DNA of 64,000 bases from a bacterium (GTDB lineage Bacteria > UBP6 > UBA1177): NCBI GenBank assembly GCA_022703485.1, contig JAKLDO010000001.1, positions 5,834 to 69,833 of the forward strand, read 5' to 3'. Of this stretch, positions 1 to 64,000 are shown in pieces (the first letter of the stretch is position 1; every line of letters begins with the position of its first letter). The translations under genes and the position numbers were made by a program. The notes beneath the pieces are model-generated. The model searched no databases, was not told the origin of the DNA, and saw only the letters and a list, made by a program, of their open reading frames with translations.

Positions 1-409
1 CTTTTTTCAGGCGGTTATGCATCATTATCAGGTTTTCGAAGCGGACTGTTCTGAACTTATGATGCTTTTTTTTGGGCCACGGGTCGGGAAAGTAGATATG
101 TATCGCATCAAGCGAATTGAACGGCAATAATTCTTTAATGATAGCAATACCTTCAAAACATACCGTCCTGACATTATCCTGAAGAAGCCGCTTCTGAAGA
201 TTACGGTGCCCGCGGACAATGAACTTTCTGCTTATTTCAAGTCCCAGAAATCCGGTATCCGGCTTTGAATTGGCATATTCGGACAAAAAAAGCCCGCTGC
301 AGAACCCCATTTCAAGCTCAACTTTGTCACGCCCCGGGAAAAGTGCTTTAAGATCAAGCTTACTGAATGCAATATCTTCAATTTTAAGTTCGATGTTGTG
401 ATCTATCAT
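1..409 (-). CDS. trmB: tRNA (guanine-N7)-methyltransferase TrmB; 3' end lies beyond the window edge
   Basis: The ORF has no stop inside the window, so it is absent from the ORF track. Hand translation of the minus strand from ATG at 409-407 gives MIDHNIELKIEDIAFSKLDLKALFPGRDKVELEMGFCSGLFLSEYANSKPDTGFLGLEISRKF...LDAIHIYFPDPWPKKKHHKFR. This shows the SAM-binding E-x-G-x-G-x-G region and the FPDPWPKK(K/R)HHK motif typical of TrmB. The listed ORFs 28..219(-) and 219..401(+) are off-frame shadows. Confidence 0.8.
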   Translation of the reverse strand, partial: MIDHNIELKIEDIAFSKLDLKALFPGRDKVELEMGFCSGLFLSEYANSKPDTGFLGLEISRKFIVRGHRNLQKRLLQDNVRTVCFEGIAIIKELLPFNSLDAIHIYFPDPWPKKKHHKFRTVRFENLIMMHNRLKK

Positions 410-420
410 GGCTTTTTGGA

Positions 421-930
421 CTACCCTTCGTAGACCATTATGTCCGGAAGATTCCTGAACCTTTCGTTCATGTCAAGGCCGTATCCGATGACAAATTCAT
501 TCTTGATGTCAAACCCGAGAAAGTCTATTTTCACACGCCCTTTGTTGATCTCTTTTTTCTCAAGAAGAGAACATATTTTTATAGATGCGGGTTTGATCTC
601 ATTAAGTTTTTCAAGAAAGAACGACAGCGTTGTACCCGTATCGACAATATCTTCAACCACAAGAAGCTCTCTTCCTCTGAACTTCTCAAGCTCTCCCATC
701 AGCATCTCTACTTTTCCTGTCGAATGAGTGCCGCAGTAGCTTGAAAGCCTTATGAAATCAATATCCATGAACTCGGATGTTATCGCCCGTATAAGGTCTG
801 CCGCAAACACCGTGCTCCCTTTCAGAATGATAAGACATGTGAAAGGCCTGTTCTGATAATGGTCGCTGATCTGCGCCCCTATTTCCTGAACTCTTTTGTG
901 GATCGTATCTCTGCATATAAGCTTTCTCAT
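421..930 (-). CDS. hpt: hypoxanthine/guanine phosphoribosyltransferase
   Basis: PRPP-binding loop LLVVEDIVDTGTTLSF and SSYCGTHSTGKVEM are typical of 6-oxopurine PRTs. I moved the start from 969 to ATG 930-928, which forms an ATGA overlap with the upstream gene's stop at 929-927. Confidence 0.85.
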   Translation of the reverse strand: MRKLICRDTIHKRVQEIGAQISDHYQNRPFTCLIILKGSTVFAADLIRAITSEFMDIDFIRLSSYCGTHSTGKVEMLMGELEKFRGRELLVVEDIVDTGTTLSFFLEKLNEIKPASIKICSLLEKKEINKGRVKIDFLGFDIKNEFVIGYGLDMNERFRNLPDIMVYEG

Positions 931-2909
931 CTTTTTATTTTCTCCAGTCTGTTTATTTCGACAACCCACTCCTCTCTTTTTCCGGCAAACCTTTCATCAT
1001 TAAGTTTAGACCTGAGGAAAGATGCCGCCTCGATGTTCTTTCCAAGCTCTTCAAGAACTGCCGCCTTCAGCTCTATTGATTTTGCCGTCTCCCGAAGCAC
1101 CGTAGATTCCTCTGCATATTTAACAGCCTCTTCAAATCTTCCTGTCATGTAGAGATAAATAGCCATATTTGTTATGACTTTCTCGTAGTTTTCGCCTGAA
1201 TCTATTTTATCGTTTTTCAATTTTTCAAGTGCAAACCTGTTTATATTCAAGGCATCTTCATATTTCTGCTCTTCGTATCTGCCTGCCGCTCTGTCAATGA
1301 GCTCTGCGAGCGCAAGATCTTGTAATGATTCATCAACTGCTTTAATTTCCGGAACATCCGTCTTCTTTTCACTGAAAGGCTCGCTAAGGTCCATGTTCAA
1401 TATCCTTTCAATGTCCTCTTTTTTCTGACCGTAATAGACCATGAAAAGAGCGAATGCCAGAACAAGCAGAACCAGGTAGACCATCATGCCGGCACGGAAA
1501 CTTCCTGTCTTTTCTAAATATTCAGGATCGGTCTTTCTTGCCTCACTTTCAAGCTTTACATCCTGGAGATGGTCTTCGATTATGCTTTTGAGCTCTTCAT
1601 CGTTGTGAACGCTTTTAACTATCTCGGTCTTCTGACCCGAAAGATCATCGAACTGAGGTTCTTCAATTTCAATATCACTTATTTCGGCTTCTTTATCAGT
1701 AACTGCTTTTTCTGCAGCCTCGTCTTCGTGAGCAAGTTCATTCATGTTAACGATACTGACAGGTGCAATAGACGCATCAATTACGATCCCTATTGCAGGG
1801 TCAATGGTGTCTCTCCGGGCAAGATCGGGAGGTGGAACGATCGTTTTTGAAAAATGAACTTCCTCTTTTTTCTCAGAAATATCATGCCCTTCCATATTTT
1901 CATCAGCTTTGGCAAGCCACCGCGGCTCAGGAGGAAGAGTATAAGGAGATTCTTTCTTTCTTGATGAAACTACCTCAAGTCCTATAAGCTGTTTCAGATA
2001 TTCAACCGTAAGTCTTCTGTCAAGGTCGGTCTTTTCGATGACTTCGCTTAATTTCCCGCCATCAGGACCGATCGCTCTGATTATTCCTGACACTTTATCA
2101 GGGAACTTGTTGATAGTGTTCATGAACTGACCGAAATCGACATAAAGTTTCGAGTCAAGAGGAGGCATTTCGCTTAGTTCGCTGGTATAATCATCAAGCC
2201 AGTCCGCCGCCTTCACGACAAGCCTGTCATGAGGTATCCTGACATTTCTGGCAACATTTACATCCTTGTAATTAATGACGAAATTTCCGTCAAGCCATGA
2301 AAGAAGCCTGAAAAGCTCATCCGTTCCGTTTTTGTTGTCACCGTCTTTTGTTTCCACCCTCAGCACAGAACCGTTACTGAAAAAAACTTTCGCTTCATCA
2401 CCCGTGGAGGATGTAAATAAAACAACTCCGGAAGAGCTGTTTTCCGCAATGATATTAAGGACATCTATCACTGAAATGCTGGAAAGGTCGCCCTTGAAAT
2501 CTTTTGATCCCTTGGAAAGATCGAGAAGCTCATTGAATTTCGCCTGTTCAAAAAAATCGTTTATCCTGTTTATGAGAACTTTTATCAGTACCGGTTTCAT
2601 GAAAAAAGCTTCAGCGCCCATCTCGTGGGCAAGGATCTTGTCCTCGACAACCCTTGAACTTGAAAGAAAAATAAAGGGAATGTTCTTTGTCTCAGGGTTC
2701 ATTTTCACTCTTTTGAGGAAATCGACACCGCTTAGTTCAGGAAGCACCATTTCTGAAATTATCAGATGAGGTTTGAATTCTTTCAGTGTTTTCAGTGCAT
2801 TGACTGAACCGGACAATGTTCTGACATCATAACTTTCTTTTTTCAGTTTCAATTCCAGAACAGCAGTCACCTGTTCATCGGAATCAACAATGAGAATCTT
2901 CCTTAACAT
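927..2909 (-). CDS. response-regulator receiver protein with DUF4388/PATAN-like domain, one TM helix and C-terminal TPR repeats
   Basis: N-terminal receiver: KILIVDSDEQV...HLIISEMVLPELSG...FLSS...FFMKP. Central DLSSISVIDVLNIIAENSSSGVVLF segment looks like DUF4388. One hydrophobic helix, MMVYLVLLVLAFALFMVYY. TPR-like C-terminus: YEDALNINRFALE, GRFEEAVKYAEES. It is the last regulatory gene of the Che operon. Confidence 0.6.
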   Translation of the reverse strand: MLRKILIVDSDEQVTAVLELKLKKESYDVRTLSGSVNALKTLKEFKPHLIISEMVLPELSGVDFLKRVKMNPETKNIPFIFLSSSRVVEDKILAHEMGAEAFFMKPVLIKVLINRINDFFEQAKFNELLDLSKGSKDFKGDLSSISVIDVLNIIAENSSSGVVLFTSSTGDEAKVFFSNGSVLRVETKDGDNKNGTDELFRLLSWLDGNFVINYKDVNVARNVRIPHDRLVVKAADWLDDYTSELSEMPPLDSKLYVDFGQFMNTINKFPDKVSGIIRAIGPDGGKLSEVIEKTDLDRRLTVEYLKQLIGLEVVSSRKKESPYTLPPEPRWLAKADENMEGHDISEKKEEVHFSKTIVPPPDLARRDTIDPAIGIVIDASIAPVSIVNMNELAHEDEAAEKAVTDKEAEISDIEIEEPQFDDLSGQKTEIVKSVHNDEELKSIIEDHLQDVKLESEARKTDPEYLEKTGSFRAGMMVYLVLLVLAFALFMVYYGQKKEDIERILNMDLSEPFSEKKTDVPEIKAVDESLQDLALAELIDRAAGRYEEQKYEDALNINRFALEKLKNDKIDSGENYEKVITNMAIYLYMTGRFEEAVKYAEESTVLRETAKSIELKAAVLEELGKNIEAASFLRSKLNDERFAGKREEWVVEINRLEKIKR

Positions 2910-3423
2910 TATCCTCCGGTTTTTTTATATCAGCGAATTTAACCAGTTTCACTCTGTTCCCGGCTTCATTGTATTCAAGAATATTGAAAACAGAGGCTAT
3001 TATCTTTATGCCGAATCCATTAAACCCGTCAGGGGACCTGTTCTGTTCCGCGATCACATTTCTCATTTCAGATCTCCAGTCGAAACCTCTGCCCTGATCT
3101 TCGATCTCAATTGTCTGGCTTTTTTCATTTACAGTCGATCTTATCTTTACGGTTCTATTAACGGACCCTTCCCCGGAACACCTTGAAGCGATGAAACTGT
3201 CATAACAGCCTTCCTCTATCATCCGCTCTTTCTCCTCTTTTGAAATTTCAAAGTTGCCGTGTTCTATCGCATTGTATATCGCTTCATAGACCGCAACTTC
3301 CAGCATATAAACATTCTCGAACAGATGAGCCGACATTCCGATTATCTGACCGACAACACCCGGAACAGCATTAAGATCGCTGCCTATTTCAAAATACTTT
3401 GTCTTTTCATGGTGTTCTGTCAT
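2884..3423 (-). CDS. RsbW/SpoIIAB-type anti-sigma-factor serine kinase (GHKL ATPase without His-kinase dimerisation domain)
   Basis: ORF 2884..3552 is trimmed to ATG 3423-3421 (MTEHHEKT...) because the upstream part overlaps cheB. N-box EAIYNAIEHGN, G1 box IEIEDQGRGFD, G2-like GFGIKIIASV, ending NRVKLVK. Confidence 0.6.
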   Translation of the reverse strand: MTEHHEKTKYFEIGSDLNAVPGVVGQIIGMSAHLFENVYMLEVAVYEAIYNAIEHGNFEISKEEKERMIEEGCYDSFIASRCSGEGSVNRTVKIRSTVNEKSQTIEIEDQGRGFDWRSEMRNVIAEQNRSPDGFNGFGIKIIASVFNILEYNEAGNRVKLVKFADIKKPEDNVKEDSHC

Positions 3424-3436
3424 CACTAATCCGTTT

Positions 3437-4522
3437 TCAATCAGCAGAAAAGATCGAGTTGAGGAAATCCGATATCCTCTGGCAGTCAAGCTCCTTGTCA
3501 ACGACACCCAGATCGACCGCCGATCTCGGCATTCCTGCAACAGCACATTCATATCTGTCCTGAACTATCGTCACCGCACCGTTCCTTTTAAGTTCAGCCA
3601 TGCCGACCGCCCCGTCACATCCCATTCCGGTCATCAGAACGCCCACTGCATTGGCTCTCACGACAAGAGCGGCGGATTTGAACAGAATATCAACTGAAGG
3701 CTGGTGTCTGTTCACTTTAGGACCTTCCTTTACAACAGCTGTATATCCTGCATGTGACCTCTGGACAAGAAGATGTTTTCCTCCCTGCGCTATAACAACA
3801 TCTCCCGGAAGCATCGGACGGCCGTTCTCGGCTTCATAGACATTGAACGGGAAAAGCTTGTTAAGCCTGTCTGCGAAAGATCTTGAGAAGAAAGGGGGGA
3901 TGTGCTGAACTATGGCTATCGGAGGCATTATCCTGCAGTCAAGGGTGGAAAGAAGCTTTTCTATTGCCACAGTGCCTCCGGTCGAGGCCCCGATAACTAT
4001 CATCGAGCAGGACGGCAGCATTTTCGCACTGTCATCGCTCGGAACAAGCTTTATGGTCTTTCTTGTAAAATCCCTTACAGAATCATCTTTTCCCCTGTAT
4101 TTGTGGATATTCAGCCACGATCTGGGAACTGACGCCGCGATCACAAGTTTTTCATGTATCCGCTCCGATATCTCTTTCATCGAACTTTCATTCTGCGGTT
4201 TGAGTATGTAGTCGACCGCTCCGAGTTCAAGCGCCTTTAGCGTTATTGCCGCGTTCTCGCTGGTCAGAGAGCTTATCATGACAACCGGCAGAGGCGCACC
4301 TCTCATGATCTTGTCAAGGAATGTCAGCCCGTCCATCTTGGGCATCTCGATGTCAAGCGTTATTATGTCAGGCATCTCCTTTTTCATGATATCGTGAGCT
4401 TCATACGGGTCTGCCGCCCTGCCCATCACTTCAAAATCATCAAAAGAGGAGATTATTTCAGAAAGCAGTTCTCTTGCAGTCCTTGAATCTTCAACTATGA
4501 GAACCTTTTTTTTCACGCTCAT
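3437..4522 (-). CDS. cheB: chemotaxis protein-glutamate methylesterase/glutaminase CheB
   Basis: Receiver domain (KVLIVEDS...DIITLDIEMPKMDG) plus esterase domain with VIGASTGG and GMGCDGA motifs. Overlaps cheD by 4 nt. Confidence 0.9.
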   Translation of the reverse strand: MSVKKKVLIVEDSRTARELLSEIISSFDDFEVMGRAADPYEAHDIMKKEMPDIITLDIEMPKMDGLTFLDKIMRGAPLPVVMISSLTSENAAITLKALELGAVDYILKPQNESSMKEISERIHEKLVIAASVPRSWLNIHKYRGKDDSVRDFTRKTIKLVPSDDSAKMLPSCSMIVIGASTGGTVAIEKLLSTLDCRIMPPIAIVQHIPPFFSRSFADRLNKLFPFNVYEAENGRPMLPGDVVIAQGGKHLLVQRSHAGYTAVVKEGPKVNRHQPSVDILFKSAALVVRANAVGVLMTGMGCDGAVGMAELKRNGAVTIVQDRYECAVAGMPRSAVDLGVVDKELDCQRISDFLNSIFSAD

Positions 4523-5142
4523 TCCTTATCGTCCCGGATATCACCTTTTGTAAATATCGTCACTCCGCCGCTGACATCCTCTTTTTTGGTGTTAAGCACG
4601 GCCGCTTTGTATTTATTTTCCTGTTCCATTGCCTGATCGGGGCTCTTAAGAAGTTTTTTTACAAGCACCCTCCCTCCTTCCGAAGGGATGAAAATGATCT
4701 TTCTTCCCGTATCGCCGCCTATATCGCTTGCTATTATAGGGATCTCTTCATATTGCAGATAGGTCTTAACGAAATTTATGTTGGCAAGAGGTATGTTACC
4801 ATCGGATTTTCTGAAATTGAGAACATGCCCGCCGCCGAATATCTTTGCCGTTAGACGGTCACGCCTTGCACCTTTTTTCATCATTTCGTTTATGATGCTT
4901 TCCATTGCGAACATGCCGTATCGACTGCTTCTGGAGGCGAAAACTTCATCATTCCTGAAATCGCCGGGAAGCATGAAATGGTTCATCCCGCCTATTCCGA
5001 GCTCCGCATCCATGAAACAGACGGCTATGCATGATCCGAGAACCGTGGCGATACCTTCCGGCGTCCTGTCCACGACATAATATTCTCCGGGCTGTATAAC
5101 TATTATGTCTTTCTGAAGTTTTCTGTTAAACGATTTATACAT
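4519..5142 (-). CDS. cheD: chemoreceptor glutamine deamidase CheD
   Basis: CheD motifs GSCIAVCF (catalytic Cys), GGMNHFMLPG and AKIFGGGHVL. Confidence 0.85.
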   Translation of the reverse strand: MYKSFNRKLQKDIIVIQPGEYYVVDRTPEGIATVLGSCIAVCFMDAELGIGGMNHFMLPGDFRNDEVFASRSSRYGMFAMESIINEMMKKGARRDRLTAKIFGGGHVLNFRKSDGNIPLANINFVKTYLQYEEIPIIASDIGGDTGRKIIFIPSEGGRVLVKKLLKSPDQAMEQENKYKAAVLNTKKEDVSGGVTIFTKGDIRDDKE

Positions 5143-6011
5143 CAGTTCTCCGGACCGCTGTTATACATCTTTTTCTGGTAGATCGTGTTCTTGAGATAAA
5201 CAAGTCCGTCTATCATGTTGAAAAGTGTCTCCGAATGACCCATCATTATGTAACCGCCGTCATTCAGATACCTGAAAAGCCTGTTCACCACCATTCTTTT
5301 GGTCTCAGGATTGAAATAGATTATCACATTCCTGCAGAAAATTATGTCAAATGTCGAAGTTACCGGATATTCAGGTGCAATGAAGTTAAGCTGTTTGAAA
5401 GTCACCATCTGCTTTATGTCGTCCTTTATCTTGAAAAGACCGAGACTGTCCCCTTTTCCTCTGAGAAAGTATTTTTTCATGTACTCTTCCGGAACAGTAT
5501 TGAGCACTCCGCTTTCGTAGACGCCCCGCACAGCGGTCTTGAGAACATTGGTATCTATGTCGGTGGCCAGTATTTTAACCGGAATGTTATAAGGCTCGAC
5601 AAGATGCTTCGCCATGACCATTGCGATAGTATAAGGCTCCTCTCCTGTTGAACATGCGGCTGACCATATCCTTACGATCCTGCGTCCTGATGAGATCACC
5701 TGCGGAATGAAAGTGTTCACAAGAAAATCGAAATGATGGGCCTCTCTGAAAAAATCGGTCTTGTTCGTTGTTATGGAATTTATGAAATTCTGCACCTCAG
5801 AAAATCCGGAAGGAGAGACCAGAAGATCGTAATACTCTGAAAAGTTCTGCAATTTCAGCGCCTTGACCCTTTTTGTAAAACGGGATACGACCAGCTCTTT
5901 TTTAGTTTCGGCAAGACTTATTCCTGAAACCTTGAAAACAAGATCTCTCAATTTCTCAAATTCTGCATCGCTGAGCGATATCTTTTTTATGTCAAATCTG
6001 CTTTCAGTCAT
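5142..6011 (-). CDS. cheR: chemotaxis protein methyltransferase CheR
   Basis: CheR N-terminal helical region plus SAM methyltransferase motifs RIWSAACSTGEEPYTIAM and IFCRNVIIYF. Confidence 0.9.
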   Translation of the reverse strand: MTESRFDIKKISLSDAEFEKLRDLVFKVSGISLAETKKELVVSRFTKRVKALKLQNFSEYYDLLVSPSGFSEVQNFINSITTNKTDFFREAHHFDFLVNTFIPQVISSGRRIVRIWSAACSTGEEPYTIAMVMAKHLVEPYNIPVKILATDIDTNVLKTAVRGVYESGVLNTVPEEYMKKYFLRGKGDSLGLFKIKDDIKQMVTFKQLNFIAPEYPVTSTFDIIFCRNVIIYFNPETKRMVVNRLFRYLNDGGYIMMGHSETLFNMIDGLVYLKNTIYQKKMYNSGPEN

Positions 6012-6915
6012 TTTCCAGCATCTTCTCTATATCAAGCACAATAAGAAATTTCTTTGTTCTGGGATCGTTTGCAATGAACTTTATGAAATCCGATCTTATT
6101 TTCCTGCTGAGCATGGGAGCCGTGTGTGTATTTTCGGGCTCAAGAAAAACCACATCATCGATCGAATCAACGACACACCCTTTTATTTTATCTCTTACTT
6201 TGAGCATGAGGAACACCGTGAACTCACCGTATGATATATCTTTTATGCCGAAAACCTTTCTAAGATCGATAACCGGCACGACATTGCCTCTCAGGTTCGC
6301 AACGCCCAGAAAATGTGCAGGCTGGTTGGGAATTTTCGAGCATGGAAGCATCTGTTTCATGTCATACACAAGTTCTATCGGAACAGCATAGTGCTCTGTC
6401 CCTATCCTGAAAGAGAGAAATTCATTGTTCTTCTCCTCTTCTACCTTTTCGCTTTCATTCCTAACTTCCCGCGTTTCCTGTTTTTTCTCTTTTTTCTCTG
6501 CTGTTTCACCCGACGAGATCGGGGTCTCCTGTTTAAGTGACAGAAGTTTCTCAAAGTCCTTTTCTATTTTCGAAATATCTTTCTTTTTTACTTTTCCCCC
6601 GCTCTTAAGCGCGGTATCCACTATTTCAAAAGTTATCTCTATCAGTTCAGCTGTCACCGGGCCTGCCGGCAGTTTCTTTGCAACTGCGAAAGATATCATT
6701 TTATTCAGTTTTTCAGATGCGGCCTCAAGATCGGCGAGTCCTGTAACAGAACACCCGCCGCTTATTGAACGGACAGCCCGCAGAAGCGTACTGAACGCAT
6801 TGAACTCAGGATACTCCCCTTTTTCAAGAAGATCCGTGAAATCGCTGAACTGCTCCCGCACCTCATCGATCTGCGACCTGGATTCCTGAATAAATTCGGA
6901 TATTAAATTTTCCAT
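6004..6915 (-). CDS. CheW-domain protein with an N-terminal degenerate Hpt-like domain
   Basis: C-terminal CheW domain: FLSFRIGTEHYAVPIELVYDM...LGVANLRGNVVPVIDLRKVFG. The N-terminal ~100 aa align with the cheA Hpt domain of this operon (LLRAVRSISGGCSVTGL versus FRSVHTLKGSSGMVEYS), but the His position is Arg. A Lys/Glu-rich linker lies between the two domains. Confidence 0.7.
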   Translation of the reverse strand: MENLISEFIQESRSQIDEVREQFSDFTDLLEKGEYPEFNAFSTLLRAVRSISGGCSVTGLADLEAASEKLNKMISFAVAKKLPAGPVTAELIEITFEIVDTALKSGGKVKKKDISKIEKDFEKLLSLKQETPISSGETAEKKEKKQETREVRNESEKVEEEKNNEFLSFRIGTEHYAVPIELVYDMKQMLPCSKIPNQPAHFLGVANLRGNVVPVIDLRKVFGIKDISYGEFTVFLMLKVRDKIKGCVVDSIDDVVFLEPENTHTAPMLSRKIRSDFIKFIANDPRTKKFLIVLDIEKMLEND

Positions 6916-7422
6916 CTACAGCGTGTCCATTATGTTAAGTTCCGTGTCCGAAAGGATCTTCGCCATATCAAGGACTATCGTGAAAAGGTCCTTTTCCTTC
7001 TTTATCATTCCTCTTATGAAGTTCGCCTTTAATCCGGAAGAGAACCTCGGCGGAGGCTGTATCTCAGAGCTTCTGACCTTTATGATGTCGTTCACCTTGT
7101 CAACAACAACTCCCATCACCCTTCCGCTTACATCGACTATCATGATAACCGTGAACTTTGTTATGTCCTTGTCAGGAACATCGAATTTCTCTCTGAGGTC
7201 TATTACTGGCACCACTATCCCTTTAAGGTTAAGCACACCTTTAACGAAAGGAGGCATTGCCGGTATTTTTGTCAGTTTTTTATAGCTTGTTATTTCATAC
7301 ACCTTCAGTATGTCCGTGGCATATTCCTCCTCACCCACTCTGAAAAGTATGAACTGGTGGAATTTCTCCTCTTTCACCGCATTCTCTTTCTGAGCACTGT
7401 CCAACCTGCCTGATCTGTTCAT
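6916..7422 (-). CDS. cheW: chemotaxis coupling protein CheW
   Basis: Single CheW domain: FILFRVGEEEYATDILKVYEI and LNLKGIVVPVIDLREKF. Overlaps the cheA stop. Confidence 0.85.
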   Translation of the reverse strand: MNRSGRLDSAQKENAVKEEKFHQFILFRVGEEEYATDILKVYEITSYKKLTKIPAMPPFVKGVLNLKGIVVPVIDLREKFDVPDKDITKFTVIMIVDVSGRVMGVVVDKVNDIIKVRSSEIQPPPRFSSGLKANFIRGMIKKEKDLFTIVLDMAKILSDTELNIMDTL

Positions 7423-9527
7423 ATGTTCTCCGGCTGGCCGAAAGCCAGCTTTTCAAGACTGTAAACATCCAGTATGAGAGATATCCTGCCGTCTCCGAGC
7501 ACAGTCGCGCCGCTGATTCCGGGGACCTGCCTGTAGTTTTTCTCAAGACTTTTTATCACCACCTGCTGCTGACCGATGACATCATCAACCATCATCGCTA
7601 TTTTTCTGTTATGGCCGTCAAGGATCAGTATCAACCCGTTTACAGGGTCGGTGATTTCCGTTTTAAAACCGAATATTTCATAAAGCCTTATCAGCGGGAC
7701 ATACCCGCCTCTGAACTCGATCAGCTCTCCTTTGCCCTCTATCGTCTTGACCGAATTGCTTTCCGGTCTAACCGCTTCAATTATGGAGAAAAGCGGGACC
7801 GTTATCGTCTCGATGCCTACAGAGACCTGCATTCCTTCGATTATAGCAAGGGTAAGAGGAAGTTTTATCCTGAAAAGAGTCCCTTTACCTTTTTCTGAGA
7901 ACAGCTCTATGCTCCCTCTGAGATTCTCGATGTTCTTTCTTACGACATCAAGACCGACACCCCTGCCGCTTATTTCCGTCACCTGTTTTGCCGTACTGAA
8001 ACCGGGAATGAATATGAAATTGAAAATCTCCTTTTCGCTCAGTTCGCCCCCGCCCTTGTAGAGCCCTTTCTCCTGTGCTTTTTTCAGGATGGCTTTTTTG
8101 TCAAGGCCCTTTCCGTCATCTTCGACCTCGATCATTATCTTCCCTTCCTGCTGATAAGCCCTCAGCCAGATGGAGCCTTCCGAAGGCTTTCCGACTGCGA
8201 TCCTTTCCTCCGGCGAACCTATTCCGTGATCTATGGAGTTTCTTACAAGATGCTTCAGCGGGGCGTCTATCTGTTCTATGAGGGTCTTGTCAAGCTCGGT
8301 TTCCGATCCGACAAGAAAAAGGTTTATTCTTTTGTTCAATTCCCTTGATGTGTCTCTCACGATCCGCTGAAAATGGGAGAAAGTCCCCTCGATGGGCACC
8401 ATTCTGGTCTTCATCACCTGTTCCTGAATGCTCCTGCTTATCCTGTCCAGATGTTCAGCGGCATCGTTGAGCTCTCTGTTCTTGTGGTATTTTTCCACAA
8501 TAAGCTGGTTTATCCCTGCGATCCCGATGACCAGCTCTCCCACCAGATTGACAAGTCTGTCAAGTTTGTTAGTGTCCACTCTTATGGTCTGACTTGTAAG
8601 GATGTCTCTGCTTTTCTGCTGGTTTGAAAGGACCTTGTTTACGATGTTTGTATCAATACTGCTGTTCTCGACAAGGATCTCCCCCATCCTTTTCTGGCTA
8701 TCGACCACCTTCTGAAGATCGCTGCCAGAGACATATCCCTCTTCTTCAAGGATCTCGCCTATCTTTTTATCTGCATATCTAAGGTCCACCCCTTCAACAA
8801 AGCGGCGGCTGACATCTTCAAATACTATTGTGTTGTTCTCACGGACGAAAATGAACACATTTTCAACTGTTGAAGCCGGCTGATCGGTCTTTAAAATGAT
8901 CTCCCAGCTAAGATACAGAACTTCATACCTGAAACTGTTCATTACGGGGATCGCTTCCGGATTGCATCTTACTTTTACAAACTCGCCCATGGAGCTCAGC
9001 TCTTTAAGAAGCATAAGAGGATCCGTGCCCGAAGCGAATATGTCAGGCTTGAATTTCATGTTTATCTGAATGTACTTTTCAGAAAAATTCTCCTGACCGG
9101 AGGATGTCTGTTTTATTTCAGCATCGACCGGCTCCTTTTGAATCCCTTTGAACTTTCTTATGTTGTCAAGCCCCGACCTTACCTCTGCTCCCAGCAGGGA
9201 TTCAGCTTCCGAAGGTTCGCACTCTACAAGCTGTCTGAGAAGATCGGTGGAACTCAGAAAAAGACTTATCAGACTTCCTGTGGCCTTGAGCTCTCCTGAC
9301 CTTATCCTTGAAAGAACATTCTCCATCTCATGCGAAAAAGTCGTGAGCAGGGAATACTCCACCATCCCCGAACTTCCCTTTAAAGTATGCACCGATCTGA
9401 ATATCTGATCTATGAGCTGTCTGTCGTTAACATTCTTTTCAAGTTCAAGAAGGTCGTTCTCAAGAGACGAAACCAGCTCTTTCGCTTCTTCAAGGAATAT
9501 TTTGTAGAGAGAATCCCTTTCTATCAT
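7419..9527 (-). CDS. cheA: chemotaxis histidine kinase CheA
   Basis: Hpt motif FRSVHTLKGSSG. HATPase boxes HLVRNSIDHGIG, EDDGKGLD and GRGVGLDVV. C-terminal CheW-like P5 domain: KIAMMVDDVIGQQQVVIKSL. Confidence 0.9.
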   Translation of the reverse strand: MIERDSLYKIFLEEAKELVSSLENDLLELEKNVNDRQLIDQIFRSVHTLKGSSGMVEYSLLTTFSHEMENVLSRIRSGELKATGSLISLFLSSTDLLRQLVECEPSEAESLLGAEVRSGLDNIRKFKGIQKEPVDAEIKQTSSGQENFSEKYIQINMKFKPDIFASGTDPLMLLKELSSMGEFVKVRCNPEAIPVMNSFRYEVLYLSWEIILKTDQPASTVENVFIFVRENNTIVFEDVSRRFVEGVDLRYADKKIGEILEEEGYVSGSDLQKVVDSQKRMGEILVENSSIDTNIVNKVLSNQQKSRDILTSQTIRVDTNKLDRLVNLVGELVIGIAGINQLIVEKYHKNRELNDAAEHLDRISRSIQEQVMKTRMVPIEGTFSHFQRIVRDTSRELNKRINLFLVGSETELDKTLIEQIDAPLKHLVRNSIDHGIGSPEERIAVGKPSEGSIWLRAYQQEGKIMIEVEDDGKGLDKKAILKKAQEKGLYKGGGELSEKEIFNFIFIPGFSTAKQVTEISGRGVGLDVVRKNIENLRGSIELFSEKGKGTLFRIKLPLTLAIIEGMQVSVGIETITVPLFSIIEAVRPESNSVKTIEGKGELIEFRGGYVPLIRLYEIFGFKTEITDPVNGLILILDGHNRKIAMMVDDVIGQQQVVIKSLEKNYRQVPGISGATVLGDGRISLILDVYSLEKLAFGQPENI

Positions 9528-9530
9528 CCG

Positions 9531-9908
9531 TTACCTTACAAATTTTTTAACGACCCATACAAGCTGTTCAGGTTTGAAAGGCTTTACCAGCCAGCCCGAT
9601 GCGCCGGCCGCCTTTCCCTCCATCTTTTTTGCATTTTCAGATTCAGTTGTAAGGATCAGTATGGGAACGAACCTGAAATCGCCTTTTTTCACTTCTTTTA
9701 TAAAAGTTATCCCGTCCATGACAGGCATGTTTATGTCTGAAATTATCATATCGATCTTGATCCCGAGCCTTTTTGATTCTTCAAGCCTTTCAAGCCCCTC
9801 TGTTCCGTTCTTCGCCTGCATGATCTCAAAACCTGCATCCGTAAGCACGAAATTGACCGACGCTCTGAGAGTTGCAGAATCGTCCACGATGAGAATGGTC
9901 TTATTCAT
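9531..9908 (-). CDS. cheY: single-domain response regulator CheY
   Basis: 125-aa receiver only: ILIVDDSATLR, DMIISDINMPVMDG, ILILTTES, WLVKPF. Confidence 0.85.
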   Translation of the reverse strand: MNKTILIVDDSATLRASVNFVLTDAGFEIMQAKNGTEGLERLEESKRLGIKIDMIISDINMPVMDGITFIKEVKKGDFRFVPILILTTESENAKKMEGKAAGASGWLVKPFKPEQLVWVVKKFVR

Positions 9909-10191
9909 TTTTCACCCCTTTAAAGTTGTTCCAAAGCCCCAGAAGCTTGAGATCGTTCATGAATCCGGCTGGGAAATTTCTCCATGCTACTTTCATGCGG
10001 GTCGATTTCGCCCATGAAATGAAGGTCTGCACCGAAGAAGTGTCCCATGCCGAAACTCTGCCGAGATCTATCATTATCTCCTCTGTGGAAAACGGGATGT
10101 CCTTCAGAAAATTATAGAGATCGCCACCTTCATTGATGGAAATGTCCCCGGATATGAAAACTGTGCTGCCGTCAATTTTAAAAGACGCCAT
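9901..10191 (-). CDS. STAS-like small protein (divergent anti-sigma-factor antagonist fold)
   Basis: 96 aa. IMIDLGRVSAWDTSSVQTFISWAKS ... FMNDLKLLGL follows the STAS pattern (binding-partner loop with Ser, C-terminal LLGL helix). Overlaps the cheY start by 8 nt. Confidence 0.45.
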   Translation of the reverse strand: MASFKIDGSTVFISGDISINEGGDLYNFLKDIPFSTEEIMIDLGRVSAWDTSSVQTFISWAKSTRMKVAWRNFPAGFMNDLKLLGLWNNFKGVKNE

Positions 10192-10192
10192 T

Positions 10193-10501
10193 TTATCCTT
10201 TCATGTCAATTATCTTGTCAAGCCTTATCGCTTTGAACAGCGTAAATATCTCTTCGCTGAGCCCCTCTATTCTCGATGTCCTGCCTGAATTAACCATTTT
10301 TTTATGGAATATCAGCAGTTTTCCTATGCCTGAACTGTTGATGAACTCAAGGCCCTTAAGGTCAAGCACGACACTCTGTTCACCGCTCTCAAGCAGCTTG
10401 TCAAAAGCCTGCTGAAACACCGCAGAGCCCTCATTGTCAACTCTTCCGGAGAAAACGACCCTTGCGGCAGCTCCATCTTTTTTTACATTAAATTCCAGCA
10501 T
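10193..10501 (-). CDS. STAS-domain anti-sigma-factor antagonist (RsbV/SpoIIAA-like)
   Basis: VVLDLKGLEFINSSGIGKLLIFHKKM carries the conserved phosphorylatable Ser context. C-terminal EEIFTLFKAIRLDKII. Confidence 0.75.
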   Translation of the reverse strand: MLEFNVKKDGAAARVVFSGRVDNEGSAVFQQAFDKLLESGEQSVVLDLKGLEFINSSGIGKLLIFHKKMVNSGRTSRIEGLSEEIFTLFKAIRLDKIIDMKG

Positions 10502-10514
10502 GCAGACACCCTCT

Positions 10515-11276
10515 CTAAAAAAATTCCATGCTTCCTGTTTCTGAATATTCCCTTGATGACGGGAAGATACTGTTCAATATTCTCAAATGCTCTCTCACCC
10601 TGAACTTTTCATAAAGTTTAGCGGTCAGGATCTCATTGTTTATGTTGTCTTTCTGCGAAGCTATCGTTTCAATGCAGAAAAGCCCCACGCTTTCCGTGCT
10701 TAGCACCGCGAACCTTGCTGAAGTCTCTATCTTTCTGATGTTCTTTTCCACAGACTCAATGCTTTTATTGATACCGACCGTGAACCTGCCGGCATCTCCG
10801 CGAAGAACACATCTTTCCCTGTTCTGTTCCAGCTCCTCTTTTATCAGAAGCAGGATCTTTTTTGCATTTTCAAGCTTTTCCTTCAACTGAAGCAGCGTCG
10901 TTCCGATAAGTGAAAAAGTGTTCGTTGAAACGGCGCCTATAAGTTTTGAGAACCTTTCGGCGTTATCATAAGAAAGTTTTACATCATTGTTCCTGAAATG
11001 GTTTATCTCCTCAAAAATGACTCCGAAACTTTCAAAGCTCTGATCAATTATGTCGCCGAACTGAAAAAGTGTTGAAATGCCGTTGACAGATTCCCTGAGC
11101 GAGCCTACAAGAATATCCATCCTGCTTCCGCTCTTTATTGAGAAAACATCTCCGTCCCTTCCCAAAGCAACCGTTCCTGTGCAGCTTATCACTGTAGCTT
11201 CAGTTTCATTAAATACATCATTGAGCATTGATGAAAGTGATTCGATGTATCCTTTTACTTTTTCCATTCCGGGCAA
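10515..11276 (-). CDS. hypothetical helical protein, first gene of the Che operon
   Basis: 253-aa ORF with TTG start at 11276, preceded by AGGAGA. No TM segment or family motif recognised. Ends ...ETGSMEFF. Confidence 0.5.
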   Translation of the reverse strand: MPGMEKVKGYIESLSSMLNDVFNETEATVISCTGTVALGRDGDVFSIKSGSRMDILVGSLRESVNGISTLFQFGDIIDQSFESFGVIFEEINHFRNNDVKLSYDNAERFSKLIGAVSTNTFSLIGTTLLQLKEKLENAKKILLLIKEELEQNRERCVLRGDAGRFTVGINKSIESVEKNIRKIETSARFAVLSTESVGLFCIETIASQKDNINNEILTAKLYEKFRVREHLRILNSIFPSSREYSETGSMEFF

Positions 11277-11299
11277 GACCTCGTCTCCTGTGACCGTAT

Positions 11300-11328
11300 A
11301 ATATAACCTTAAATTTTTAAGCGGTCAA
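11300..11328 (-). promoter_or_regulatory. sigma70-type promoter TTGACC-17-TATATT in front of the Che operon
   Basis: The minus strand reads aaTTGACCgcttaaaaatttaaggtTATATTatacggtcacAGGAGAcgaggtcTTG. The -35 is at 11328-11323 and the -10 at 11305-11300. Confidence 0.4.
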
Positions 11329-11421
11329 TTTTAGAGTTTTAAGATCAATAAAATTGTTTTTGAAATCACTTTATTGTACCATACTGCGGATTGTGCAGCC
11401 GGGGCTTTTTTTGGGAATTGA

Positions 11422-12012
11422 ATGAAAAAGATCACATTTATCCTGATAATATCTTTTCTGGTCATGAATATTCTGATCTTCTCATGCAGACGAAAGAACA
11501 ATGAAAACGCAGATCTGACCCTTTCACAGAACGACATAGACCTTCTTGTAACGCACAAAGACCAGATAGACATGATCACCGGAAAATATGACCGCGAACT
11601 TCAGAAAAGCAGTAACCAGGCGAAAGCTCAGATAATTGAAAACGGAAAAACGGAGATCAACAGATATCTTGAATCAAAAGGACTCGATCCTATAGTTTTC
11701 ATGAGAAAATCGAAAAAAATACTTAAAAGTTATCTTGCATTTTATGAGACAGGACCGGAGGCTCTTGAAAGAAAAACAAAACTCCTTCAGTCTCAGGAAA
11801 TGACCGAAAAACAGTATGAACAGGCTCTCGAAGCATACAAAAAATCTAATGAAGAACTTTTCAGAGAATACACTTCCGGACTCACAGATTATGAGATAGA
11901 ACTGATAAAGATGAATATTCAGAAATTATCAGGCGCAATTAAATATTCCCCTGTTAAATCAACTGTTCCCGACAGAAAACCGGAAAAAAAGACCGGAGAA
12001 AACAAGAAATAG
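11422..12012 (+). CDS. hypothetical lipoprotein
   Basis: Signal peptide with lipobox MNILIFSC, then a helical Lys/Glu-rich body. No family recognised. Confidence 0.6.
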   Translation: MKKITFILIISFLVMNILIFSCRRKNNENADLTLSQNDIDLLVTHKDQIDMITGKYDRELQKSSNQAKAQIIENGKTEINRYLESKGLDPIVFMRKSKKILKSYLAFYETGPEALERKTKLLQSQEMTEKQYEQALEAYKKSNEELFREYTSGLTDYEIELIKMNIQKLSGAIKYSPVKSTVPDRKPEKKTGENKK

Positions 12013-12016
12013 ACCG

Positions 12017-12817
12017 CTATTCTTCAAAATTATTGTTTGACTCGACCCACTTTGTGTGGAGAAGTTCCGCCATCTTATCGGCAATGAACCTTAAGAATTC
12101 AAGATCGTCCTCATTGAATCTGTAGCTGTTCTTCTTGTTTATCAGCTCAATGACCCCGAATGTTATATTTGTTTCAAGCGACCTGACAGGCGCACATGCT
12201 ATCGATGTGGTCTCATAACCTATCTTTTCGCTGATCTCCTTAAAAAATCTGGGATCCTTCTGAACATCACCGACCGCTATGAAACAGCCGTGTTTCGCAG
12301 AGAATCCGACAAGCCCCTGTCCCACTTTTATTTTCAGCCCCTTCACATCCTGACCTTTCGGACCTCTGCATGAGACAAATTCAAGGTCTGTTGAATTAAG
12401 CGTGGACTTTGCATAAGACCCGCTCTCGCATGGAATATATTTCATCGCAAGGTCGAGAAAGAAATCGGAACTTTCAACTTCGCTCAGGTTCCAGGCATCC
12501 ATGACATCAGTGAAAAGGTCTGCAAGCATTTCATCCTTCCTTGTGACCTTGGGAGGCTCTTTCTTTTCCTGAACGGGCTGCTGAATATTCCTTGTAAGAT
12601 CAAGCTCCCTGATAAGGAATTTTCTTCCTGAAGCGGCATCGGTTATGTTTATCGTACCGTCCTCTTTTACATCACAGACTATGTTTTTCATTGAATCCGC
12701 CATGCCAAGTCCGGATAAAGCCGACTCAAGAGCGCAGAACCAGTTCGGCCCCTCCTCTCTTACCACAACTTCCTTTCCGCTCTCAGGCATCGGGACAAGC
12801 ACTTCAAATTTTGTCAT
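12017..12817 (-). CDS. GAF-domain protein
   Basis: C-terminal GAF pattern GQGLVGFSAKHGCFIAVGDVQKDPRFFKEISEKIGYETTSIACAPV...GVIELINK. The N-terminal ~110 aa are unassigned. Confidence 0.75.
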   Translation of the reverse strand: MTKFEVLVPMPESGKEVVVREEGPNWFCALESALSGLGMADSMKNIVCDVKEDGTINITDAASGRKFLIRELDLTRNIQQPVQEKKEPPKVTRKDEMLADLFTDVMDAWNLSEVESSDFFLDLAMKYIPCESGSYAKSTLNSTDLEFVSCRGPKGQDVKGLKIKVGQGLVGFSAKHGCFIAVGDVQKDPRFFKEISEKIGYETTSIACAPVRSLETNITFGVIELINKKNSYRFNEDDLEFLRFIADKMAELLHTKWVESNNNFEE

Positions 12818-12901
12818 TTTTCACCTCTATTGGTAATATTTACTCAGTTTTAGCAGGGCATTTTCTCATTTTTCAGCTAAAAAATCAAATAATGCGGACA
12901 C

Positions 12902-13471
12902 TTAATCCTTTTCCGGTTTTATCTTTACCTTTCCGTCTTCAAAATAGACTTTAAAAGAGAACCTGTCTCCGAATTTCTTTCTGACTTCATCTATCTTCTT
13001 TTCAAGCATCTCTGAAACAGATTCCCTGCTGAAAGTCTTTCCTGTATACTTTCTGTTCATTTCAATATATCTGTCGGCCGTTTCATTGATGATGGCGTTC
13101 AATCTGAAAGCTTCAGCATCCTTTTTTTCGATCTCTGAAGCCGAACTCTTCAGATCGTTCAGGGCCCCGCTGGGCATTCCGCCGAAAAAGTTCTGTCCCG
13201 GTTTCGCCCTTCCCTCCTCGATATCACGCACCCCTCTTTCCCATTTTGTCCTGTAGACCGTGAATCTTGCAACGATCTGGGAAACAAGGAACCTTTCGGT
13301 GCTATTCTTTGAATCCTGAGCTTCCATCATGAGCCTGTCCACCTGCTTTTTCAATGAATTGAGCTCATTCAGCGGCGGTTTTTTGTCCACACCGGAAAAA
13401 TAGAAATTAAAAGCATGTTCGAGCTTTTCGATCTTAATTATCAGAGCTGACGCCTGTTGAGCAATGCCCAT
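12902..13471 (-). CDS. hypothetical protein (coiled-coil rich)
   Basis: 189-aa ORF with coding-like composition, no signal peptide and no recognisable motif. Confidence 0.5.
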   Translation of the reverse strand: MGIAQQASALIIKIEKLEHAFNFYFSGVDKKPPLNELNSLKKQVDRLMMEAQDSKNSTERFLVSQIVARFTVYRTKWERGVRDIEEGRAKPGQNFFGGMPSGALNDLKSSASEIEKKDAEAFRLNAIINETADRYIEMNRKYTGKTFSRESVSEMLEKKIDEVRKKFGDRFSFKVYFEDGKVKIKPEKD

Positions 13472-13483
13472 TAAGGTTCCGGA

Positions 13484-14344
13484 TTATTTTTTGGGAAGAT
13501 TGAGATCTTCTATCTTTATCATTTCTGCAGGAGTGGCCACTTTAACAGCACTGACCTCCCACCTGAGCTTTCCTGTCCAGTTACCGTCTATGTCGCCCGC
13601 ATCATAACCGGGTATTATTATGCTTCTTTCTTCACCCGGAGCTATCGGATATATCTCTTCGATCTGTCTTGTGTAGATAACGAAGAAAGTCTTTTCAAAA
13701 AGGACCTTTTCATCTTTCTCATCCATGAATTTTACCAGAACGCCCACATAGCTGAGATGTTTATCAGTATTGTTTTTCACTGTAGCATCCATCATATACT
13801 GGCTCTGACCGTTGGCAAATTCAACTTCACCGTTCCTCAGGTCTTTTACCTCTATTTTATCCTTGTAAAGTTTAGCTGTCTCAAGAAGTTCAGGGTCTAT
13901 CGGGATCTCTATCGCATCTTTCTTCTGTTCTTCTTTTATCTTATCTATTCTCTCTTTGAGGTTTATCTCCCATTTGTCACCGTTCTTGTTCACATAGAAA
14001 TTTATTTTAGCCTCCGGCATGCTGTTCATCGCGACTTTCTGGCCGGTATATTCGGTCTCTATGATGACCTTGGTCCCTTCAGCGTTGATCTTTGCAGGAA
14101 GAGTCTTGAGGAACATTGTGTTAAGGCTTATATATTTTGCATCTTCAAGGAATTTTTCCTGTCCCACTATCTCCTGGGATTCCTTGTCCACCATGTCCCA
14201 AGCTCTTGCGAAGTTTTTCTGTTTGAGCAGGTCCAGATAGGTTTCGAGAGTTTTTTCCGCACCGCTTTTTCCTGAAGAGCAGGAGATCATAAATGCACAG
14301 AACGCCATCACGAAAACTGTGAAAATAATTGAAAATCTTCTCAT
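13484..14344 (-). CDS. hypothetical lipoprotein
   Basis: Lipobox AFMISCSSGK. N-terminal NTF2-like segment (LETYLDLLKQKNFARAWDMVD) followed by a beta-rich C-terminal half. Confidence 0.6.
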   Translation of the reverse strand: MRRFSIIFTVFVMAFCAFMISCSSGKSGAEKTLETYLDLLKQKNFARAWDMVDKESQEIVGQEKFLEDAKYISLNTMFLKTLPAKINAEGTKVIIETEYTGQKVAMNSMPEAKINFYVNKNGDKWEINLKERIDKIKEEQKKDAIEIPIDPELLETAKLYKDKIEVKDLRNGEVEFANGQSQYMMDATVKNNTDKHLSYVGVLVKFMDEKDEKVLFEKTFFVIYTRQIEEIYPIAPGEERSIIIPGYDAGDIDGNWTGKLRWEVSAVKVATPAEMIKIEDLNLPKK

Positions 14345-14453
14345 AACGATCCTCGTTTAAAGTTAAACACGCCAACATTCGGGTCAGTATAAAAAGAGCC
14401 GTCCTTTATGTCAACAAAATAGGTTGAAAGCACTTTTTTCCATTCCAAATTAT

Positions 14454-14482
14454 TTGAACTGGAACCGTTTTGCAGATATAAT
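14454..14482 (+). promoter_or_regulatory. sigma70-type promoter TTGAAC-17-TATAAT
   Basis: ttgaac at 14454-14459, 17-nt spacer, tataat at 14477-14482. It is followed by GGAGG (14501-14505) and TTG (14511). Confidence 0.45.
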
Positions 14483-14510
14483 ACCTCAGTTATCATTACC
14501 GGAGGATATC

Positions 14511-14810
14511 TTGAAAAAAACATTCGCTTTAATTTTAGTTTCCACAGTCCTTTTCCTGCTTTCATGCAAAGTCCAGGTCGACCAGAAACTTCCTGAAGAT
14601 GCGGTGGTGCTTGATCAGATCATATATGTTGACGAGGTCAGACAGGGTGTGCCGCAGACCATTCAGCTGCCGAACGGGACCGTGGTCACTTACAAAATGC
14701 CTGAAAAACTTTACGACGGACAGCTGATAAAAGTAAAGCACATTGAAGGTGAAAGGCCTTATTACATTAAAATTAGTCTGCGGAATAGAGATGGATCTGA
14801 CAAAAAATAG
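14511..14810 (+). CDS. small lipoprotein (hypothetical)
   Basis: The ORF track starts at ATG 14424, which lies upstream of the promoter. In-frame TTG 14511 with SD GGAGG gives LKKTFALILVSTVLFLLSC (signal plus lipobox). Confidence 0.5.
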   Translation: MKKTFALILVSTVLFLLSCKVQVDQKLPEDAVVLDQIIYVDEVRQGVPQTIQLPNGTVVTYKMPEKLYDGQLIKVKHIEGERPYYIKISLRNRDGSDKK

Positions 14811-15402
14811 GGTCGCCGCACTTACCGGCTCAATTGCAACAGGAAAAAGCTTCGTTTCAAATTATTTCAGCAGAGAGTACGGTTTCAGTATCGTGGATGC
14901 AGACAAGATCGGGCATTCCGTTCTGGAGAGGTCTGACATTGCTGAACTTATCAGGGTCGAATTTGGAAAAGCCATTGTTGCTGACGGCATTGTGGACCGC
15001 AAACTTCTGGGCAGGGCCGTATTCTCCGACAGAAAAAAACTGAATAGACTCAATGAGATCGTCCATCCGGTGCTCATAAAAGATTCCATTGCTCTGATAA
15101 CAAGACTTTCCTTTGAAACTCCGGTAATATTTGAGGCGGCAGTGCTTTTTGAAGCCGGATGGCATAAAAATTTTGAAACTGTCATACTTACCACTTGTGA
15201 CCCGTCCATTCAGCTGAAACGCATAATTTCAAGAGACCGGATATCTGAAACTGAGGCTCTTGCAAGGATCAGCGCCCAGATGCCGTTTGAGGAAAAAAGC
15301 CTCCTTGCCGACCATATAATTGACACAACAGACGGAATTGAAGCTGTGACGGATACTCTTGACGAGATAGCGGAAAAACTTCTGAAAAAACACCGGAGCT
15401 GA
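14791..15402 (+). CDS. coaE: dephospho-CoA kinase
   Basis: P-loop ALTGSIATGKS, then DADKIGH. Start moved to ATG 14791 (MDLTKNRVAALTG). Confidence 0.8.
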   Translation: MDLTKNRVAALTGSIATGKSFVSNYFSREYGFSIVDADKIGHSVLERSDIAELIRVEFGKAIVADGIVDRKLLGRAVFSDRKKLNRLNEIVHPVLIKDSIALITRLSFETPVIFEAAVLFEAGWHKNFETVILTTCDPSIQLKRIISRDRISETEALARISAQMPFEEKSLLADHIIDTTDGIEAVTDTLDEIAEKLLKKHRS

Positions 15403-15403
15403 C

Positions 15404-16045
15404 ATGTTCAAACCCAAATTTATCATTTTTGACTGGAACGGAACTCTCATTGATGATGTCTGGTTAAGCGTCAACGCCATCAATCTCATACTCGAAAGAA
15501 GGAACATGCCGCTTATAACCACAGAAAGATACAAAGAAATTTTCGATTTTCCTGTAAAGAAATATTATAAACAGCTCGGACTTGATACTGAAAATGACTG
15601 GGAAGGCATCGCAGGCGAGTTCATCGACTGCTACCTCGGCAGTCTTGAAAAAATAAAACTTTTCCACGATGTTGTCGACACAATAGGATATCTCAAAACA
15701 AAAGGGGTCGAGACAGGCATACTTTCAGCAATGCAGCATGAAGGGCTTAACAGACATGTGAAAATGCTGAGGATCGATCATTTTTTCAAATTTGTACAAG
15801 GGATCGAGAATTATTATGCGGAAGGTAAATCGCATCTTGGCAGAAAACTTCTGGCTGACACAGGTCTAAAAGGTCAAGAGCTTCTTTTCATCGGCGATAC
15901 CACTCATGATTTTGATGTCGCAAATGAGATCGGCTGTCAAACCGTGCTGATATCAAGAGGACACAACAGTCCGGAGCGGCTTTCCGCAACAGGCGCATAT
16001 GTAACAGGATCTCTTGGAGACCTTAAAAATATCATTGATCTTTAA
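15404..16045 (+). CDS. HAD-superfamily hydrolase (phosphoglycolate-phosphatase-like)
   Basis: Motif I IIFDWNGTLIDD and motif IV FIGDTTHDFDVA. Note that motif I reads D-x-N rather than D-x-D. Confidence 0.7.
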   Translation: MFKPKFIIFDWNGTLIDDVWLSVNAINLILERRNMPLITTERYKEIFDFPVKKYYKQLGLDTENDWEGIAGEFIDCYLGSLEKIKLFHDVVDTIGYLKTKGVETGILSAMQHEGLNRHVKMLRIDHFFKFVQGIENYYAEGKSHLGRKLLADTGLKGQELLFIGDTTHDFDVANEIGCQTVLISRGHNSPERLSATGAYVTGSLGDLKNIIDL

Positions 16046-16730
16046 ACCTGTAGCCGACGCCTCTTACTGTCTCTATCAGGTTGCCTATATCCCCGAGTTT
16101 CTTCCTTAAATTAAGGATCTGCACATCGACCGATCTGTCTGTCACCGGGTAATCATCCCCTTTCACCGAATTTATTATCTGGCTTCTGGTAAAGACCCAT
16201 CCCGGTCTTTTTACAAGATAGATCAGAATGCTGAACTCTGTTGCGGTCAGATCAACATTTTCACCGTTCACAGCAACTTTATATTTTGTTGTGTCAATTT
16301 CCATTTCGCCTATTCTTATCACGGGATTTCTGGCGGCATCCTCTTTTTTTGAATCTCTCCTGAGAATTGTTTTTATCCTTGCTATCAGCACTCTCGGACT
16401 GAAAGGTTTTGTAATATAGTCATCAGCGCCGATCTCAAGACCTGTTACGATATCGCTCTCCTCCCCTCTTGCGGTCAGCATTACTATGGGTACTTTCGAT
16501 GTATTCCTGTCATTTTTAAGTATCCTGCACACATCTAGTCCGTCCATTCCCGGAAGCATAAGATCCAGCAATATGAGATCGGGAGCGTTCTCTCTTGCTA
16601 TTCTTACGGCCATTTCCCCGTTTGCAGCCGTCTCAACCTTAAAACCTTCTCTTTCAAGATTATATTTTATAAGGTTCAGTATGTCCTCTTCATCATCTAC
16701 CGCAAGGATCCTTTCTTTTGCCATGATCAA
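16032..16730 (-). CDS. OmpR/PhoB-family response regulator (receiver plus winged helix)
   Basis: ILAVDDEEDIL, LILLDLMLPGMDG, IVMLTARG, and C-terminal TVRGVGYRF. No histidine kinase lies adjacent. Confidence 0.85.
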   Translation of the reverse strand: MIMAKERILAVDDEEDILNLIKYNLEREGFKVETAANGEMAVRIARENAPDLILLDLMLPGMDGLDVCRILKNDRNTSKVPIVMLTARGEESDIVTGLEIGADDYITKPFSPRVLIARIKTILRRDSKKEDAARNPVIRIGEMEIDTTKYKVAVNGENVDLTATEFSILIYLVKRPGWVFTRSQIINSVKGDDYPVTDRSVDVQILNLRKKLGDIGNLIETVRGVGYRFKDQ

Positions 16731-17401
16731 CCTCCGGAATGAATAATATTGTTAAATATTTCAGGAACTTCCGCCTTAAACTGCATTACATTTCCGCTTA
16801 CAGGATGCTTTATTTCAAGAATGTGCGCCCACAGCATTATGCTTCCGCCGGCCACAGTTTTGCTGTTATATCTGTGATCGTTCACTATCGGCCAGCCTCT
16901 TGATGCAAGCTGAACCCTTATCTGATGGCTTCTGCCCGTCAACAGGTCTATTGAAAGCATTGCTTTTTGATCATTCTTATCAACCACAGAATACTTCAGA
17001 ACCGCTTTTTTTGCCCCTTTTACAGTGCTGTCGACAATAGATACCATGTTTGTACCGCTGTCTTTGATAAGATGATCTTCCAAAGTTCCGCTGTCGGGGT
17101 AAGGCACGCCGTCAACTATCGCAACATATTGTTTTTTCCAGACATTATTTCTTATCTGTTCGCTCAGCCTTGAAGCGGCTTTTGATGTTTTGGCAAAAAC
17201 GACCGCTCCGCCGACAGGTCTGTCAAGCCTGTGAACTATGCCAAGAAATACATTGCCCGGTTTATTGTATTTACTTTTTAAAAAGTCCATTACGGCCGTC
17301 TGAAGATCGGGATCTCCGGAAGAATCTTTCTGCACAGGAACTCCCTGCGGCTTTATCACCACCATCAGATGGTTATCTTCAAATATCGTAACTATCTTCA
17401 T
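16727..17401 (-). CDS. RluA-family pseudouridine synthase
   Basis: Catalytic motif VHRLDRPVGGAVVFAKT and GRSHQIRVQLA. No S4 domain. Confidence 0.8.
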   Translation of the reverse strand: MKIVTIFEDNHLMVVIKPQGVPVQKDSSGDPDLQTAVMDFLKSKYNKPGNVFLGIVHRLDRPVGGAVVFAKTSKAASRLSEQIRNNVWKKQYVAIVDGVPYPDSGTLEDHLIKDSGTNMVSIVDSTVKGAKKAVLKYSVVDKNDQKAMLSIDLLTGRSHQIRVQLASRGWPIVNDHRYNSKTVAGGSIMLWAHILEIKHPVSGNVMQFKAEVPEIFNNIIHSGG

Positions 17402-17852
17402 TTATTTCATTTTTTTTCATGTATTTCAGCACCCTCGATATTGTCTGATAAGAAAATCCCGAAGAGTTAAGTTTTTTTCTTATCTTTTCAGCATCTTCAT
17501 TTTTCAATTTTGAGCAGACATTTATTGCCGCACTTTCCTCAATTGACGGAGCATACAGGCGTTCAGCATCACGCAAAAGATCGCTGCAGCCTTTTTCATA
17601 AAGTTTCTTTTTCAAATAGTTGACCCCTTTTCCTTTCCGGGCCATTTCAGCAATATATTTCCCGAGGGTTTTTTGATCATTTATATACTTGAATTTATTG
17701 AGATATTCTACAACCTGCTCCATTTCTACTTTCGTTGCTCCTCTATCTTTCAGTCTGTTTTTTATCTCAATCTCAAAATGGTCCCTTCTTGCAAGAAGCT
17801 TCAGAGCAAAACGGATCAGTTCTTTAATATCACTGCTGTTCTTCTGGATCAT
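17379..17852 (-). CDS. recX: RecA regulator RecX
   Basis: ALKLLARRDHFEIEIKNRLKDRGA plus repeated three-helix units. The ORF track start 17915 would overlap pilT by 86 nt. ATG 17852 (MIQKNSS) is the more likely start but remains uncertain. Confidence 0.75.
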   Translation of the reverse strand: MIQKNSSDIKELIRFALKLLARRDHFEIEIKNRLKDRGATKVEMEQVVEYLNKFKYINDQKTLGKYIAEMARKGKGVNYLKKKLYEKGCSDLLRDAERLYAPSIEESAAINVCSKLKNEDAEKIRKKLNSSGFSYQTISRVLKYMKKNEINEDSYDI

Positions 17853-19008
17853 AATCGAAATCTGTCGGCTGATACTGTCCGCTTTCCTTGTCAAAAGATT
17901 TCCAGTCACCGTCACCTGAAATGCTGACTCCCTGCATTCTCAGTATCAGGTCGTCAGGACTTGTTGCATTCTCAAGAGCTTCTTTTTCTGAAATGTGTCC
18001 GTCATGAAAAAGCTGGAAAATGGACTGGTCAAAAGTCTGCATTCCATATGTTTCATGTCCTTTTTCAATTACATCGTGAAGTTCTTTAAACCTTGTTTCG
18101 TCAAGTATTATCTCCTTGACAAGCTGGGAGGCTACGAGGACCTCGACAGCCGGAACCCTTGCTCTGTCATCCTTTCTTTTCATGAGCCTCTGGCTTATTG
18201 CGGCGGCAAAAACGCTCGCAAGCTGCTGCCTTATCTGAGACTGATTGTGTGAAGGGAACACTGCAATTATCCTGTTTATTGTTTCTGCGGCATTAAGAGT
18301 GTGAAGAGTGCTTATGACAAGATGTCCTGTCTCTGCGGCGGTAAGAGCTATCTCAATGGTCTCAAGGTCTCTCATCTCGCCGACCATAATTACATCGGGA
18401 TCCTGTCTCAGAGAGCCTCTTAGCGCAGTTGAAAAAGACTTTGTATCAATCCCTACTTCACGCTGACTGATAATGCTCTTTTTGTCTCTTATAAGGAACT
18501 CTATCGGATCCTCGATCGTAATTATGTTACAGGCTCTTGTGTTGTTTATGAAATCTATCATTGACGCCATCGTGGTCGATTTTCCGCTTCCGGTGGTGCC
18601 TGTTACAAGAACAAGGCCTCTTCTGTAGTTTGCTATCTTTTTAATTATCGGTGGAAGCACAAGCTCATCAATACCTTTTACGGCAAACGGAATTGTTCTG
18701 AAAACAACGCCCAGACTGCTTCTCTGCCTGAAAACATTGACCCTGAACCTGCCCACACCCGAAACACTGTAGGAAAGGTCCACCTCGTTGTTCTCCTTGA
18801 GCGTTTTCCTCTGGTCCTCGCTGAGAATCCCTGCGATCATCGGGTTCAACCTTTCAGGCTTAAGTATCCCGAATTCATCAAGCTTGCTCAAAGTTCCGTT
18901 GATCCTGAGCACAGGTGCGGTGTATGTTTTCAAATGAACATCGGAAGCGCCTACTTTTGATGCCAGCTGAAGAAGTTCATTAAGCTTTTCAAGGTGTTCG
19001 CTCATCAT
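17830..19008 (-). CDS. pilT: type IV pilus retraction ATPase PilT family
   Basis: Walker [11 protein letters not shown], Asp box [10 protein letters not shown], Walker [10 protein letters not shown], His box [10 protein letters not shown]. It has an acidic C-terminal extension. ATGATGA overlap with the recA stop. Confidence 0.85.
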
Positions 19009-20066
19009 TTGCTCCCGGAGGCTTTTTTCTTTGTTTTCTCTTCTGCCGGCTCTTTCGTTTCTGCCGGTTCTTCATCTTTTATAAGATTATGTTTTTCTTT
19101 TATCTTTGCAACGATCTCCTTTATGATCTCGGGCTTTTCCTTCAGTGTTTTCGCGGCATTGCCAAGCCCCTGACCAAGTTTTTCATCGCCGTATGTGTAC
19201 CAGCTTCCGCTCTTGTTTATCAACCCGTCGGTCTCAGCTACAGTGACCATGTCGGCAAGCCTGTCTATCCCTTTTCCGTAAATTATATCAAATATCGCCT
19301 CTCTGAAAGGCGGGAACATTTTGTTCTTCTGGATCTTCACTTTAACCTGATTGCCGATAACATCTTCTTTTTCCTTGATGCTCGCTATCTTTCTTATGTC
19401 GATCCTCATCGAAGCATAGAATTTCAGCGCATTTCCGCCGGTTGTGGTCTCAGGATTGCCGAACATTACCCCTATCTTGCTTCTGAGCTGGTTAATAAAA
19501 ATGAGACATGTCTTTGATTTTGATACCGCCGCGGTCAGCTTTCTGAGGGCCTGAGACATCAATCTTGCCTGGACGCCCATGTGACTGTCACCCATCTCAC
19601 CTTCTATCTCACTTCTGGGAACAAGTGCGGCCACGGAGTCAATGACAACGATGTCAACGGCGTTGCTCCTGACGAGGGTTTCTGCTATTTCAAGAGCCTG
19701 TTCAGCATAATCGGGCTGGGAAACCACGAGTGTGTCAATCTGGATCCCGAGCTTTCTTGCATAGTTTATGTCAAAAGCGTGCTCGGCATCGATAAAAGCA
19801 GCGGCTCCGCCTTTTTTCTGGGCTTCGGCGATGGCATGAAGAGCAAGGGTCGTCTTTCCTGAAGATTCAGGTCCGAAGATCTCTACGATCCTGCCTCTCG
19901 GATATCCGCCCACACCCATTGCAATGTCAAGGCTCAAAGCACCCGAAGGTATAACAGGAATATCTACAGTATTTTCATCACCGAGGATCATGATGGATCC
20001 TTTCCCATACTGTTTTTCAACATTTTTAATAACATTTTCAAGCATTTCCTTTCTGGTCTCGACCAT
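19005..20066 (-). CDS. recA: recombinase RecA
   Basis: [10 protein letters not shown], Walker [14 protein letters not shown], and [31 protein letters not shown]. The ORF track starts at TTG 20099. ATG 20066 is preceded by GGAG and gives a canonical N-terminus. There is a Lys-rich C-terminal tail. Confidence 0.95.
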
Positions 20067-20103
20067 TTTCTTCTCCATAGTGCAGTGTAAATATTTCAAA
20101 TAG

Positions 20104-20421
20104 CTATTTAACTAAGCTGAAAACAGAATACATATTTCTATCCATAAGTACAGTTCTTTTGTATTTTTCTGTTTTATTCTCTATCGTTATAAAAACATTG
20201 TCTTTTTCAATGTTCAGATCTGTTATTTTCGCCCCTTTTTCGAGATCTTTCAGAAAACCCTTAAGTATTGTGGCTTTCTTGAAAAGCTCTATGCCCCTGA
20301 CTGTCTTGAAAAATTCAAAATGTCTGTTCCTGGTAAGCTTTCCGTCAATGACCATTGATATGATGTTCCGGTCCGTCAATTTTTCCCAGCCGCCTGAGGC
20401 TGTCTGTTTTTTTGCGGTCAT
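20104..20421 (-). CDS. hypothetical protein
   Basis: 105-aa ORF packed between the murU-like gene and recA, with gaps of 18 and about 4-37 nt. No motif recognised. Confidence 0.4.
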
Positions 20422-20439
20422 TGTATACTCCCGAAACAG

Positions 20440-21441
20440 TTAATAATAGATCTTTCCTTTTTTCCCCGGAAGGAACCTGCTTCCGTCAGACCCGTCAAGA
20501 TAAATAGCGTTCGAGGTGTCAGCTCCTTTCGGGATTTTCACCTTTTCTCCGAGAACAAGATTAGGTCCGGCCCTGTCTATCTTTTCAAGGTCGGCTCCGT
20601 TCCCTACGATCAGCGGAGGTTTAAGCGGAATTGCAGGCGCTTTTACATTCCTGCCCATCACAACAAGGGTTTCGTGTTCAATGACTTCAGGTTTGAGAGT
20701 ATATTTTTCAAAAGGATCGAAATAATGAAGCGGCAGGCTTTTGATCAGTTCAAAATTACACTCGAGGTAATCATCGGGAGTCCCCATGTCCCACCATTTT
20801 CCGTCAACGAAAACAGCGTTTATCTGTTCCTGATGCTGGACCATCCTTCTGTAGACATAGCCTGTTATCGATGTAAAGATGTTTTCCGGAATGTACTCAA
20901 GTATGGAAGGATCTATTATGTGAACCCCGGTAAATATCGCATTTCCTTCAGGAACTGTCTTGGTGAAAGATGCGTCGAGCATTCTGACTATCTTGGAATT
21001 CTCATCAACGGTTATCACGGCTCTCGGGTCTTTGTGGGAAGATGATATTACTCCGAGAGTGACCCTGCTTTTAGATCTGTCATGGCTGTTGATCATTTCA
21101 TCCAGGTCGAAATCGAATATCGTGTCGGAGTTTATCACCATGAACGGCGTATCAGCCACACCTCTCATGTTGCCTATCGCTCCGCCTGTCCCGAGGATAT
21201 CCTTTTCCTTCATATATTTTATCCTGACACCGTATTTTTTTCCGTTGCCCAGATATTTCTCTATTTTTTCGCCGTTATGGTGAAGATTTATAAAAATGTC
21301 CTTTATGCCGTAATGTTTGAGAAAATTGATGTTATACTCTATCACCGGTCTGTTAAGTACAGGAATAAGGGGCTTGGGAATAATGTCCGTCACGGGGGAA
21401 AGCCTCGTCCCGAAGCCGGCTGCGAGTATCAGAGCTTTCAT
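20440..21441 (-). CDS. sugar-1-phosphate nucleotidyltransferase (MurU-like)
   Basis: N-terminal MKALILAAGFGTRLSPVTDIIPKPLIPV. Overlaps the upstream kinase gene by 4 nt, the arrangement known for amgK-murU. Confidence 0.6.
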   Translation of the reverse strand: MKALILAAGFGTRLSPVTDIIPKPLIPVLNRPVIEYNINFLKHYGIKDIFINLHHNGEKIEKYLGNGKKYGVRIKYMKEKDILGTGGAIGNMRGVADTPFMVINSDTIFDFDLDEMINSHDRSKSRVTLGVISSSHKDPRAVITVDENSKIVRMLDASFTKTVPEGNAIFTGVHIIDPSILEYIPENIFTSITGYVYRRMVQHQEQINAVFVDGKWWDMGTPDDYLECNFELIKSLPLHYFDPFEKYTLKPEVIEHETLVVMGRNVKAPAIPLKPPLIVGNGADLEKIDRAGPNLVLGEKVKIPKGADTSNAIYLDGSDGSRFLPGKKGKIYY

Positions 21442-22487
21442 TTTTTCCTGTCTCCCGGTGAAAGTTCGGGTATGTACGGACCCAGAATGTCAAGAAGGTC
21501 TTCCATGTCAAGCTTTATTATTGTGCTCCTGACATATCCGAGAGTCGGAACAACATAAGGTATGAACCATTCTTTACCCTTTACCTGATTGAGGTAGATG
21601 AACCTTCCCGCATCTTTCATTTTTCTCTGAAGGGTCTGAATGTAAAAAGTTCTTTCAAAAAACTCATAATCGGAGAAAAGCTCTCTTGCGACACCGTTGA
21701 TATTCCAGAAATGTTTCAGCATTATCTCGACCTCTTCATCGGAAAGAACAATGTATGAATCACGCAGAAGTGCCACCAGATCATAAACTGCCGGAGCCAT
21801 CAGAGCGTCCTGAAAGTCTATGAGATAGCTTTTTCCATTCTTTATCATTATGTTCTTTGACTGAAAATCCCTGTGTGAAAAGAAATACGGAGCTTTTGAA
21901 AGCTCTGCGGATATTCTTTTGAACTTCTTCTCAAGCTTGGGCCACAAATGATTGAAAGGTCTGTCATACACCCTTTTCGCGATCATATATTCATAAAAAT
22001 GATAGAATTCATCCATGAAAAGTGATGTTCCGAACACTCTTCTGTCAGCAGGCGAATCAAACCTTTCCCGCTTGTAAAGGGCAGTTTGCGTTTTTGCAAG
22101 AAGTTCAACTGCAGACTTTACATACTTCATTTTATTGGCTCTGTCCGATTCCACCATCTTAAACATCGTCACATCACCGAGGTCCTCGAGAAGAAGAGCT
22201 TTCTGGTCCTCCATGACGGAGTATATTTTCGGGACTTTGATGCCGCATTCTTCAAAAAGCGCCCTTATAGCTATGAAATCAAAGAATGAATCACCCCTTC
22301 CGAACTCCCCCGGCTTCACATCCGCAACTTTCATGAGAATGGCGGAACCTTCGTCAAATGTTATTCTGAAATACTGTCGCCCTGAAGCATCGCCGAAAAG
22401 CGGTTCGGCTTTAAAATCAAAGACTTTCCTTTTTTTATAACTTGAAAGAAGTGCATAGGAGATCAGTTCTATAGATCTGTCCATCAT
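21438..22487 (-). CDS. aminoglycoside-phosphotransferase-fold sugar kinase (AmgK-like)
   Basis: Catalytic loop HRDFQSKNIMI and LIDFQDA. Paired with the nucleotidyltransferase immediately downstream. Confidence 0.55.
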   Translation of the reverse strand: MMDRSIELISYALLSSYKKRKVFDFKAEPLFGDASGRQYFRITFDEGSAILMKVADVKPGEFGRGDSFFDFIAIRALFEECGIKVPKIYSVMEDQKALLLEDLGDVTMFKMVESDRANKMKYVKSAVELLAKTQTALYKRERFDSPADRRVFGTSLFMDEFYHFYEYMIAKRVYDRPFNHLWPKLEKKFKRISAELSKAPYFFSHRDFQSKNIMIKNGKSYLIDFQDALMAPAVYDLVALLRDSYIVLSDEEVEIMLKHFWNINGVARELFSDYEFFERTFYIQTLQRKMKDAGRFIYLNQVKGKEWFIPYVVPTLGYVRSTIIKLDMEDLLDILGPYIPELSPGDRKK

Positions 22488-23104
22488 TTATTCTCCAACT
22501 GTTCGTAAAATTCAAATATGACTGAAAAAAAATAAGGAAAAAGCAGTGCTCCCAGAAATATGAACAAAGGCGGGAAAAGTTCAGAGATCATGAAAGCGAC
22601 CGCCATTGAAGAAAAGAATATCAATGAAAAAAGGAACAGTGACAGCCTGTAGCCTGCACCGCATCTCATACTTTCCAGACATGAATCAACAGCTCCCAGA
22701 CCGTTAATGGAAGCATAGAAAAAAGAGAACATGAACACGCTGAAAAGGAATACTCCCGGGATCACAAGCAGAGCAAACCCTGCTGCAAGGAAAGGAAGAA
22801 GAAAAAGGGATATAAAAAAACCCCTGACAAAAAAAACGCACGCAGACTTTATATTCAGGAACTTAAGGCCCCTTCCGCTTGAAGTACCGGATATCACATC
22901 GGCAAGCAGCATGAAAAAAAACCCTTGAAGAGCCAATGTTAAAAAGATCCCGGCAGCTATATCACTAAAAAACAGATATGCCGGCACAGAAACAGGCACA
23001 CCTGCAATAAAAAACTTAAAGAAATTAGACCTGTACTGGATCCATCCCTGCTCAAAGGCTCCTGCAAAGTCAAGCGTTTCCACTTTACGGGGTTCGCCTG
23101 TCAT
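22484..23104 (-). CDS. polytopic membrane protein (hypothetical)
   Basis: Five or six hydrophobic spans. 4-nt overlap with the downstream kinase gene. Confidence 0.5.
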   Translation of the reverse strand: MTGEPRKVETLDFAGAFEQGWIQYRSNFFKFFIAGVPVSVPAYLFFSDIAAGIFLTLALQGFFFMLLADVISGTSSGRGLKFLNIKSACVFFVRGFFISLFLLPFLAAGFALLVIPGVFLFSVFMFSFFYASINGLGAVDSCLESMRCGAGYRLSLFLFSLIFFSSMAVAFMISELFPPLFIFLGALLFPYFFSVIFEFYEQLENK

Positions 23105-23189
23105 CTTTCCTCCATTGGAAGAGTTTTATCATTTTACCTTTTATTGATTTTCCGGTCAACAATAATCATTTAACAATGTGCTCAATTAT

Positions 23190-23218
23190 TTGATTTAAAT
23201 GCACTCATATTATAGAAT
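23190..23218 (+). promoter_or_regulatory. sigma70-type promoter TTGATT-17-TAGAAT
   Basis: ttgatt at 23190-23195, 17-nt spacer, tagaat at 23213-23218. SD aggag lies at 23238-23242 and the ATG at 23253. Confidence 0.35.
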
Positions 23219-23252
23219 CCCTGACATGTTCCTGTTTAGGAGATCTTTTTGA

Positions 23253-24632
23253 ATGAAAACATATCTTACATCGTTCATCGCTTCGTTCATTTTTGTCGTT
23301 GCGATAACACCTTTTCTCATAAAAGCCGGCATAAAGTACGGGTTTGTGGACACCGTCAACAGAAGGAAAATCCATCAGGGCTTGATACCCAGGATCGGAG
23401 GTATAGGGATAGCTCTAGGCACCATGTTCCCCCTTTTTCTTCTTTTTTTCTTTTACAAAAACGAAGTGTCAAAAATACTTTTTAATTCATTTCAGAATGT
23501 CTGTGTTATAATTTTCGGAGGCCTTGCAATAAGCATTTTCGGACTTTATGATGACATTAAAGGTGTCAACGCGAAGATCAAGCTTGCATTTCAAGTCCTT
23601 CTTGCCGCCGGCGCGTGGTATGCCGGATTTGAAATATCTGTCGTTTCGTCACCCTTCGGAGTTATAAATCTTGGATGGTTGGGGACCTTCGTCACAATAT
23701 TATGGATCGTAGGGATCATTAATGCTTTCAATCTGATAGACGGAATGGACGGGCTTTCTTCAGGCGTATCGTTCTTTGCCTGCATAACCATAATGACTCT
23801 TTCCATAGCGAACGGCACCATGTTCGTGGCACTCGTTTCAGCCGCACTGGCCGGAGCTGTGGTCGGCTTTCTGATATACAATTTCAATCCCGCTAAGATA
23901 TTCATGGGTGACGCGGGGTCCATGTTCATAGGATATATGCTTTCCGTGCTCGCCCTCAAAAGCCAGTCAAAGGGACACACTCTTGTTTCTCTGCTCGTTC
24001 CGATAATAGCAATGGGACTCCCTATCCTTGACACCACGCTTGCATTCATAAGGAGATATATGCGCAACCAGTCCATATTCGCCGCGGACAGACAGCACAT
24101 TCATCATATGCTTCTTTCAAAAGGGTGGAACCAGAAAAAAGTCGTTCTTGTTCTTTACGGGATAACAGTTTTTTTCACAGTGCTCGCCATGCTCCTGATC
24201 TTCAATAAAGATGCTGAAAGCTTCCTTGTTATAACGGTTTTCTCCATCGTTGTAGGTGTCATAATAACAAAACTCGGCTATCTTGAGATCCTTTACAGCC
24301 GCTTCAAAACGGGGAAAGAAGACAGGCTGGAGAACATTCTTGAAAAATACTTTCTGGAAAAACTTTCTTCAACGGATGTCGCTGGGACGATCTTTTCCTC
24401 TCTGCCGATCAAAGGTTTTGAAATACTTGACGATAACGGTGTCCAGATCACATTTTCCGGCGAAAGCGATAAAATGAATTTTATAGACATCGCTGTTGAA
24501 AACAAATCATATGTGAGATTTTTCTGGAATACGCGGATCCCCACAATTAACACAAGAGAGTCAGCAATGCTTTCAATACTCGCCAAATCCATAAACCAGA
24601 ATATATCCCCTGAAAAAACCGGTGAAAAATGA
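23253..24632 (+). CDS. polyprenyl-phosphate N-acetylhexosamine-1-phosphate transferase (MraY/WecA family)
   Basis: Motifs RKIHQGLIPRIGG, NAFNLIDGMDGL and FMGDAGSMFIGY across about 10 TM spans. It also has a ~120-aa soluble C-terminal extension. Confidence 0.8.
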   Translation: MKTYLTSFIASFIFVVAITPFLIKAGIKYGFVDTVNRRKIHQGLIPRIGGIGIALGTMFPLFLLFFFYKNEVSKILFNSFQNVCVIIFGGLAISIFGLYDDIKGVNAKIKLAFQVLLAAGAWYAGFEISVVSSPFGVINLGWLGTFVTILWIVGIINAFNLIDGMDGLSSGVSFFACITIMTLSIANGTMFVALVSAALAGAVVGFLIYNFNPAKIFMGDAGSMFIGYMLSVLALKSQSKGHTLVSLLVPIIAMGLPILDTTLAFIRRYMRNQSIFAADRQHIHHMLLSKGWNQKKVVLVLYGITVFFTVLAMLLIFNKDAESFLVITVFSIVVGVIITKLGYLEILYSRFKTGKEDRLENILEKYFLEKLSSTDVAGTIFSSLPIKGFEILDDNGVQITFSGESDKMNFIDIAVENKSYVRFFWNTRIPTINTRESAMLSILAKSINQNISPEKTGEK

Positions 24633-25971
24633 AAGTAATGAAATTCGGCGGCATCTCGGTAAAAGATGCCTCTGCGATCAGGGCTTTCGCAGATATCCTT
24701 AAAAAAGACCCTGAAAAAAAGATCGTTGTAGTTTCCGCATTTTTCGGAATTACAGACCATTTAAGAAAATTGACGACCTTGTCAGGAAAAATGATTCCGC
24801 CGGTGCTCTTGAACAGGTGGACATCATTGAAAATGTTACCTTGAAAATTATAGAAGACCTTGAAATGTGCAAGGTTTCCACTGGGTTTTCAAAAGAAAAG
24901 CTCTTTGAGCTCCGCCAGCTTGTCCCGGCACTGACACTTCTTGGAGAGACAACTCCGCGGTCAATAGATACGATCCTGTCGTTCGGAGAAAGGATAAGCA
25001 GTTTTGTAATAGCTGATTTTCTAAATTCATCAGGAATAAGGACGGCTTTTCTCGATGCCGCGCTTGTCATTTCAACAGACAGCAATCATACAAATGCGAC
25101 AGTTCAGATGGAAAGAACTGAGGAGCTTATCACAAAAACAGCTGTTCCTCTTTTTGAAAAGAACGACTGCATCATAACTGCTGGTTTTATCGGCCGGGAT
25201 AGTCTTGGCGCCATAACAACTCTCGGCAAAGGCGGAAGTGATTATTCGGCTTCCGTTTTCGCCACATGCTCAAAAGCCGCTGTTCTTGAAATATGGAAAG
25301 AAGTCGACGGAATAATGACAACCGATCCGCGTATCGTTCCGGAAGCCCTTCCCGTGAAATCCCTTTCATACACCGAAGCTTCCGAGCTTGCGTACTTCGG
25401 AGCGAAAGTTCTCCACCCAAAAACCATAAGGACCACAGTAATGGCAGGGATCCCGGTCATAGTTAAAAAAACATCCGATCCTGCTTTTCAAGGGACTGAA
25501 ATAAACCATGAACCTGCTGAAACAGGAAGAGTAAAGGCCATCGCTTTCCAGAAAGATGTCATTGTGATCAACATCTGTTCTGAAAAAATGCTGGGAACTT
25601 ACGGTTTTCTCAGCAGGGTCTTTGATATTTTCACAAAGTTCAAAACTCCTGTCGATCTTATCACCACCTCAGAGATAAACATCAGTGTTACTGTCGAGAA
25701 TAACGAGCATATAGATGAAATTGTTGAAGAATTATCATCTTTTGCCGCAGTCACTGTTTCAGGCCGGGTCGCCATCATAAGTCTTGTAGGGGCAGGAATA
25801 AAATTCGCACCTGGAATAGCGGCAAGATGTTTCGGGGCTCTTGACAAAGTAAATGTTCTGATGGTGAGCATGGGGGCTTCGGATGCCAACCTCAGCATCA
25901 TTGTGGATCAGTCTGAAATGGAAAGTTCGGTGAAACTGCTTCATCACGAGTTTTTTGAGAAAAGGAACTGA
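24629..25971 (+). pseudogene. lysC: aspartate kinase interrupted by a 1-nt frame change near 24758-24770
   Basis: ORF 24629..24844 encodes the aspartokinase N-terminus (MKVMKFGGISVKD...VVVSAFFGITDHL). The rest continues in the -1 frame as ...FKKIDDLVRKNDFAGALEQVDIIENVTLKII..., joining ORF 24817..25971 (LSFGERISSFVIADFL..., ACT domains). The two frames overlap around catttaagaaaattgac. Confidence 0.75.
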
Positions 25972-25972
25972 C

Positions 25973-27211
25973 ATGATCGATAAAAAGATACTGCAGGCTC
26001 TGCTTAAAAAAGTTGAAACACCGTTCTATGTTTATGATGCGCAGATCATCAGAGAGAACTGCTCAAAACTTAAGAACGCGTTCTCAAAATATTATCCGGA
26101 CACAGAGATCCACTATGCTGTAAAAGCCAATAACTGTCCGGAAGTGCTGAGAATAATAAAAAATGCCGGACTCGGTGTCGACTGTTCAAGTCCCTTTGAA
26201 CTTCTGATATCACAGAAAACAGGGTTCAAACGGTCGGCCATAATGTATACCGGAAATTATGAAAGCCCGGAAGACCTTGATTTTGCTTTGAAATATGCCG
26301 GACTTATAAATCTTGATGACATTTCATCATTTTACAGGATCAAAGATCTTTCTCTCCCCGAAATCGTATCTTTCAGAATAAACCCCGGCATAGGTAAAGG
26401 CGGTTTTGAAGGGATAACGACAGGCGGAGTCGATGCAAAATTCGGAATACCTTACGAAAAAGCGCTCGAAGCATACAAAACCGCTTTCAGATCCGGCGCA
26501 AGAAGGTTCGGCATTCACATGATGACGGGTTCAAATAATCTCGAACCGCTCTATTTTGCTGAAACAACTGATAAACTTATGCATATTGCCGGTTCCATTT
26601 TCTCAAGTCTCGGGGTCACCCCCGAATATATCGATATAGGCGGAGGTTTCGGGATCCCCTATACCGACGATGAGGTTCCGCTGGACATTGAAAGAACTGC
26701 AGAACTTGTATGTGAAAGATTTAAAGCGAACTGTTCAAAATTCAAATTCGGGAACCCGGTTCTGAGGATCGAGCCCGGCAGATATATCACCGGAAATGCA
26801 GGGGTGCTTGTTACAAAAGTCACAGGAAAAAAAGAAAGTTACAGGAATTATACAGGTGTGGATGCCGGAATGAACACTCTCATAAGGCCTGCTCTTTATA
26901 ATGCTTTCCACAGAATGGAAACACCTTTTAAAAAAAGAACCGGGCACTTAAAGACAGATGTGTGCGGCAGGATATGTGAAAATTCTGACATTTTCTGCCG
27001 GAACATTCCGCTTCCGCTTCTTGACGAAGGAGACATTATCGTATTCCGCGACTCAGGAGCATACGGTTCTACAATGAGCTCGAACTATAATGGAAGGCCC
27101 CGCCCCGGTGAGATCGTTACGGATTCAGGAAAAATTATATACTTAAAAGAAAGAGAGCGTCTTGAAAAAATGGTGGCGCTTCATTATGAACAAGATGAAC
27201 AAAAGCCTTGA
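25973..27211 (+). CDS. lysA: diaminopimelate decarboxylase
   Basis: PLP-Lys motif HYAVKANN, plus DIGGGFGIPY, EPGRYITGNAG, CGRICENSD and GAYGSTMSSNYNGRPRP. Start moved to ATG 25973. Adjacent to lysC. Confidence 0.8.
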   Translation: MIDKKILQALLKKVETPFYVYDAQIIRENCSKLKNAFSKYYPDTEIHYAVKANNCPEVLRIIKNAGLGVDCSSPFELLISQKTGFKRSAIMYTGNYESPEDLDFALKYAGLINLDDISSFYRIKDLSLPEIVSFRINPGIGKGGFEGITTGGVDAKFGIPYEKALEAYKTAFRSGARRFGIHMMTGSNNLEPLYFAETTDKLMHIAGSIFSSLGVTPEYIDIGGGFGIPYTDDEVPLDIERTAELVCERFKANCSKFKFGNPVLRIEPGRYITGNAGVLVTKVTGKKESYRNYTGVDAGMNTLIRPALYNAFHRMETPFKKRTGHLKTDVCGRICENSDIFCRNIPLPLLDEGDIIVFRDSGAYGSTMSSNYNGRPRPGEIVTDSGKIIYLKERERLEKMVALHYEQDEQKP

Positions 27212-27235
27212 CAAAGCTTTCCCTGCAAATAGAAT
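27208..27235 (+). promoter_or_regulatory. sigma70-type promoter TTGACA-16-TAGAAT
   Basis: ttgaca at 27208-27213 (overlaps the lysA stop), 16-nt spacer, tagaat at 27230-27235. It sits upstream of GTG 27265. Confidence 0.4.
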
Positions 27236-27264
27236 CAATATGTTTTTTTAACTGAGGTTTTGCC

Positions 27265-27480
27265 GTGACGGAAAAAACAAAACAGAACAAGCTCAAGGAT
27301 TACAGAGAGCAGCATCTCATTAGCAAGACCGAACTGGCAAGAAATGCCGAGATATCGCTTGTCACACTTGACAGGATAGAAAAAGGGTTCGATTGCAGAC
27401 TTTCAACTAAAAGAAAAATCATAGAAGCTCTCGGGCTTCATCTTGACGATAAAGACGAAATTTTCCCTGAAAACTCCTAA
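27265..27480 (+). CDS. XRE-family helix-turn-helix protein
   Basis: 71 aa with HTH ISKTELARNAEISLVTLDRIEKG. GTG start with a GAGG Shine-Dalgarno sequence. Confidence 0.65.
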   Translation: MTEKTKQNKLKDYREQHLISKTELARNAEISLVTLDRIEKGFDCRLSTKRKIIEALGLHLDDKDEIFPENS

Positions 27481-28061
27481 ACTGAAAGATCTCTTGCAAT
27501 TGTTTTGACTATCGCTTTGAATGTTTCAAAAACTTTATGTCCGCTTGCCGCAGAAGCCACATATTCTTCATATTTCCCTTCCGGATTGAATATCCTGCTC
27601 ATTTCATCAACGCTCATTGAGTTGGGAAGATCTGTTTTATTATACTGGATAACCATCGGGATGCGGTCAAGTATCAATGAGTTCATAAAAAGGTTCTTTT
27701 TCAGATTTTCGAAACTTTCGATGTTAGCATCAAGACGCTCTTTCTGCGAATCGACAACAAAAACTATTCCGTCACAGCCTTTTAGAATAAGCTGTCTTGA
27801 AGCGTCATAAAAAACCTGTCCGGCAACTGAATAGAGGTGCACCCTTAGCTTCATCCCCTTTATCTTTCCTATGTTCAGAGGAAGAAAATCAAAAAAAAGC
27901 GTCCTCTCTGTCTCGGTCTTTATGGATATCATTTTCCCCCTTGTGGAGGGGTCTACATTTTTGTATATATATTCAATATTAGTTGTTTTTCCTGACAATC
28001 CTGAACCGTAGTAAACTATCTTGCAGGTTATCTCTTTGAAGATCCTGTTTATCTGGACCAA
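27477..28061 (-). CDS. mglA: Ras-like small GTPase MglA
   Basis: Near-collinear with Myxococcus MglA as I remember it: CKIVYYGSGLSGKTTNIEYIY, TERTLFFDFLP, LYSVAGQVFYDASRQLILKG, VVDSQ, IQYNKTDL. TTG start preceded by AGGGGG. Confidence 0.85.
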   Translation of the reverse strand: MVQINRIFKEITCKIVYYGSGLSGKTTNIEYIYKNVDPSTRGKMISIKTETERTLFFDFLPLNIGKIKGMKLRVHLYSVAGQVFYDASRQLILKGCDGIVFVVDSQKERLDANIESFENLKKNLFMNSLILDRIPMVIQYNKTDLPNSMSVDEMSRIFNPEGKYEEYVASAASGHKVFETFKAIVKTIARDLSV

Positions 28062-28220
28062 GCTGCCCCCTGTTCCTGTTTTTACATTAAAATGCCAAAA
28101 ATAATACTTTCAGAAAAAATATATTTCAATTTTTTAATGCAGTTTATAGATTTTTACCATAAAAATATGTATGCTTTCTACTGTGTTGTTTTCTTTCAGG
28201 TCTTAATCAGGGAGAGATAA

Positions 28221-29588
28221 ATGAACCAGTTGAACAACATTTCGGTCGTTGACGGAAGATATAAAAAACATGTTGAACAGCTTGAAGATATTTTTTCAGA
28301 ATACGGTCTTATCAAAACAAGGGTGAGCGTTGAGATCGAATGGCTTCTGTTCATCCTTAACGATCTGGGATTCCATGTCCTCTCTAAAGATGAAACAGCG
28401 TCTGTAAGGTCCATCTCTGACGGCTTTAACAGAGAAAGCGCCGTGATGGTCAAAAATATTGAAAAAACCACCAATCATGATGTGAAAGCCGTAGAATACT
28501 ACATAAAAAAGGAACTTGAGAACAGAAAGCTTGAAAAAATAAAAGAATGGGTCCATTTCTGCTGTACATCCGAGGACATAAACAACATCTCCTATGCCTT
28601 GATGTTCGAAAACGGCAGAAAGATCGTTCTTGAAAATCTGGAAGAGCTCCTCAAGTCGCTGGAATTCTTTGGAAAAAAATACAAAGCGACACCCATGATG
28701 TCCAGAACTCACGGGCAGCCTGCAACACCGACGACCGTCGGAAAGGAGTTTATCAACTTCGCATCAAGGATACTCCGGGAGAGAGATCTGTTTGAAAAAG
28801 TATCCGTTGAATGCAAGATAAACGGTGCAACCGGTAATTTCAATGCACATTATTTTGTGAAACCGGAAATAGACTGGATAGATGCATCATCAAAATTCAT
28901 AACGGCAAAACTCGGGCTTAAACCCCTTCCTTGGACTGCACAGATTAACAATTATCATTACATATCCGAAATGCTCCACACCATGATAAGGATATCTTCA
29001 ACTGTTATTGACATAGACCGGGATATGTGGGGATACATTTCTTTTAATTATTTCAAACAGAAGACCAAAGAAGGTGAAGTGGGATCATCAACCATGCCGC
29101 ATAAAGTGAATCCGATCGATTTCGAGAACAGTGAAGGAAATCTCGGCATCGGAATATCTTTAATGGAACACATGTCCGTAAAACTTCTCAACTCAAGATT
29201 CCAGAGAGACTTGACCGATTCAACTGTTCTTAGAAATTCAGGGCTCGTTTTCGGATATCTCATGATCGGTCTGAAAAGCACACTTAAAGGACTTTCAAAG
29301 ATCGAAATAAACATTCCCAAGATAAGCGAAGACCTTGCAGACAACCCAGAACTTCTTGCTGAGCCGGTCCAGACAGCAATGAGAATGTACGGAGAGGAAA
29401 ATCCTTACGAAAAGCTGAAAGCGCTCACAAGAGGCACAAGAATTACACAGAAAGACCTTGACAACTTCATTAACGGACTTGAAAAAGTCCCGGAAGAAGT
29501 TAAAAACCGCATGAAACAGCTTTCTCCGGAAAAGTATACGGGGCTTTCAGAAAAACTCGTCGACCTCTATTTCACATTAAAAAGGTAG
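28221..29588 (+). CDS. purB: adenylosuccinate lyase
   Basis: Fumarate-lyase signature GSSTMPHKVNP. 455 aa. Confidence 0.9.
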   Translation: MNQLNNISVVDGRYKKHVEQLEDIFSEYGLIKTRVSVEIEWLLFILNDLGFHVLSKDETASVRSISDGFNRESAVMVKNIEKTTNHDVKAVEYYIKKELENRKLEKIKEWVHFCCTSEDINNISYALMFENGRKIVLENLEELLKSLEFFGKKYKATPMMSRTHGQPATPTTVGKEFINFASRILRERDLFEKVSVECKINGATGNFNAHYFVKPEIDWIDASSKFITAKLGLKPLPWTAQINNYHYISEMLHTMIRISSTVIDIDRDMWGYISFNYFKQKTKEGEVGSSTMPHKVNPIDFENSEGNLGIGISLMEHMSVKLLNSRFQRDLTDSTVLRNSGLVFGYLMIGLKSTLKGLSKIEINIPKISEDLADNPELLAEPVQTAMRMYGEENPYEKLKALTRGTRITQKDLDNFINGLEKVPEEVKNRMKQLSPEKYTGLSEKLVDLYFTLKR

Positions 29589-29607
29589 CGCTGAAAATCT
29601 CTTATTG

Positions 29608-29636
29608 TTGAATTCTTAAATATTTACTGGTACAAT
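29608..29636 (+). promoter_or_regulatory. sigma70-type promoter TTGAAT-17-TACAAT with TG extension
   Basis: ttgaat at 29608-29613, then ...ctgg, then tacaat at 29631-36. It sits upstream of the lipoprotein gene at 29695. Confidence 0.4.
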
Positions 29637-29694
29637 ATGGCACTAAAGATCATGCACGGGAATGCTGATCATTGTGAGTGTGAGGGAGATTATT

Positions 29695-30699
29695 ATGAAA
29701 AAAACGGTTTTTATTCTTTTTACTGCTATGGGGCTGTTTATCCTTTCCTGTTCTTCTGATGGTATGGATGAAAGTATCAACGACATTCCTGACTGGGATT
29801 ATTCAAATGTAGTCACAGATGATGAAAGCGATTCCGGTAGCGACAATGCCGCCATAAATGACGATCAGGTGACAAGTGATGAACAGGTCGCAGATACAGA
29901 TTCTTCTGAAGTTTCTGATTCTGACAACGCTGTATTTCACGGATGCGGAGATGAAATAGTTGACTACGAAGAAAGGTGTGACACTCCTGCACCCATATCG
30001 TGTTCAGACCTTAACCCGAACATTGTCGGTGTTGCATACTGTTCAATGGACTGTCTTTACTATGATCTAAGCAAATGTGAAAAATCAAAGGGTTTCTGGG
30101 GTGCTGTAAATTTCCGTTTCGAGACCAATTTCATCCTTGACAGTGCAAAGATCTCAGATCCTTCTTATTTTGAGAAAGGCGCCCTGCCCTATGCCGCTTT
30201 TAACGGTGTTTACGGAGATGTAAAGACCCTGATCCCTGCGCCGGGACAGACCGTTTCGTACACAGAAACTGCCAGCTACCAGGGATCTCTGGGAGGAATT
30301 AAAAGACAGCTTTTCATAAAACAGAATCCCGTTATAGGCGGAGGAATAGGATATCCAAGAATGGAACTCGAATTTTCGCCCGGAGCTATCTCGAACGGTG
30401 CTGAGTACAAAATAAATGCTGTGACCATTTTCGAACTTGCTGACAATTATTTAAAACTTGTCAGATTCAGGCTTATCGAAAAACAGAATGGGACCGAATG
30501 CATCATGGGTATCGGATATTCAGGCTCGGTCTATATAACAAATATTTTCCCGGAAAATGCCGACCTTTTTGACGGCGGAAGCATTGAAGTCGTTTCAAAC
30601 AATATTGATTTTTATTATCCCACCGAGGTTCCCGGTCTTGATGAGAACAATCCCGAAGTACCGGCAGAGACCCTGAAATATCCTGTCTGCACCAAATAA
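29695..30699 (+). CDS. exported lipoprotein: acidic linker, Cys-rich module, conserved beta-rich C-terminal domain (paralogue of 51516..52670)
   Basis: Start moved to ATG 29695 (SD GAGGGAG). Signal and lipobox MKKTVFILFTAMGLFILSC. Asp/Ser-rich tract, then CGDEIVDYEERCD module. C-terminus ...KYPVCTK. Confidence 0.6.
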   Translation: MKKTVFILFTAMGLFILSCSSDGMDESINDIPDWDYSNVVTDDESDSGSDNAAINDDQVTSDEQVADTDSSEVSDSDNAVFHGCGDEIVDYEERCDTPAPISCSDLNPNIVGVAYCSMDCLYYDLSKCEKSKGFWGAVNFRFETNFILDSAKISDPSYFEKGALPYAAFNGVYGDVKTLIPAPGQTVSYTETASYQGSLGGIKRQLFIKQNPVIGGGIGYPRMELEFSPGAISNGAEYKINAVTIFELADNYLKLVRFRLIEKQNGTECIMGIGYSGSVYITNIFPENADLFDGGSIEVVSNNIDFYYPTEVPGLDENNPEVPAETLKYPVCTK

Positions 30700-32036
30700 T
30701 GTATCACTATCGTCTCAAAGAAACCATCGCTGCTGTCGCAACATCTCCGGGAAGCACCATCGGCATTATCCGCATCAGCGGAGATCAGGCATTCAATATC
30801 GCTTCAAAAATGACCGGACGGAACAGCTTTTCCCACATGAAAGCAGAACTTTTGAAACTTAAAAGTGAAAAAAAGGCTCTTCTCGACAGGTGCATAGTGC
30901 TTCCTTTTAGATCTCCGGAAAGTTATACCGGAGAAGATGTTGTTGAATTCCATGTACACGGGGCATCTTTAAATGCAGCCGATATTCTTAAAAAAATCTT
31001 TGAGATGGGCGCGATACCTGCTTTGAGAGGAGAATTCACCTTCAGAGCTCTGCTTAATTCCAAAATGAACCTTTCTGAAGCATTTTCCATCAACGCACTG
31101 ATCACTTCTGACAACCCTTTTACTGTTGAACTTGCCAGAAAAGAATCTTTCGAGAACAGTTCTTACCCTGTGTTGAAGAAATTCATTCCCGAATGGGAGC
31201 ATTATTTCACACTGTCAACAGCTCTCATAGATTTTCCCGATCAGGTCTCAGCAACCCTTCCTTTTGAAAAAATAAGACGATCTATAGATGAAATGAGCGT
31301 TTTTTTAAGGAAAATGATCAAGAACTCTTCCGACCTTAAAAAATTTTCCAACTTCTCAATACTTATTTCCGGAAAACCCAATGTGGGAAAATCATCTCTG
31401 TTCAATGCTCTTTTGAACAGATCAAGGGCCATAACATCCGACATTCCCGGAACAACGCGGGATTATTTGTCAGAAACCCTCTTCATAAAAGGGTTTCCCG
31501 TTATTATTATAGATTCCGCAGGTATTCACGACCCGAAAGCTGAAATAGAAAAACAGGGCATAGACCGTTCAAAAAAGCTTATCGGGAACTGCGACCTTGT
31601 CCTTCTTGTCATAGATCCTACCCGCCCGCTTGACAGATTTGACTCCGGTCTTATCGAAAGAACAGAAGGTTTGCAAAGACTGATCATTGAAAATAAATCA
31701 GATGTCGCAGACGGTTTCCATTTTTCCGACTCCCTGAAAGTCAGCTGTGTATCAGGAAACGGCATTGAACAGATGATACACGCTATTGAAACCCTTATCG
31801 AATCAGCAAAACCTGATCCCGGGCAGTTTTTCTTTTTTAATGAGTGGCAGACAGATACTGCTGAAAAAACAATAGAGATGCTTGACAGTCTCAGATCCGG
31901 TCTTGAAAGCGACCAGATAGAGCTGACACATTTTTGCATAAAGGAGATCCTTTTGAACATCAGGAACATATCAGGAGAAATTTCCAGTTTTGATGTATAT
32001 GAAAAGATCTTCGGCTCTTTCTGTCTCGGGAAATGA
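30699..32036 (+). CDS. mnmE: tRNA modification GTPase MnmE
   Basis: G domain GKPNVGKSSLFNALL, DIPGTTRD, DSAG, NKSD. C-terminal FCLGK (CxGK motif). Confidence 0.9.
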   Translation: MYHYRLKETIAAVATSPGSTIGIIRISGDQAFNIASKMTGRNSFSHMKAELLKLKSEKKALLDRCIVLPFRSPESYTGEDVVEFHVHGASLNAADILKKIFEMGAIPALRGEFTFRALLNSKMNLSEAFSINALITSDNPFTVELARKESFENSSYPVLKKFIPEWEHYFTLSTALIDFPDQVSATLPFEKIRRSIDEMSVFLRKMIKNSSDLKKFSNFSILISGKPNVGKSSLFNALLNRSRAITSDIPGTTRDYLSETLFIKGFPVIIIDSAGIHDPKAEIEKQGIDRSKKLIGNCDLVLLVIDPTRPLDRFDSGLIERTEGLQRLIIENKSDVADGFHFSDSLKVSCVSGNGIEQMIHAIETLIESAKPDPGQFFFFNEWQTDTAEKTIEMLDSLRSGLESDQIELTHFCIKEILLNIRNISGEISSFDVYEKIFGSFCLGK

Positions 32037-32184
32037 CCTTTTTTGTCTTTTTTCTTCCACAGTCTTTAAACGCACGCATTTTGATTTAAATTAATTTTGT
32101 GATATATAAGGGCCGGAAGTCCGGCGAAGTCGATTTTCGCTCTCTAAAACAAAATTTGGAAGCCGGTTTTCAAGGGAGTTTCTT

Positions 32185-34047
32185 ATGATTTTTGATGTTG
32201 CGGTGATCGGTGGAGGTCACGCCGGAATAGAAGCTGCGAATGGCGCTGCAAATATAGGAGCAAAAACCATTCTTCTCACAATGTCCGTTGACAGGATCGG
32301 TGAAATGTCATGCAATCCTTCTATCGGCGGTCAGGCAAAAGGACAGCTTGTCAGAGAGATCGATCTGCTTGGCGGAATAATGGGCCGGGCGGCTGATTTC
32401 TCAGCAATTCAGTACCGCGTCCTTAATAGAAGGAAAGGTCCGGCGGTTCAGGCTTTAAGGTCGCAATGCGACAAGATCCTTTATAAAAACTTTGCTCAGG
32501 CTGCTCTTTTAAAAAATCCACTGATCACGGTTTTTCAGGCTGAAGCTGTTTCTTTCATAAAAAAAGACGGTGTTTTTGAGATACATACACGGAACGGAAA
32601 TTCTTTTTTGTCCAGAACCATTGTTATAACATCCGGCACCTTTCTGAACGGCACCGTTCATATTGGTAATAATTCTTTTTCAAGCGGCCGGATCGGTGAA
32701 CCTTCGTCTGTCGGGTTGACAGAATCGCTTACAGATCAAGGTCACACAAAGATAAGACTGAAAACTGGAACCCCGGTAAGAATTCTGGGAAGCTCCATTG
32801 ATTTTTCAAAAATGGAAACACAGCCGGGAGAGATCGATTATACCCCTTTTTCAATATATACTTCAGGCAGGCTGACACATCAACTTCCGTGCTTTTTAAC
32901 AAGAACAACGGAAGAAACACGAATTGTTGTCACAGAAAATCTTAAATTCTCTCCGCTTTACGGATATCACAAGTCAATTGAAGGAACCGGACCCCGTTAT
33001 TGTCCGTCAATAGAAGATAAATTTGTAAAGTTTCCAGAGAGAGAAAGTCATCAGATCTTCGTTGAACCTGAAGGATGGTCCAAACACGAATATTATCCAA
33101 ACGGCATTTCAACTTCTCTGCCTTATGATGTTCAGATAAAATTACTGCATTCCATACCGGGTTTTGAGAATGCAGTTCCGACCAGACCGGCCTATGCCAT
33201 AGAATACGACGCTTTTGATCCCAAAGATCTTTCCCTCTCCCTCGAAAGTCATTTTACCCCCGGTATTTTTCTTGCCGGACAGGTTAATGGAACTAGCGGT
33301 TATGAAGAAGCTGCAGCTCAGGGACTCGTTGCCGGAATAAATGCCGGGTTGAATGCGCTGAAAACCCGTGAACCATTTATTCTTGATAGAACCGAATCTT
33401 ATATCGGCGTGATGATCTCAGACATCACTTCTCAAGGGATAGATGAACCATACCGGATGTTCACCTCGAGAGCTGAATTCAGGCTTTCTGTCCGCGACAA
33501 TAACGTCCCTGAAAGACTTCTCGAAAAAGCTTCGGTCTTTGGACTGATCGACAAAAAGACTTATTGTACCCAGAAACGAAAAATCGAAGAGATCGCCTCT
33601 CTTATTGAAAAAATGACCAATACTTTTGTATACCCTGACGCACCCACCAATGACAATATGCTCTCTCTGGCCCAGCCAGTTTTAAATAAACCCTGCAGCA
33701 TTTCAACACTTCTCAAAAGACCGTCTATCGGAAGAGAGGAACTTTTTAAGATATGCGGATTCCTGTCTGATGTCGATGAAGAGACCTGGGCTAGAGCGGA
33801 AGTAAATATAAAATATTCCGGTTTTATTGAAAGAGAGCAGGAGGAAATAGAAAGGATCAGAGAGCTTTCATCTCTTGTCATCCCTTGCGATTTTAAATAC
33901 GAAAGCATCTCCGGGCTTTCTAACGAGCTGAAACAGAAATTAATTAAAAAAAGACCGGCCACCGTTTCAGAGGCTCTTCTGATTCCGGGCATAACTCCGG
34001 CCGCAATATCAATCTTAATTCTTTATCTCAACAAGGGCAGAAAATGA
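32185..34047 (+). CDS. mnmG: tRNA uridine 5-carboxymethylaminomethyl modification enzyme MnmG (GidA)
   Basis: FAD motif VIGGGHAGIEAA, GPRYCPSIEDK and FLAGQVNGTSGYEEAAAQG. 620 aa. Confidence 0.95.
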   Translation: MIFDVAVIGGGHAGIEAANGAANIGAKTILLTMSVDRIGEMSCNPSIGGQAKGQLVREIDLLGGIMGRAADFSAIQYRVLNRRKGPAVQALRSQCDKILYKNFAQAALLKNPLITVFQAEAVSFIKKDGVFEIHTRNGNSFLSRTIVITSGTFLNGTVHIGNNSFSSGRIGEPSSVGLTESLTDQGHTKIRLKTGTPVRILGSSIDFSKMETQPGEIDYTPFSIYTSGRLTHQLPCFLTRTTEETRIVVTENLKFSPLYGYHKSIEGTGPRYCPSIEDKFVKFPERESHQIFVEPEGWSKHEYYPNGISTSLPYDVQIKLLHSIPGFENAVPTRPAYAIEYDAFDPKDLSLSLESHFTPGIFLAGQVNGTSGYEEAAAQGLVAGINAGLNALKTREPFILDRTESYIGVMISDITSQGIDEPYRMFTSRAEFRLSVRDNNVPERLLEKASVFGLIDKKTYCTQKRKIEEIASLIEKMTNTFVYPDAPTNDNMLSLAQPVLNKPCSISTLLKRPSIGREELFKICGFLSDVDEETWARAEVNIKYSGFIEREQEEIERIRELSSLVIPCDFKYESISGLSNELKQKLIKKRPATVSEALLIPGITPAAISILILYLNKGRK

Positions 34048-34679
34048 ATGAACAGATTTTAAATGTTTCACGTGAAACTTTTTTCCAGCGCCTGTCCGGG
34101 GGGCTTTCTCACCTCGGGATTGAACTTTCACTTTCCGGATCGAACACCCTGTTCGATTTCTGGCAGGAGGTTCTACGCTGGAACAGGACGCACAACCTGA
34201 CAACCATAACAGATATTGAAAAGGCGATAGAAAATCATTTTCTGGATTCGATGCTTCCGGCATCAGAACAGGCTGTTTTTTCATCTTTTAAAAAAGTTAT
34301 GGACCTTGGAACGGGTGCTGGTTTTCCGGGAGTCCCTCTCTCCGTTCTTTTCCCGGCTACCGACTATCATCTTCTTGACAAAAGTCACAAAAAAATATCT
34401 TTCCTTCATCTTGTCTCCGGGACTCTTAATTTAAAAAATGTATACCCTGTCCTTGGAACGCTGTCTTTGCACAACGAAAGATACGATGCTATTGTTTCAA
34501 GAGCTGTAAAAATTGATGATGAGATCTTTTCATACTGTAAAAAGCTGATCAACCCGGGAGGTTATTTAATAGTATATTATTCATCAAACCAGCCCCCCTA
34601 TGCTTCTTCACATCTTTCACTTACAAGAAAGTTTGATATCAATGGAGCCTCCAGAGCAGTATCCTTCTACCAATTTTGA
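34044..34679 (+). CDS. rsmG: 16S rRNA (guanine527-N7)-methyltransferase RsmG (GidB)
   Basis: SAM motif MDLGTGAGFPGVPLS. 4-nt overlap with mnmG. Confidence 0.85.
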   Translation: MNEQILNVSRETFFQRLSGGLSHLGIELSLSGSNTLFDFWQEVLRWNRTHNLTTITDIEKAIENHFLDSMLPASEQAVFSSFKKVMDLGTGAGFPGVPLSVLFPATDYHLLDKSHKKISFLHLVSGTLNLKNVYPVLGTLSLHNERYDAIVSRAVKIDDEIFSYCKKLINPGGYLIVYYSSNQPPYASSHLSLTRKFDINGASRAVSFYQF

Positions 34680-34726
34680 CTTTTTTTGTTATTTTGCTAT
34701 ATTCTCAAAGTATTTTCGGAGGACAC

Positions 34727-35197
34727 ATGAAAAAGCTTTTTCTATGTATATTTCTTTTATTTTTTATTTCACCTACCTATGCCAATGAATATGACCGTCA
34801 ATACCTGACTTTAAAATATCAGGGAGTTGCTATCGGACAGATATCTCTCGCCTACAGGCTCATCTCTCTTTCTACAAGCCTGTCAATAGCCAAGGCGGTT
34901 GATAAAGAATATATTTTTTCACTTCTTAGCAATGTAGATTCAACTATACTAAATTGCAGAAGCATCATAACAGGTAATAATGCAGACCCCGATACGCTGT
35001 CAAAACATCTTCTTGAAGGAATTGATGCTCTCATATCCTGTTCCCAGAATGTAAAGGATTATACCTCGCTTCAAAGTTACGATAATCTGAATAAGGTCAG
35101 AACATGCATTGACAAGTCTTCAGAAAATATTGAAAAACTTACAGACGAATACAATAAAGCCTCGTCTCTTTTCAAAGAAAAAGTTAAAACAAAATAA
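34727..35197 (+). CDS. hypothetical secreted helical protein
   Basis: Start moved to ATG 34727 (SD GGAGG at 34718-22). Signal peptide MKKLFLCIFLLFFISPTYA. Confidence 0.45.
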   Translation: MKKLFLCIFLLFFISPTYANEYDRQYLTLKYQGVAIGQISLAYRLISLSTSLSIAKAVDKEYIFSLLSNVDSTILNCRSIITGNNADPDTLSKHLLEGIDALISCSQNVKDYTSLQSYDNLNKVRTCIDKSSENIEKLTDEYNKASSLFKEKVKTK

Positions 35198-35216
35198 CAC
35201 ATACAGGGAGTGCAAA

Positions 35217-35705
35217 ATGTCAAAGGTAATGATTCTCATGGGCAGTGATTCTGACTGGCAGATAATGAAAAAGGCCGCCATTCAGCTCAAAGAGTTCGGT
35301 GTCGATTTTGAAGCCGCTGTGAGCTCAGCGCACAGAACTCCGGAAAAAACATTAAACATCGTTAAAAATTTTAAAGGAAGCTGCTTTATTGTTGGTGCCG
35401 GAGCCGCAGCCCATCTTGCCGGTGTTGTAGCTTCCCACACAACCCTTCCGGTGATAGCCGTACCCATAAATGCCACATCTCTGGGCGGAGTAGATGCTCT
35501 TTATTCTACAGTTCAGATGCCTTCAGGAATACCGGTTGCAAGCATGGCTGTTGACGGAGCGAAAAATGCGGCTTTGTTTGCTCTGCAGATACTTTCTCTT
35601 TCTGATGCGGCCATTAAGGAAAAACTTACCAAATTCAAAAAAGAGATGGTGGATGAGGTCAATTCTAAAGATGCCAAACTTCAATCTTTAATAAAGGAGC
35701 TTTAA
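35217..35705 (+). CDS. purE: N5-carboxyaminoimidazole ribonucleotide mutase
   Basis: Start moved to ATG 35217 (SD AGGGAG). Motifs MGSDSDW, SAHRTPE and GAGAAAHLAGVVAS. Confidence 0.9.
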   Translation: MSKVMILMGSDSDWQIMKKAAIQLKEFGVDFEAAVSSAHRTPEKTLNIVKNFKGSCFIVGAGAAAHLAGVVASHTTLPVIAVPINATSLGGVDALYSTVQMPSGIPVASMAVDGAKNAALFALQILSLSDAAIKEKLTKFKKEMVDEVNSKDAKLQSLIKEL

Positions 35706-35707
35706 AT

Positions 35708-36337
35708 ATGGAAATTCTTTCTATTGAGGAGGCGGCGTGGAAGATCAGGAACGGATCTGTGGTTGCATATCCGACTGAAACTGTTTACGGTCTCGGCTCG
35801 ATCATTTTTGAAAAAGATCCGGTCATGCGGATCAAAGAAATAAAAGGATCGCCTGAAAACAAGCCTCTTTCAGTCCTGATATCAAACAACAAGCCGGAAA
35901 TGCTTTATGAGCTTGTCGACACATTTCTTCCTGTGGCACAAAGGCTTGCGAAATTTTTCTGGCCCGGACCGTTAACTATAGTTCACGAATGCAAAGCGGA
36001 ACTGCCTGATTTTGTAACGGGCGGCACCGGCTTTGTCGGTATCCGCTGTTCACCTTTTCCATTTGTGAACACTTTCATTGACCTTGTCGGCCATCCCATA
36101 ATAAGCACCAGTGCAAATCCGGCAGGTATGAAGCCGGCAATAAACTACATGGATATTTTCACCTATTTCAATGATAAAATCGACGGTGTCCTGATCTGCG
36201 ACGATTCAATTTCCTCTGAACAGAAAATGAAGGCTTTCAATATTCCTTCAACCATTGTAAAGGTGGATCAGCATAATTTCGAAATACTTCGCGAAGGGGC
36301 AATAAAGAAAGATGACATCATCAGGAAAATCCTATAA
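35708..36337 (+). CDS. tsaC: L-threonylcarbamoyladenylate synthase (TsaC/YrdC family)
   Basis: Motifs YPTETVYGLG, KGSPENKPLSVL and ISTSANPAG. Confidence 0.8.
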   Translation: MEILSIEEAAWKIRNGSVVAYPTETVYGLGSIIFEKDPVMRIKEIKGSPENKPLSVLISNNKPEMLYELVDTFLPVAQRLAKFFWPGPLTIVHECKAELPDFVTGGTGFVGIRCSPFPFVNTFIDLVGHPIISTSANPAGMKPAINYMDIFTYFNDKIDGVLICDDSISSEQKMKAFNIPSTIVKVDQHNFEILREGAIKKDDIIRKIL

Positions 36338-37076
36338 AAATCTTGAAACTTCCAGAGATGCCATTTTCAGACCCGATATATTTATAGTTCAGCATAAAAA
36401 AGGATACAGATTTAATTCTGACTCCATGATATTATCATGGTTCATAAATGAAATATCACGAAAATATCAAATAAAGAACAGTCTGGAAATAGGTGCAGGA
36501 TCAGGAATTGTTTCAATCGTTTTAAAAAACAGAGGGTTCAAACCGGACATCACATGTGTTGAAATTCAGAAAGATATGTTTGAGCTTCTTAAAGAAAACA
36601 TTTTTGAGAACAATTTTTCACATACTATTTTTCCCATACATGATGATTTCAGGGATTTTTCATTTAACAGCAGAATAAAATTCGATCTGATATTTTCCAA
36701 TCCCCCTTTTTTCGGAATTGACTCAGGAAAGATGAATGAAAACAGTTCAAAAGCTCTGGCAAGACATGAATTTTACGGAAGTTTAAAAGATTTTTTCTCT
36801 TCATCTGTCAAAATTCTAAAAAAGAACGGTCATTTTGTATTTGTCTATCCTGTTTCAAGGATACAGTACGCTCTGCAAAGCGCAGGAAATTGCGGTCTTT
36901 CACTCAAGGACATCTGTTTTTTCAGGGAGAACAGCTCTGTGGCTCCATCTTCTTTCACAGCCCATCTCGTTTTTAAATCAACGGATTCCAGCGTTTCTCC
37001 AGACCTGATCACAATGAAAGATGATTCAGGTGAATACTCCTTTGCCGGCAGAAAAATAATGTATTATGAAAATTAA
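36312..37076 (+). CDS. SAM-dependent N6-adenine methyltransferase, tRNA m6A37 (TrmN6/YfiC)-like
   Basis: HKKGYRFNSDSMILSWF, EIGAGSGIVS, and the catalytic tetrapeptide in IFSNPPFF. Confidence 0.55.
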   Translation: MTSSGKSYKNLETSRDAIFRPDIFIVQHKKGYRFNSDSMILSWFINEISRKYQIKNSLEIGAGSGIVSIVLKNRGFKPDITCVEIQKDMFELLKENIFENNFSHTIFPIHDDFRDFSFNSRIKFDLIFSNPPFFGIDSGKMNENSSKALARHEFYGSLKDFFSSSVKILKKNGHFVFVYPVSRIQYALQSAGNCGLSLKDICFFRENSSVAPSSFTAHLVFKSTDSSVSPDLITMKDDSGEYSFAGRKIMYYEN

Positions 37077-37178
37077 TAAGAAAAATATTGAATTTTTTGC
37101 GGAAAAGTATGTTAATGAAAGGGTTAATATTAAAAAAGACCATGCGGTCGCTTCTCTTTCAGGAAGAAGGTTGTTCAA

Positions 37179-38519
37179 ATGTGGAAAAAGATCGTTGAAG
37201 AGTTGAAAAAATCAAACAGTGACGGAATAATAAACGCTTTCATAAAACCGCTTTTTGCAGTAAAGGAAAGCCGGGAAGAAATAATTGTAGGCGCCCCGAG
37301 TGAGCAGATCCTTCATGTTCTGGAAAAAAACGGCTGGACAGATCAGATAAAAAAAATAGCTTCGCATCTTTTTGATGATTCAACGGTCGTAACTTTTATT
37401 ATCAGACAGAACGACACGGAGGAGGAGATCCAGTCGACCCTGCCATTTTCAAATGTACAGAAAGATATAGAACGGGCTGCAAAAAAAGAGACCTCTATAA
37501 TGAAAGAGTTCACTTTTGACAATTTTGTCTCAGGACCTTCAAATCAGACTGTCTTTGCTGCTGCAATGGGAATAGCCAAAAATCCCGGAATAAATTACAA
37601 TCCGTTTTTCGTTTACGGGGATTCAGGCCTTGGTAAGACCCACATCATTCAGGCCATCGGTAATTATGTGATAACACACAAGAACAAATCTGTCTACTAT
37701 ACAACAGCAAATCAGCTTCTTGTTGATTATGTGGCTGCTCTTTCCTCAGGGACTATGAACAAGTTCAGATCTAACATTCTTTCAAACGATGTTCTTCTTG
37801 TTGACGACATTCAGTTTCTCTCCAAGAAAAGCAGTACTCAGGAAGAATTTTTCTATATTTTCAACACATTTTACGAATCAGGAAGACAGATTGTTCTTAC
37901 ATCAGACAGATATATTTCTGAGATAAAAGACATCGACGACCGTCTTAGAAGCAGATTCATTATGGGCGTTTCGCTTGATATAAAACCGCCTGAATTTGAG
38001 ACCAGGCTCGCTATCGTTCTTAAAAAATCAGAGCTTTATAAAATAAATATTGATGATGAGACTGCTAGGTTCGTTGCCGCCAATCTAAAAAACAATGTAA
38101 GAGAGATAGAAGGGGCTTTAAAAACACTGCAGATATCTTCAGAGCTCATGGGAATAACAAAGATATTCAAATCATTTGCTGAAGACATATTAAAAGATAC
38201 CATTAAAAAGAAAGGCTCGGTCGGTGTTGATGAAATAATAAAGCTCACATCAACCAACCTTCATGTTAAAAATTCCGACATTCTTTCAAACAAGAGAAGT
38301 AAACAGATATCTCTCAGCAGACAGATCGCAATGTATCTTGTAAAAAAATATACATCCATAACGCTTAAAGAAATAGGAAATATCTTTGGAGGAAGAAATC
38401 ATGCAACAGTAATTTCCTCCATATCAAAAATAGAGCAGCTTATGAGTGAGGACATGAATATAAAGAAGATTGTAGATAAACTTGAAAGAGAAATAGATGA
38501 ATCAAAGAAAAATATGTAA
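37179..38519 (+). CDS. dnaA: chromosomal replication initiator DnaA
   Basis: Walker A GDSGLGKTHIIQAIGN, LLVDDIQFL, and the C-terminal DNA-binding region SKRSKQISLSRQIAMYLVKKYT...GGRNHATVISS. Confidence 0.95.
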   Translation: MWKKIVEELKKSNSDGIINAFIKPLFAVKESREEIIVGAPSEQILHVLEKNGWTDQIKKIASHLFDDSTVVTFIIRQNDTEEEIQSTLPFSNVQKDIERAAKKETSIMKEFTFDNFVSGPSNQTVFAAAMGIAKNPGINYNPFFVYGDSGLGKTHIIQAIGNYVITHKNKSVYYTTANQLLVDYVAALSSGTMNKFRSNILSNDVLLVDDIQFLSKKSSTQEEFFYIFNTFYESGRQIVLTSDRYISEIKDIDDRLRSRFIMGVSLDIKPPEFETRLAIVLKKSELYKINIDDETARFVAANLKNNVREIEGALKTLQISSELMGITKIFKSFAEDILKDTIKKKGSVGVDEIIKLTSTNLHVKNSDILSNKRSKQISLSRQIAMYLVKKYTSITLKEIGNIFGGRNHATVISSISKIEQLMSEDMNIKKIVDKLEREIDESKKNM

Positions 38520-38691
38520 CAAATGTCAGAATTTTTGGTGTTAAAAGAATGTTAACTTTTAAATTCACAGAACATCAACATTTATCTTCACATTTTTACA
38601 CCATGTTAGTATTTGTTTTTATTACTCTTTTTTTTAATATCAACATTTTTTCAAGCTTATTATTATATATTTCTATTTATGGAGTAATCCT
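38520..38691. other. candidate oriC / DNA-unwinding region (dnaA-dnaN spacer)
   Basis: 172-bp AT-rich spacer with ttattattatatatttctatttat. Only degenerate DnaA-box-like 9-mers are present (ttatcttca at 38582, atatcaaca at 38637, each 2 mismatches to TTATCCACA). No perfect box was seen. Confidence 0.3.
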
Positions 38692-39834
38692 ATGATTAAA
38701 TTAACCTTCAAAAGGGATGAGCTTCTTAAAGCTCTTGATCACTGCAGTTCATCAATTGAAAAAAAACATGCAATGCCTATCCTAGGTCATGTTCTTTTTA
38801 AATTTAAGGGCAATGAATGTACTTTAAATGCTACAAACCTTGAAACAACTGTAATGGCTAAAATAATATTCCAGGAACCTGTTGATGAAGGAAAGATAGC
38901 AGTTCCTGCAAAGTATATTCATGATATATGTAAAGTTGCAAGGGGGGAAAATATACTTTTTAAATATGATACTTCATCAAACATACTTGATATAACAGCT
39001 GAAAAATCAAAGTATACAGTTCCGTGTGCTGACGCAAATGACTTTCCGTCAATACCTTCAACTAAAAAAACATCTTACAGTTTTGAAATAGGAAGACTTA
39101 TAAATTCTTTTAAAAAGCTTCAATTCTCAATGACGGAACATAATGTTAACAAGGCATATTCAGGTGTTCTTATCATTAAAGTCAAAGACGGTGATAAATA
39201 TGTAATAGAAATGGTCACCACAGACATTCACAGGATATCTGTTCTGACTTTAAAGAATTTCAGTCTGGATATTGAAGGAATAGATAAGGGAATAGTGATA
39301 TCAGGTAAAAATTTCACAGAACTGTCAAAAATATTCTCTGAAACAGAAAAAGCTGAAGTGGCGATCGATGATGACAAGATGTTCATTACAGGAAATAATG
39401 TTGTTTTCATATCAAGACTTCTTAAAAATGAGTTTCCTAATTACAGGACTGTTATAGGCGGGTATGCAGTGATAGATTCTAAAGATGCTTCACTGATAAA
39501 TAGAAAAGAACTGGTTGACGGAGTTAAAAGAGTTATAGCCCTGAATTCTGAAGAAAAGATATGGGCTACAAAATTTGATTTCAAGGGATCTGTTCTAAGT
39601 ATGACCGCAAGTTCTAATTTCGGTGGAAATTCAAATGATGAGATACTTGTAGAAAAACCGTTCAATATTGATAAAAGTGTAGGAATAAACGCAAGATATC
39701 TTCTGGATGTTCTTTCAGTTCTTGATAAACAGCAGGTCTCTATAATTGTGGAAGAAGGTTTAAAACCGCTTACCATAAAAGAAGAAACTGATAATTTCTA
39801 CTATGTTCACATGGTAATGCCTTTAAGGATGTAG
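38692..39834 (+). CDS. dnaN: DNA polymerase III beta sliding clamp
   Basis: MIKLTFKRDELLKAL...MPILGHVLF...LNATNLETT. 380 aa, ending MPLRM. Sits in the canonical position after dnaA. Confidence 0.85.
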   Translation: MIKLTFKRDELLKALDHCSSSIEKKHAMPILGHVLFKFKGNECTLNATNLETTVMAKIIFQEPVDEGKIAVPAKYIHDICKVARGENILFKYDTSSNILDITAEKSKYTVPCADANDFPSIPSTKKTSYSFEIGRLINSFKKLQFSMTEHNVNKAYSGVLIIKVKDGDKYVIEMVTTDIHRISVLTLKNFSLDIEGIDKGIVISGKNFTELSKIFSETEKAEVAIDDDKMFITGNNVVFISRLLKNEFPNYRTVIGGYAVIDSKDASLINRKELVDGVKRVIALNSEEKIWATKFDFKGSVLSMTASSNFGGNSNDEILVEKPFNIDKSVGINARYLLDVLSVLDKQQVSIIVEEGLKPLTIKEETDNFYYVHMVMPLRM

Positions 39835-39843
39835 TCATAATTT

Positions 39844-40881
39844 ATGAAACTGACGCACATACTTATTAAAAATTTCCGCAACCTGTCAGAAAGAGATTTT
39901 TTTTTAAATCAAAAGACCGTACTTAACGGTCCCAACGGTTCCGGAAAGACATCGGTAATAGAAGCGGCCTTTTTTTCCTTCACTGGAAGATCTTTTAGAA
40001 CATCGGATATTAAAGAACTGATAAACAGAGAAAGCAGATTCCTTTTCGTAAGTTCTGATACAACAGATCTGTCCGGTTTTAAAAGAGAGCTTTCTATCGG
40101 TTTTGATTCATCGGGACAGAGAAAAATACTTATTGACGGTATAAGTTCGTCAAGAAAGGACCTTATGAAAGTGGTTTTTGCTGTTATACACACTCCTGAA
40201 GATATGGAGATAATACAGGGGGGACCCAAAAGAAGAAGAGATTTCATAGACAGGATATGTTTCATGGAGGACGGAAGTTATTTTGATGACATGATGGAAT
40301 ACGGCCGGTATGTCAGGCAGAAGAACATACTGTTAAAGAAAAACGACGGAAAGACCGTATCCTATCTGAATAAAGCCGCGCTGCCTCTTATTAAAAGGAT
40401 AAGGGACCTTAGAAAAAAAGCGTGCGAAATGATAAATGAAGAGTTTAAGATGTACAATAGTGACATTTTTCCTGAGCTTGAATTCTCAATAACATGTCCG
40501 CAGGATGAAGAAATTGAAGAAAAGCTCAAAGTAAAGCTTCCGAAAGAACTGGAAAAAGGCTATACTTTGTACGGACCGCACCTTGATAACATAGTTGTAA
40601 AGACAGAACTTTGTGATTCAAGATCGGGAGTATCAATGGGGGAATCCTATCTCATATCTCTGGTGCTCAAAATGTCAGAGCTCAATCTTTATTCAAAAAA
40701 AGATCTGTTTCCGGTGTTTTTCATTGACGATCTTTTTGTGTTTCTTGACAGCAAAAGGAAACACGATCTTTACAGCAGAATAGTAAAACTTAAAAATCAG
40801 GTCATCATGACGAGTTCAACAGAAACGGCATGTGATTTTAAAGATATAGAGTTTAATAACATAACTGATGGAGGATATTAA
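39844..40881 (+). CDS. recF: DNA replication and repair protein RecF
   Basis: KNFRNL..., Walker A LNGPNGSGKTSVIEAAFF, and Walker B FFIDDLFVFLD. Confidence 0.85.
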   Translation: MKLTHILIKNFRNLSERDFFLNQKTVLNGPNGSGKTSVIEAAFFSFTGRSFRTSDIKELINRESRFLFVSSDTTDLSGFKRELSIGFDSSGQRKILIDGISSSRKDLMKVVFAVIHTPEDMEIIQGGPKRRRDFIDRICFMEDGSYFDDMMEYGRYVRQKNILLKKNDGKTVSYLNKAALPLIKRIRDLRKKACEMINEEFKMYNSDIFPELEFSITCPQDEEIEEKLKVKLPKELEKGYTLYGPHLDNIVVKTELCDSRSGVSMGESYLISLVLKMSELNLYSKKDLFPVFFIDDLFVFLDSKRKHDLYSRIVKLKNQVIMTSSTETACDFKDIEFNNITDGGY

Positions 40882-42665
40882 TGGAATTCATCAAGAAGAT
40901 TTTTGTAAGGTTTTTTGTAACGATCGGAATTTTAACGACAATTATCATTATCTGTGCGGTGATCATCGTAAGATCGCTTTCAGAGATGAAAGATGAGGTT
41001 GAGGAAAAATCAGTACTTAATATCAACATGTCCTCGATAACGGGGGATGTCAATGCAGACGGAGGCTTTTATTTCTTTGACAGTTTCTTAAGCAGAAAGG
41101 TCTCTCTCATAGATACGCTCATTATTTTAAAAGATGCCCAGAACGATCCGAAAATACTTGGTATTTTTGCTGATATCTCCCACTTGAACCTCAGCTATGC
41201 ACAGATCGAAGAGCTCAGGAACGGAATAATAAAGTTCAGAAAATCGGGAAAACCCGCTTACTGTTTTGCAGACAGCTTCGGAGAGATAACTAACGGGACG
41301 AAAAACTACTATCTTGCGACGGCGTTTGATAAAATTTTCATGCAGCCGGCAGGAATGGTCGGGTTTAACGGGCTTACATCCGAATCTATATTTCTGAAAG
41401 GGACACTTGAAAAGCTTGCCATAGAACCTATCGGTTCGAAAAGAAAAGAATATAAAACTTACTGGAATATGTTCTCCGAGGATAAATATACTCCGGAACA
41501 CAGGGAATCATCAGAAACTCTTATAAATTCGATTTTCAGTAAAATAGTTGAAGAGGTTGCTCTGGCAAGACAGATATCGGTCGAAAATGTTAAAGAAATA
41601 GGCAATTCGTTTGCTCTTACATCTCAAAAAGCGGTTGAAAAAAAGCTGGTGGATGCCGCAATTTTCAAGGATGATGCTTATGAAGAGCTTAAAAAAGTGA
41701 CCGGTAATGAAAAGATAATCTCAATAGGAAATTATAAAAATCTTCAACCCATGGACCTTGAAATTGAGAAAGAGGGGAAAATAGCTCTGATCGAACTTCC
41801 CGGGTCAATTCACAGGGGAACAAGTGATTTCGGCCCTTCAGGATATCCAGAATCCAGCGGATCGGAAACCGTACTTTCCATGCTTAAAAAAGCTGAAAAA
41901 GATGAAGATATAAAAGGAGTTATAATCAGAGTGAACTCTCCCGGAGGGTCAGTCGTGGCATCTGAGACCATCTGGCACCAGATAAAAAAAATGTCGGATG
42001 AAAACAAAAAACCGGTTGCTGTTTCAATGGGGACGGTCGCGGCATCCGGAGGATATTATGTCTCCATGTCGGCACCTAAGATTTTTGCGGACCACAACAC
42101 AATAACGGGTTCAATAGGGGTGGTGCTTGGAAAAATGTACACAAGAGAGTTCTTTAAAAAGCTGGGGATAACATTTGATACTGTTTCAACAGGGAAAAAC
42201 ACAGAAATGTTCTCATCTCTAACAAGGCTTGAGGAAGACCAGAAGGCGAACATGGAAAGCTCTCTGGATGATATCTATAAAACTTTTGTCGAAAGGGCGG
42301 CCCAGGGAAGAAAAATGGAATATGACGCTCTTGAAAAACATGCCAAAGGAAGGGTCTGGACCGGTGCACAGGCCAAAGAGAGAGGTCTTGTGGATGAAAC
42401 GGGCGGTTTTATGGAAGCTATTGATTATATGAACTCAAAAATAGGTGGCGGTAAAGAACTGAAGGTCGTCAAGTATCCGGAATCAGACAAGATATGGGAG
42501 ATGATAATGGGACGGGATGATGAATCTTCAGGTTTTGTGAAATGGGTCGAGAGCCTTGCCGGAACACTGAACATGATAGTAAAATCCCTGAATATGGTTC
42601 AAAAAGAACTTTCCGGGGATGATCACGGAACTTATGAGCTGAAAAGCAAAGCGGAAATAAGGTAA
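40881..42665 (+). CDS. sppA: signal peptide peptidase SppA (67K type, S49)
   Basis: N-terminal TM anchor and two S49 halves. Motifs NSPGGSVVASE and GTVAASGGYYVS. Confidence 0.85.
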   Translation: MEFIKKIFVRFFVTIGILTTIIIICAVIIVRSLSEMKDEVEEKSVLNINMSSITGDVNADGGFYFFDSFLSRKVSLIDTLIILKDAQNDPKILGIFADISHLNLSYAQIEELRNGIIKFRKSGKPAYCFADSFGEITNGTKNYYLATAFDKIFMQPAGMVGFNGLTSESIFLKGTLEKLAIEPIGSKRKEYKTYWNMFSEDKYTPEHRESSETLINSIFSKIVEEVALARQISVENVKEIGNSFALTSQKAVEKKLVDAAIFKDDAYEELKKVTGNEKIISIGNYKNLQPMDLEIEKEGKIALIELPGSIHRGTSDFGPSGYPESSGSETVLSMLKKAEKDEDIKGVIIRVNSPGGSVVASETIWHQIKKMSDENKKPVAVSMGTVAASGGYYVSMSAPKIFADHNTITGSIGVVLGKMYTREFFKKLGITFDTVSTGKNTEMFSSLTRLEEDQKANMESSLDDIYKTFVERAAQGRKMEYDALEKHAKGRVWTGAQAKERGLVDETGGFMEAIDYMNSKIGGGKELKVVKYPESDKIWEMIMGRDDESSGFVKWVESLAGTLNMIVKSLNMVQKELSGDDHGTYELKSKAEIR

Positions 42666-43876
42666 TGCTGATCTTTCAGGTCGGGGGGGCTGTCAGGGAC
42701 CGGTTTCTTGGAATTAATGCATCAGACAGCGATTTTGTTGTTGTAGGCGCCACAGTAGAAGAGTTCCTTGTTAGATTCCCTCACGCCATACTTATCGGAA
42801 AAAGTTTTCCGGTTTTTTCTGTCGATGGAAAGGAATATGCTTTTGCAAGGAAGGAACGCAAAGTGTCTCCGGGATACAGAGGTTTTGAAATAGAATCAGA
42901 TCCGGGGATATCAATAGAAGATGACCTTTCGAGACGCGACATAACCATAAACGCAATTGCAAAGAACATTGAAACGGGTGAGATCATAGATCCGTTCGAT
43001 GGAATAGGGGATTTGAGGAAAAAAAGAATAGTACATGTTTCGGAAGCTTTTTCGGAAGACCCGTTCAGAGCATACAGAGTCGCAAGATTCGCCTCAAAAT
43101 TCCATGATTTCACCATTGATGCCGGAACGCTGGAACTGATGACATCACTTAAAAATGAACTTAACTTTCTGTCAGCGGAAAGGGTGTGGACAGAATGTTT
43201 TAAAGCTCTCTGCTGTAAAAAACCCTCAAGATTTTTCACTGTTTTGAACCAGTGCGGACTGCTGGAAGTTCATTTTAAAGAGGTTTTCTGTCTTGCGGGC
43301 GTTCCTGCAGGTCCTGAGGAATATCATCCTGATGATGCCGACTCTTTTGATCACACAATGAAATCTCTTGACCGTGCCGCATTATGTAAAGATACACCGG
43401 ACCCTCTGCTTAATTTTGCCGTTCTTTGCCATGATCTCGGAAAAGGACTGACCGGAAAAGAACTTTATCCTCATCACTACGGTCACGACAGAGCGGGGGA
43501 GAAAGCCGTAAAAGAAATGTGTGAACGGATCAAAGCTCCCAGAAAATTTAAAGAATCTGCGGTCCTTTCTTCAAAATATCATATGCTTATGCCCAAAATA
43601 AGAGAAATGAGGGCGGTAAAGGTTATAAAAATGATCGAGGCCGTTGAAGCTTTTCCTGCGGGAGGCATAAACGGTTTTTTGAAAGTGATTTATTCAGACT
43701 CGGGTCAGTATCCGCATGAATTGTCTGTGTTTATTGAGAAAATAAAACCGGTTCTTGAGATCAGGCTGCCTGAAAAATGGCAGGATCTCGGAAAGAAAAG
43801 CGGAGAAATGCTTCTTCAGTTAAAAATAGAGAAGTATAATGAACTTATCAGATCTTATCAGGACCAGAACTTGTGA
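42665..43876 (+). CDS. cca: CCA-adding tRNA nucleotidyltransferase with HD domain
   Basis: Head motif VGGAVRDRFLG and DLSRRDITINA. C-terminal HD-type CHDLGKG...HHYGHD. Confidence 0.8.
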   Translation: MLIFQVGGAVRDRFLGINASDSDFVVVGATVEEFLVRFPHAILIGKSFPVFSVDGKEYAFARKERKVSPGYRGFEIESDPGISIEDDLSRRDITINAIAKNIETGEIIDPFDGIGDLRKKRIVHVSEAFSEDPFRAYRVARFASKFHDFTIDAGTLELMTSLKNELNFLSAERVWTECFKALCCKKPSRFFTVLNQCGLLEVHFKEVFCLAGVPAGPEEYHPDDADSFDHTMKSLDRAALCKDTPDPLLNFAVLCHDLGKGLTGKELYPHHYGHDRAGEKAVKEMCERIKAPRKFKESAVLSSKYHMLMPKIREMRAVKVIKMIEAVEAFPAGGINGFLKVIYSDSGQYPHELSVFIEKIKPVLEIRLPEKWQDLGKKSGEMLLQLKIEKYNELIRSYQDQNL

Positions 43877-45573
43877 CCGCTGCTGATCTCTGCGATGTTG
43901 TGGACCTGTGAAGCCATGCCGTCAAGATTCGTAAGCATTTCCACAAAGGCCAGAGACGCTTCTTCCTTGCAGGTTCCCTCTTTTAATCTGTTAAAATGGG
44001 CGAATTTGATCTCGCGGATCTCTTTTTTGATATCTTTCTTTTCAGTTTCGGCCTTTTTAAGGAATTCGTTTACATCAACGATGTCACCTTCAAGAGCTTT
44101 GACGGCTCTTTCGTAGTAGTCCATGTTCCTTGCAAGCAGATTGGTCAGCTCTGATTTTCCCTGTGCTGAAAGGGTGAGTCCGCTATTAATGAAATTACGG
44201 TATTGGATCGCTATGTTGACAAGATAGTCACCGAATTTTTCAAGGTTCGCCGCTGCTGTTATGTAGTTTCCGACAATATGTGAATCACTTTCAGAAAGAC
44301 TTTTCTGCGAAAGAGACAGAAGAAAAGAAGTGATCATTTTTCTGTATTCATCTATGAGGTTTTCATTTTCTTCTATTTTCTTAATGACATCATCAGTGCT
44401 TCTTTCTCCTGAAAGTATTGCCTGTACCCGCACACCGTTCTTTTTAACTCTCTCTGCCATTGCAACAAGTTCTTTTTCAGATTCAGCGATCCCTATTGCA
44501 GGAGTGTCAATAAGACCGTAATGGATATGCGTGAACCTGAATGCCCCCTTTTTTTCCTTTTCTTTGGGCTCAGGTATTATGAAAGTAACAACTTTTGCAA
44601 GAAATCCGATAAGAAATGAGAAAATTACAACATTTGTGATATTGAACATCGAATGAAACATTGCTATATGCGTTCCGATATGCGGCTTTCCGCCGTTTGA
44701 ATCAACGAGATCGGGCATTCCGGGGACGATAGAATCTACCAGATGAGCAAAAGGGTAGAAGAATATCAGAATAACAATAACACCGAGAACATTGAAGCAG
44801 GTGTGAGCTATGGCCGCCCTTTTTGCGTGATAGTTTGCACCGACTGAAGCTAGCAGGGCGGTAATGGTCGTTCCAATGTTGTCTCCGAGAACAAGAGATG
44901 CCGCTCCTTCAAAATTTAAAAGCCCCTGAGACGCAAGTGCTATTGCAATGCCTATTGTCGCTGAACTTGACTGTACGACAACTGTTGTCAGGGTTCCTAT
45001 TGCCACGCCAAGAAGAATATGCAGATAATCAGAGCCGCTTACGAGGGTGAAAAAACTGATAAAACCGGGATCGTCGCGCAAGGGTTTGAAACCTTCACTC
45101 ATGGTTGTCATTCCGAGAAAGAGAATTCCCAGACCGAAAAGGATCTCGCCGATGTATTTCAAGGACATTCTTTTAGAAACAAATCTTAAAAGTACTCCGA
45201 GTCCGATGATCGGGAGTCCGTATTTCACTATAGGCAGAACAACAAGCCAGCCGGTTGCCGTTGTTCCGATGTTTGCCCCGAGAATGATTCCGATCGCCTG
45301 AACAAGTGTCATCATTCCGGCGTTCACGAATCCGACCACCATAACAGTTGTCGCTGAACTTGACTGGATGATGGCGGTTACAAAAAATCCAACAAATATG
45401 GCAACATAACGATTTATGGTTAGAAGGCTGAGGGTCTTTCTCAAACCGTCACCGGCGGCTTTCTGAATACCGTCGCTCATAAATTTCATTCCCATCAGGA
45501 ACAATCCGAGCCCGCCGAATACCTGAAAAAACACTTCTTTCCAATCCATTTTAATCTCCGAGAAAATTGTCAA
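43858..45573 (-). CDS. Na+/phosphate cotransporter (NptA family) with C-terminal PhoU-like region
   Basis: Duplicated QSSSATTVMVVGF and QSSSATIGIAIAL repeats with about 8 TM spans. Helical PhoU-like tail. Convergent 19-nt overlap with cca. Confidence 0.85.
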   Translation of the reverse strand: MTIFSEIKMDWKEVFFQVFGGLGLFLMGMKFMSDGIQKAAGDGLRKTLSLLTINRYVAIFVGFFVTAIIQSSSATTVMVVGFVNAGMMTLVQAIGIILGANIGTTATGWLVVLPIVKYGLPIIGLGVLLRFVSKRMSLKYIGEILFGLGILFLGMTTMSEGFKPLRDDPGFISFFTLVSGSDYLHILLGVAIGTLTTVVVQSSSATIGIAIALASQGLLNFEGAASLVLGDNIGTTITALLASVGANYHAKRAAIAHTCFNVLGVIVILIFFYPFAHLVDSIVPGMPDLVDSNGGKPHIGTHIAMFHSMFNITNVVIFSFLIGFLAKVVTFIIPEPKEKEKKGAFRFTHIHYGLIDTPAIGIAESEKELVAMAERVKKNGVRVQAILSGERSTDDVIKKIEENENLIDEYRKMITSFLLSLSQKSLSESDSHIVGNYITAAANLEKFGDYLVNIAIQYRNFINSGLTLSAQGKSELTNLLARNMDYYERAVKALEGDIVDVNEFLKKAETEKKDIKKEIREIKFAHFNRLKEGTCKEEASLAFVEMLTNLDGMASQVHNIAEISSGHKFWS

Positions 45574-45673
45574 AATCTTCCAAGCCGGGATTGCTATAGA
45601 ACACTTTTGTTAGTTTTGTGTTAGGAAACGGTTAATTCAACAGTTGATGCCAGGTTTATTTTTATAGAGGAAG

Positions 45674-46558
45674 TCAGCTTTCCACAAATTTAACAATATG
45701 GTCAACTGCTTGAGAATATATAGTTTTTTCTTCAAAGAGAAGTTCATGCCAGCTGTTTTCGATGGTTATTTTTGTTGAACGGTCCATTTTTTGAATTATT
45801 GAGTTTTGATGAAAACTGCTGACAACCGGGTCTGCTCCTGCCTGAATAAGCAGAACATCGCTTCCGGTATTTACAGGAATGCTCTTTAGTTTTCTGATCA
45901 TTTTGACACTTTCAAAAGCCCATCTGTTTGTCGGTCCGCCGAGAAGGAATTCAGGGTTTTCTTTTAAAAAGGACCTCTGCTCTCCGAATTTTTCCGGATC
46001 ATGGGTGAGCCCGTTATTTTCAAAAGGGTGATCGAAATTGAAATCTCCTTTTCCAAGAGCATATCTTTCACCGGCTCCAAGATAGCAGAAAAGCTGAGAA
46101 AGGCGGTATATGACACATTCAGGAATTTTCCCGAAATTGATTCCCCACATCGGACTGCAGAAGATCATTTTTTTAAAAATACCGGGATTTTTCATTCCGA
46201 GAAGAAGAGAGACCGCTCCGCCCATTGAGTGTGATATGGAGATCAATTCTGAAGAGGGTGCCGATCCTGGAATGACAAGGTTTTTAAGAAAGAAATCGGC
46301 ATCTTCGACAAAGTCATCAAATTTTTCAACATGCCCTTTCTGATGTTCCTTGAGAAGCCTTCCGCTTCCTCCCTGTCCGCGGTGGTCCATTGCATAGACA
46401 GAAACCCCTTTTTCATTGAGAATGTTGAAGAAGTGTCTGTATTTTAAGTAGTATTCTGCTCTTCCGGTAAGAAAAAGGATTCGGCCTTTTTCTTTCACGG
46501 CGGGGAAAACATCATAAGCTATTTTTACGGAGTTCAAAGGACTTAAAAAGTAATTCAT
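45674..46558 (-). CDS. alpha/beta hydrolase (lysophospholipase / monoacylglycerol-lipase-like)
   Basis: Oxyanion region MDHRGQGGSG and nucleophile elbow ISHSMGG. Confidence 0.75.
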   Translation of the reverse strand: MNYFLSPLNSVKIAYDVFPAVKEKGRILFLTGRAEYYLKYRHFFNILNEKGVSVYAMDHRGQGGSGRLLKEHQKGHVEKFDDFVEDADFFLKNLVIPGSAPSSELISISHSMGGAVSLLLGMKNPGIFKKMIFCSPMWGINFGKIPECVIYRLSQLFCYLGAGERYALGKGDFNFDHPFENNGLTHDPEKFGEQRSFLKENPEFLLGGPTNRWAFESVKMIRKLKSIPVNTGSDVLLIQAGADPVVSSFHQNSIIQKMDRSTKITIENSWHELLFEEKTIYSQAVDHIVKFVES

Positions 46559-47719
46559 TCAGATGATCCAGTCATTTATTCTTGAACAGTCTCCGGTAAT
46601 GGATCTGAGCCGGCCGTTTTCAAGAACATATGTGTTTTCAAGACCGACTATGCCGTATTCAGGAACGAATATCTTGGGTTCTATCGCTATCACCATTCCG
46701 TTCTCGAGAGGAGTTTTCTGTTTAGGCGCAAGGACGGGAAGCTGGTTCACCTCCGTGCCGATACCGTGTCCTATGAACCGTACTTTTTGGGAGTACCCCA
46801 TAAAAAGATCTTTCCATGGCCGTTTTTCAACAATGCTCATGGCATGTCCGTAGATCTCATCACCCGTTTTTCCGGGAACGCTGCTGCTTACGATCTCTTC
46901 AAGAAGCCCGTTAAGTTCTGAATAAACGGATGATATTTGCAAAGAAGGTTCTGTTGTAAAGAATGTCCTTGTGCTGTCTGCGCAGTATCCGAGGCAGGAA
47001 CCTATAAAGTCCACCACAAAGCTTTCTGAAACGGCTCTGCCGCTTGCGCCCTGTGCAACAGCAGGTGAAATGCCTGCGCCACCGATCGGAAAATCGGTAT
47101 ATGTCGGCTCAAGTGCGTCTGTACCTGTCACCACAAGCCCCATGGAAGCCTCCATATTAGACCCCCTGACCCAGAAAAGACCCTGATGTCCGAGTTCTTT
47201 TTTTGCGTAACCTTCTATTTCGGCCTGAATGTCTATGTCCCTTGTTCCGGGATGATAAACCGTTTTCGCGAACTCCATCACCCGCTGATTGATCAGTCCT
47301 GCTTTTTTTATCAGTTTTATTTCGGTTTCACTTTTTATCATTTTTGTAAGTGCGAGAGCGAAAGAACAGTCTGCTGCCGGACCCTTTTCCAGTTTTCCCT
47401 TGTAGAACGAATGCTCTGCCAGGCTTGTGATATCAAAGGGCATTGCCCAGACGCCCTGTATTTTAGCAGCGATCTTTCCAATGTCCCATTCTTCTATCTC
47501 AAGCGGTGTCTCTGTTTCAGCCCGGGAGAAGTTCTTTTTCACGAAATACGATATTTCTCCCGATCCGGTAATTACAACAGTTCCTTTCTGCACAGATCCT
47601 GTAAAATAGAACAGATCCTGGTTCGAAGTAAGAACAGCACAGTCGATATTCTGCACAGAAAGCTGTCTGCCGAACCTTTCCGCCCTTGTTTTCAGCTCGC
47701 TGATATCAAAAAGTTCCAT
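46559..47719 (-). CDS. M24-family Xaa-Pro peptidase
   Basis: Pita-bread metal-ligand pattern: DFIGSCLGYCADSTRTFF, HGIGTEV, VIAIEPK, GLENTYV. Confidence 0.8.
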   Translation of the reverse strand: MELFDISELKTRAERFGRQLSVQNIDCAVLTSNQDLFYFTGSVQKGTVVITGSGEISYFVKKNFSRAETETPLEIEEWDIGKIAAKIQGVWAMPFDITSLAEHSFYKGKLEKGPAADCSFALALTKMIKSETEIKLIKKAGLINQRVMEFAKTVYHPGTRDIDIQAEIEGYAKKELGHQGLFWVRGSNMEASMGLVVTGTDALEPTYTDFPIGGAGISPAVAQGASGRAVSESFVVDFIGSCLGYCADSTRTFFTTEPSLQISSVYSELNGLLEEIVSSSVPGKTGDEIYGHAMSIVEKRPWKDLFMGYSQKVRFIGHGIGTEVNQLPVLAPKQKTPLENGMVIAIEPKIFVPEYGIVGLENTYVLENGRLRSITGDCSRINDWII

Positions 47720-47734
47720 AACATTATCTCCCGG

Positions 47735-49855
47735 TTACCAGACGATAGATCTCCATTGGTCTGAGTTGAACATTTTTGTCGTATAATTTATAGCTGATAT
47801 CGCATGATAGGTGGAGTCAAGTCTGAGTTCGTTGTTATCTGTCCTGAAAACAATTGCTCCCTTGGCTTTTTCCGGTCTTTTCATCCAGTATGTGTCTTCA
47901 GGTTTTATCTGCAGACCGAGAAGGTATCCCATATTCCCTTTCAGCACGGAACTGTATTTGTTTATCCTTTCCTGGTCTTTTACTTCTATTGCAAGGGCAA
48001 GAGCCTGAGCAAAACCTTCTGCATACACGGCGGTTGAAGCGAACTGAGAATTGAAAGCGCCCTGTCTTCCCGGAACAGCTTCACTTTTAAGCGGAGGATA
48101 TTTTCCTATCATCCAGTCTGCGAGCGAAAAAACGAAATCGGCATATATTTTTTCTTTTTTTACCATGTAAACTTCGTGGAAAGCTCTTATCTGCCATGGA
48201 ACAAAAGGTCCGTCGCGGTTATCCTTATTGCTCCAGAAATCCTGATAGAACGGGAAAGCTTTTTCTGCCGCTTTGAGAGCAGGTTCATATTTTGTGAGTC
48301 TGTAGTAGCGCATAAGTGCAAGAAGTGTTTCTCCGGGGTAATACATCTGATCGATATCCCTCAGAGGTCTGTAGAAATCTGTCCTGAACTTTCCGCTTTC
48401 CTCCTGAAGCGATATTATGGCATCGGCCATCATTTTCATATCATCCTTGTAATCAGGGTCGTACAGTTCGCTCATTGCCCCCAGAAGAAAAGCGGTTCCT
48501 GCGATACTTGATACAGGTCTGTGCTTGTTCCAGTCCACATATTTGATATTATTGACAGTTTTGAGCGATGTTCTAAATATAGCGATAGCTTTTTTCACGC
48601 TTTCCATTTTTACAGGGTCGTTTCTGTCCTTCGCTATTTCTGCAAGAACAAAAATTCCGTTCAGGTTCCTTAATCCCCAGTCATCGTCCGGTTCAAAATC
48701 CTTTGACGGGAAGAAAGTATACATATACCTTCCGTCTGACAGCTGGTTTCTGAGGTACCAGTCAAACGCCATATCTACGCTTTTCACCATGTCATCACGC
48801 GTTACAGATTCAACGGGCACGATCGTTCTTGAGAAGGCAAGCTCCTTAGTCGTGTCCATTCCTTCTCCGAAAAGGAAATCCTGTGTCATGAAAGCCGTAA
48901 GTCTGCTTTTTTTCCAGTCGCTCTCGTTAAGTCCGGCATCTGTGGAAAGCTGTCTTAAAAGTTCTGTTGCGTTCTCTATCTGCCTTCTTGCTATCTGTGT
49001 CGGAAGGATCGATGCAGACTTTCCTTCATTGGAAATGGAAAATCCCATACCCTGCTTCATTTTCATTCCTACAACCTGTTCGACTGAAGATACATCTATG
49101 CCGGAGTGAAGTATGGAAAGCTCAACAAAAGAAGGATCGTCTTTGACCGGTTTTATGGCATCCAGAATCTGGGCCATGGAGTTTGAATAGCTGTCTGATG
49201 AAGAGAAAACCACATCCGTCAGAACCCCTTTTCTGAAGATTGACACTGCAAGCCCGACCTTTCTGTTGGAAATATCTGATGAAATGTTTGAAATTATGGA
49301 GTTTTTATCGCATTTTCCATCTGAAAAACACTTTATTTTCTCGGCTGTGAAGTGAGCTTCATTTATAGTCAGTTTTTCGGTATTGAATGCTTTGATCTGT
49401 GCTTTTAAGGGTATTTCGGATTCATCGCGCACGACCTTGAATTCAGTTTTTCCAAGGAAATTTCCGTCAACTTTGACTGCAATGGTCCATTTCCCGGCTT
49501 TCAAGGGAGCGTTTCCTTTATAATGTATCGTGGTTCTTGTCCACTCAGGAGACATGTTCATGACTTTGTTATAGGATATTTCACCGTCCGGGTCATACCA
49601 TACGAACTCAGCATCGAATTTATTCTTTGAAGGGTTCCAAAAACCTCTGACGGCATGCTTTATCTCGCCTGTAGAAAAAGCGTCCCTGACTTCTGAGAGC
49701 GATCCTGCTTCTGGACCAGGGATCCCGACTACAAGTCCTGTGAGGTTACCGGAGAAACCTTCTTTTATTGAAGGTTTTCTTTCTCCGTAATAAAAGTACA
49801 ACCCTCCGGTGAAGAGAACTAAAAGGGTAATGATCACAATGAGCTTTCTTGACAT
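47735..49855 (-). CDS. membrane-anchored 706-aa protein; possible degenerate AMMECR1-like segment plus alpha/alpha-toroid-like C-terminal half
   Basis: N-terminal anchor IVIITLLVLFTGGLYFYY. Mid-region VELSILHS...GMGFSISNEGKSASILPTQIARRQ...STDAGL resembles the AMMECR1 C-terminal lobe but lacks the RGCIG motif. The C-terminal ~350 aa are helical-repeat rich (YYPGETLLALMRYY, FAEGFAQALALA). Confidence 0.45.
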   Translation of the reverse strand: MSRKLIVIITLLVLFTGGLYFYYGERKPSIKEGFSGNLTGLVVGIPGPEAGSLSEVRDAFSTGEIKHAVRGFWNPSKNKFDAEFVWYDPDGEISYNKVMNMSPEWTRTTIHYKGNAPLKAGKWTIAVKVDGNFLGKTEFKVVRDESEIPLKAQIKAFNTEKLTINEAHFTAEKIKCFSDGKCDKNSIISNISSDISNRKVGLAVSIFRKGVLTDVVFSSSDSYSNSMAQILDAIKPVKDDPSFVELSILHSGIDVSSVEQVVGMKMKQGMGFSISNEGKSASILPTQIARRQIENATELLRQLSTDAGLNESDWKKSRLTAFMTQDFLFGEGMDTTKELAFSRTIVPVESVTRDDMVKSVDMAFDWYLRNQLSDGRYMYTFFPSKDFEPDDDWGLRNLNGIFVLAEIAKDRNDPVKMESVKKAIAIFRTSLKTVNNIKYVDWNKHRPVSSIAGTAFLLGAMSELYDPDYKDDMKMMADAIISLQEESGKFRTDFYRPLRDIDQMYYPGETLLALMRYYRLTKYEPALKAAEKAFPFYQDFWSNKDNRDGPFVPWQIRAFHEVYMVKKEKIYADFVFSLADWMIGKYPPLKSEAVPGRQGAFNSQFASTAVYAEGFAQALALAIEVKDQERINKYSSVLKGNMGYLLGLQIKPEDTYWMKRPEKAKGAIVFRTDNNELRLDSTYHAISAINYTTKMFNSDQWRSIVW

Positions 49856-50055
49856 GAACTTCTCCTAAAAAAGAAATATTTCAGGAGATACTACAAAAAA
49901 GGAAAGGATTTGACAAATTTTGACGAAAATAGATAAATTCATGAAAATTAAAAACAACAATCGTTAAAAACAAATATCTTTACAGAATAATCATAATATG
50001 ATAAAAACTTTTGCCACCCAAGGTTTTTTATTAATTTTGATTTTTGGAGTAAAAG

Positions 50056-51396
50056 ATGAAAAAATTTATTTTTGTTGTGGTTCTGTTTTCAGTAACAGCT
50101 TTATTCGGCACGAATTTTGTGCTAAACTTTGACACAAACTGGCCGAATATTGCAGATGAAGAATGTTCCGGCACACCGAGTGCGAATGTAAACTATAAGT
50201 TGATTGATTCACCGTATGCCGACACCCATCTGGTCGGTGTTGATTCTGAAGTTCTTTCTAACGGAAACTACCTTGTTCTTTCTCAAATTTATTCTGGCTG
50301 GGATTGCGGACCGATAAATCCATCAAGATATTATTTGTCTGTAATAAATCAGAGCAATGGAAGTGAAATAGACAATTACTATATTTCTTCAATTCTTTTA
50401 AATCAATGGTATGAATTATTTGATATTGAAAAAATTCCCGGTCAAACAAATTCTTTTTTAATTGTTGGAAAATATGCAAGCACTGTTTTTCCCAACCCAA
50501 CAAATTACAGAGTGTTTGTTGCTAAGATCACTGTAAATACAAGCAACATTATTTCTGTTGCATGGTCGCAGAACATAAATTCGTCAACCACGGATAAAGC
50601 GGGATACAGTGTAACAATAAAAGACAGCAAGGTATATATTGGTGGACACAGCGGTCTTTATGGAACTGTTTTAAAAGCTGACCTAACATCAACGGGCTTG
50701 ACGAATGTAACCACTTTGTATAATTGTATAGGCTTGTCAAGTAATTGTGTGATAAAAAAAGTAAAATTTGATGAAGACTTGGAAAACCTTCTTGTTTCGG
50801 GGGGATATAGTTATTCAAGACTTATGCCACCATCAAGCGGAAGTGTGTCTTTCCTTTATGAAATGGATGAAACAAATGGAAGTATCGTTGACAGCTATAC
50901 GAGAAATGATGTGTATTCAGATCACATAAGAATGACAAATTTTGCATACAACTATGCTTCAAACATGCTTATGTTCTCTGAAATTGAAAACGGTGAAAAC
51001 AAGTTATACGATGTAAAAACTCCATTTGGAACACCGGTGACAGCAGAAGTAACCAGTCCCGCAGAAAGAGAGATTCCTTTGAGCATGGATACAATCTATC
51101 ACAACAACGACGATGCGGTTTTTGTTGATATTGATCATAGTGTCACATATTTAAGAGCTGATAAAAATCTGGATAGGGATTTTACAGACCAAGGTGAGCA
51201 AGTATTATCTCTGGTGAATTCTTGGTGGCAGTGTGACGGTGCTTATAAAGGTTCTTTCATTTGGAACGCCCATATAAAAATTATCGACAGCAACGAATTA
51301 CTTTCTGTAGGTTGTACAATGGGTTATATTGCAAATCCGGATCCGGAAACAGTATATCCCTGCAAACTTTTTGTTCAGAAAAGTTTTTATAATTAG
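50056..51396 (+). CDS. secreted hypothetical protein (Asn/Ser/Tyr-rich, AT-rich gene)
   Basis: Signal peptide MKKFIFVVVLFSVTALFG. No motif recognised. Hand counts on two 60-nt lines give about 25-28 percent GC. Confidence 0.5.
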   Translation: MKKFIFVVVLFSVTALFGTNFVLNFDTNWPNIADEECSGTPSANVNYKLIDSPYADTHLVGVDSEVLSNGNYLVLSQIYSGWDCGPINPSRYYLSVINQSNGSEIDNYYISSILLNQWYELFDIEKIPGQTNSFLIVGKYASTVFPNPTNYRVFVAKITVNTSNIISVAWSQNINSSTTDKAGYSVTIKDSKVYIGGHSGLYGTVLKADLTSTGLTNVTTLYNCIGLSSNCVIKKVKFDEDLENLLVSGGYSYSRLMPPSSGSVSFLYEMDETNGSIVDSYTRNDVYSDHIRMTNFAYNYASNMLMFSEIENGENKLYDVKTPFGTPVTAEVTSPAEREIPLSMDTIYHNNDDAVFVDIDHSVTYLRADKNLDRDFTDQGEQVLSLVNSWWQCDGAYKGSFIWNAHIKIIDSNELLSVGCTMGYIANPDPETVYPCKLFVQKSFYN

Positions 51397-51464
51397 GGTT
51401 AATCCAAAAAATCCTGCTTCTTATCATCGTTATTTAACAGCTGAACTTAAAAATTCTTAAAGAT

Positions 51465-51493
51465 AAAAAAACCCCGGCCGGAGCCGGGGTTTT
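51465..51493. terminator. bidirectional rho-independent terminator between convergent genes
   Basis: aaaaaaACCCCGGCcggaGCCGGGGTttt: a perfect 8-bp stem (51471-78 pairs with 51483-90) and a 4-nt loop. There is an A-run on the left and a T-run on the right. Confidence 0.6.
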
Positions 51494-51515
51494 AGAAAAA
51501 ATAATAAATATAATT

Positions 51516-52670
<1,155 letters not shown>

Positions 52671-52727
52671 ACATAACCTCCAACAAAATTAAAAAAAACA
52701 TCAAAAACAAAATTCCACACAGAGCCG

Positions 52728-52755
52728 ATTCTACACTTGCGGAAAATCCTGTCAA
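52728..52755 (-). promoter_or_regulatory. sigma70-type promoter TTGACA-16-TAGAAT for the 384-aa lipoprotein gene
   Basis: The minus strand reads cTTGACAggattttccgcaagtgTAGAATcgg. The -35 is at 52755-52750 and the -10 at 52733-52728. Confidence 0.45.
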
Positions 52756-52864
52756 GCAAAAAAAAATCAGTCTGCTGCAACTAATGGCTTGATTTTAGTA
52801 TCAAAAGGAGTACTTTTTCATAAGAGTCGCTTTTTACAGTTTGAAATGATTGATTAAAAAAGTC

Positions 52865-52880
52865 GGGAACAGTACTTGCA
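52865..52880 (+). promoter_or_regulatory. possible sigma54 (-24/-12) promoter upstream of the S8 protease gene
   Basis: gGGaACagtacTTGCA has the invariant GG and GC at the correct 10-nt separation and a full TTGCA -12 element. The -24 element is imperfect (GGGAAC versus TGGCAC). The ATG lies 57 nt downstream. Confidence 0.3.
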
Positions 52881-52936
52881 AATGAAAGCGGTTTACGATC
52901 TTTACATAAAAAATATTTTTGAGGAGGATACAGCCA

Positions 52937-55510
52937 ATGTTAAAAAAGTTGATCGTACTGATGATTTTCGTTCTTTCTTCCGGACTGATCTTTGCAAATG
53001 AACTGAAAAACCCTGTACTTGGTGAAACTGTTTCCATAAATGGAAAGCTTTATGACACTTTCTATTATTATAAAGGTCAGCCACAGTACCTTCTTCAGAA
53101 GTATGATATGATATCGATACCTTTTTCTGTGAATATTCACACCTTGAACGGTCTGAAGCTGGACGGGGTGTATCTTTCGGAAGTGATAAAGGCTGTGGTG
53201 AAAGAAGAAGGGCATGTTAAAGCTCACAAAGTTCAGATAGATGAAAATGACAGAACCAGCTGGATAAGAATAAGGAACCTTCTTTCAAAGAACGGAATTC
53301 CATCCTGGCCTGTTGTAACATACCATGCAAAGGACCCTCTTATTCTTGACGGAATGATGAACATTCAGTTCTATAAATATACTTCTGCTGAAAAAAGAGA
53401 AGATGTTTTTAAAAGATATGGATTGACGGTTGCTGAGATATCGCCGAGAGATCCTGAGTTCTATACAGTTTCTCTGCCTGCCGGAACAGATCCCTTCGCA
53501 GTGGCCAACACGCTTGTTGAAAGAGATCTTGTGAGGTGGGCTCAGCCCAACTGGTTCTGGCACCACGAATTGAAATCAACAACACCCAATGATACTTATT
53601 TCGGGAATCAGTGGCATCTGACCCAGATACTGGCTCAGTATGCATGGGATACAGAGACCGGAGCAGGCAAAGATGCGAGGATAGCCATAGTTGACAGCGG
53701 CGTTGACACGACACATCCGGACCTCAATGTTCTTTCGGGTTATGATTTTATTTCAAATGATAATGATCCTAATCCGAACAAAGCGCAGGACGATCATCAG
53801 GGCGTTCCCCACGGAACATCCTGCGCAGGACTTGCCGGAGCAAAGACAAATAACGGTCTTGGTGTGGCAGCTTCATGCTGGGGCTGTCCGATAATACCTA
53901 TCAGGCTCATCGGTTCGTACCTTTATCCCAATACAATAAAAGATGCTCTGGAATATGCTGTCGACCAAGGTGCATGGGTAGTGAACAACAGCTGGGGTCC
54001 TCAAGGGACCGATAACTCCGGCAACTGCATTTCTTCTCCCGCAGACAATAATCAGTCTTCAGCTGTCGATTACGGCCGGACAAACGGAAGAGGAGGAAAA
54101 GGAACAGTCATGCTCTGGGCGGCAGGTAACGATTCTTGCAACACATCCTATCAGGGATTTTTAAAAGATAATGACATTTTAGTGATAAGTGCTCTAGAAT
54201 CAAGCGGTTCAATGGCAAGCTATTCCAATTTCGGTGTCGAGATAGACCTCAGTGCGGGAGCAGGTAATTACACTACCGACATACAGGGTTCCTACGGTTA
54301 TAATTACAACACGGGATATGACGGTGACAATTTAAGCGATCTGAACTATACGAGCGTTTTTGCAGGAACAAGTGCGGCCACACCGGTTTCCTCGGGTGCC
54401 GTGGCACTGATGATATCCGCAAATACAGAGCTTACTTTTTCAGGAATAATGAACTGCGCAAAAGCATCTGCGGCAAAAACATCAAAAACATGTTCAAAAG
54501 GGGGATGGGTCTCTCAGACCGATCCATGGCTGGCATCAGGCTCAAAAGATCACTCTCCGTGTTTTGGTTTCGGTGTTGTAGATGCCAACGCAATGGTTAG
54601 CGGTGCCAAGAACGGTACTTGCGGAGCCTGTGTTTCCACTGCAGATATGGATCTCTGTTTCGGTGACGGTTATGACAGGGATGATGATTGTGATGGGACT
54701 GTGGACAATGACTGTGCCGATGGCGGGAACGGAAGGGCTGGTGATGCATGTACAAAATCAGAAAACTGCCTTAATACCGCAGAAACACCTATTTGTATTA
54801 CAGATGCGGGTTGGACAGGCGGGTACTGTTCAGCGGAATGTACAAAGGCCTCAGATTGCTATAACAGCAATAAGGGGGTTGAATGTTATGGAGGAAAATG
54901 TATAGCGGAATGCGATTTCAATGAGGTGCGTACAGGATATGAATGTCTTTCCAACAAGATTCTTCCTGAGGGAACCGAAGTTGTGGCCAACTGTGGTAAC
55001 GACCTCAAAGAAGGTGACGAAGTATGTGATGGCGGATACAAATCCTGTAAATCAATAGATGACAGTTTCACTGGCGGATACGCAAACTGCAGAGATGATT
55101 GTAAAGGATACGATACTTCTACTTGCGAAGGCGGCGGCGGCGAATTGTGCGGCAACGGCAACCTTGATAACGGCGAGATCTGTGACGGCGAAGAGATAGA
55201 CTGTGCAGACCTTGCTTCTACACCGCCTGTTGGTACGGCGACATGTAAGAATGACTGTTCCGGATGGGATAAATCTGACTGTAAGGACGAGGCTGACACA
55301 GGAAACACCGGTGATACCGGCGGCGATACGGGAAATACCGGAAATACCGGAGACACAGGTGATACGGGAAGCTCCAACTGCGGTGACGGTGTAATTAATC
55401 TCGGTGAACAGTGCGATGACGGTAACAAGATAAGCGGAGACGGCTGCTCGGCATACTGCCTGAAAGAGAAAAAATCATCATCTTCGGGCTGTTCCGCTGT
55501 TGTTCTTTAA
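52937..55510 (+). CDS. secreted subtilisin-family (S8) serine protease with C-terminal Cys-rich repeats
   Basis: Start moved to ATG 52937 (SD GAGGAGG), signal MLKKLIVLMIFVLSSGLIFA. Catalytic triad contexts IAIVDSGVDTTHPDL, HGTSCAGLAGA and GTSAATPVSSGAVALM. C-terminal modules: DDDCDGTVDNDC, CGNGNLDNGEICDG and CGDGVINLGEQCDDGNKISGDGCSAYC, plus a DTGNTGDTG tract. Ends KKSSSSGCSAVVL. Confidence 0.85.
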   Translation: MLKKLIVLMIFVLSSGLIFANELKNPVLGETVSINGKLYDTFYYYKGQPQYLLQKYDMISIPFSVNIHTLNGLKLDGVYLSEVIKAVVKEEGHVKAHKVQIDENDRTSWIRIRNLLSKNGIPSWPVVTYHAKDPLILDGMMNIQFYKYTSAEKREDVFKRYGLTVAEISPRDPEFYTVSLPAGTDPFAVANTLVERDLVRWAQPNWFWHHELKSTTPNDTYFGNQWHLTQILAQYAWDTETGAGKDARIAIVDSGVDTTHPDLNVLSGYDFISNDNDPNPNKAQDDHQGVPHGTSCAGLAGAKTNNGLGVAASCWGCPIIPIRLIGSYLYPNTIKDALEYAVDQGAWVVNNSWGPQGTDNSGNCISSPADNNQSSAVDYGRTNGRGGKGTVMLWAAGNDSCNTSYQGFLKDNDILVISALESSGSMASYSNFGVEIDLSAGAGNYTTDIQGSYGYNYNTGYDGDNLSDLNYTSVFAGTSAATPVSSGAVALMISANTELTFSGIMNCAKASAAKTSKTCSKGGWVSQTDPWLASGSKDHSPCFGFGVVDANAMVSGAKNGTCGACVSTADMDLCFGDGYDRDDDCDGTVDNDCADGGNGRAGDACTKSENCLNTAETPICITDAGWTGGYCSAECTKASDCYNSNKGVECYGGKCIAECDFNEVRTGYECLSNKILPEGTEVVANCGNDLKEGDEVCDGGYKSCKSIDDSFTGGYANCRDDCKGYDTSTCEGGGGELCGNGNLDNGEICDGEEIDCADLASTPPVGTATCKNDCSGWDKSDCKDEADTGNTGDTGGDTGNTGNTGDTGDTGSSNCGDGVINLGEQCDDGNKISGDGCSAYCLKEKKSSSSGCSAVVL
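55295..55369 (+). repeat. degenerate (G)DTGNT-coding repeat tract
   Basis: Encodes [25 protein letters not shown]. It carries the same peptide repeat as 52318..52465 but is diverged at the DNA level. Confidence 0.5.
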
Positions 55511-55550
55511 TTTCCATACTTTATTAATATCAACAGATCAAGGTGTCAAA

Positions 55551-57197
55551 ATGCATTTAAAGACCATCTGGGTTCTATCCGTTATTTTTTCTTTTTTACT
55601 GTTTTCCTGTAAAGAAGAAAGCGAAAAAAAGGATGATGCCGATATCTTAAATGACAGCGATCAGTCTGACCTTGCGGACGAGGATGTGCAGGACGATCCG
55701 GCAGATACTGATGAGGCAGCTGATGAAGATGCGGTTATCAATCCCGAATTTGAAGAAGGGCCTTACGGAACAGGTTTCGGTGAAACAGCGGGCGATTTCA
55801 CGGTTACCACTGAAAAAGGGGACTGGAATTTTCAGGAGAACAGAAAAAAAGACGAGAACTATATTTTTATAATTTACAGACCGTCAAACAGCGAAAGTAC
55901 TGCTATCTGGAAGACCGACATGATAAGAATGTTCGAAAGAACCCCGGACAACACACATTACTTCTTTGCTGTTGACGGAGTTCAGGACCTTCTTGATGAA
56001 AAGATCTCAATTATCAAAGAAACGATCGACAGTGCTTTCGAGATCAGCGGAAGGACATCAATAAAGGAAAAAATTCACATTGTTACAAAACCGTTAAAGG
56101 AAGCTGACGGCTGGATAAAGGACTGGCTTGCGGCGAACAAGGACTTTTTTCTCGGAATTGACCGCTTTCAGAAGATCAGAAAGGCCGGAATGTTCCATTC
56201 GTGGGAATCATCGTCTCTGGACCCCGTGTTCGAGTTCGTTTACAAAGAAGCCGAACTTTACAATTATGAAGAAGGGCTGTGGAACAGGCTGAACGGAGAC
56301 CCTGCAGGCATCAAAGTCATTAAGGGGATAGACGGACTTCCGTTTGAAGGTGACGGCTGGACGCAATATCTTTATTTTACTGCAGATATTCCCGAATTTG
56401 AAAAGACCGGCAATTTGTACATAGACTTAACTCAGGTGTGTGACGATCCTGCAACCTGTGAATGGGATAGAATTCAGCAGCTTTTCCTTTGCAAAGACAC
56501 GACCGATGAAAGTTGTACCGTTGAGATAGGAAGATGGATAACCACTTACGGCAGAAGCGGCAGATGGCTTACGGACATAACTCCGCTCACCCCTCTGTTT
56601 CCCAAAGCAGGTGAATATAAATTCAAGTTTACAGTAAGCGGAGATCAGTATGTAAACTATCTGAACTTTGTCTATAAAGAAAATGACAGTGAAACAAAAG
56701 CTGTTGAGATCATTGATCTTTTCAAGGGAACTGTTCCTTTTAACGAGACATACAACGATCAGTGGACGGAGACGGAGATAGAGATTCCTGATAGTGCAGG
56801 AAAGGTTATGATCTCTTCCTACATTACGGGTCACGGCAACGGATCGGAAGTGGCAAACTGTGCTGAATTCTGTCCTTTTGAAGCTGTTTTTTATGTGAAC
56901 GGAACTCCATATGAAATAGATTTTAACAATGCAGGGACGGACAGGGGATGTTTTGACCTTGTTAATGAAGGGGTTGTTCCCAATCAGTACGGTTCGTGGC
57001 CTTTCGGCAGGGCAGGCTGGTGCCCCGGGCAGGACGTGAAGCTCATAAACATTGATATAACGGAAAGTATTGTAAAGGGGCAGAAGAACATTTTCACATA
57101 TAGCGCCTTTCTTGATGGTGAAATTTATGTTCCCGAAGTCACCGATCCATCGGGTTACAGGGCTGAAATTCCGCTGACCAGCTATGTTATCTACTAG
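55551..57197 (+). CDS. PNGase F-like (peptide-N4-(N-acetyl-beta-glucosaminyl)asparagine amidase F family) lipoprotein with unassigned N-terminal domain
   Basis: Start moved to ATG 55551. Lipobox VIFSFLLFSC, followed by KEESEKKDD. The C-terminal ~250 aa match my recollection of Elizabethkingia PNGase F. CEWDRIQQ...IGRWITTYGR matches CDEWDRYA...IGRFITPY. NCAEFCPFEAVFYVNG...GSWPFGRAGWCPGQDV matches GCAEWCFRTHTIAINN...GNWAPDRAGWCPGMAV. Confidence 0.7.
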   Translation: MHLKTIWVLSVIFSFLLFSCKEESEKKDDADILNDSDQSDLADEDVQDDPADTDEAADEDAVINPEFEEGPYGTGFGETAGDFTVTTEKGDWNFQENRKKDENYIFIIYRPSNSESTAIWKTDMIRMFERTPDNTHYFFAVDGVQDLLDEKISIIKETIDSAFEISGRTSIKEKIHIVTKPLKEADGWIKDWLAANKDFFLGIDRFQKIRKAGMFHSWESSSLDPVFEFVYKEAELYNYEEGLWNRLNGDPAGIKVIKGIDGLPFEGDGWTQYLYFTADIPEFEKTGNLYIDLTQVCDDPATCEWDRIQQLFLCKDTTDESCTVEIGRWITTYGRSGRWLTDITPLTPLFPKAGEYKFKFTVSGDQYVNYLNFVYKENDSETKAVEIIDLFKGTVPFNETYNDQWTETEIEIPDSAGKVMISSYITGHGNGSEVANCAEFCPFEAVFYVNGTPYEIDFNNAGTDRGCFDLVNEGVVPNQYGSWPFGRAGWCPGQDVKLINIDITESIVKGQKNIFTYSAFLDGEIYVPEVTDPSGYRAEIPLTSYVIY

Positions 57198-57328
57198 CAA
57201 CACCAGGTGTAAATCTTAGTAAACACCGCCCCGTCCCGGGTTCCTCTGTTTAACATAAAATTAACACAAAGACAGGTGTTTTTTCATATTGTCATGGAAT
57301 TATTGATGTTTTTAGTCTTGAAAAACTA

Positions 57329-57344
57329 TGGCACGGTATTTGCT
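57329..57344 (+). promoter_or_regulatory. sigma54 -24/-12 promoter (perfect core consensus), overlapping an extended -10 sigma70 element
   Basis: TGGCACGgtatTTGCT equals TGGCACG-N4-TTGCW at every specified position. TGcTATAAT at 57341-57349 is also a perfect extended -10. Both predict a start near 57355. Confidence 0.55.
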
Positions 57345-57354
57345 ATAATGTGTC

Positions 57355-57554
57355 GCGTTCATTTAAAGTTGAAAAAGGAAGAGGTTGTTCTTCATTCATC
57401 GGTCAAAAAATCGCGGAAACGCATTCTAACAACACCAACACTGTGATTAACTTCAAATCAACCGCCGAAAGGCTTCTCGACTGAAGCTCCCAGGAGCAAC
57501 ACTTCCAACGCTTAAAATAAAAATGCCCCCGGTTCTGCCGGGGGCGTTTTTTTT
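57355..57554 (+). ncRNA. candidate ~200-nt small RNA (or leader for a 14-codon peptide); family unknown
   Basis: Promoter at 57329-57349 and terminator at 57525-57554, with no ORF of 60 aa or more between them. Internal hairpins at 57378-57393 (gaaga/tcttc), 57413-57422 (gcg-gaaa-cgc) and 57472-57487 (gcttc/gaagc). CA-rich unpaired tracts: aacaacaccaacac and caacacttccaac. The only coding option is TTG 57385..57429 (MFFIHRSKNRGNAF). Confidence 0.4.
57525..57554. terminator. strong rho-independent terminator (usable in both directions)
   Basis: GCCCCCGGttctgCCGGGGGC: a perfect 8-bp GC-rich stem (57525-32 pairs with 57538-45). It is followed by g plus T8 (57547-54) and preceded by aaaataaaaat. 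Confidence 0.7.
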
Positions 57555-57570
57555 AAGTTAATTTTTTTGA

Positions 57571-59154
57571 TTATTTGTCGTCAGTGCCGGGTTTCTTATT
57601 TGATTCATACCACTGGAAATTATCAAGAATGATCTCGGAATCAAGAATATGGTCCAGGGCATCCCAGATAGCGAACCTGAGGGTGATCTCTTCGCCTGGA
57701 ACGACATTCCCTCTTGTTATGAGCCAGCCTGTTCCGCCATTCTTGTCATCACCGTAAAGCCCTGTTCCGTCAAGTTCGCCAGGTCCGAGGGTGCAGAACT
57801 GTGAGTAGTTGTTCGTCGGATCGTATCCGCAGGCCAGCATTCCGCCGTTACAGCAGACACGGAAAAGCCCGGCCTTTGCAAGATTTATTCCAACCGGATT
57901 GTTGAACTCATCCCTTGCGAGGTTTTTATCCATGGGGTTCTGTAGATTTATATCACTTGAAGTAAATGTCGAGTCAAGCAGAGCGACAAAGAAATCGTTG
58001 TACTGGCACACATATTCCGGGAATTCCCTGCTGAAGAAATAAATGTCAACACTGAAAGAACCTGCGTTTTTGGGAACCTTTACTTTCACCTGAAGCATTA
58101 CAGGGTCATTAAGCGGTTCTTTGCCGGGGTCTCCGCCGGTCAGACCTCCGCAACCCGGGGAGCTGGGGAACTGATTTCCGTTAGCTGTATACCAGTCGAC
58201 CGGAGCGTTGGACCTTGTACACATGAACTCTGTGGACGTTCCGTCCTGTTTTGCTTCAGCTGCAGGTATCGGATCGTCTGCAATACCTGATGACATCATG
58301 AAGAAATTGCTTCCTTCGTGGGGTGCTATGACATTTCCGAACTTTGAAAGTATTGCATAGGAATCGGGGTTCGGAGGCGTTGCTGAACAGTCTATTGTAG
58401 TCGTGTTGCCCTGTGCATCCTGACCCTGTACCTGGAATGCCTGGCTTGTTGCCGTTCCGTCAGGGAAAAGCATTTCCGCACTTACAAGACCGTATCCTTT
58501 TGTTTCTGTCACAGGACATATTCCCATTGCCTTTGCCATATCCATCGGGTCTGTTGAATCTTCACTCAGACCTGAGTCGCAGGATTCCTTTTCATCAACA
58601 TTTCCGTCACAGTTGTCATCAACGCCGTTCTCGGGTATTTCGAATGAGGAAGGTCCCACTCTTTCAGGAATTGTGCATTCCCATGTTGTTTCACAGCAGT
58701 CGCCGTTGCAGTAGTTGAAGCCGTCACCGTCAATATCGATAACATTGGCATCGGTCGTGTCTTCCCCGTCACAGTTCTGATCGATCCCGTCTCCGCATAT
58801 CTCGGCTTCAGGAAGCACCTGTCCCACACACTCGCTCCAGTCGGTACCGTCAACGACACATGTAGCTATACCGGCCTGGCATATTCCTACATTTTTTGAT
58901 CCGCTCGGACCTTCAAAGCATTCTCTGGTCTCTCCCGGAGTGCATTCTACATACATTCCGCCTTCATCGATGTCTGGTTTTTCTGTATCATTTTCACTGC
59001 CTTCATCGTCTCCTGTCTGCTCTTTGTCCTGAGTAGTGTTTCCGTTATCGTTGACGGCATTTTCTGTATCTGTTCCGCCGTCATCGTTCACTGTGCAGGA
59101 AAGCATAAATATTCCGGCAGCAAGTAGTAAAAAAATAAAACCGATTTTTTTCAT
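57571..59154 (-). CDS. exported lipoprotein with D-x-D-C-D-G Cys-rich modules and a choice-of-anchor-L-like C-terminal domain
   Basis: Lipobox LLLAAGIFMLSC, followed by TVNDDGGTDTEN. Modules CGDGIDQNCDGEDTTD and GVDDNCDGNVDEKESCD. C-terminal FFSREFPEYVCQYNDFFVALLDS ... LRFAIWDALDHILDSEIILDNF resembles the FaSEEYpEy...NDvF...IaDvgDgilDS pattern. Confidence 0.5.
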   Translation of the reverse strand: MKKIGFIFLLLAAGIFMLSCTVNDDGGTDTENAVNDNGNTTQDKEQTGDDEGSENDTEKPDIDEGGMYVECTPGETRECFEGPSGSKNVGICQAGIATCVVDGTDWSECVGQVLPEAEICGDGIDQNCDGEDTTDANVIDIDGDGFNYCNGDCCETTWECTIPERVGPSSFEIPENGVDDNCDGNVDEKESCDSGLSEDSTDPMDMAKAMGICPVTETKGYGLVSAEMLFPDGTATSQAFQVQGQDAQGNTTTIDCSATPPNPDSYAILSKFGNVIAPHEGSNFFMMSSGIADDPIPAAEAKQDGTSTEFMCTRSNAPVDWYTANGNQFPSSPGCGGLTGGDPGKEPLNDPVMLQVKVKVPKNAGSFSVDIYFFSREFPEYVCQYNDFFVALLDSTFTSSDINLQNPMDKNLARDEFNNPVGINLAKAGLFRVCCNGGMLACGYDPTNNYSQFCTLGPGELDGTGLYGDDKNGGTGWLITRGNVVPGEEITLRFAIWDALDHILDSEIILDNFQWYESNKKPGTDDK

Positions 59155-59235
59155 GAGATCCCCCGAATTTAAAGCTGATTAACACACACTGCAATTAAGG
59201 ATTATATTTAGGGAAAAATAAATATCAAGCGGTGG

Positions 59236-61764
59236 TTATAATGTGAGTGAGCATCCTGATGAAGATCCTGATTTTCCTTCGTTCTCTTCGTCTGTTACAG
59301 GATCGTTCTCAAAATTTGCTTCGTCAGTTACTTCAGCATCAGTATCATCTTCGTCACCGGTCTCTTCTTCAACATCTGCGGTTGCGACAGAAATACTGCT
59401 GATAGTGCCTGCTGATGAAGCGGTGTTTATGAACTGGAAATAATAGCGCTGCCCTTTTTCAATACCGTAAAGCCCCCATGTTTTAATTGAACCGGTACCT
59501 TCAGCTTTTGCATCTCCGTCCATGAGAACCGTTGTTTTAAGGGATTCTTCGTCAAGAACATATTCAACAGGAGCGCCTTTTCTGTAATATACATCTAGTG
59601 CCGGAGTTCCTGTTCCGCCACCGATAAGAGATCCGCCGCTGCTTGCGGCAACGGTTGCAGTTACTTTCAGACCGTTCTTGTCTGAATCTGCAGGAACATC
59701 GTAGTAGAACTGGAGATAGCTCGGAGCAACATTGATCTCTTCACCGTTAACAGTGATGGTTATGCCGCTTCCGCCGCCTGTGATCCCGCCAGTCGGATCT
59801 TCTTCGCCTTCTGCAGCAGCAGCACCGGCGATATAGGAGATTTTAATTTTCTCGTTGGCTGAGCGGGCTCTCTTTTCTTCAAAGAAATTCCTGTCCGTGA
59901 GTATTTTTTCTATCTCGGTCTTCTTTGCCTTGAAATTATCATCTTTTCCTACTTCGTCCATGAATGTATCGGCCCAGAGTTTGAAAGATGCATCGCCATC
60001 GCCGATAGCATAAAGAGTTTTAAGTATGATTTTCATGAGGTTGTCGCGATGAACCTGAGTATCGGTATCACTTCCCTTGATGAGGTTGTAAATTTCCCAG
60101 TTAGCGCCGAGAAGCGGCTGTCCGTCCCAGTGAACTTCAGCGATGAAATCTTCAAAGACTTTGTATTCGTTCAGAGCGGTTCTCATACAGTAGAAGTCAC
60201 CCTCTTTGTCCATTTCGACAGTTCCGTCCTGGGAAGCCGCCCATTTTATTATTGCTTCGGAAGCGTATTCACCGGTGCAGGAATTGTCTGTCATGATAAA
60301 AGCAAAAGTGTCTGCGATTCCTTCATGAACAGAGCCGGGCTCGTTTGACATACCGTATTTATCAGTAAATTCCATACCTGCAATACCTGCCGTGTAGACT
60401 GTTGCGTGACCGAACTCGTGATATACGACATCGCCGTCATACCCGAAATCTCCCTTTGTCCCCTGTCCGAATATCAGCAGGTCGCCTTTAACACCGAACT
60501 GTGCAAGAAGATCTCCCATCATGGGATTATCTTGCGAGAACATAGCATTGTCCATCGGAACAAGTGTCATTGATCCGTTCATGATGGCTTCCATGCTGAG
60601 CTCGGGCGTTGTAAAATTACCGATGACATTAAGAGGCCTTGTTTCATCGTTATTCTGAAGATAGAACTCTCCTTCCGCAGCGACATCTTTGTAGAGTCCT
60701 CTGATGTATTTGTATATCTTTGAAGCGTGATAATACATTGAAATTTCAGCGCATCTGTCTATTTTTTCTTCTGTCATGCTGGCTTCTACGAACTCATGTC
60801 CCTCTTCACAGTCATCATAAATGAAGCTTCCGTTATAAACTTTGTTGGCAAGCTGTGTCGGACTGCACATCGGAACTGAGATCGGGTATCCTGTCATTTC
60901 CTCAAGACTGACCTTTTCATCCTTATCGGGGCAGTTGAAAGCCTTTATCTTTCTGATACCGTTTTTGTCGATATCTGTTGTAAGAAAACCCTGTTCTTCA
61001 GCTGTGAACCCTGCGTCATCAACTGGAGCGACCCACGGAAGCTCAACATCTGAAAGTTCGGGGGTCACAAGAGGATTGAACTCCCATATTTTAGCCATGT
61101 CTGTCGGTGTTCCTGTAACTGTGTCCTCATCGGGTGTCTCTGTGTCTGCATCGGCAAAATATGTGGAGTTGCCTGATTTTATTACTTTTCCGGTAAGTGC
61201 ATTTATGATATGGAACCTGCTGTCAGCAAGACTTACAGGTGTAAATCTGATTTTATACGCAGGAACAAAAGCTCCCATGTGTCTTACGATCATCTTTTCA
61301 GCGCTGTATTTCTTCGGCATTTTTTTGATATTTCTGATATCCATGGCCGATTTCACAGCTTCTTTTTCAGAGATCATCTTTGTGATGTCAATGTTAATCT
61401 TTCCGAGACTGTTGTTGATCCTGTCGATCTTTCCGTTTCTTACAGTAAGAACAGTGTAAATTCCGTCAACGCGGATGCCTTTGTAGAAAGGAACGAACTT
61501 ATAGATCTTAGTTCCGTCGATGTCCACCGCTTTGAAAAGTTTCGGTTCAACATCTTTTCCGATGGCGAAATTCTTGTAGAAAGCTTCTTTAACGAACTTT
61601 GTCAGTGTCAGTTCATCTGCCTTGACCGGAATGCTTATCCCGGTGATCATGACAGGGTGACTGGAAGAAGCGGAGACTGCTGCTTTTGAGAACATGCCTG
61701 TCCCTGAAGCGGACAGAGCCGCAGTCATAAGCAGTACTGCTAAAATAGTTGAAAAACTCTTCAT
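59236..61764 (-). CDS. secreted zinc metalloprotease, gluzincin of M36 (fungalysin)/M4 type, with FTP/PepSY-like propeptide
   Basis: Start moved to ATG 61764 (SD GGAGG, 5-nt spacer), signal MKSFSTILAVLLMTAALSASG. Propeptide-like FVPFYKGIRVDG...ADSRFHIINALTGKV. Zinc site VVYHEFGHAT with the third ligand 27 aa on, in SVHEGIADTF. The C-terminal beta domain has an acidic tail ending GKSGSSSGCSLTL. Confidence 0.7.
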   Translation of the reverse strand: MKSFSTILAVLLMTAALSASGTGMFSKAAVSASSSHPVMITGISIPVKADELTLTKFVKEAFYKNFAIGKDVEPKLFKAVDIDGTKIYKFVPFYKGIRVDGIYTVLTVRNGKIDRINNSLGKINIDITKMISEKEAVKSAMDIRNIKKMPKKYSAEKMIVRHMGAFVPAYKIRFTPVSLADSRFHIINALTGKVIKSGNSTYFADADTETPDEDTVTGTPTDMAKIWEFNPLVTPELSDVELPWVAPVDDAGFTAEEQGFLTTDIDKNGIRKIKAFNCPDKDEKVSLEEMTGYPISVPMCSPTQLANKVYNGSFIYDDCEEGHEFVEASMTEEKIDRCAEISMYYHASKIYKYIRGLYKDVAAEGEFYLQNNDETRPLNVIGNFTTPELSMEAIMNGSMTLVPMDNAMFSQDNPMMGDLLAQFGVKGDLLIFGQGTKGDFGYDGDVVYHEFGHATVYTAGIAGMEFTDKYGMSNEPGSVHEGIADTFAFIMTDNSCTGEYASEAIIKWAASQDGTVEMDKEGDFYCMRTALNEYKVFEDFIAEVHWDGQPLLGANWEIYNLIKGSDTDTQVHRDNLMKIILKTLYAIGDGDASFKLWADTFMDEVGKDDNFKAKKTEIEKILTDRNFFEEKRARSANEKIKISYIAGAAAAEGEEDPTGGITGGGSGITITVNGEEINVAPSYLQFYYDVPADSDKNGLKVTATVAASSGGSLIGGGTGTPALDVYYRKGAPVEYVLDEESLKTTVLMDGDAKAEGTGSIKTWGLYGIEKGQRYYFQFINTASSAGTISSISVATADVEEETGDEDDTDAEVTDEANFENDPVTDEENEGKSGSSSGCSLTL

Positions 61765-61821
61765 CAAAACCTCCATGTGTACATAATTATTGCGGTTGTG
61801 CCAAACACTAAAATCTTTCTG

Positions 61822-61849
61822 ATTATATTAGGATGAAATATGTTGTCAA
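61822..61849 (-). promoter_or_regulatory. consensus sigma70 promoter TTGACA-16-TATAAT for the metalloprotease gene
   Basis: The minus strand reads gTTGACAacatatttcatcctaaTATAATcag. The -35 is at 61849-61844 and the -10 at 61827-61822. Confidence 0.5.
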
Positions 61850-61877
61850 CAGCTAAAAAAAGCGGTTTTTCAAATTG

Positions 61878-61906
61878 TTGACAATACTTATATTTAAACT
61901 TAAAAT
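61878..61906 (+). promoter_or_regulatory. sigma70 promoter TTGACA-17-TAAAAT for the MCE gene
   Basis: ttgaca at 61878-83, 17-nt spacer, taaaat at 61901-06. The ATG is at 61934. It sits back to back with the metalloprotease promoter. Confidence 0.5.
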
Positions 61907-61933
61907 CGTTTCAATTGAGATTCAAGGGGTGAA

Positions 61934-62914
61934 ATGCAGATCACAAAAGCCCAGAAAAGAAGGGTTGCAATATTTTTCATCTTCGGAACGGTGATAGTTA
62001 TTCTGATAACAGCCCTCCTTGTCGGGAACAGACTTCTGAAGAGAGAGGACTGCTATTATACCAGATTTACTGACATTTCTGTTGCAGGACTGACCGAAGG
62101 TTCTTCTGTGAAATTTCAGGGAATGAACATAGGTCATGTTTCAGAGATATCAATAGACCCGGAAAACACGGCTGTTGTGCAGATAGGTTTCTGTCTCAAG
62201 CCCGGAGTACCCATAAAAGAGGGGACTGCCGCACAGCTCGGGAATATCGGCATCACCGGGCTTAAATTCCTTGAGCTTCAGGGCGGAGGAACAGGAAAGG
62301 ATATTCCTGTGGGAGGAGAGATTCCTTCGCAGAAGAGCGACTGGGATGAAATAACGGGAAAAGCTACGGTTATTGCACAGAAACTTGAGTCGATACTTAA
62401 CACAGTCAATCTTGCCATCAAAGGGGTAAAAAAAGAGGATGTCGAAGCTATCGCCAAGAATGTCAAAGGGATAACTGGGTCGGTGGATGTCATTTTAAGA
62501 GACAATAAGAACGACATAAAAAGCATAATATCAAGAGTTGACACCCTTTTGAAAGAGATAAATGGGAACATGGCAAACATAAATGCCATAACAACCAATG
62601 TAAAAGATATGACATCTCCGAAAGGATCAATATCACAGACCCTTGCTATTATTGAAGAAACTGTGAGAGAAGTTCAGAAAGACTACCGGGGAGCTGACAT
62701 TAAAGACAAGATTGATAAGATGTTCGTACTTGTCGAGAACACACAGAAGACCATTGAAACGGTGAATATAACGCTCGAAAGGAACAAAGAGCATATTGAC
62801 AGGACTTTTACCGAAATGTCTGACGGCATGAGCAATTTCAACGAGTTCACAAGGATAATCATGGAAAACCCGGCATCACTGTTCAGTTCAGGCCCGGAGG
62901 ATAAAGGAAAATGA
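61934..62914 (+). CDS. MCE/MlaD-family protein
   Basis: N-terminal TM helix VAIFFIFGTVIVILITALLV. MCE domain YYTRFTDISVAGLTEGSSVKFQGMNIGHVSEI...GITGLKFLELQGG. Long helical C-terminal region. Confidence 0.8.
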   Translation: MQITKAQKRRVAIFFIFGTVIVILITALLVGNRLLKREDCYYTRFTDISVAGLTEGSSVKFQGMNIGHVSEISIDPENTAVVQIGFCLKPGVPIKEGTAAQLGNIGITGLKFLELQGGGTGKDIPVGGEIPSQKSDWDEITGKATVIAQKLESILNTVNLAIKGVKKEDVEAIAKNVKGITGSVDVILRDNKNDIKSIISRVDTLLKEINGNMANINAITTNVKDMTSPKGSISQTLAIIEETVREVQKDYRGADIKDKIDKMFVLVENTQKTIETVNITLERNKEHIDRTFTEMSDGMSNFNEFTRIIMENPASLFSSGPEDKGK

Positions 62915-63513
62915 GAAACATACTTATCGTTTCATTGCTTCTGATGGTCATGATGATGTCCTCATGTTCGCTTTTTTCCTCTTCCGCTCCTGTCAAACAG
63001 TACTATCAGATCTATTACAAACCTGCAAAGACTGAAGGAAAGAAGATATCAGGAACTGTCAGAGTTAAGACATTCGATGTGGACAAGATCTACCGCAGGC
63101 ACAACATCGTCTACCGCAAATCCATGTATGAAATGTATTATTACAACACGCAGTTCTGGGCTTCAAAGCCTGGTGACATGATAACAGATGTATTTGCGAG
63201 ACACCTTGCGGAGACGGAGCTTTTTTCAGATGTCATACTTGAACTTGAAAGAAGGCCTGACTATGTTCTTACCGGCAGAGTGCTGGCCCTTGATGAAGTT
63301 CAGAGCGGAGAGAAGACATATGCAAGGGTCTCGATCGTTTTTGAGCTTAAGGATTATAAGACCGACCGTTCAATAATATCCCATTCCTTTGAAGAAAGAA
63401 AAGAGGTTGCAAAAAGAGAGACAGTCCAGGTTGTAAGGGCAATGGGTGAAATAATTGAAAAAGAGACGGACATTTTTTTCAACAAAGTATATGAAGCACT
63501 GAACATTGATTAA
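62911..63513 (+). CDS. ABC-transport auxiliary lipoprotein (PqiC/YmbA, DUF330-like)
   Basis: Lipobox MVMMMSSC. YYNTQFWASKPGDMITDVFARHL and LTGRVLALDE fit the family pattern. 4-nt overlap with the MCE gene. Confidence 0.6.
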   Translation: MRNILIVSLLLMVMMMSSCSLFSSSAPVKQYYQIYYKPAKTEGKKISGTVRVKTFDVDKIYRRHNIVYRKSMYEMYYYNTQFWASKPGDMITDVFARHLAETELFSDVILELERRPDYVLTGRVLALDEVQSGEKTYARVSIVFELKDYKTDRSIISHSFEERKEVAKRETVQVVRAMGEIIEKETDIFFNKVYEALNID

Positions 63514-64000
63514 AAAAGCTCTTGCAGCCTCAATCTTTTTTTTTTCATTTGCCGTCTACTCCCAGTCTGTTGACATCCGCGAAGTCACAGATAGAAAGAT
63601 ACTTGATCAGATAGAGCAGGACACGACTCTGACACCGATGGAGAAAGGTGTGCTTTTTGTTCCGGCACTTGTCGATCCGGATCTCGAACCGCACTATACG
63701 ATCTTTAAAGAAGATGAATATGTCATGGATGCAAAACCGGGAAAGAGGATTCCTCTTGATCCCGGGGAATATTACATTTATGTGGGATCGGGACCTCTTG
63801 ATGTACAGATGAAACTGTCCGTCCACATTGAGAACGAAAGGCTTTCTGTGGTTCTGCCGGTATGGTCCGCTCTGATAATAAAAACGATAGACCAGAACAA
63901 CAACGACATCAAGGAGTCGTATTCGATAGTTGATGAAAAGGACAAGGTCCAGATAGGAGCAGGCACAGGCGCGGACATCCTGAGAGGTGAAAAAGAGCAG
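63506..64000 (+). CDS. hypothetical secreted protein, partial (runs off the right edge)
   Basis: It has no stop in the window, so it is absent from the ORF track. The frame is open from TGA at 63500-02 to position 64000. TTG 63506 gives (M)IKKALAASIFFFSFAVYSQS, a signal peptide, then VDIREVTDRKILDQIEQD...GEYYIYVGSGPLDV.... Overlaps the previous stop. Confidence 0.45.
   Translation, partial: MIKKALAASIFFFSFAVYSQSVDIREVTDRKILDQIEQDTTLTPMEKGVLFVPALVDPDLEPHYTIFKEDEYVMDAKPGKRIPLDPGEYYIYVGSGPLDVQMKLSVHIENERLSVVLPVWSALIIKTIDQNNNDIKESYSIVDEKDKVQIGAGTGADILRGEKEQ

Follow-up and report, generated by a model that had tools for sequence, protein, structure and literature searches.

The window analysed here is a stretch of 64,000 nt (64 kb) of bacterial DNA, in which the gap at 57198-57570 lies between two convergent genes for secreted proteins. 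All ORFs within the gap are shorter than 60 aa, as a sequence-only reading of this DNA had reported; the largest are 56 and 44 aa. That reading had also placed the gap inside a hydrolase island, a placement that does not hold, since the GC content is flat, synteny is conserved and the locus belongs to the core chromosome, at a distance of 19 kb from dnaA. The same gap is found in 10 other species-level relatives, with flanking genes identical in kind. The features of the locus are as follows.

Stop codon at 57197, + strand: N-glycanase gene of an S8 peptidase/N-glycanase operon, the upstream neighbour
57206-57227, no strand assigned: inverted repeat GGTGT-N12-ACACC, a candidate activator (enhancer-binding protein) site from its sequence pattern
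57290-57302, + strand: possible IHF-like bending site, TGTCATGGAATTA (compare WATCAA-N4-TTR)
57329-57344, + strand: sigma-54 promoter (-24 element TGGCACG, spacer gtat, -12 element TTGCT), an exact consensus match, invariant in relatives
57341-57349, + strand: extended -10-like TGcTATAAT, TGCTATAAT, overlapping the -12 element, in the window's species only
57355-57554, + strand: small RNA of ~200 nt, with a predicted start at ~57355 (±2) and its 3' end in the U-tract, from the match to covariance model R1
57525-57554, both strands: predicted bidirectional intrinsic terminator
57571-59154, - strand: choice-of-anchor-L gene, the convergent neighbour

All of the features previously described for the strong terminator are present: a stem strand GCCCCCGG (57525-57532), the loop TTCTG, the second stem strand CCGGGGGC (57538-57545), then a G and T8 (57547-57554). 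The hairpin has 9 pairs and is 99% paired across all homologues. Because the terminator is predicted on both strands, it is bidirectional; it is placed 17 nt beyond the stop of the convergent choice-of-anchor-L gene, which it also ends. Terminator prediction found no further + strand terminator between 57198 and 57518, and with no other terminator predicted, the upstream S8/N-glycanase operon probably ends at this shared terminator too.

The perfect sigma-54 site noted earlier is indeed present. We found that TGGCACGgtatTTGCT (TGGCACGGTATTTGCT) at 57329-57344 is the sole exact match to TGGCACG-N4-TTGCW on both strands of the window, and that 100 dinucleotide-preserving shuffles of the window contain no match. 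In a set of 10 variants, TGGCACG and TTGC show 100% identity, the N4 spacer 68% and positions -11 to -1 52%; an 11th species-level variant, L095, carries TGGCACGCTATTTGC, in which the -24 and -12 elements agree. Thus, the specified consensus positions are kept across orthologous loci and the unspecified positions drift. This pattern bears on the possibility that the gap has no function as RNA, and is instead an element conserved at the DNA level or a promoter match due to chance next to an ordinary shared terminator. By our own arithmetic, an exact consensus match is expected by chance about once per few megabases, and convergent genes need a terminator anyway, both of which suit this possibility; against it, all specified bases are kept in 11 species, and those of the spacer, which the consensus leaves free, vary.

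The overlapping extended -10 fared less well than the sigma-54 site. TGcTATAAT is present at 57341-57349, but it is confined to the window's species and no -35 accompanies it; the relatives have TTATAT, ATATAC, ATACAT or TTATCA at this position. It may be a lineage-specific sigma-70 promoter overlapping the sigma-54 promoter, as in glmY; among GlmY/GlmZ of Enterobacteriaceae, which are controlled by GlrR and sigma-54, some species likewise have an overlapping sigma-70 promoter with the same start (PMC3045617).

Within the gap, conservation runs only from the promoter to the terminator. The 130-nt spacer from the stop codon to the promoter is 42% identical, and conservation rises sharply at the promoter and at +1. 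Conservation of the RNA begins at 57357, near the predicted sigma-54 start at ~57355, and ceases at the U-tract, with 16 nt past the terminator only 20% identical; the beginning agrees with a start 11-13 nt past the -12 GC, as expected for sigma-54. The covariance model R1 matches the window at 57354-57553 with 176.8 bits, and its full-length homologues are found only at the 11 syntenic loci (156-208 bits); R1 also gives 127 bits for a 5'-truncated copy where contig L087 ends. Neither blastn nor R1 found a second copy in the window. The RNA is absent in more distant relatives of the flanking protein (L008-L017, L090, L092/L093 and L094), and no match was found in the viral contigs searched. 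A metagenome scan with the pattern ATTCTNACAACACCAACAC returned 46 loci, two of which are true homologues (L061 and L077, both L006-like) and the others chance matches. With Rfam 15, there were no matches at gathering thresholds in the whole window, and scans with permissive E-values of the locus and of its L007 homologue gave at best ≤28 bits, from the terminator only. An Rfam search and conservation in relatives had been proposed as checks on the sequence-only reading; no family matches, with sub-threshold matches driven by the terminator, and both gap and RNA are kept in the 10 other relatives. On the evidence of these comparisons, the RNA family is a new one of a familiar kind, so far confined to one uncultured bacterial lineage.

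DapZ and MicL are small RNAs embedded in 3' UTRs that have their own promoter and use the terminator of the mRNA. The window RNA is similarly on the same strand as a coding gene and directly downstream of it, with no terminator between them, and ends at what is probably the operon terminator; unlike DapZ and MicL, its promoter lies in an intergenic spacer rather than in coding sequence and is of the sigma-54 type, with its own upstream element. Could the RNA instead be mainly the 3' UTR of the S8 peptidase/N-glycanase operon, produced by read-through and possibly processed, with the sigma-54 site minor or a site of binding or roadblock? Since no + strand terminator is predicted between 57197 and 57519, read-through is expected and read-through transcripts should contain the RNA. 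This layout resembles that of 3'-UTR small RNAs sharing an mRNA terminator, such as the processed-type GlnZ (PMC9731577), and E. coli has many sigma-54 binding sites that are non-productive (PMC4591121). We nevertheless regard this explanation as quite unlikely, because conservation starts at the promoter and +1 rather than at the stop codon, with the poorly conserved spacer intervening, and because invariant and complete -24 and -12 elements together with upstream repeats at fixed spacing are hard to explain without initiation. Moreover, in L091 the N-glycanase is called as two fragments, but the RNA and promoter are intact. Read-through and transcription from the RNA's own promoter are not mutually exclusive.

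The upstream repeats lie within the spacer. The inverted repeat GGTGT-N12-ACACC is positioned right after the N-glycanase stop codon, and its right half is the counterpart of the first TTTACAC repeat of the relatives; ACAC is invariant within the otherwise 42% identical spacer. In 7 relatives, two TTTACA sites are found at a fixed 130 and 117 (±1) bp from TGGCAC, and the DNA between these sites and the promoter is 49% identical. In the window clade the distances shrink to 109 and 107 bp, a difference of about two helical turns, and in L084 they are 128 and 105 bp. The repeats constitute a putative activator site; such sites are expected about 80-150 bp from a sigma-54 promoter. At 39 nt before TGGCAC, the IHF-like TGTCATGGAATTA resembles the consensus only weakly; in the L007 group, the sequence at 38 nt reads WWTCAR-N4-TTA, and the site is degenerate in L006 and L083.

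The sigma-54 machinery itself would be encoded elsewhere. Neither rpoN nor a cognate activator gene is found in the 64-kb window or in any RNA-bearing locus, and the window contains no RpoN-box or GAFTGA motif, although 64 kb is too little to be informative on this point. There is no activator gene beside the RNA locus. In sister lineages, a GAF-domain activator is encoded beside the same choice-of-anchor-L gene: GAF/sigma-54 activators adjoin homologues of this flanking gene in high-GC relatives, and orthologues of these activators are found in low-GC relatives. From these relatives and from the conservation of the promoter, we infer that the RNA-bearing genomes probably have rpoN and an activator. 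No sigma-54 promoter is seen before the choice-of-anchor-L gene of L090. A link by neighbourhood between the GAF activator and the RNA was considered and rejected: the low-GC relative L094, where the covariance model found no RNA copy, has the activator beside an RCC1-repeat gene, and neither a sigma-54 site nor the RNA lies within 10 kb.

The elements of the predicted fold of the RNA, all on the + strand, are listed below.

57358-57373: P0, a 5' hairpin UUCA-loop-UGAA of 4 pairs
57377-57392: 5' strand of P1, GGAAG..GUUGUUCUU, pairing with 57492-57506
57412-57423: P2, hairpin GCG-GAAA-CGC
57425-57457: conserved single-stranded segment with the invariant ACAACACCAACACUGU (57429-57444) and AUUAACUUCAA, the proposed seed or binding platform
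57464-57473: P3, hairpin GCC-GAAA-GGC
57492-57506: 3' strand of P1, AGGAGCAAC..CUUCC, preceded by an invariant single-stranded UCCC (57488-57491)

The fold is supported by covariation among 12 sequences. Over the whole fold, 95.8% of cells pair, compared to 38-53% when partners are slid, and compensatory changes occur in 7 pairs compared to 1 in the slid controls, with an alignment that was fitted to the model. The observed values were reached by at most 1 of 500 shuffles on four of five measures; the fifth, the count of further pair types, was reached by 61 of 500 and is not distinctive. The compensatory changes come from two or three clades of sequences and so count as few independent events. 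The long-range helix P1 (11 pairs, ~98% paired) has compensatory changes in 3 pairs, and P2 has them in 2 of its 4 pairs, where C-G in 7 sequences stands against G-C in 5 and G-C becomes A-U once. P3 is 81% paired with 2 compensatory pairs; its stem is kept while the loop differs among homologues in both sequence and length, and this is the part of the fold with the least certain alignment. P0 (97.9% of cells paired) hardly varies and appears in single-sequence folds of all homologues. The same architecture is recovered when each homologue is folded alone; for the RNA of the window, the folding z-score is -5.65. The G-U pairs favour the + strand, with 95.7% of cells paired compared to 86.9% when read as the - strand. 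The compensatory changes and strand-specific G-U pairs point to selection at the RNA level, and thus the reading of the gap as a DNA element or chance match is disfavoured; we consider it highly improbable.

A purine run resembling a Shine-Dalgarno (SD) sequence, AAGGAAGAGG (57375-57384), had been proposed to be sequestered by a hairpin. The run is paired, but its partner is the distant strand of P1. The local hairpin that could sequester it is 85.5% paired with no compensatory changes, and one of its pairs is broken in 7 of 11 sequences; by these comparisons, the long-range helix fits better.

This purine run precedes a TTG, and the 14-codon TTG ORF that follows (57385-57429) had raised the alternative of a micropeptide mRNA. 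In support of a small-protein mRNA, or of a dual-function RNA with a micropeptide from this or another short ORF, one can cite the SD-like run itself and an ATG-initiated ORF (MKKERVALL...) in the L007 group. However, the TTG ORF exists with 14 codons in the window and in L083, 34 in L006 and 3 (TTG CTC TTC TAA) in L007-type sequences, and the ATG ORF varies from 16 to 49 codons, is missing from the window clade and has no SD before the ATG. Among the homologues, ORFs keep neither frame nor length, indels are not in multiples of three, and the purine run belongs to the covarying helix P1, as its 5' strand. The small-protein reading is largely refuted, and we give it very little weight.

The best-conserved part of the locus is one of two CA-rich tracts that had been described as unpaired. 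The segment at 57425-57457 has a mean pairwise identity of 91%, the highest in the RNA, and the 16-nt tract at 57429-57444 within it is invariant, with a mean unpaired probability of 0.63-0.81 across homologues. The description fits the first tract (57428-57441), but not the second, caacacttccaac at ~57498-57510, which is paired as the 3' side of the long-range helix P1. The amount of invariant unpaired sequence is more than one seed needs, and would also suit a protein-binding or tertiary-structured RNA.

The RNA had been suggested to control the adjacent hydrolase genes, a suggestion that we could not substantiate. When the conserved single-stranded segments were compared with the start regions of five neighbouring gene families in 10 loci, no consistent complementarity to these translation-initiation regions was found, with z-scores mostly between -1.5 and +1; similarly, 8-mers complementary to the seed showed nothing conserved nearby. 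A duplex scan of the whole window gave a best non-self match of -31 kcal/mol near 28770, which we dismissed because the strand is antisense to a coding gene.

CrcZ, which contains five or six AAnAAnAA motifs, titrates Hfq/Crc, and CsrB titrates CsrA. The same sigma-54 RNA could in this manner be protein-binding, sequestering or otherwise structured rather than base-pairing, with the helix and hairpins as a scaffold that holds the invariant nucleotides for a global RNA-binding regulator or a ligand. Such a role would account for the long invariant unpaired stretches (33 nt at 91%, plus UCCC and the 5' A-rich tract) and for the closed multi-branch architecture, which is typical of structured RNAs, and it is consistent with the complementarity searches, which gave no target. 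An (ARN)n-like purine tract lies between P0 and P1 in 11 of 12 sequences (not in L084), and most sequences have an A-rich stretch before the terminator. On the other hand, the repeated motifs of known sponges are missing: each RNA has 0 or 1 AAnAAnAA, at non-homologous positions, and 0-3 A(N)GGA motifs that are not conserved, rather than the many GGA in hairpin loops that are the hallmark of CsrB/RsmZ-type sponges. The CA tract is single-copy with no repeated array, no Hfq or CsrA gene is found in the window (although 64 kb is uninformative on their presence), and the base-pairing Qrr RNAs also have an invariant region, of 32 nt. We consider a protein-binding or otherwise structured role possible but doubtful. 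The proposal that the locus represents not a conventional seed-pairing RNA but a new, structured, sigma-54-gated RNA class, whose invariant CA-rich multi-branch loop would bind a protein or small molecule and link a GAF-sensed signal to secreted proteases and glycanases, seems to us rather unlikely.

The best explanation, to which we assign a probability of roughly 0.55, is that the locus encodes an activator-dependent, sigma-54-transcribed, stand-alone trans-acting base-pairing small RNA of ~200 nt. Its core, a sigma-54 RNA, is supported by the invariant -24 and -12 elements, conservation from promoter to terminator, the covarying fold and the lack of an Rfam match. The comparisons establish the promoter, the limits of conservation, the covarying fold, a lack of coding potential and the confinement to one clade; the transcript and its start site, the activator site, the pairing mode and the targets are predictions. 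The independently transcribed regulatory RNA with its own terminator that was originally proposed is therefore strongly supported by comparative evidence, but the micropeptide option fails. In the mechanism that we envisage for such a base-pairing RNA, an enhancer-binding activator encoded elsewhere would bind the repeat element ~105-130 bp upstream, perhaps helped by DNA bending, and would open the TGGCACG-N4-TTGC promoter so that transcription starts near 57355 and is stopped by the GC-rich hairpin and U8 tract (57525-57554). The RNA would fold into a closed multi-branch structure, with the 5' hairpin P0, the long-range closing helix P1 and the short hairpins P2 and P3, leaving exposed the invariant UCCC and a CA-rich, unpaired and almost invariant stretch of ~33 nt (57425-57457). 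The exposed sequence would pair with several mRNAs from other parts of the genome, at G/U-rich sites, and the signal sensed by the activator would thus be converted into post-transcriptional control.

Sigma-54-dependent small RNAs include Qrr, CrcZ and GlmY/GlmZ (PMC4878744, PMC6296734, PMC3045617), with Qrr of Vibrio dependent on LuxO and sigma-54 (PMC4878744; bioRxiv 10.1101/2021.07.01.450815). Like Qrr, the window RNA appears as a stand-alone gene with a canonical sigma-54 promoter, upstream activator sites (candidates here) and an intrinsic terminator. It differs from Qrr in that it has no sequence or structure match in Rfam (RF00378 is below the gathering threshold), in that it is ~200 nt with a long-range closing helix compared to ~100 nt and four stem-loops, and in that it occurs as one copy per locus, with no adjacent activator gene, in an unrelated, uncultured lineage. 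Qrr (Rfam RF00378) is Hfq-dependent, and its long, absolutely conserved unpaired stretch is a multi-target seed; a long conserved unpaired stretch is also found here. GlmY/GlmZ resemble the window RNA in their sigma-54 promoter, in the activator and IHF sites upstream of it (again candidates here), in their size (~150-200 nt) and, in some species of that family, in a sigma-70 overlap, paralleled here by the sigma-70-like sequence in the window's species only. The window RNA is not a GlmZ homologue, since it reaches 11.6 bits with GlmZ_SraJ, for which the gathering score is 60, and it differs from GlmY/GlmZ in having no glmS-type context and no sign of the protein (RapZ) mimicry through which GlmY acts. 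CrcZ/CrcY of Pseudomonas depend on sigma-54 and CbrB (PMC6296734) and act as a protein sponge. The window RNA shares with CrcZ a predicted dependence on sigma-54 and an activator, and an exposed tract that is A- and C-rich; compared to CrcZ, it is half as long, lacks an adjacent activator gene and has at most one AAnAAnAA, which is unconserved. Qrr1, CrcZ and GlmY all adjoin an activator gene, and the window RNA differs from all three in this respect.

Sigma-54 small RNAs are central to quorum sensing (Qrr), catabolite control (CrcZ) and the supply of cell-envelope sugars (GlmY/GlmZ). To our knowledge, the known sigma-54-dependent small RNAs all come from cultured Proteobacteria and Myxococcus. 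The host lineage here is uncultured, deep-branching and from anaerobic digesters. The RNA leaves the understanding of how sigma-54 small RNAs work unchanged. With a near-textbook promoter and a covarying fold in an uncultured lineage, it provides an RNA family that is well defined and whose covariance model can serve to annotate the genomes of this lineage, and an entry point to a sigma-54 regulon in these organisms.

The 373-bp gap between the convergent N-glycanase and choice-of-anchor-L genes (57198-57570) contains no ORF of at least 60 aa in an ORF scan, and holds a sigma-54 site, TGGCACGGTATTTGCT, that fits TGGCACG-N4-TTGCW at all specified bases. Neither strand of the window has a second exact match, 100 dinucleotide-preserving shuffles contained none at all, and allowing up to two mismatches yielded a single other, poor site in the window. 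The site, an overlapping extended -10, the terminator and the lack of an ORF of this size had all been described in a sequence-only reading, and all are confirmed here.

Features of the gap and its neighbours (P0-P3, helices of the predicted RNA fold)
52919-55510, + strand: S8 peptidase, upstream flank
55500-57197, + strand: PNGase-F-like protein (N-glycanase), immediate upstream flank
57329-57344: sigma-54 site
57358-57373, + strand: P0
57377-57392 with 57492-57506, + strand: P1
57412-57423, + strand: P2
57464-57473, + strand: P3
57525-57554, both strands: terminator hairpin and U-tract (stem GCCCCCGG, 57525-57532; TTCTG; stem CCGGGGGC, 57538-57545; G; T8, 57547-57554)
57571-59154, - strand: choice-of-anchor-L/MopE protein, 527 aa, convergent flank
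59236-61776, - strand: 846-aa protein with FTP propeptide motif, beyond the choice-of-anchor-L gene

Relatives were sought with the 527-aa flanking protein as query. A reference-genome scan returned the loci L006 (81% identity) and L007 (73%), and a protein search with contig look-ups added L083, L084, L085, L086, L088, L089, L091 and L095 (63-82%), while a DNA-pattern scan of metagenome contigs found only two further copies of the RNA, both L006-like. All the relatives found with the protein query are low-GC (40-44%) and have the same convergent gene pair around a gap of 345-390 bp; the L095 contig stops within the upstream gene. The RNA is absent from the DNA fetched for more distant relatives, including a high-GC sister group (L008-L010, L090 and L092). 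At L084 (1-3991), the stretch upstream of choice-of-anchor-L carries genes for AbiEii and hypothetical proteins in place of the one for the 846-aa FTP-motif protein. The RNA still lies between the choice-of-anchor-L and N-glycanase genes there, and this retention despite altered neighbours links it to that pair. At L091 (5975-7577), the N-glycanase is called as two pieces of 84 aa and 336 aa, perhaps through a frameshift or an assembly error, and the neighbouring RNA and promoter are intact.

Conservation by region (mean pairwise identity, 10 species-level variants)
N-glycanase gene, last 28 nt: 0.62
Spacer, upstream repeat to promoter: 0.42
TGGCACG (-24): 1.00
N4 spacer: 0.68
TTGC (-12): 1.00
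-11 to -1: 0.52
RNA body: 0.54-0.91
CA-rich segment, 57425-57457: 0.91
Terminator: 0.75
16 nt 3' of the terminator: 0.20

Conservation sets in at GTTCATT (57357), near the +1 predicted at ~57355 from the GC of the promoter at -13/-12, and ends at the U-tract; the bases specified by the sigma-54 consensus are invariant across the variants and the free ones vary. This profile is, judged from the alignment, the signature of a transcription unit, for which a chance promoter match cannot account, and it makes the view that the region has no RNA function at all very improbable. The locus noted earlier is real, and conservation over 10 variants together with the fold gives a transcribed RNA there better support than the sequence-only reading could have known.

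Upstream of the promoter, seven species (the L007 group plus L095) carry two TTTACA(C) repeats 3' of the N-glycanase stop, at 130 and 117 bp (±1) counted from the first base of TGGCAC, with the 112 nt in between just 49% identical and ungapped. For L084 the corresponding values are 128 and 105 bp. The repeat retained in the window clade (the window's species and its closest variants) lies 109/107 bp from TGGCAC, about two helical turns nearer, and in the window forms the right arm of an inverted repeat, GGTGT-N12-ACACC (57206-57227). The L007 group also has an IHF-like WWTCAR-N4-TTA ~38 nt 5' of TGGCAC, at a fixed distance from -24, and TGTCATGGAATTA (57290-57302) occupies the same position in the window. 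The classical enhancer-dependent layout runs from repeats through a bend site to -24/-12, and the arrangement here is suggestive of it. T-tracts in the spacer may contribute intrinsic bending.

The extended -10, TGCTATAAT (57341-57349), does overlap the sigma-54 site in the window, but it does not stand as a general feature. Relatives have TTATAT, ATATAC, ATACAT or TTATCA at the position of TATAAT and no -35 element accompanies it, so that it would be at most a gain limited to the window's species. Such overlap has been published for glmY/glmZ: certain enterobacteria have a sigma-70 promoter there that shares its start site with the sigma-54 promoter it overlaps (PMC3045617).

Owing to an A-run ahead of the stem, the terminator is predicted on both strands, and since it starts 26 nt past the stop of the convergent gene, it is predicted to be bidirectional and common to that gene and the RNA. 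No + strand terminator is predicted between the upstream operon and the RNA, as expected if the RNA were mainly the 3' UTR of that operon; this reading, compatible with the others, is improbable as the principal account.

RNAalifold on a MAFFT alignment (n = 11) gave a 5' hairpin, a long-range closing helix, the P2 hairpin, a 3-bp helix in the invariant CA tract and the terminator; P3, misaligned in that alignment, was seen by eye. A covariance model, R1, was built with these helices, except the 3-bp helix, which never varies, and pairs were counted after the sequences had been refitted to it. Standard pairs fill 95.8% of 384 cells (12 sequences) compared to 38-53% with partners slid by 1-3 columns, and 7 pairs show compensatory changes compared to 1 in each slid control, in an alignment fitted to the model and with sequences from 2-3 clades, thus few independent events. 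On four of five measures the observed value was reached by no more than 1 of 500 column shuffles; the fifth, a count of further pair types, did not stand out (61 of 500). The minimum-free-energy fold of each single homologue has the same architecture, folding of the window RNA scores z = -5.65, and, owing to G-U pairs, the fold is better on the + strand (95.7% paired) than on the - strand (86.9%). The purine run, earlier thought to be sequestered in a local hairpin, instead forms the 5' side of P1. As an alternative the local hairpin does worse: it is 85.5% paired, has no compensatory changes, and in 7 of 11 sequences one of its pairs is broken. Between P2 and P3 lie an invariant ACAACACCAACACUGU (57429-57444), with a predicted unpaired probability of 0.63-0.81 in all homologues, and then AUUAACUUCAA. 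An invariant UCCC (57488-57491) is directly 5' of the P1 3' strand.

A micropeptide mRNA, also raised previously, is contradicted by the homologues: the TTG ORF is 14 codons long in both the window and L083, 34 in L006 and 3 (TTG CTC TTC TAA) in L007-type loci, the ATG ORF of the L007 group, which lacks an SD, varies between 16 and 49 codons, and indels are not in threes. We consider such a message hardly credible. In agreement with the earlier failure to recognise a family, Rfam 15 returned no model at threshold anywhere in the window, and the window locus and the L007 homologue, when scanned permissively, gave only matches of at most 28 bits, all of them to the terminator. The AAnAAnAA motif that marks the CrcZ type occurs at most once per RNA, and GGA motifs are not conserved. 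The RNA is a new family of a familiar kind, which will not surprise specialists.

The locus had been placed in a hydrolase island; the window is instead core chromosome, with a che operon, with dnaA-dnaN-recF located at 37-41 kb, and with flat GC (0.42-0.47 around the locus). The dnaA-dnaN-recF cluster (37179-40881) is ~19 kb from the RNA, and the replication origin is probably near it, since GC falls to 0.32 at 38-40 kb and GC-skew switches sign. The complete chemotaxis operon (927-9527, - strand: a response regulator with DUF4388, a HATPase-domain protein, CheB, CheD, CheR, two CheW-domain proteins and CheA) suggests that the organism is probably motile. A Ras/Arf-like small GTPase of 194 aa, possibly MglA-like, is encoded at 27477-28061 (- strand). 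A collagen-like ORF (51516-52670, - strand) holds the 8-mer CAGTGTTG with its flanks four times at an 18-bp period (52391-52462; consensus CCAGTGTTGCCTGTATCG), probably encoding a six-residue repeat. Contigs identical to the window's occur in anaerobic-digester metagenomes, the source organism is uncultured, and two related MAGs bear the unverified database label 'uncultured Spirochaetales'.

Duplex scans of the RNA against the window gave no credible target, and no site complementary to the seed is conserved in the sequence searched. The most stable non-self duplex that these scans gave (-31 kcal/mol) was judged a coincidence because the complementary strand, at ~28710-28770, is antisense to a purB-like gene (28221-29588); the + strand there resembles the RNA's CA-rich region. 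The start regions of neighbouring genes at 10 loci show no consistent complementarity, and nothing supports the suggested control of the adjacent hydrolase genes by pairing. Action of the same sigma-54 RNA through protein or ligand binding is possible, if rather unlikely.

In the high-GC (56-62%) sister group, where the RNA is absent, a GAF-domain sigma-54 activator gene lies directly 5' of the choice-of-anchor-L homologue (L009 2083-4101; L010 3875-5947; L090 1930-3933, with recR 3' of the homologue), an adjacency that may tie sigma-54 control to this gene family. Low-GC relatives also encode orthologues of the activator, at 49-53% identity; one such relative is a 2.83-Mb contig with a DnaA that shares 72% identity with that of the window. 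By homology, the sigma-54 machinery exists in the wider lineage. Neither activator nor rpoN was found in the RNA-bearing loci. The best explanation, to which we assign a probability of about 0.55, is a trans-acting small RNA whose transcription would depend on sigma-54 and an activator and whose seed would be the exposed CA-rich tract, perhaps also UCCC. The locus provides a clean small-RNA family ready for modelling and a way into the sigma-54 regulation of an uncultured lineage.
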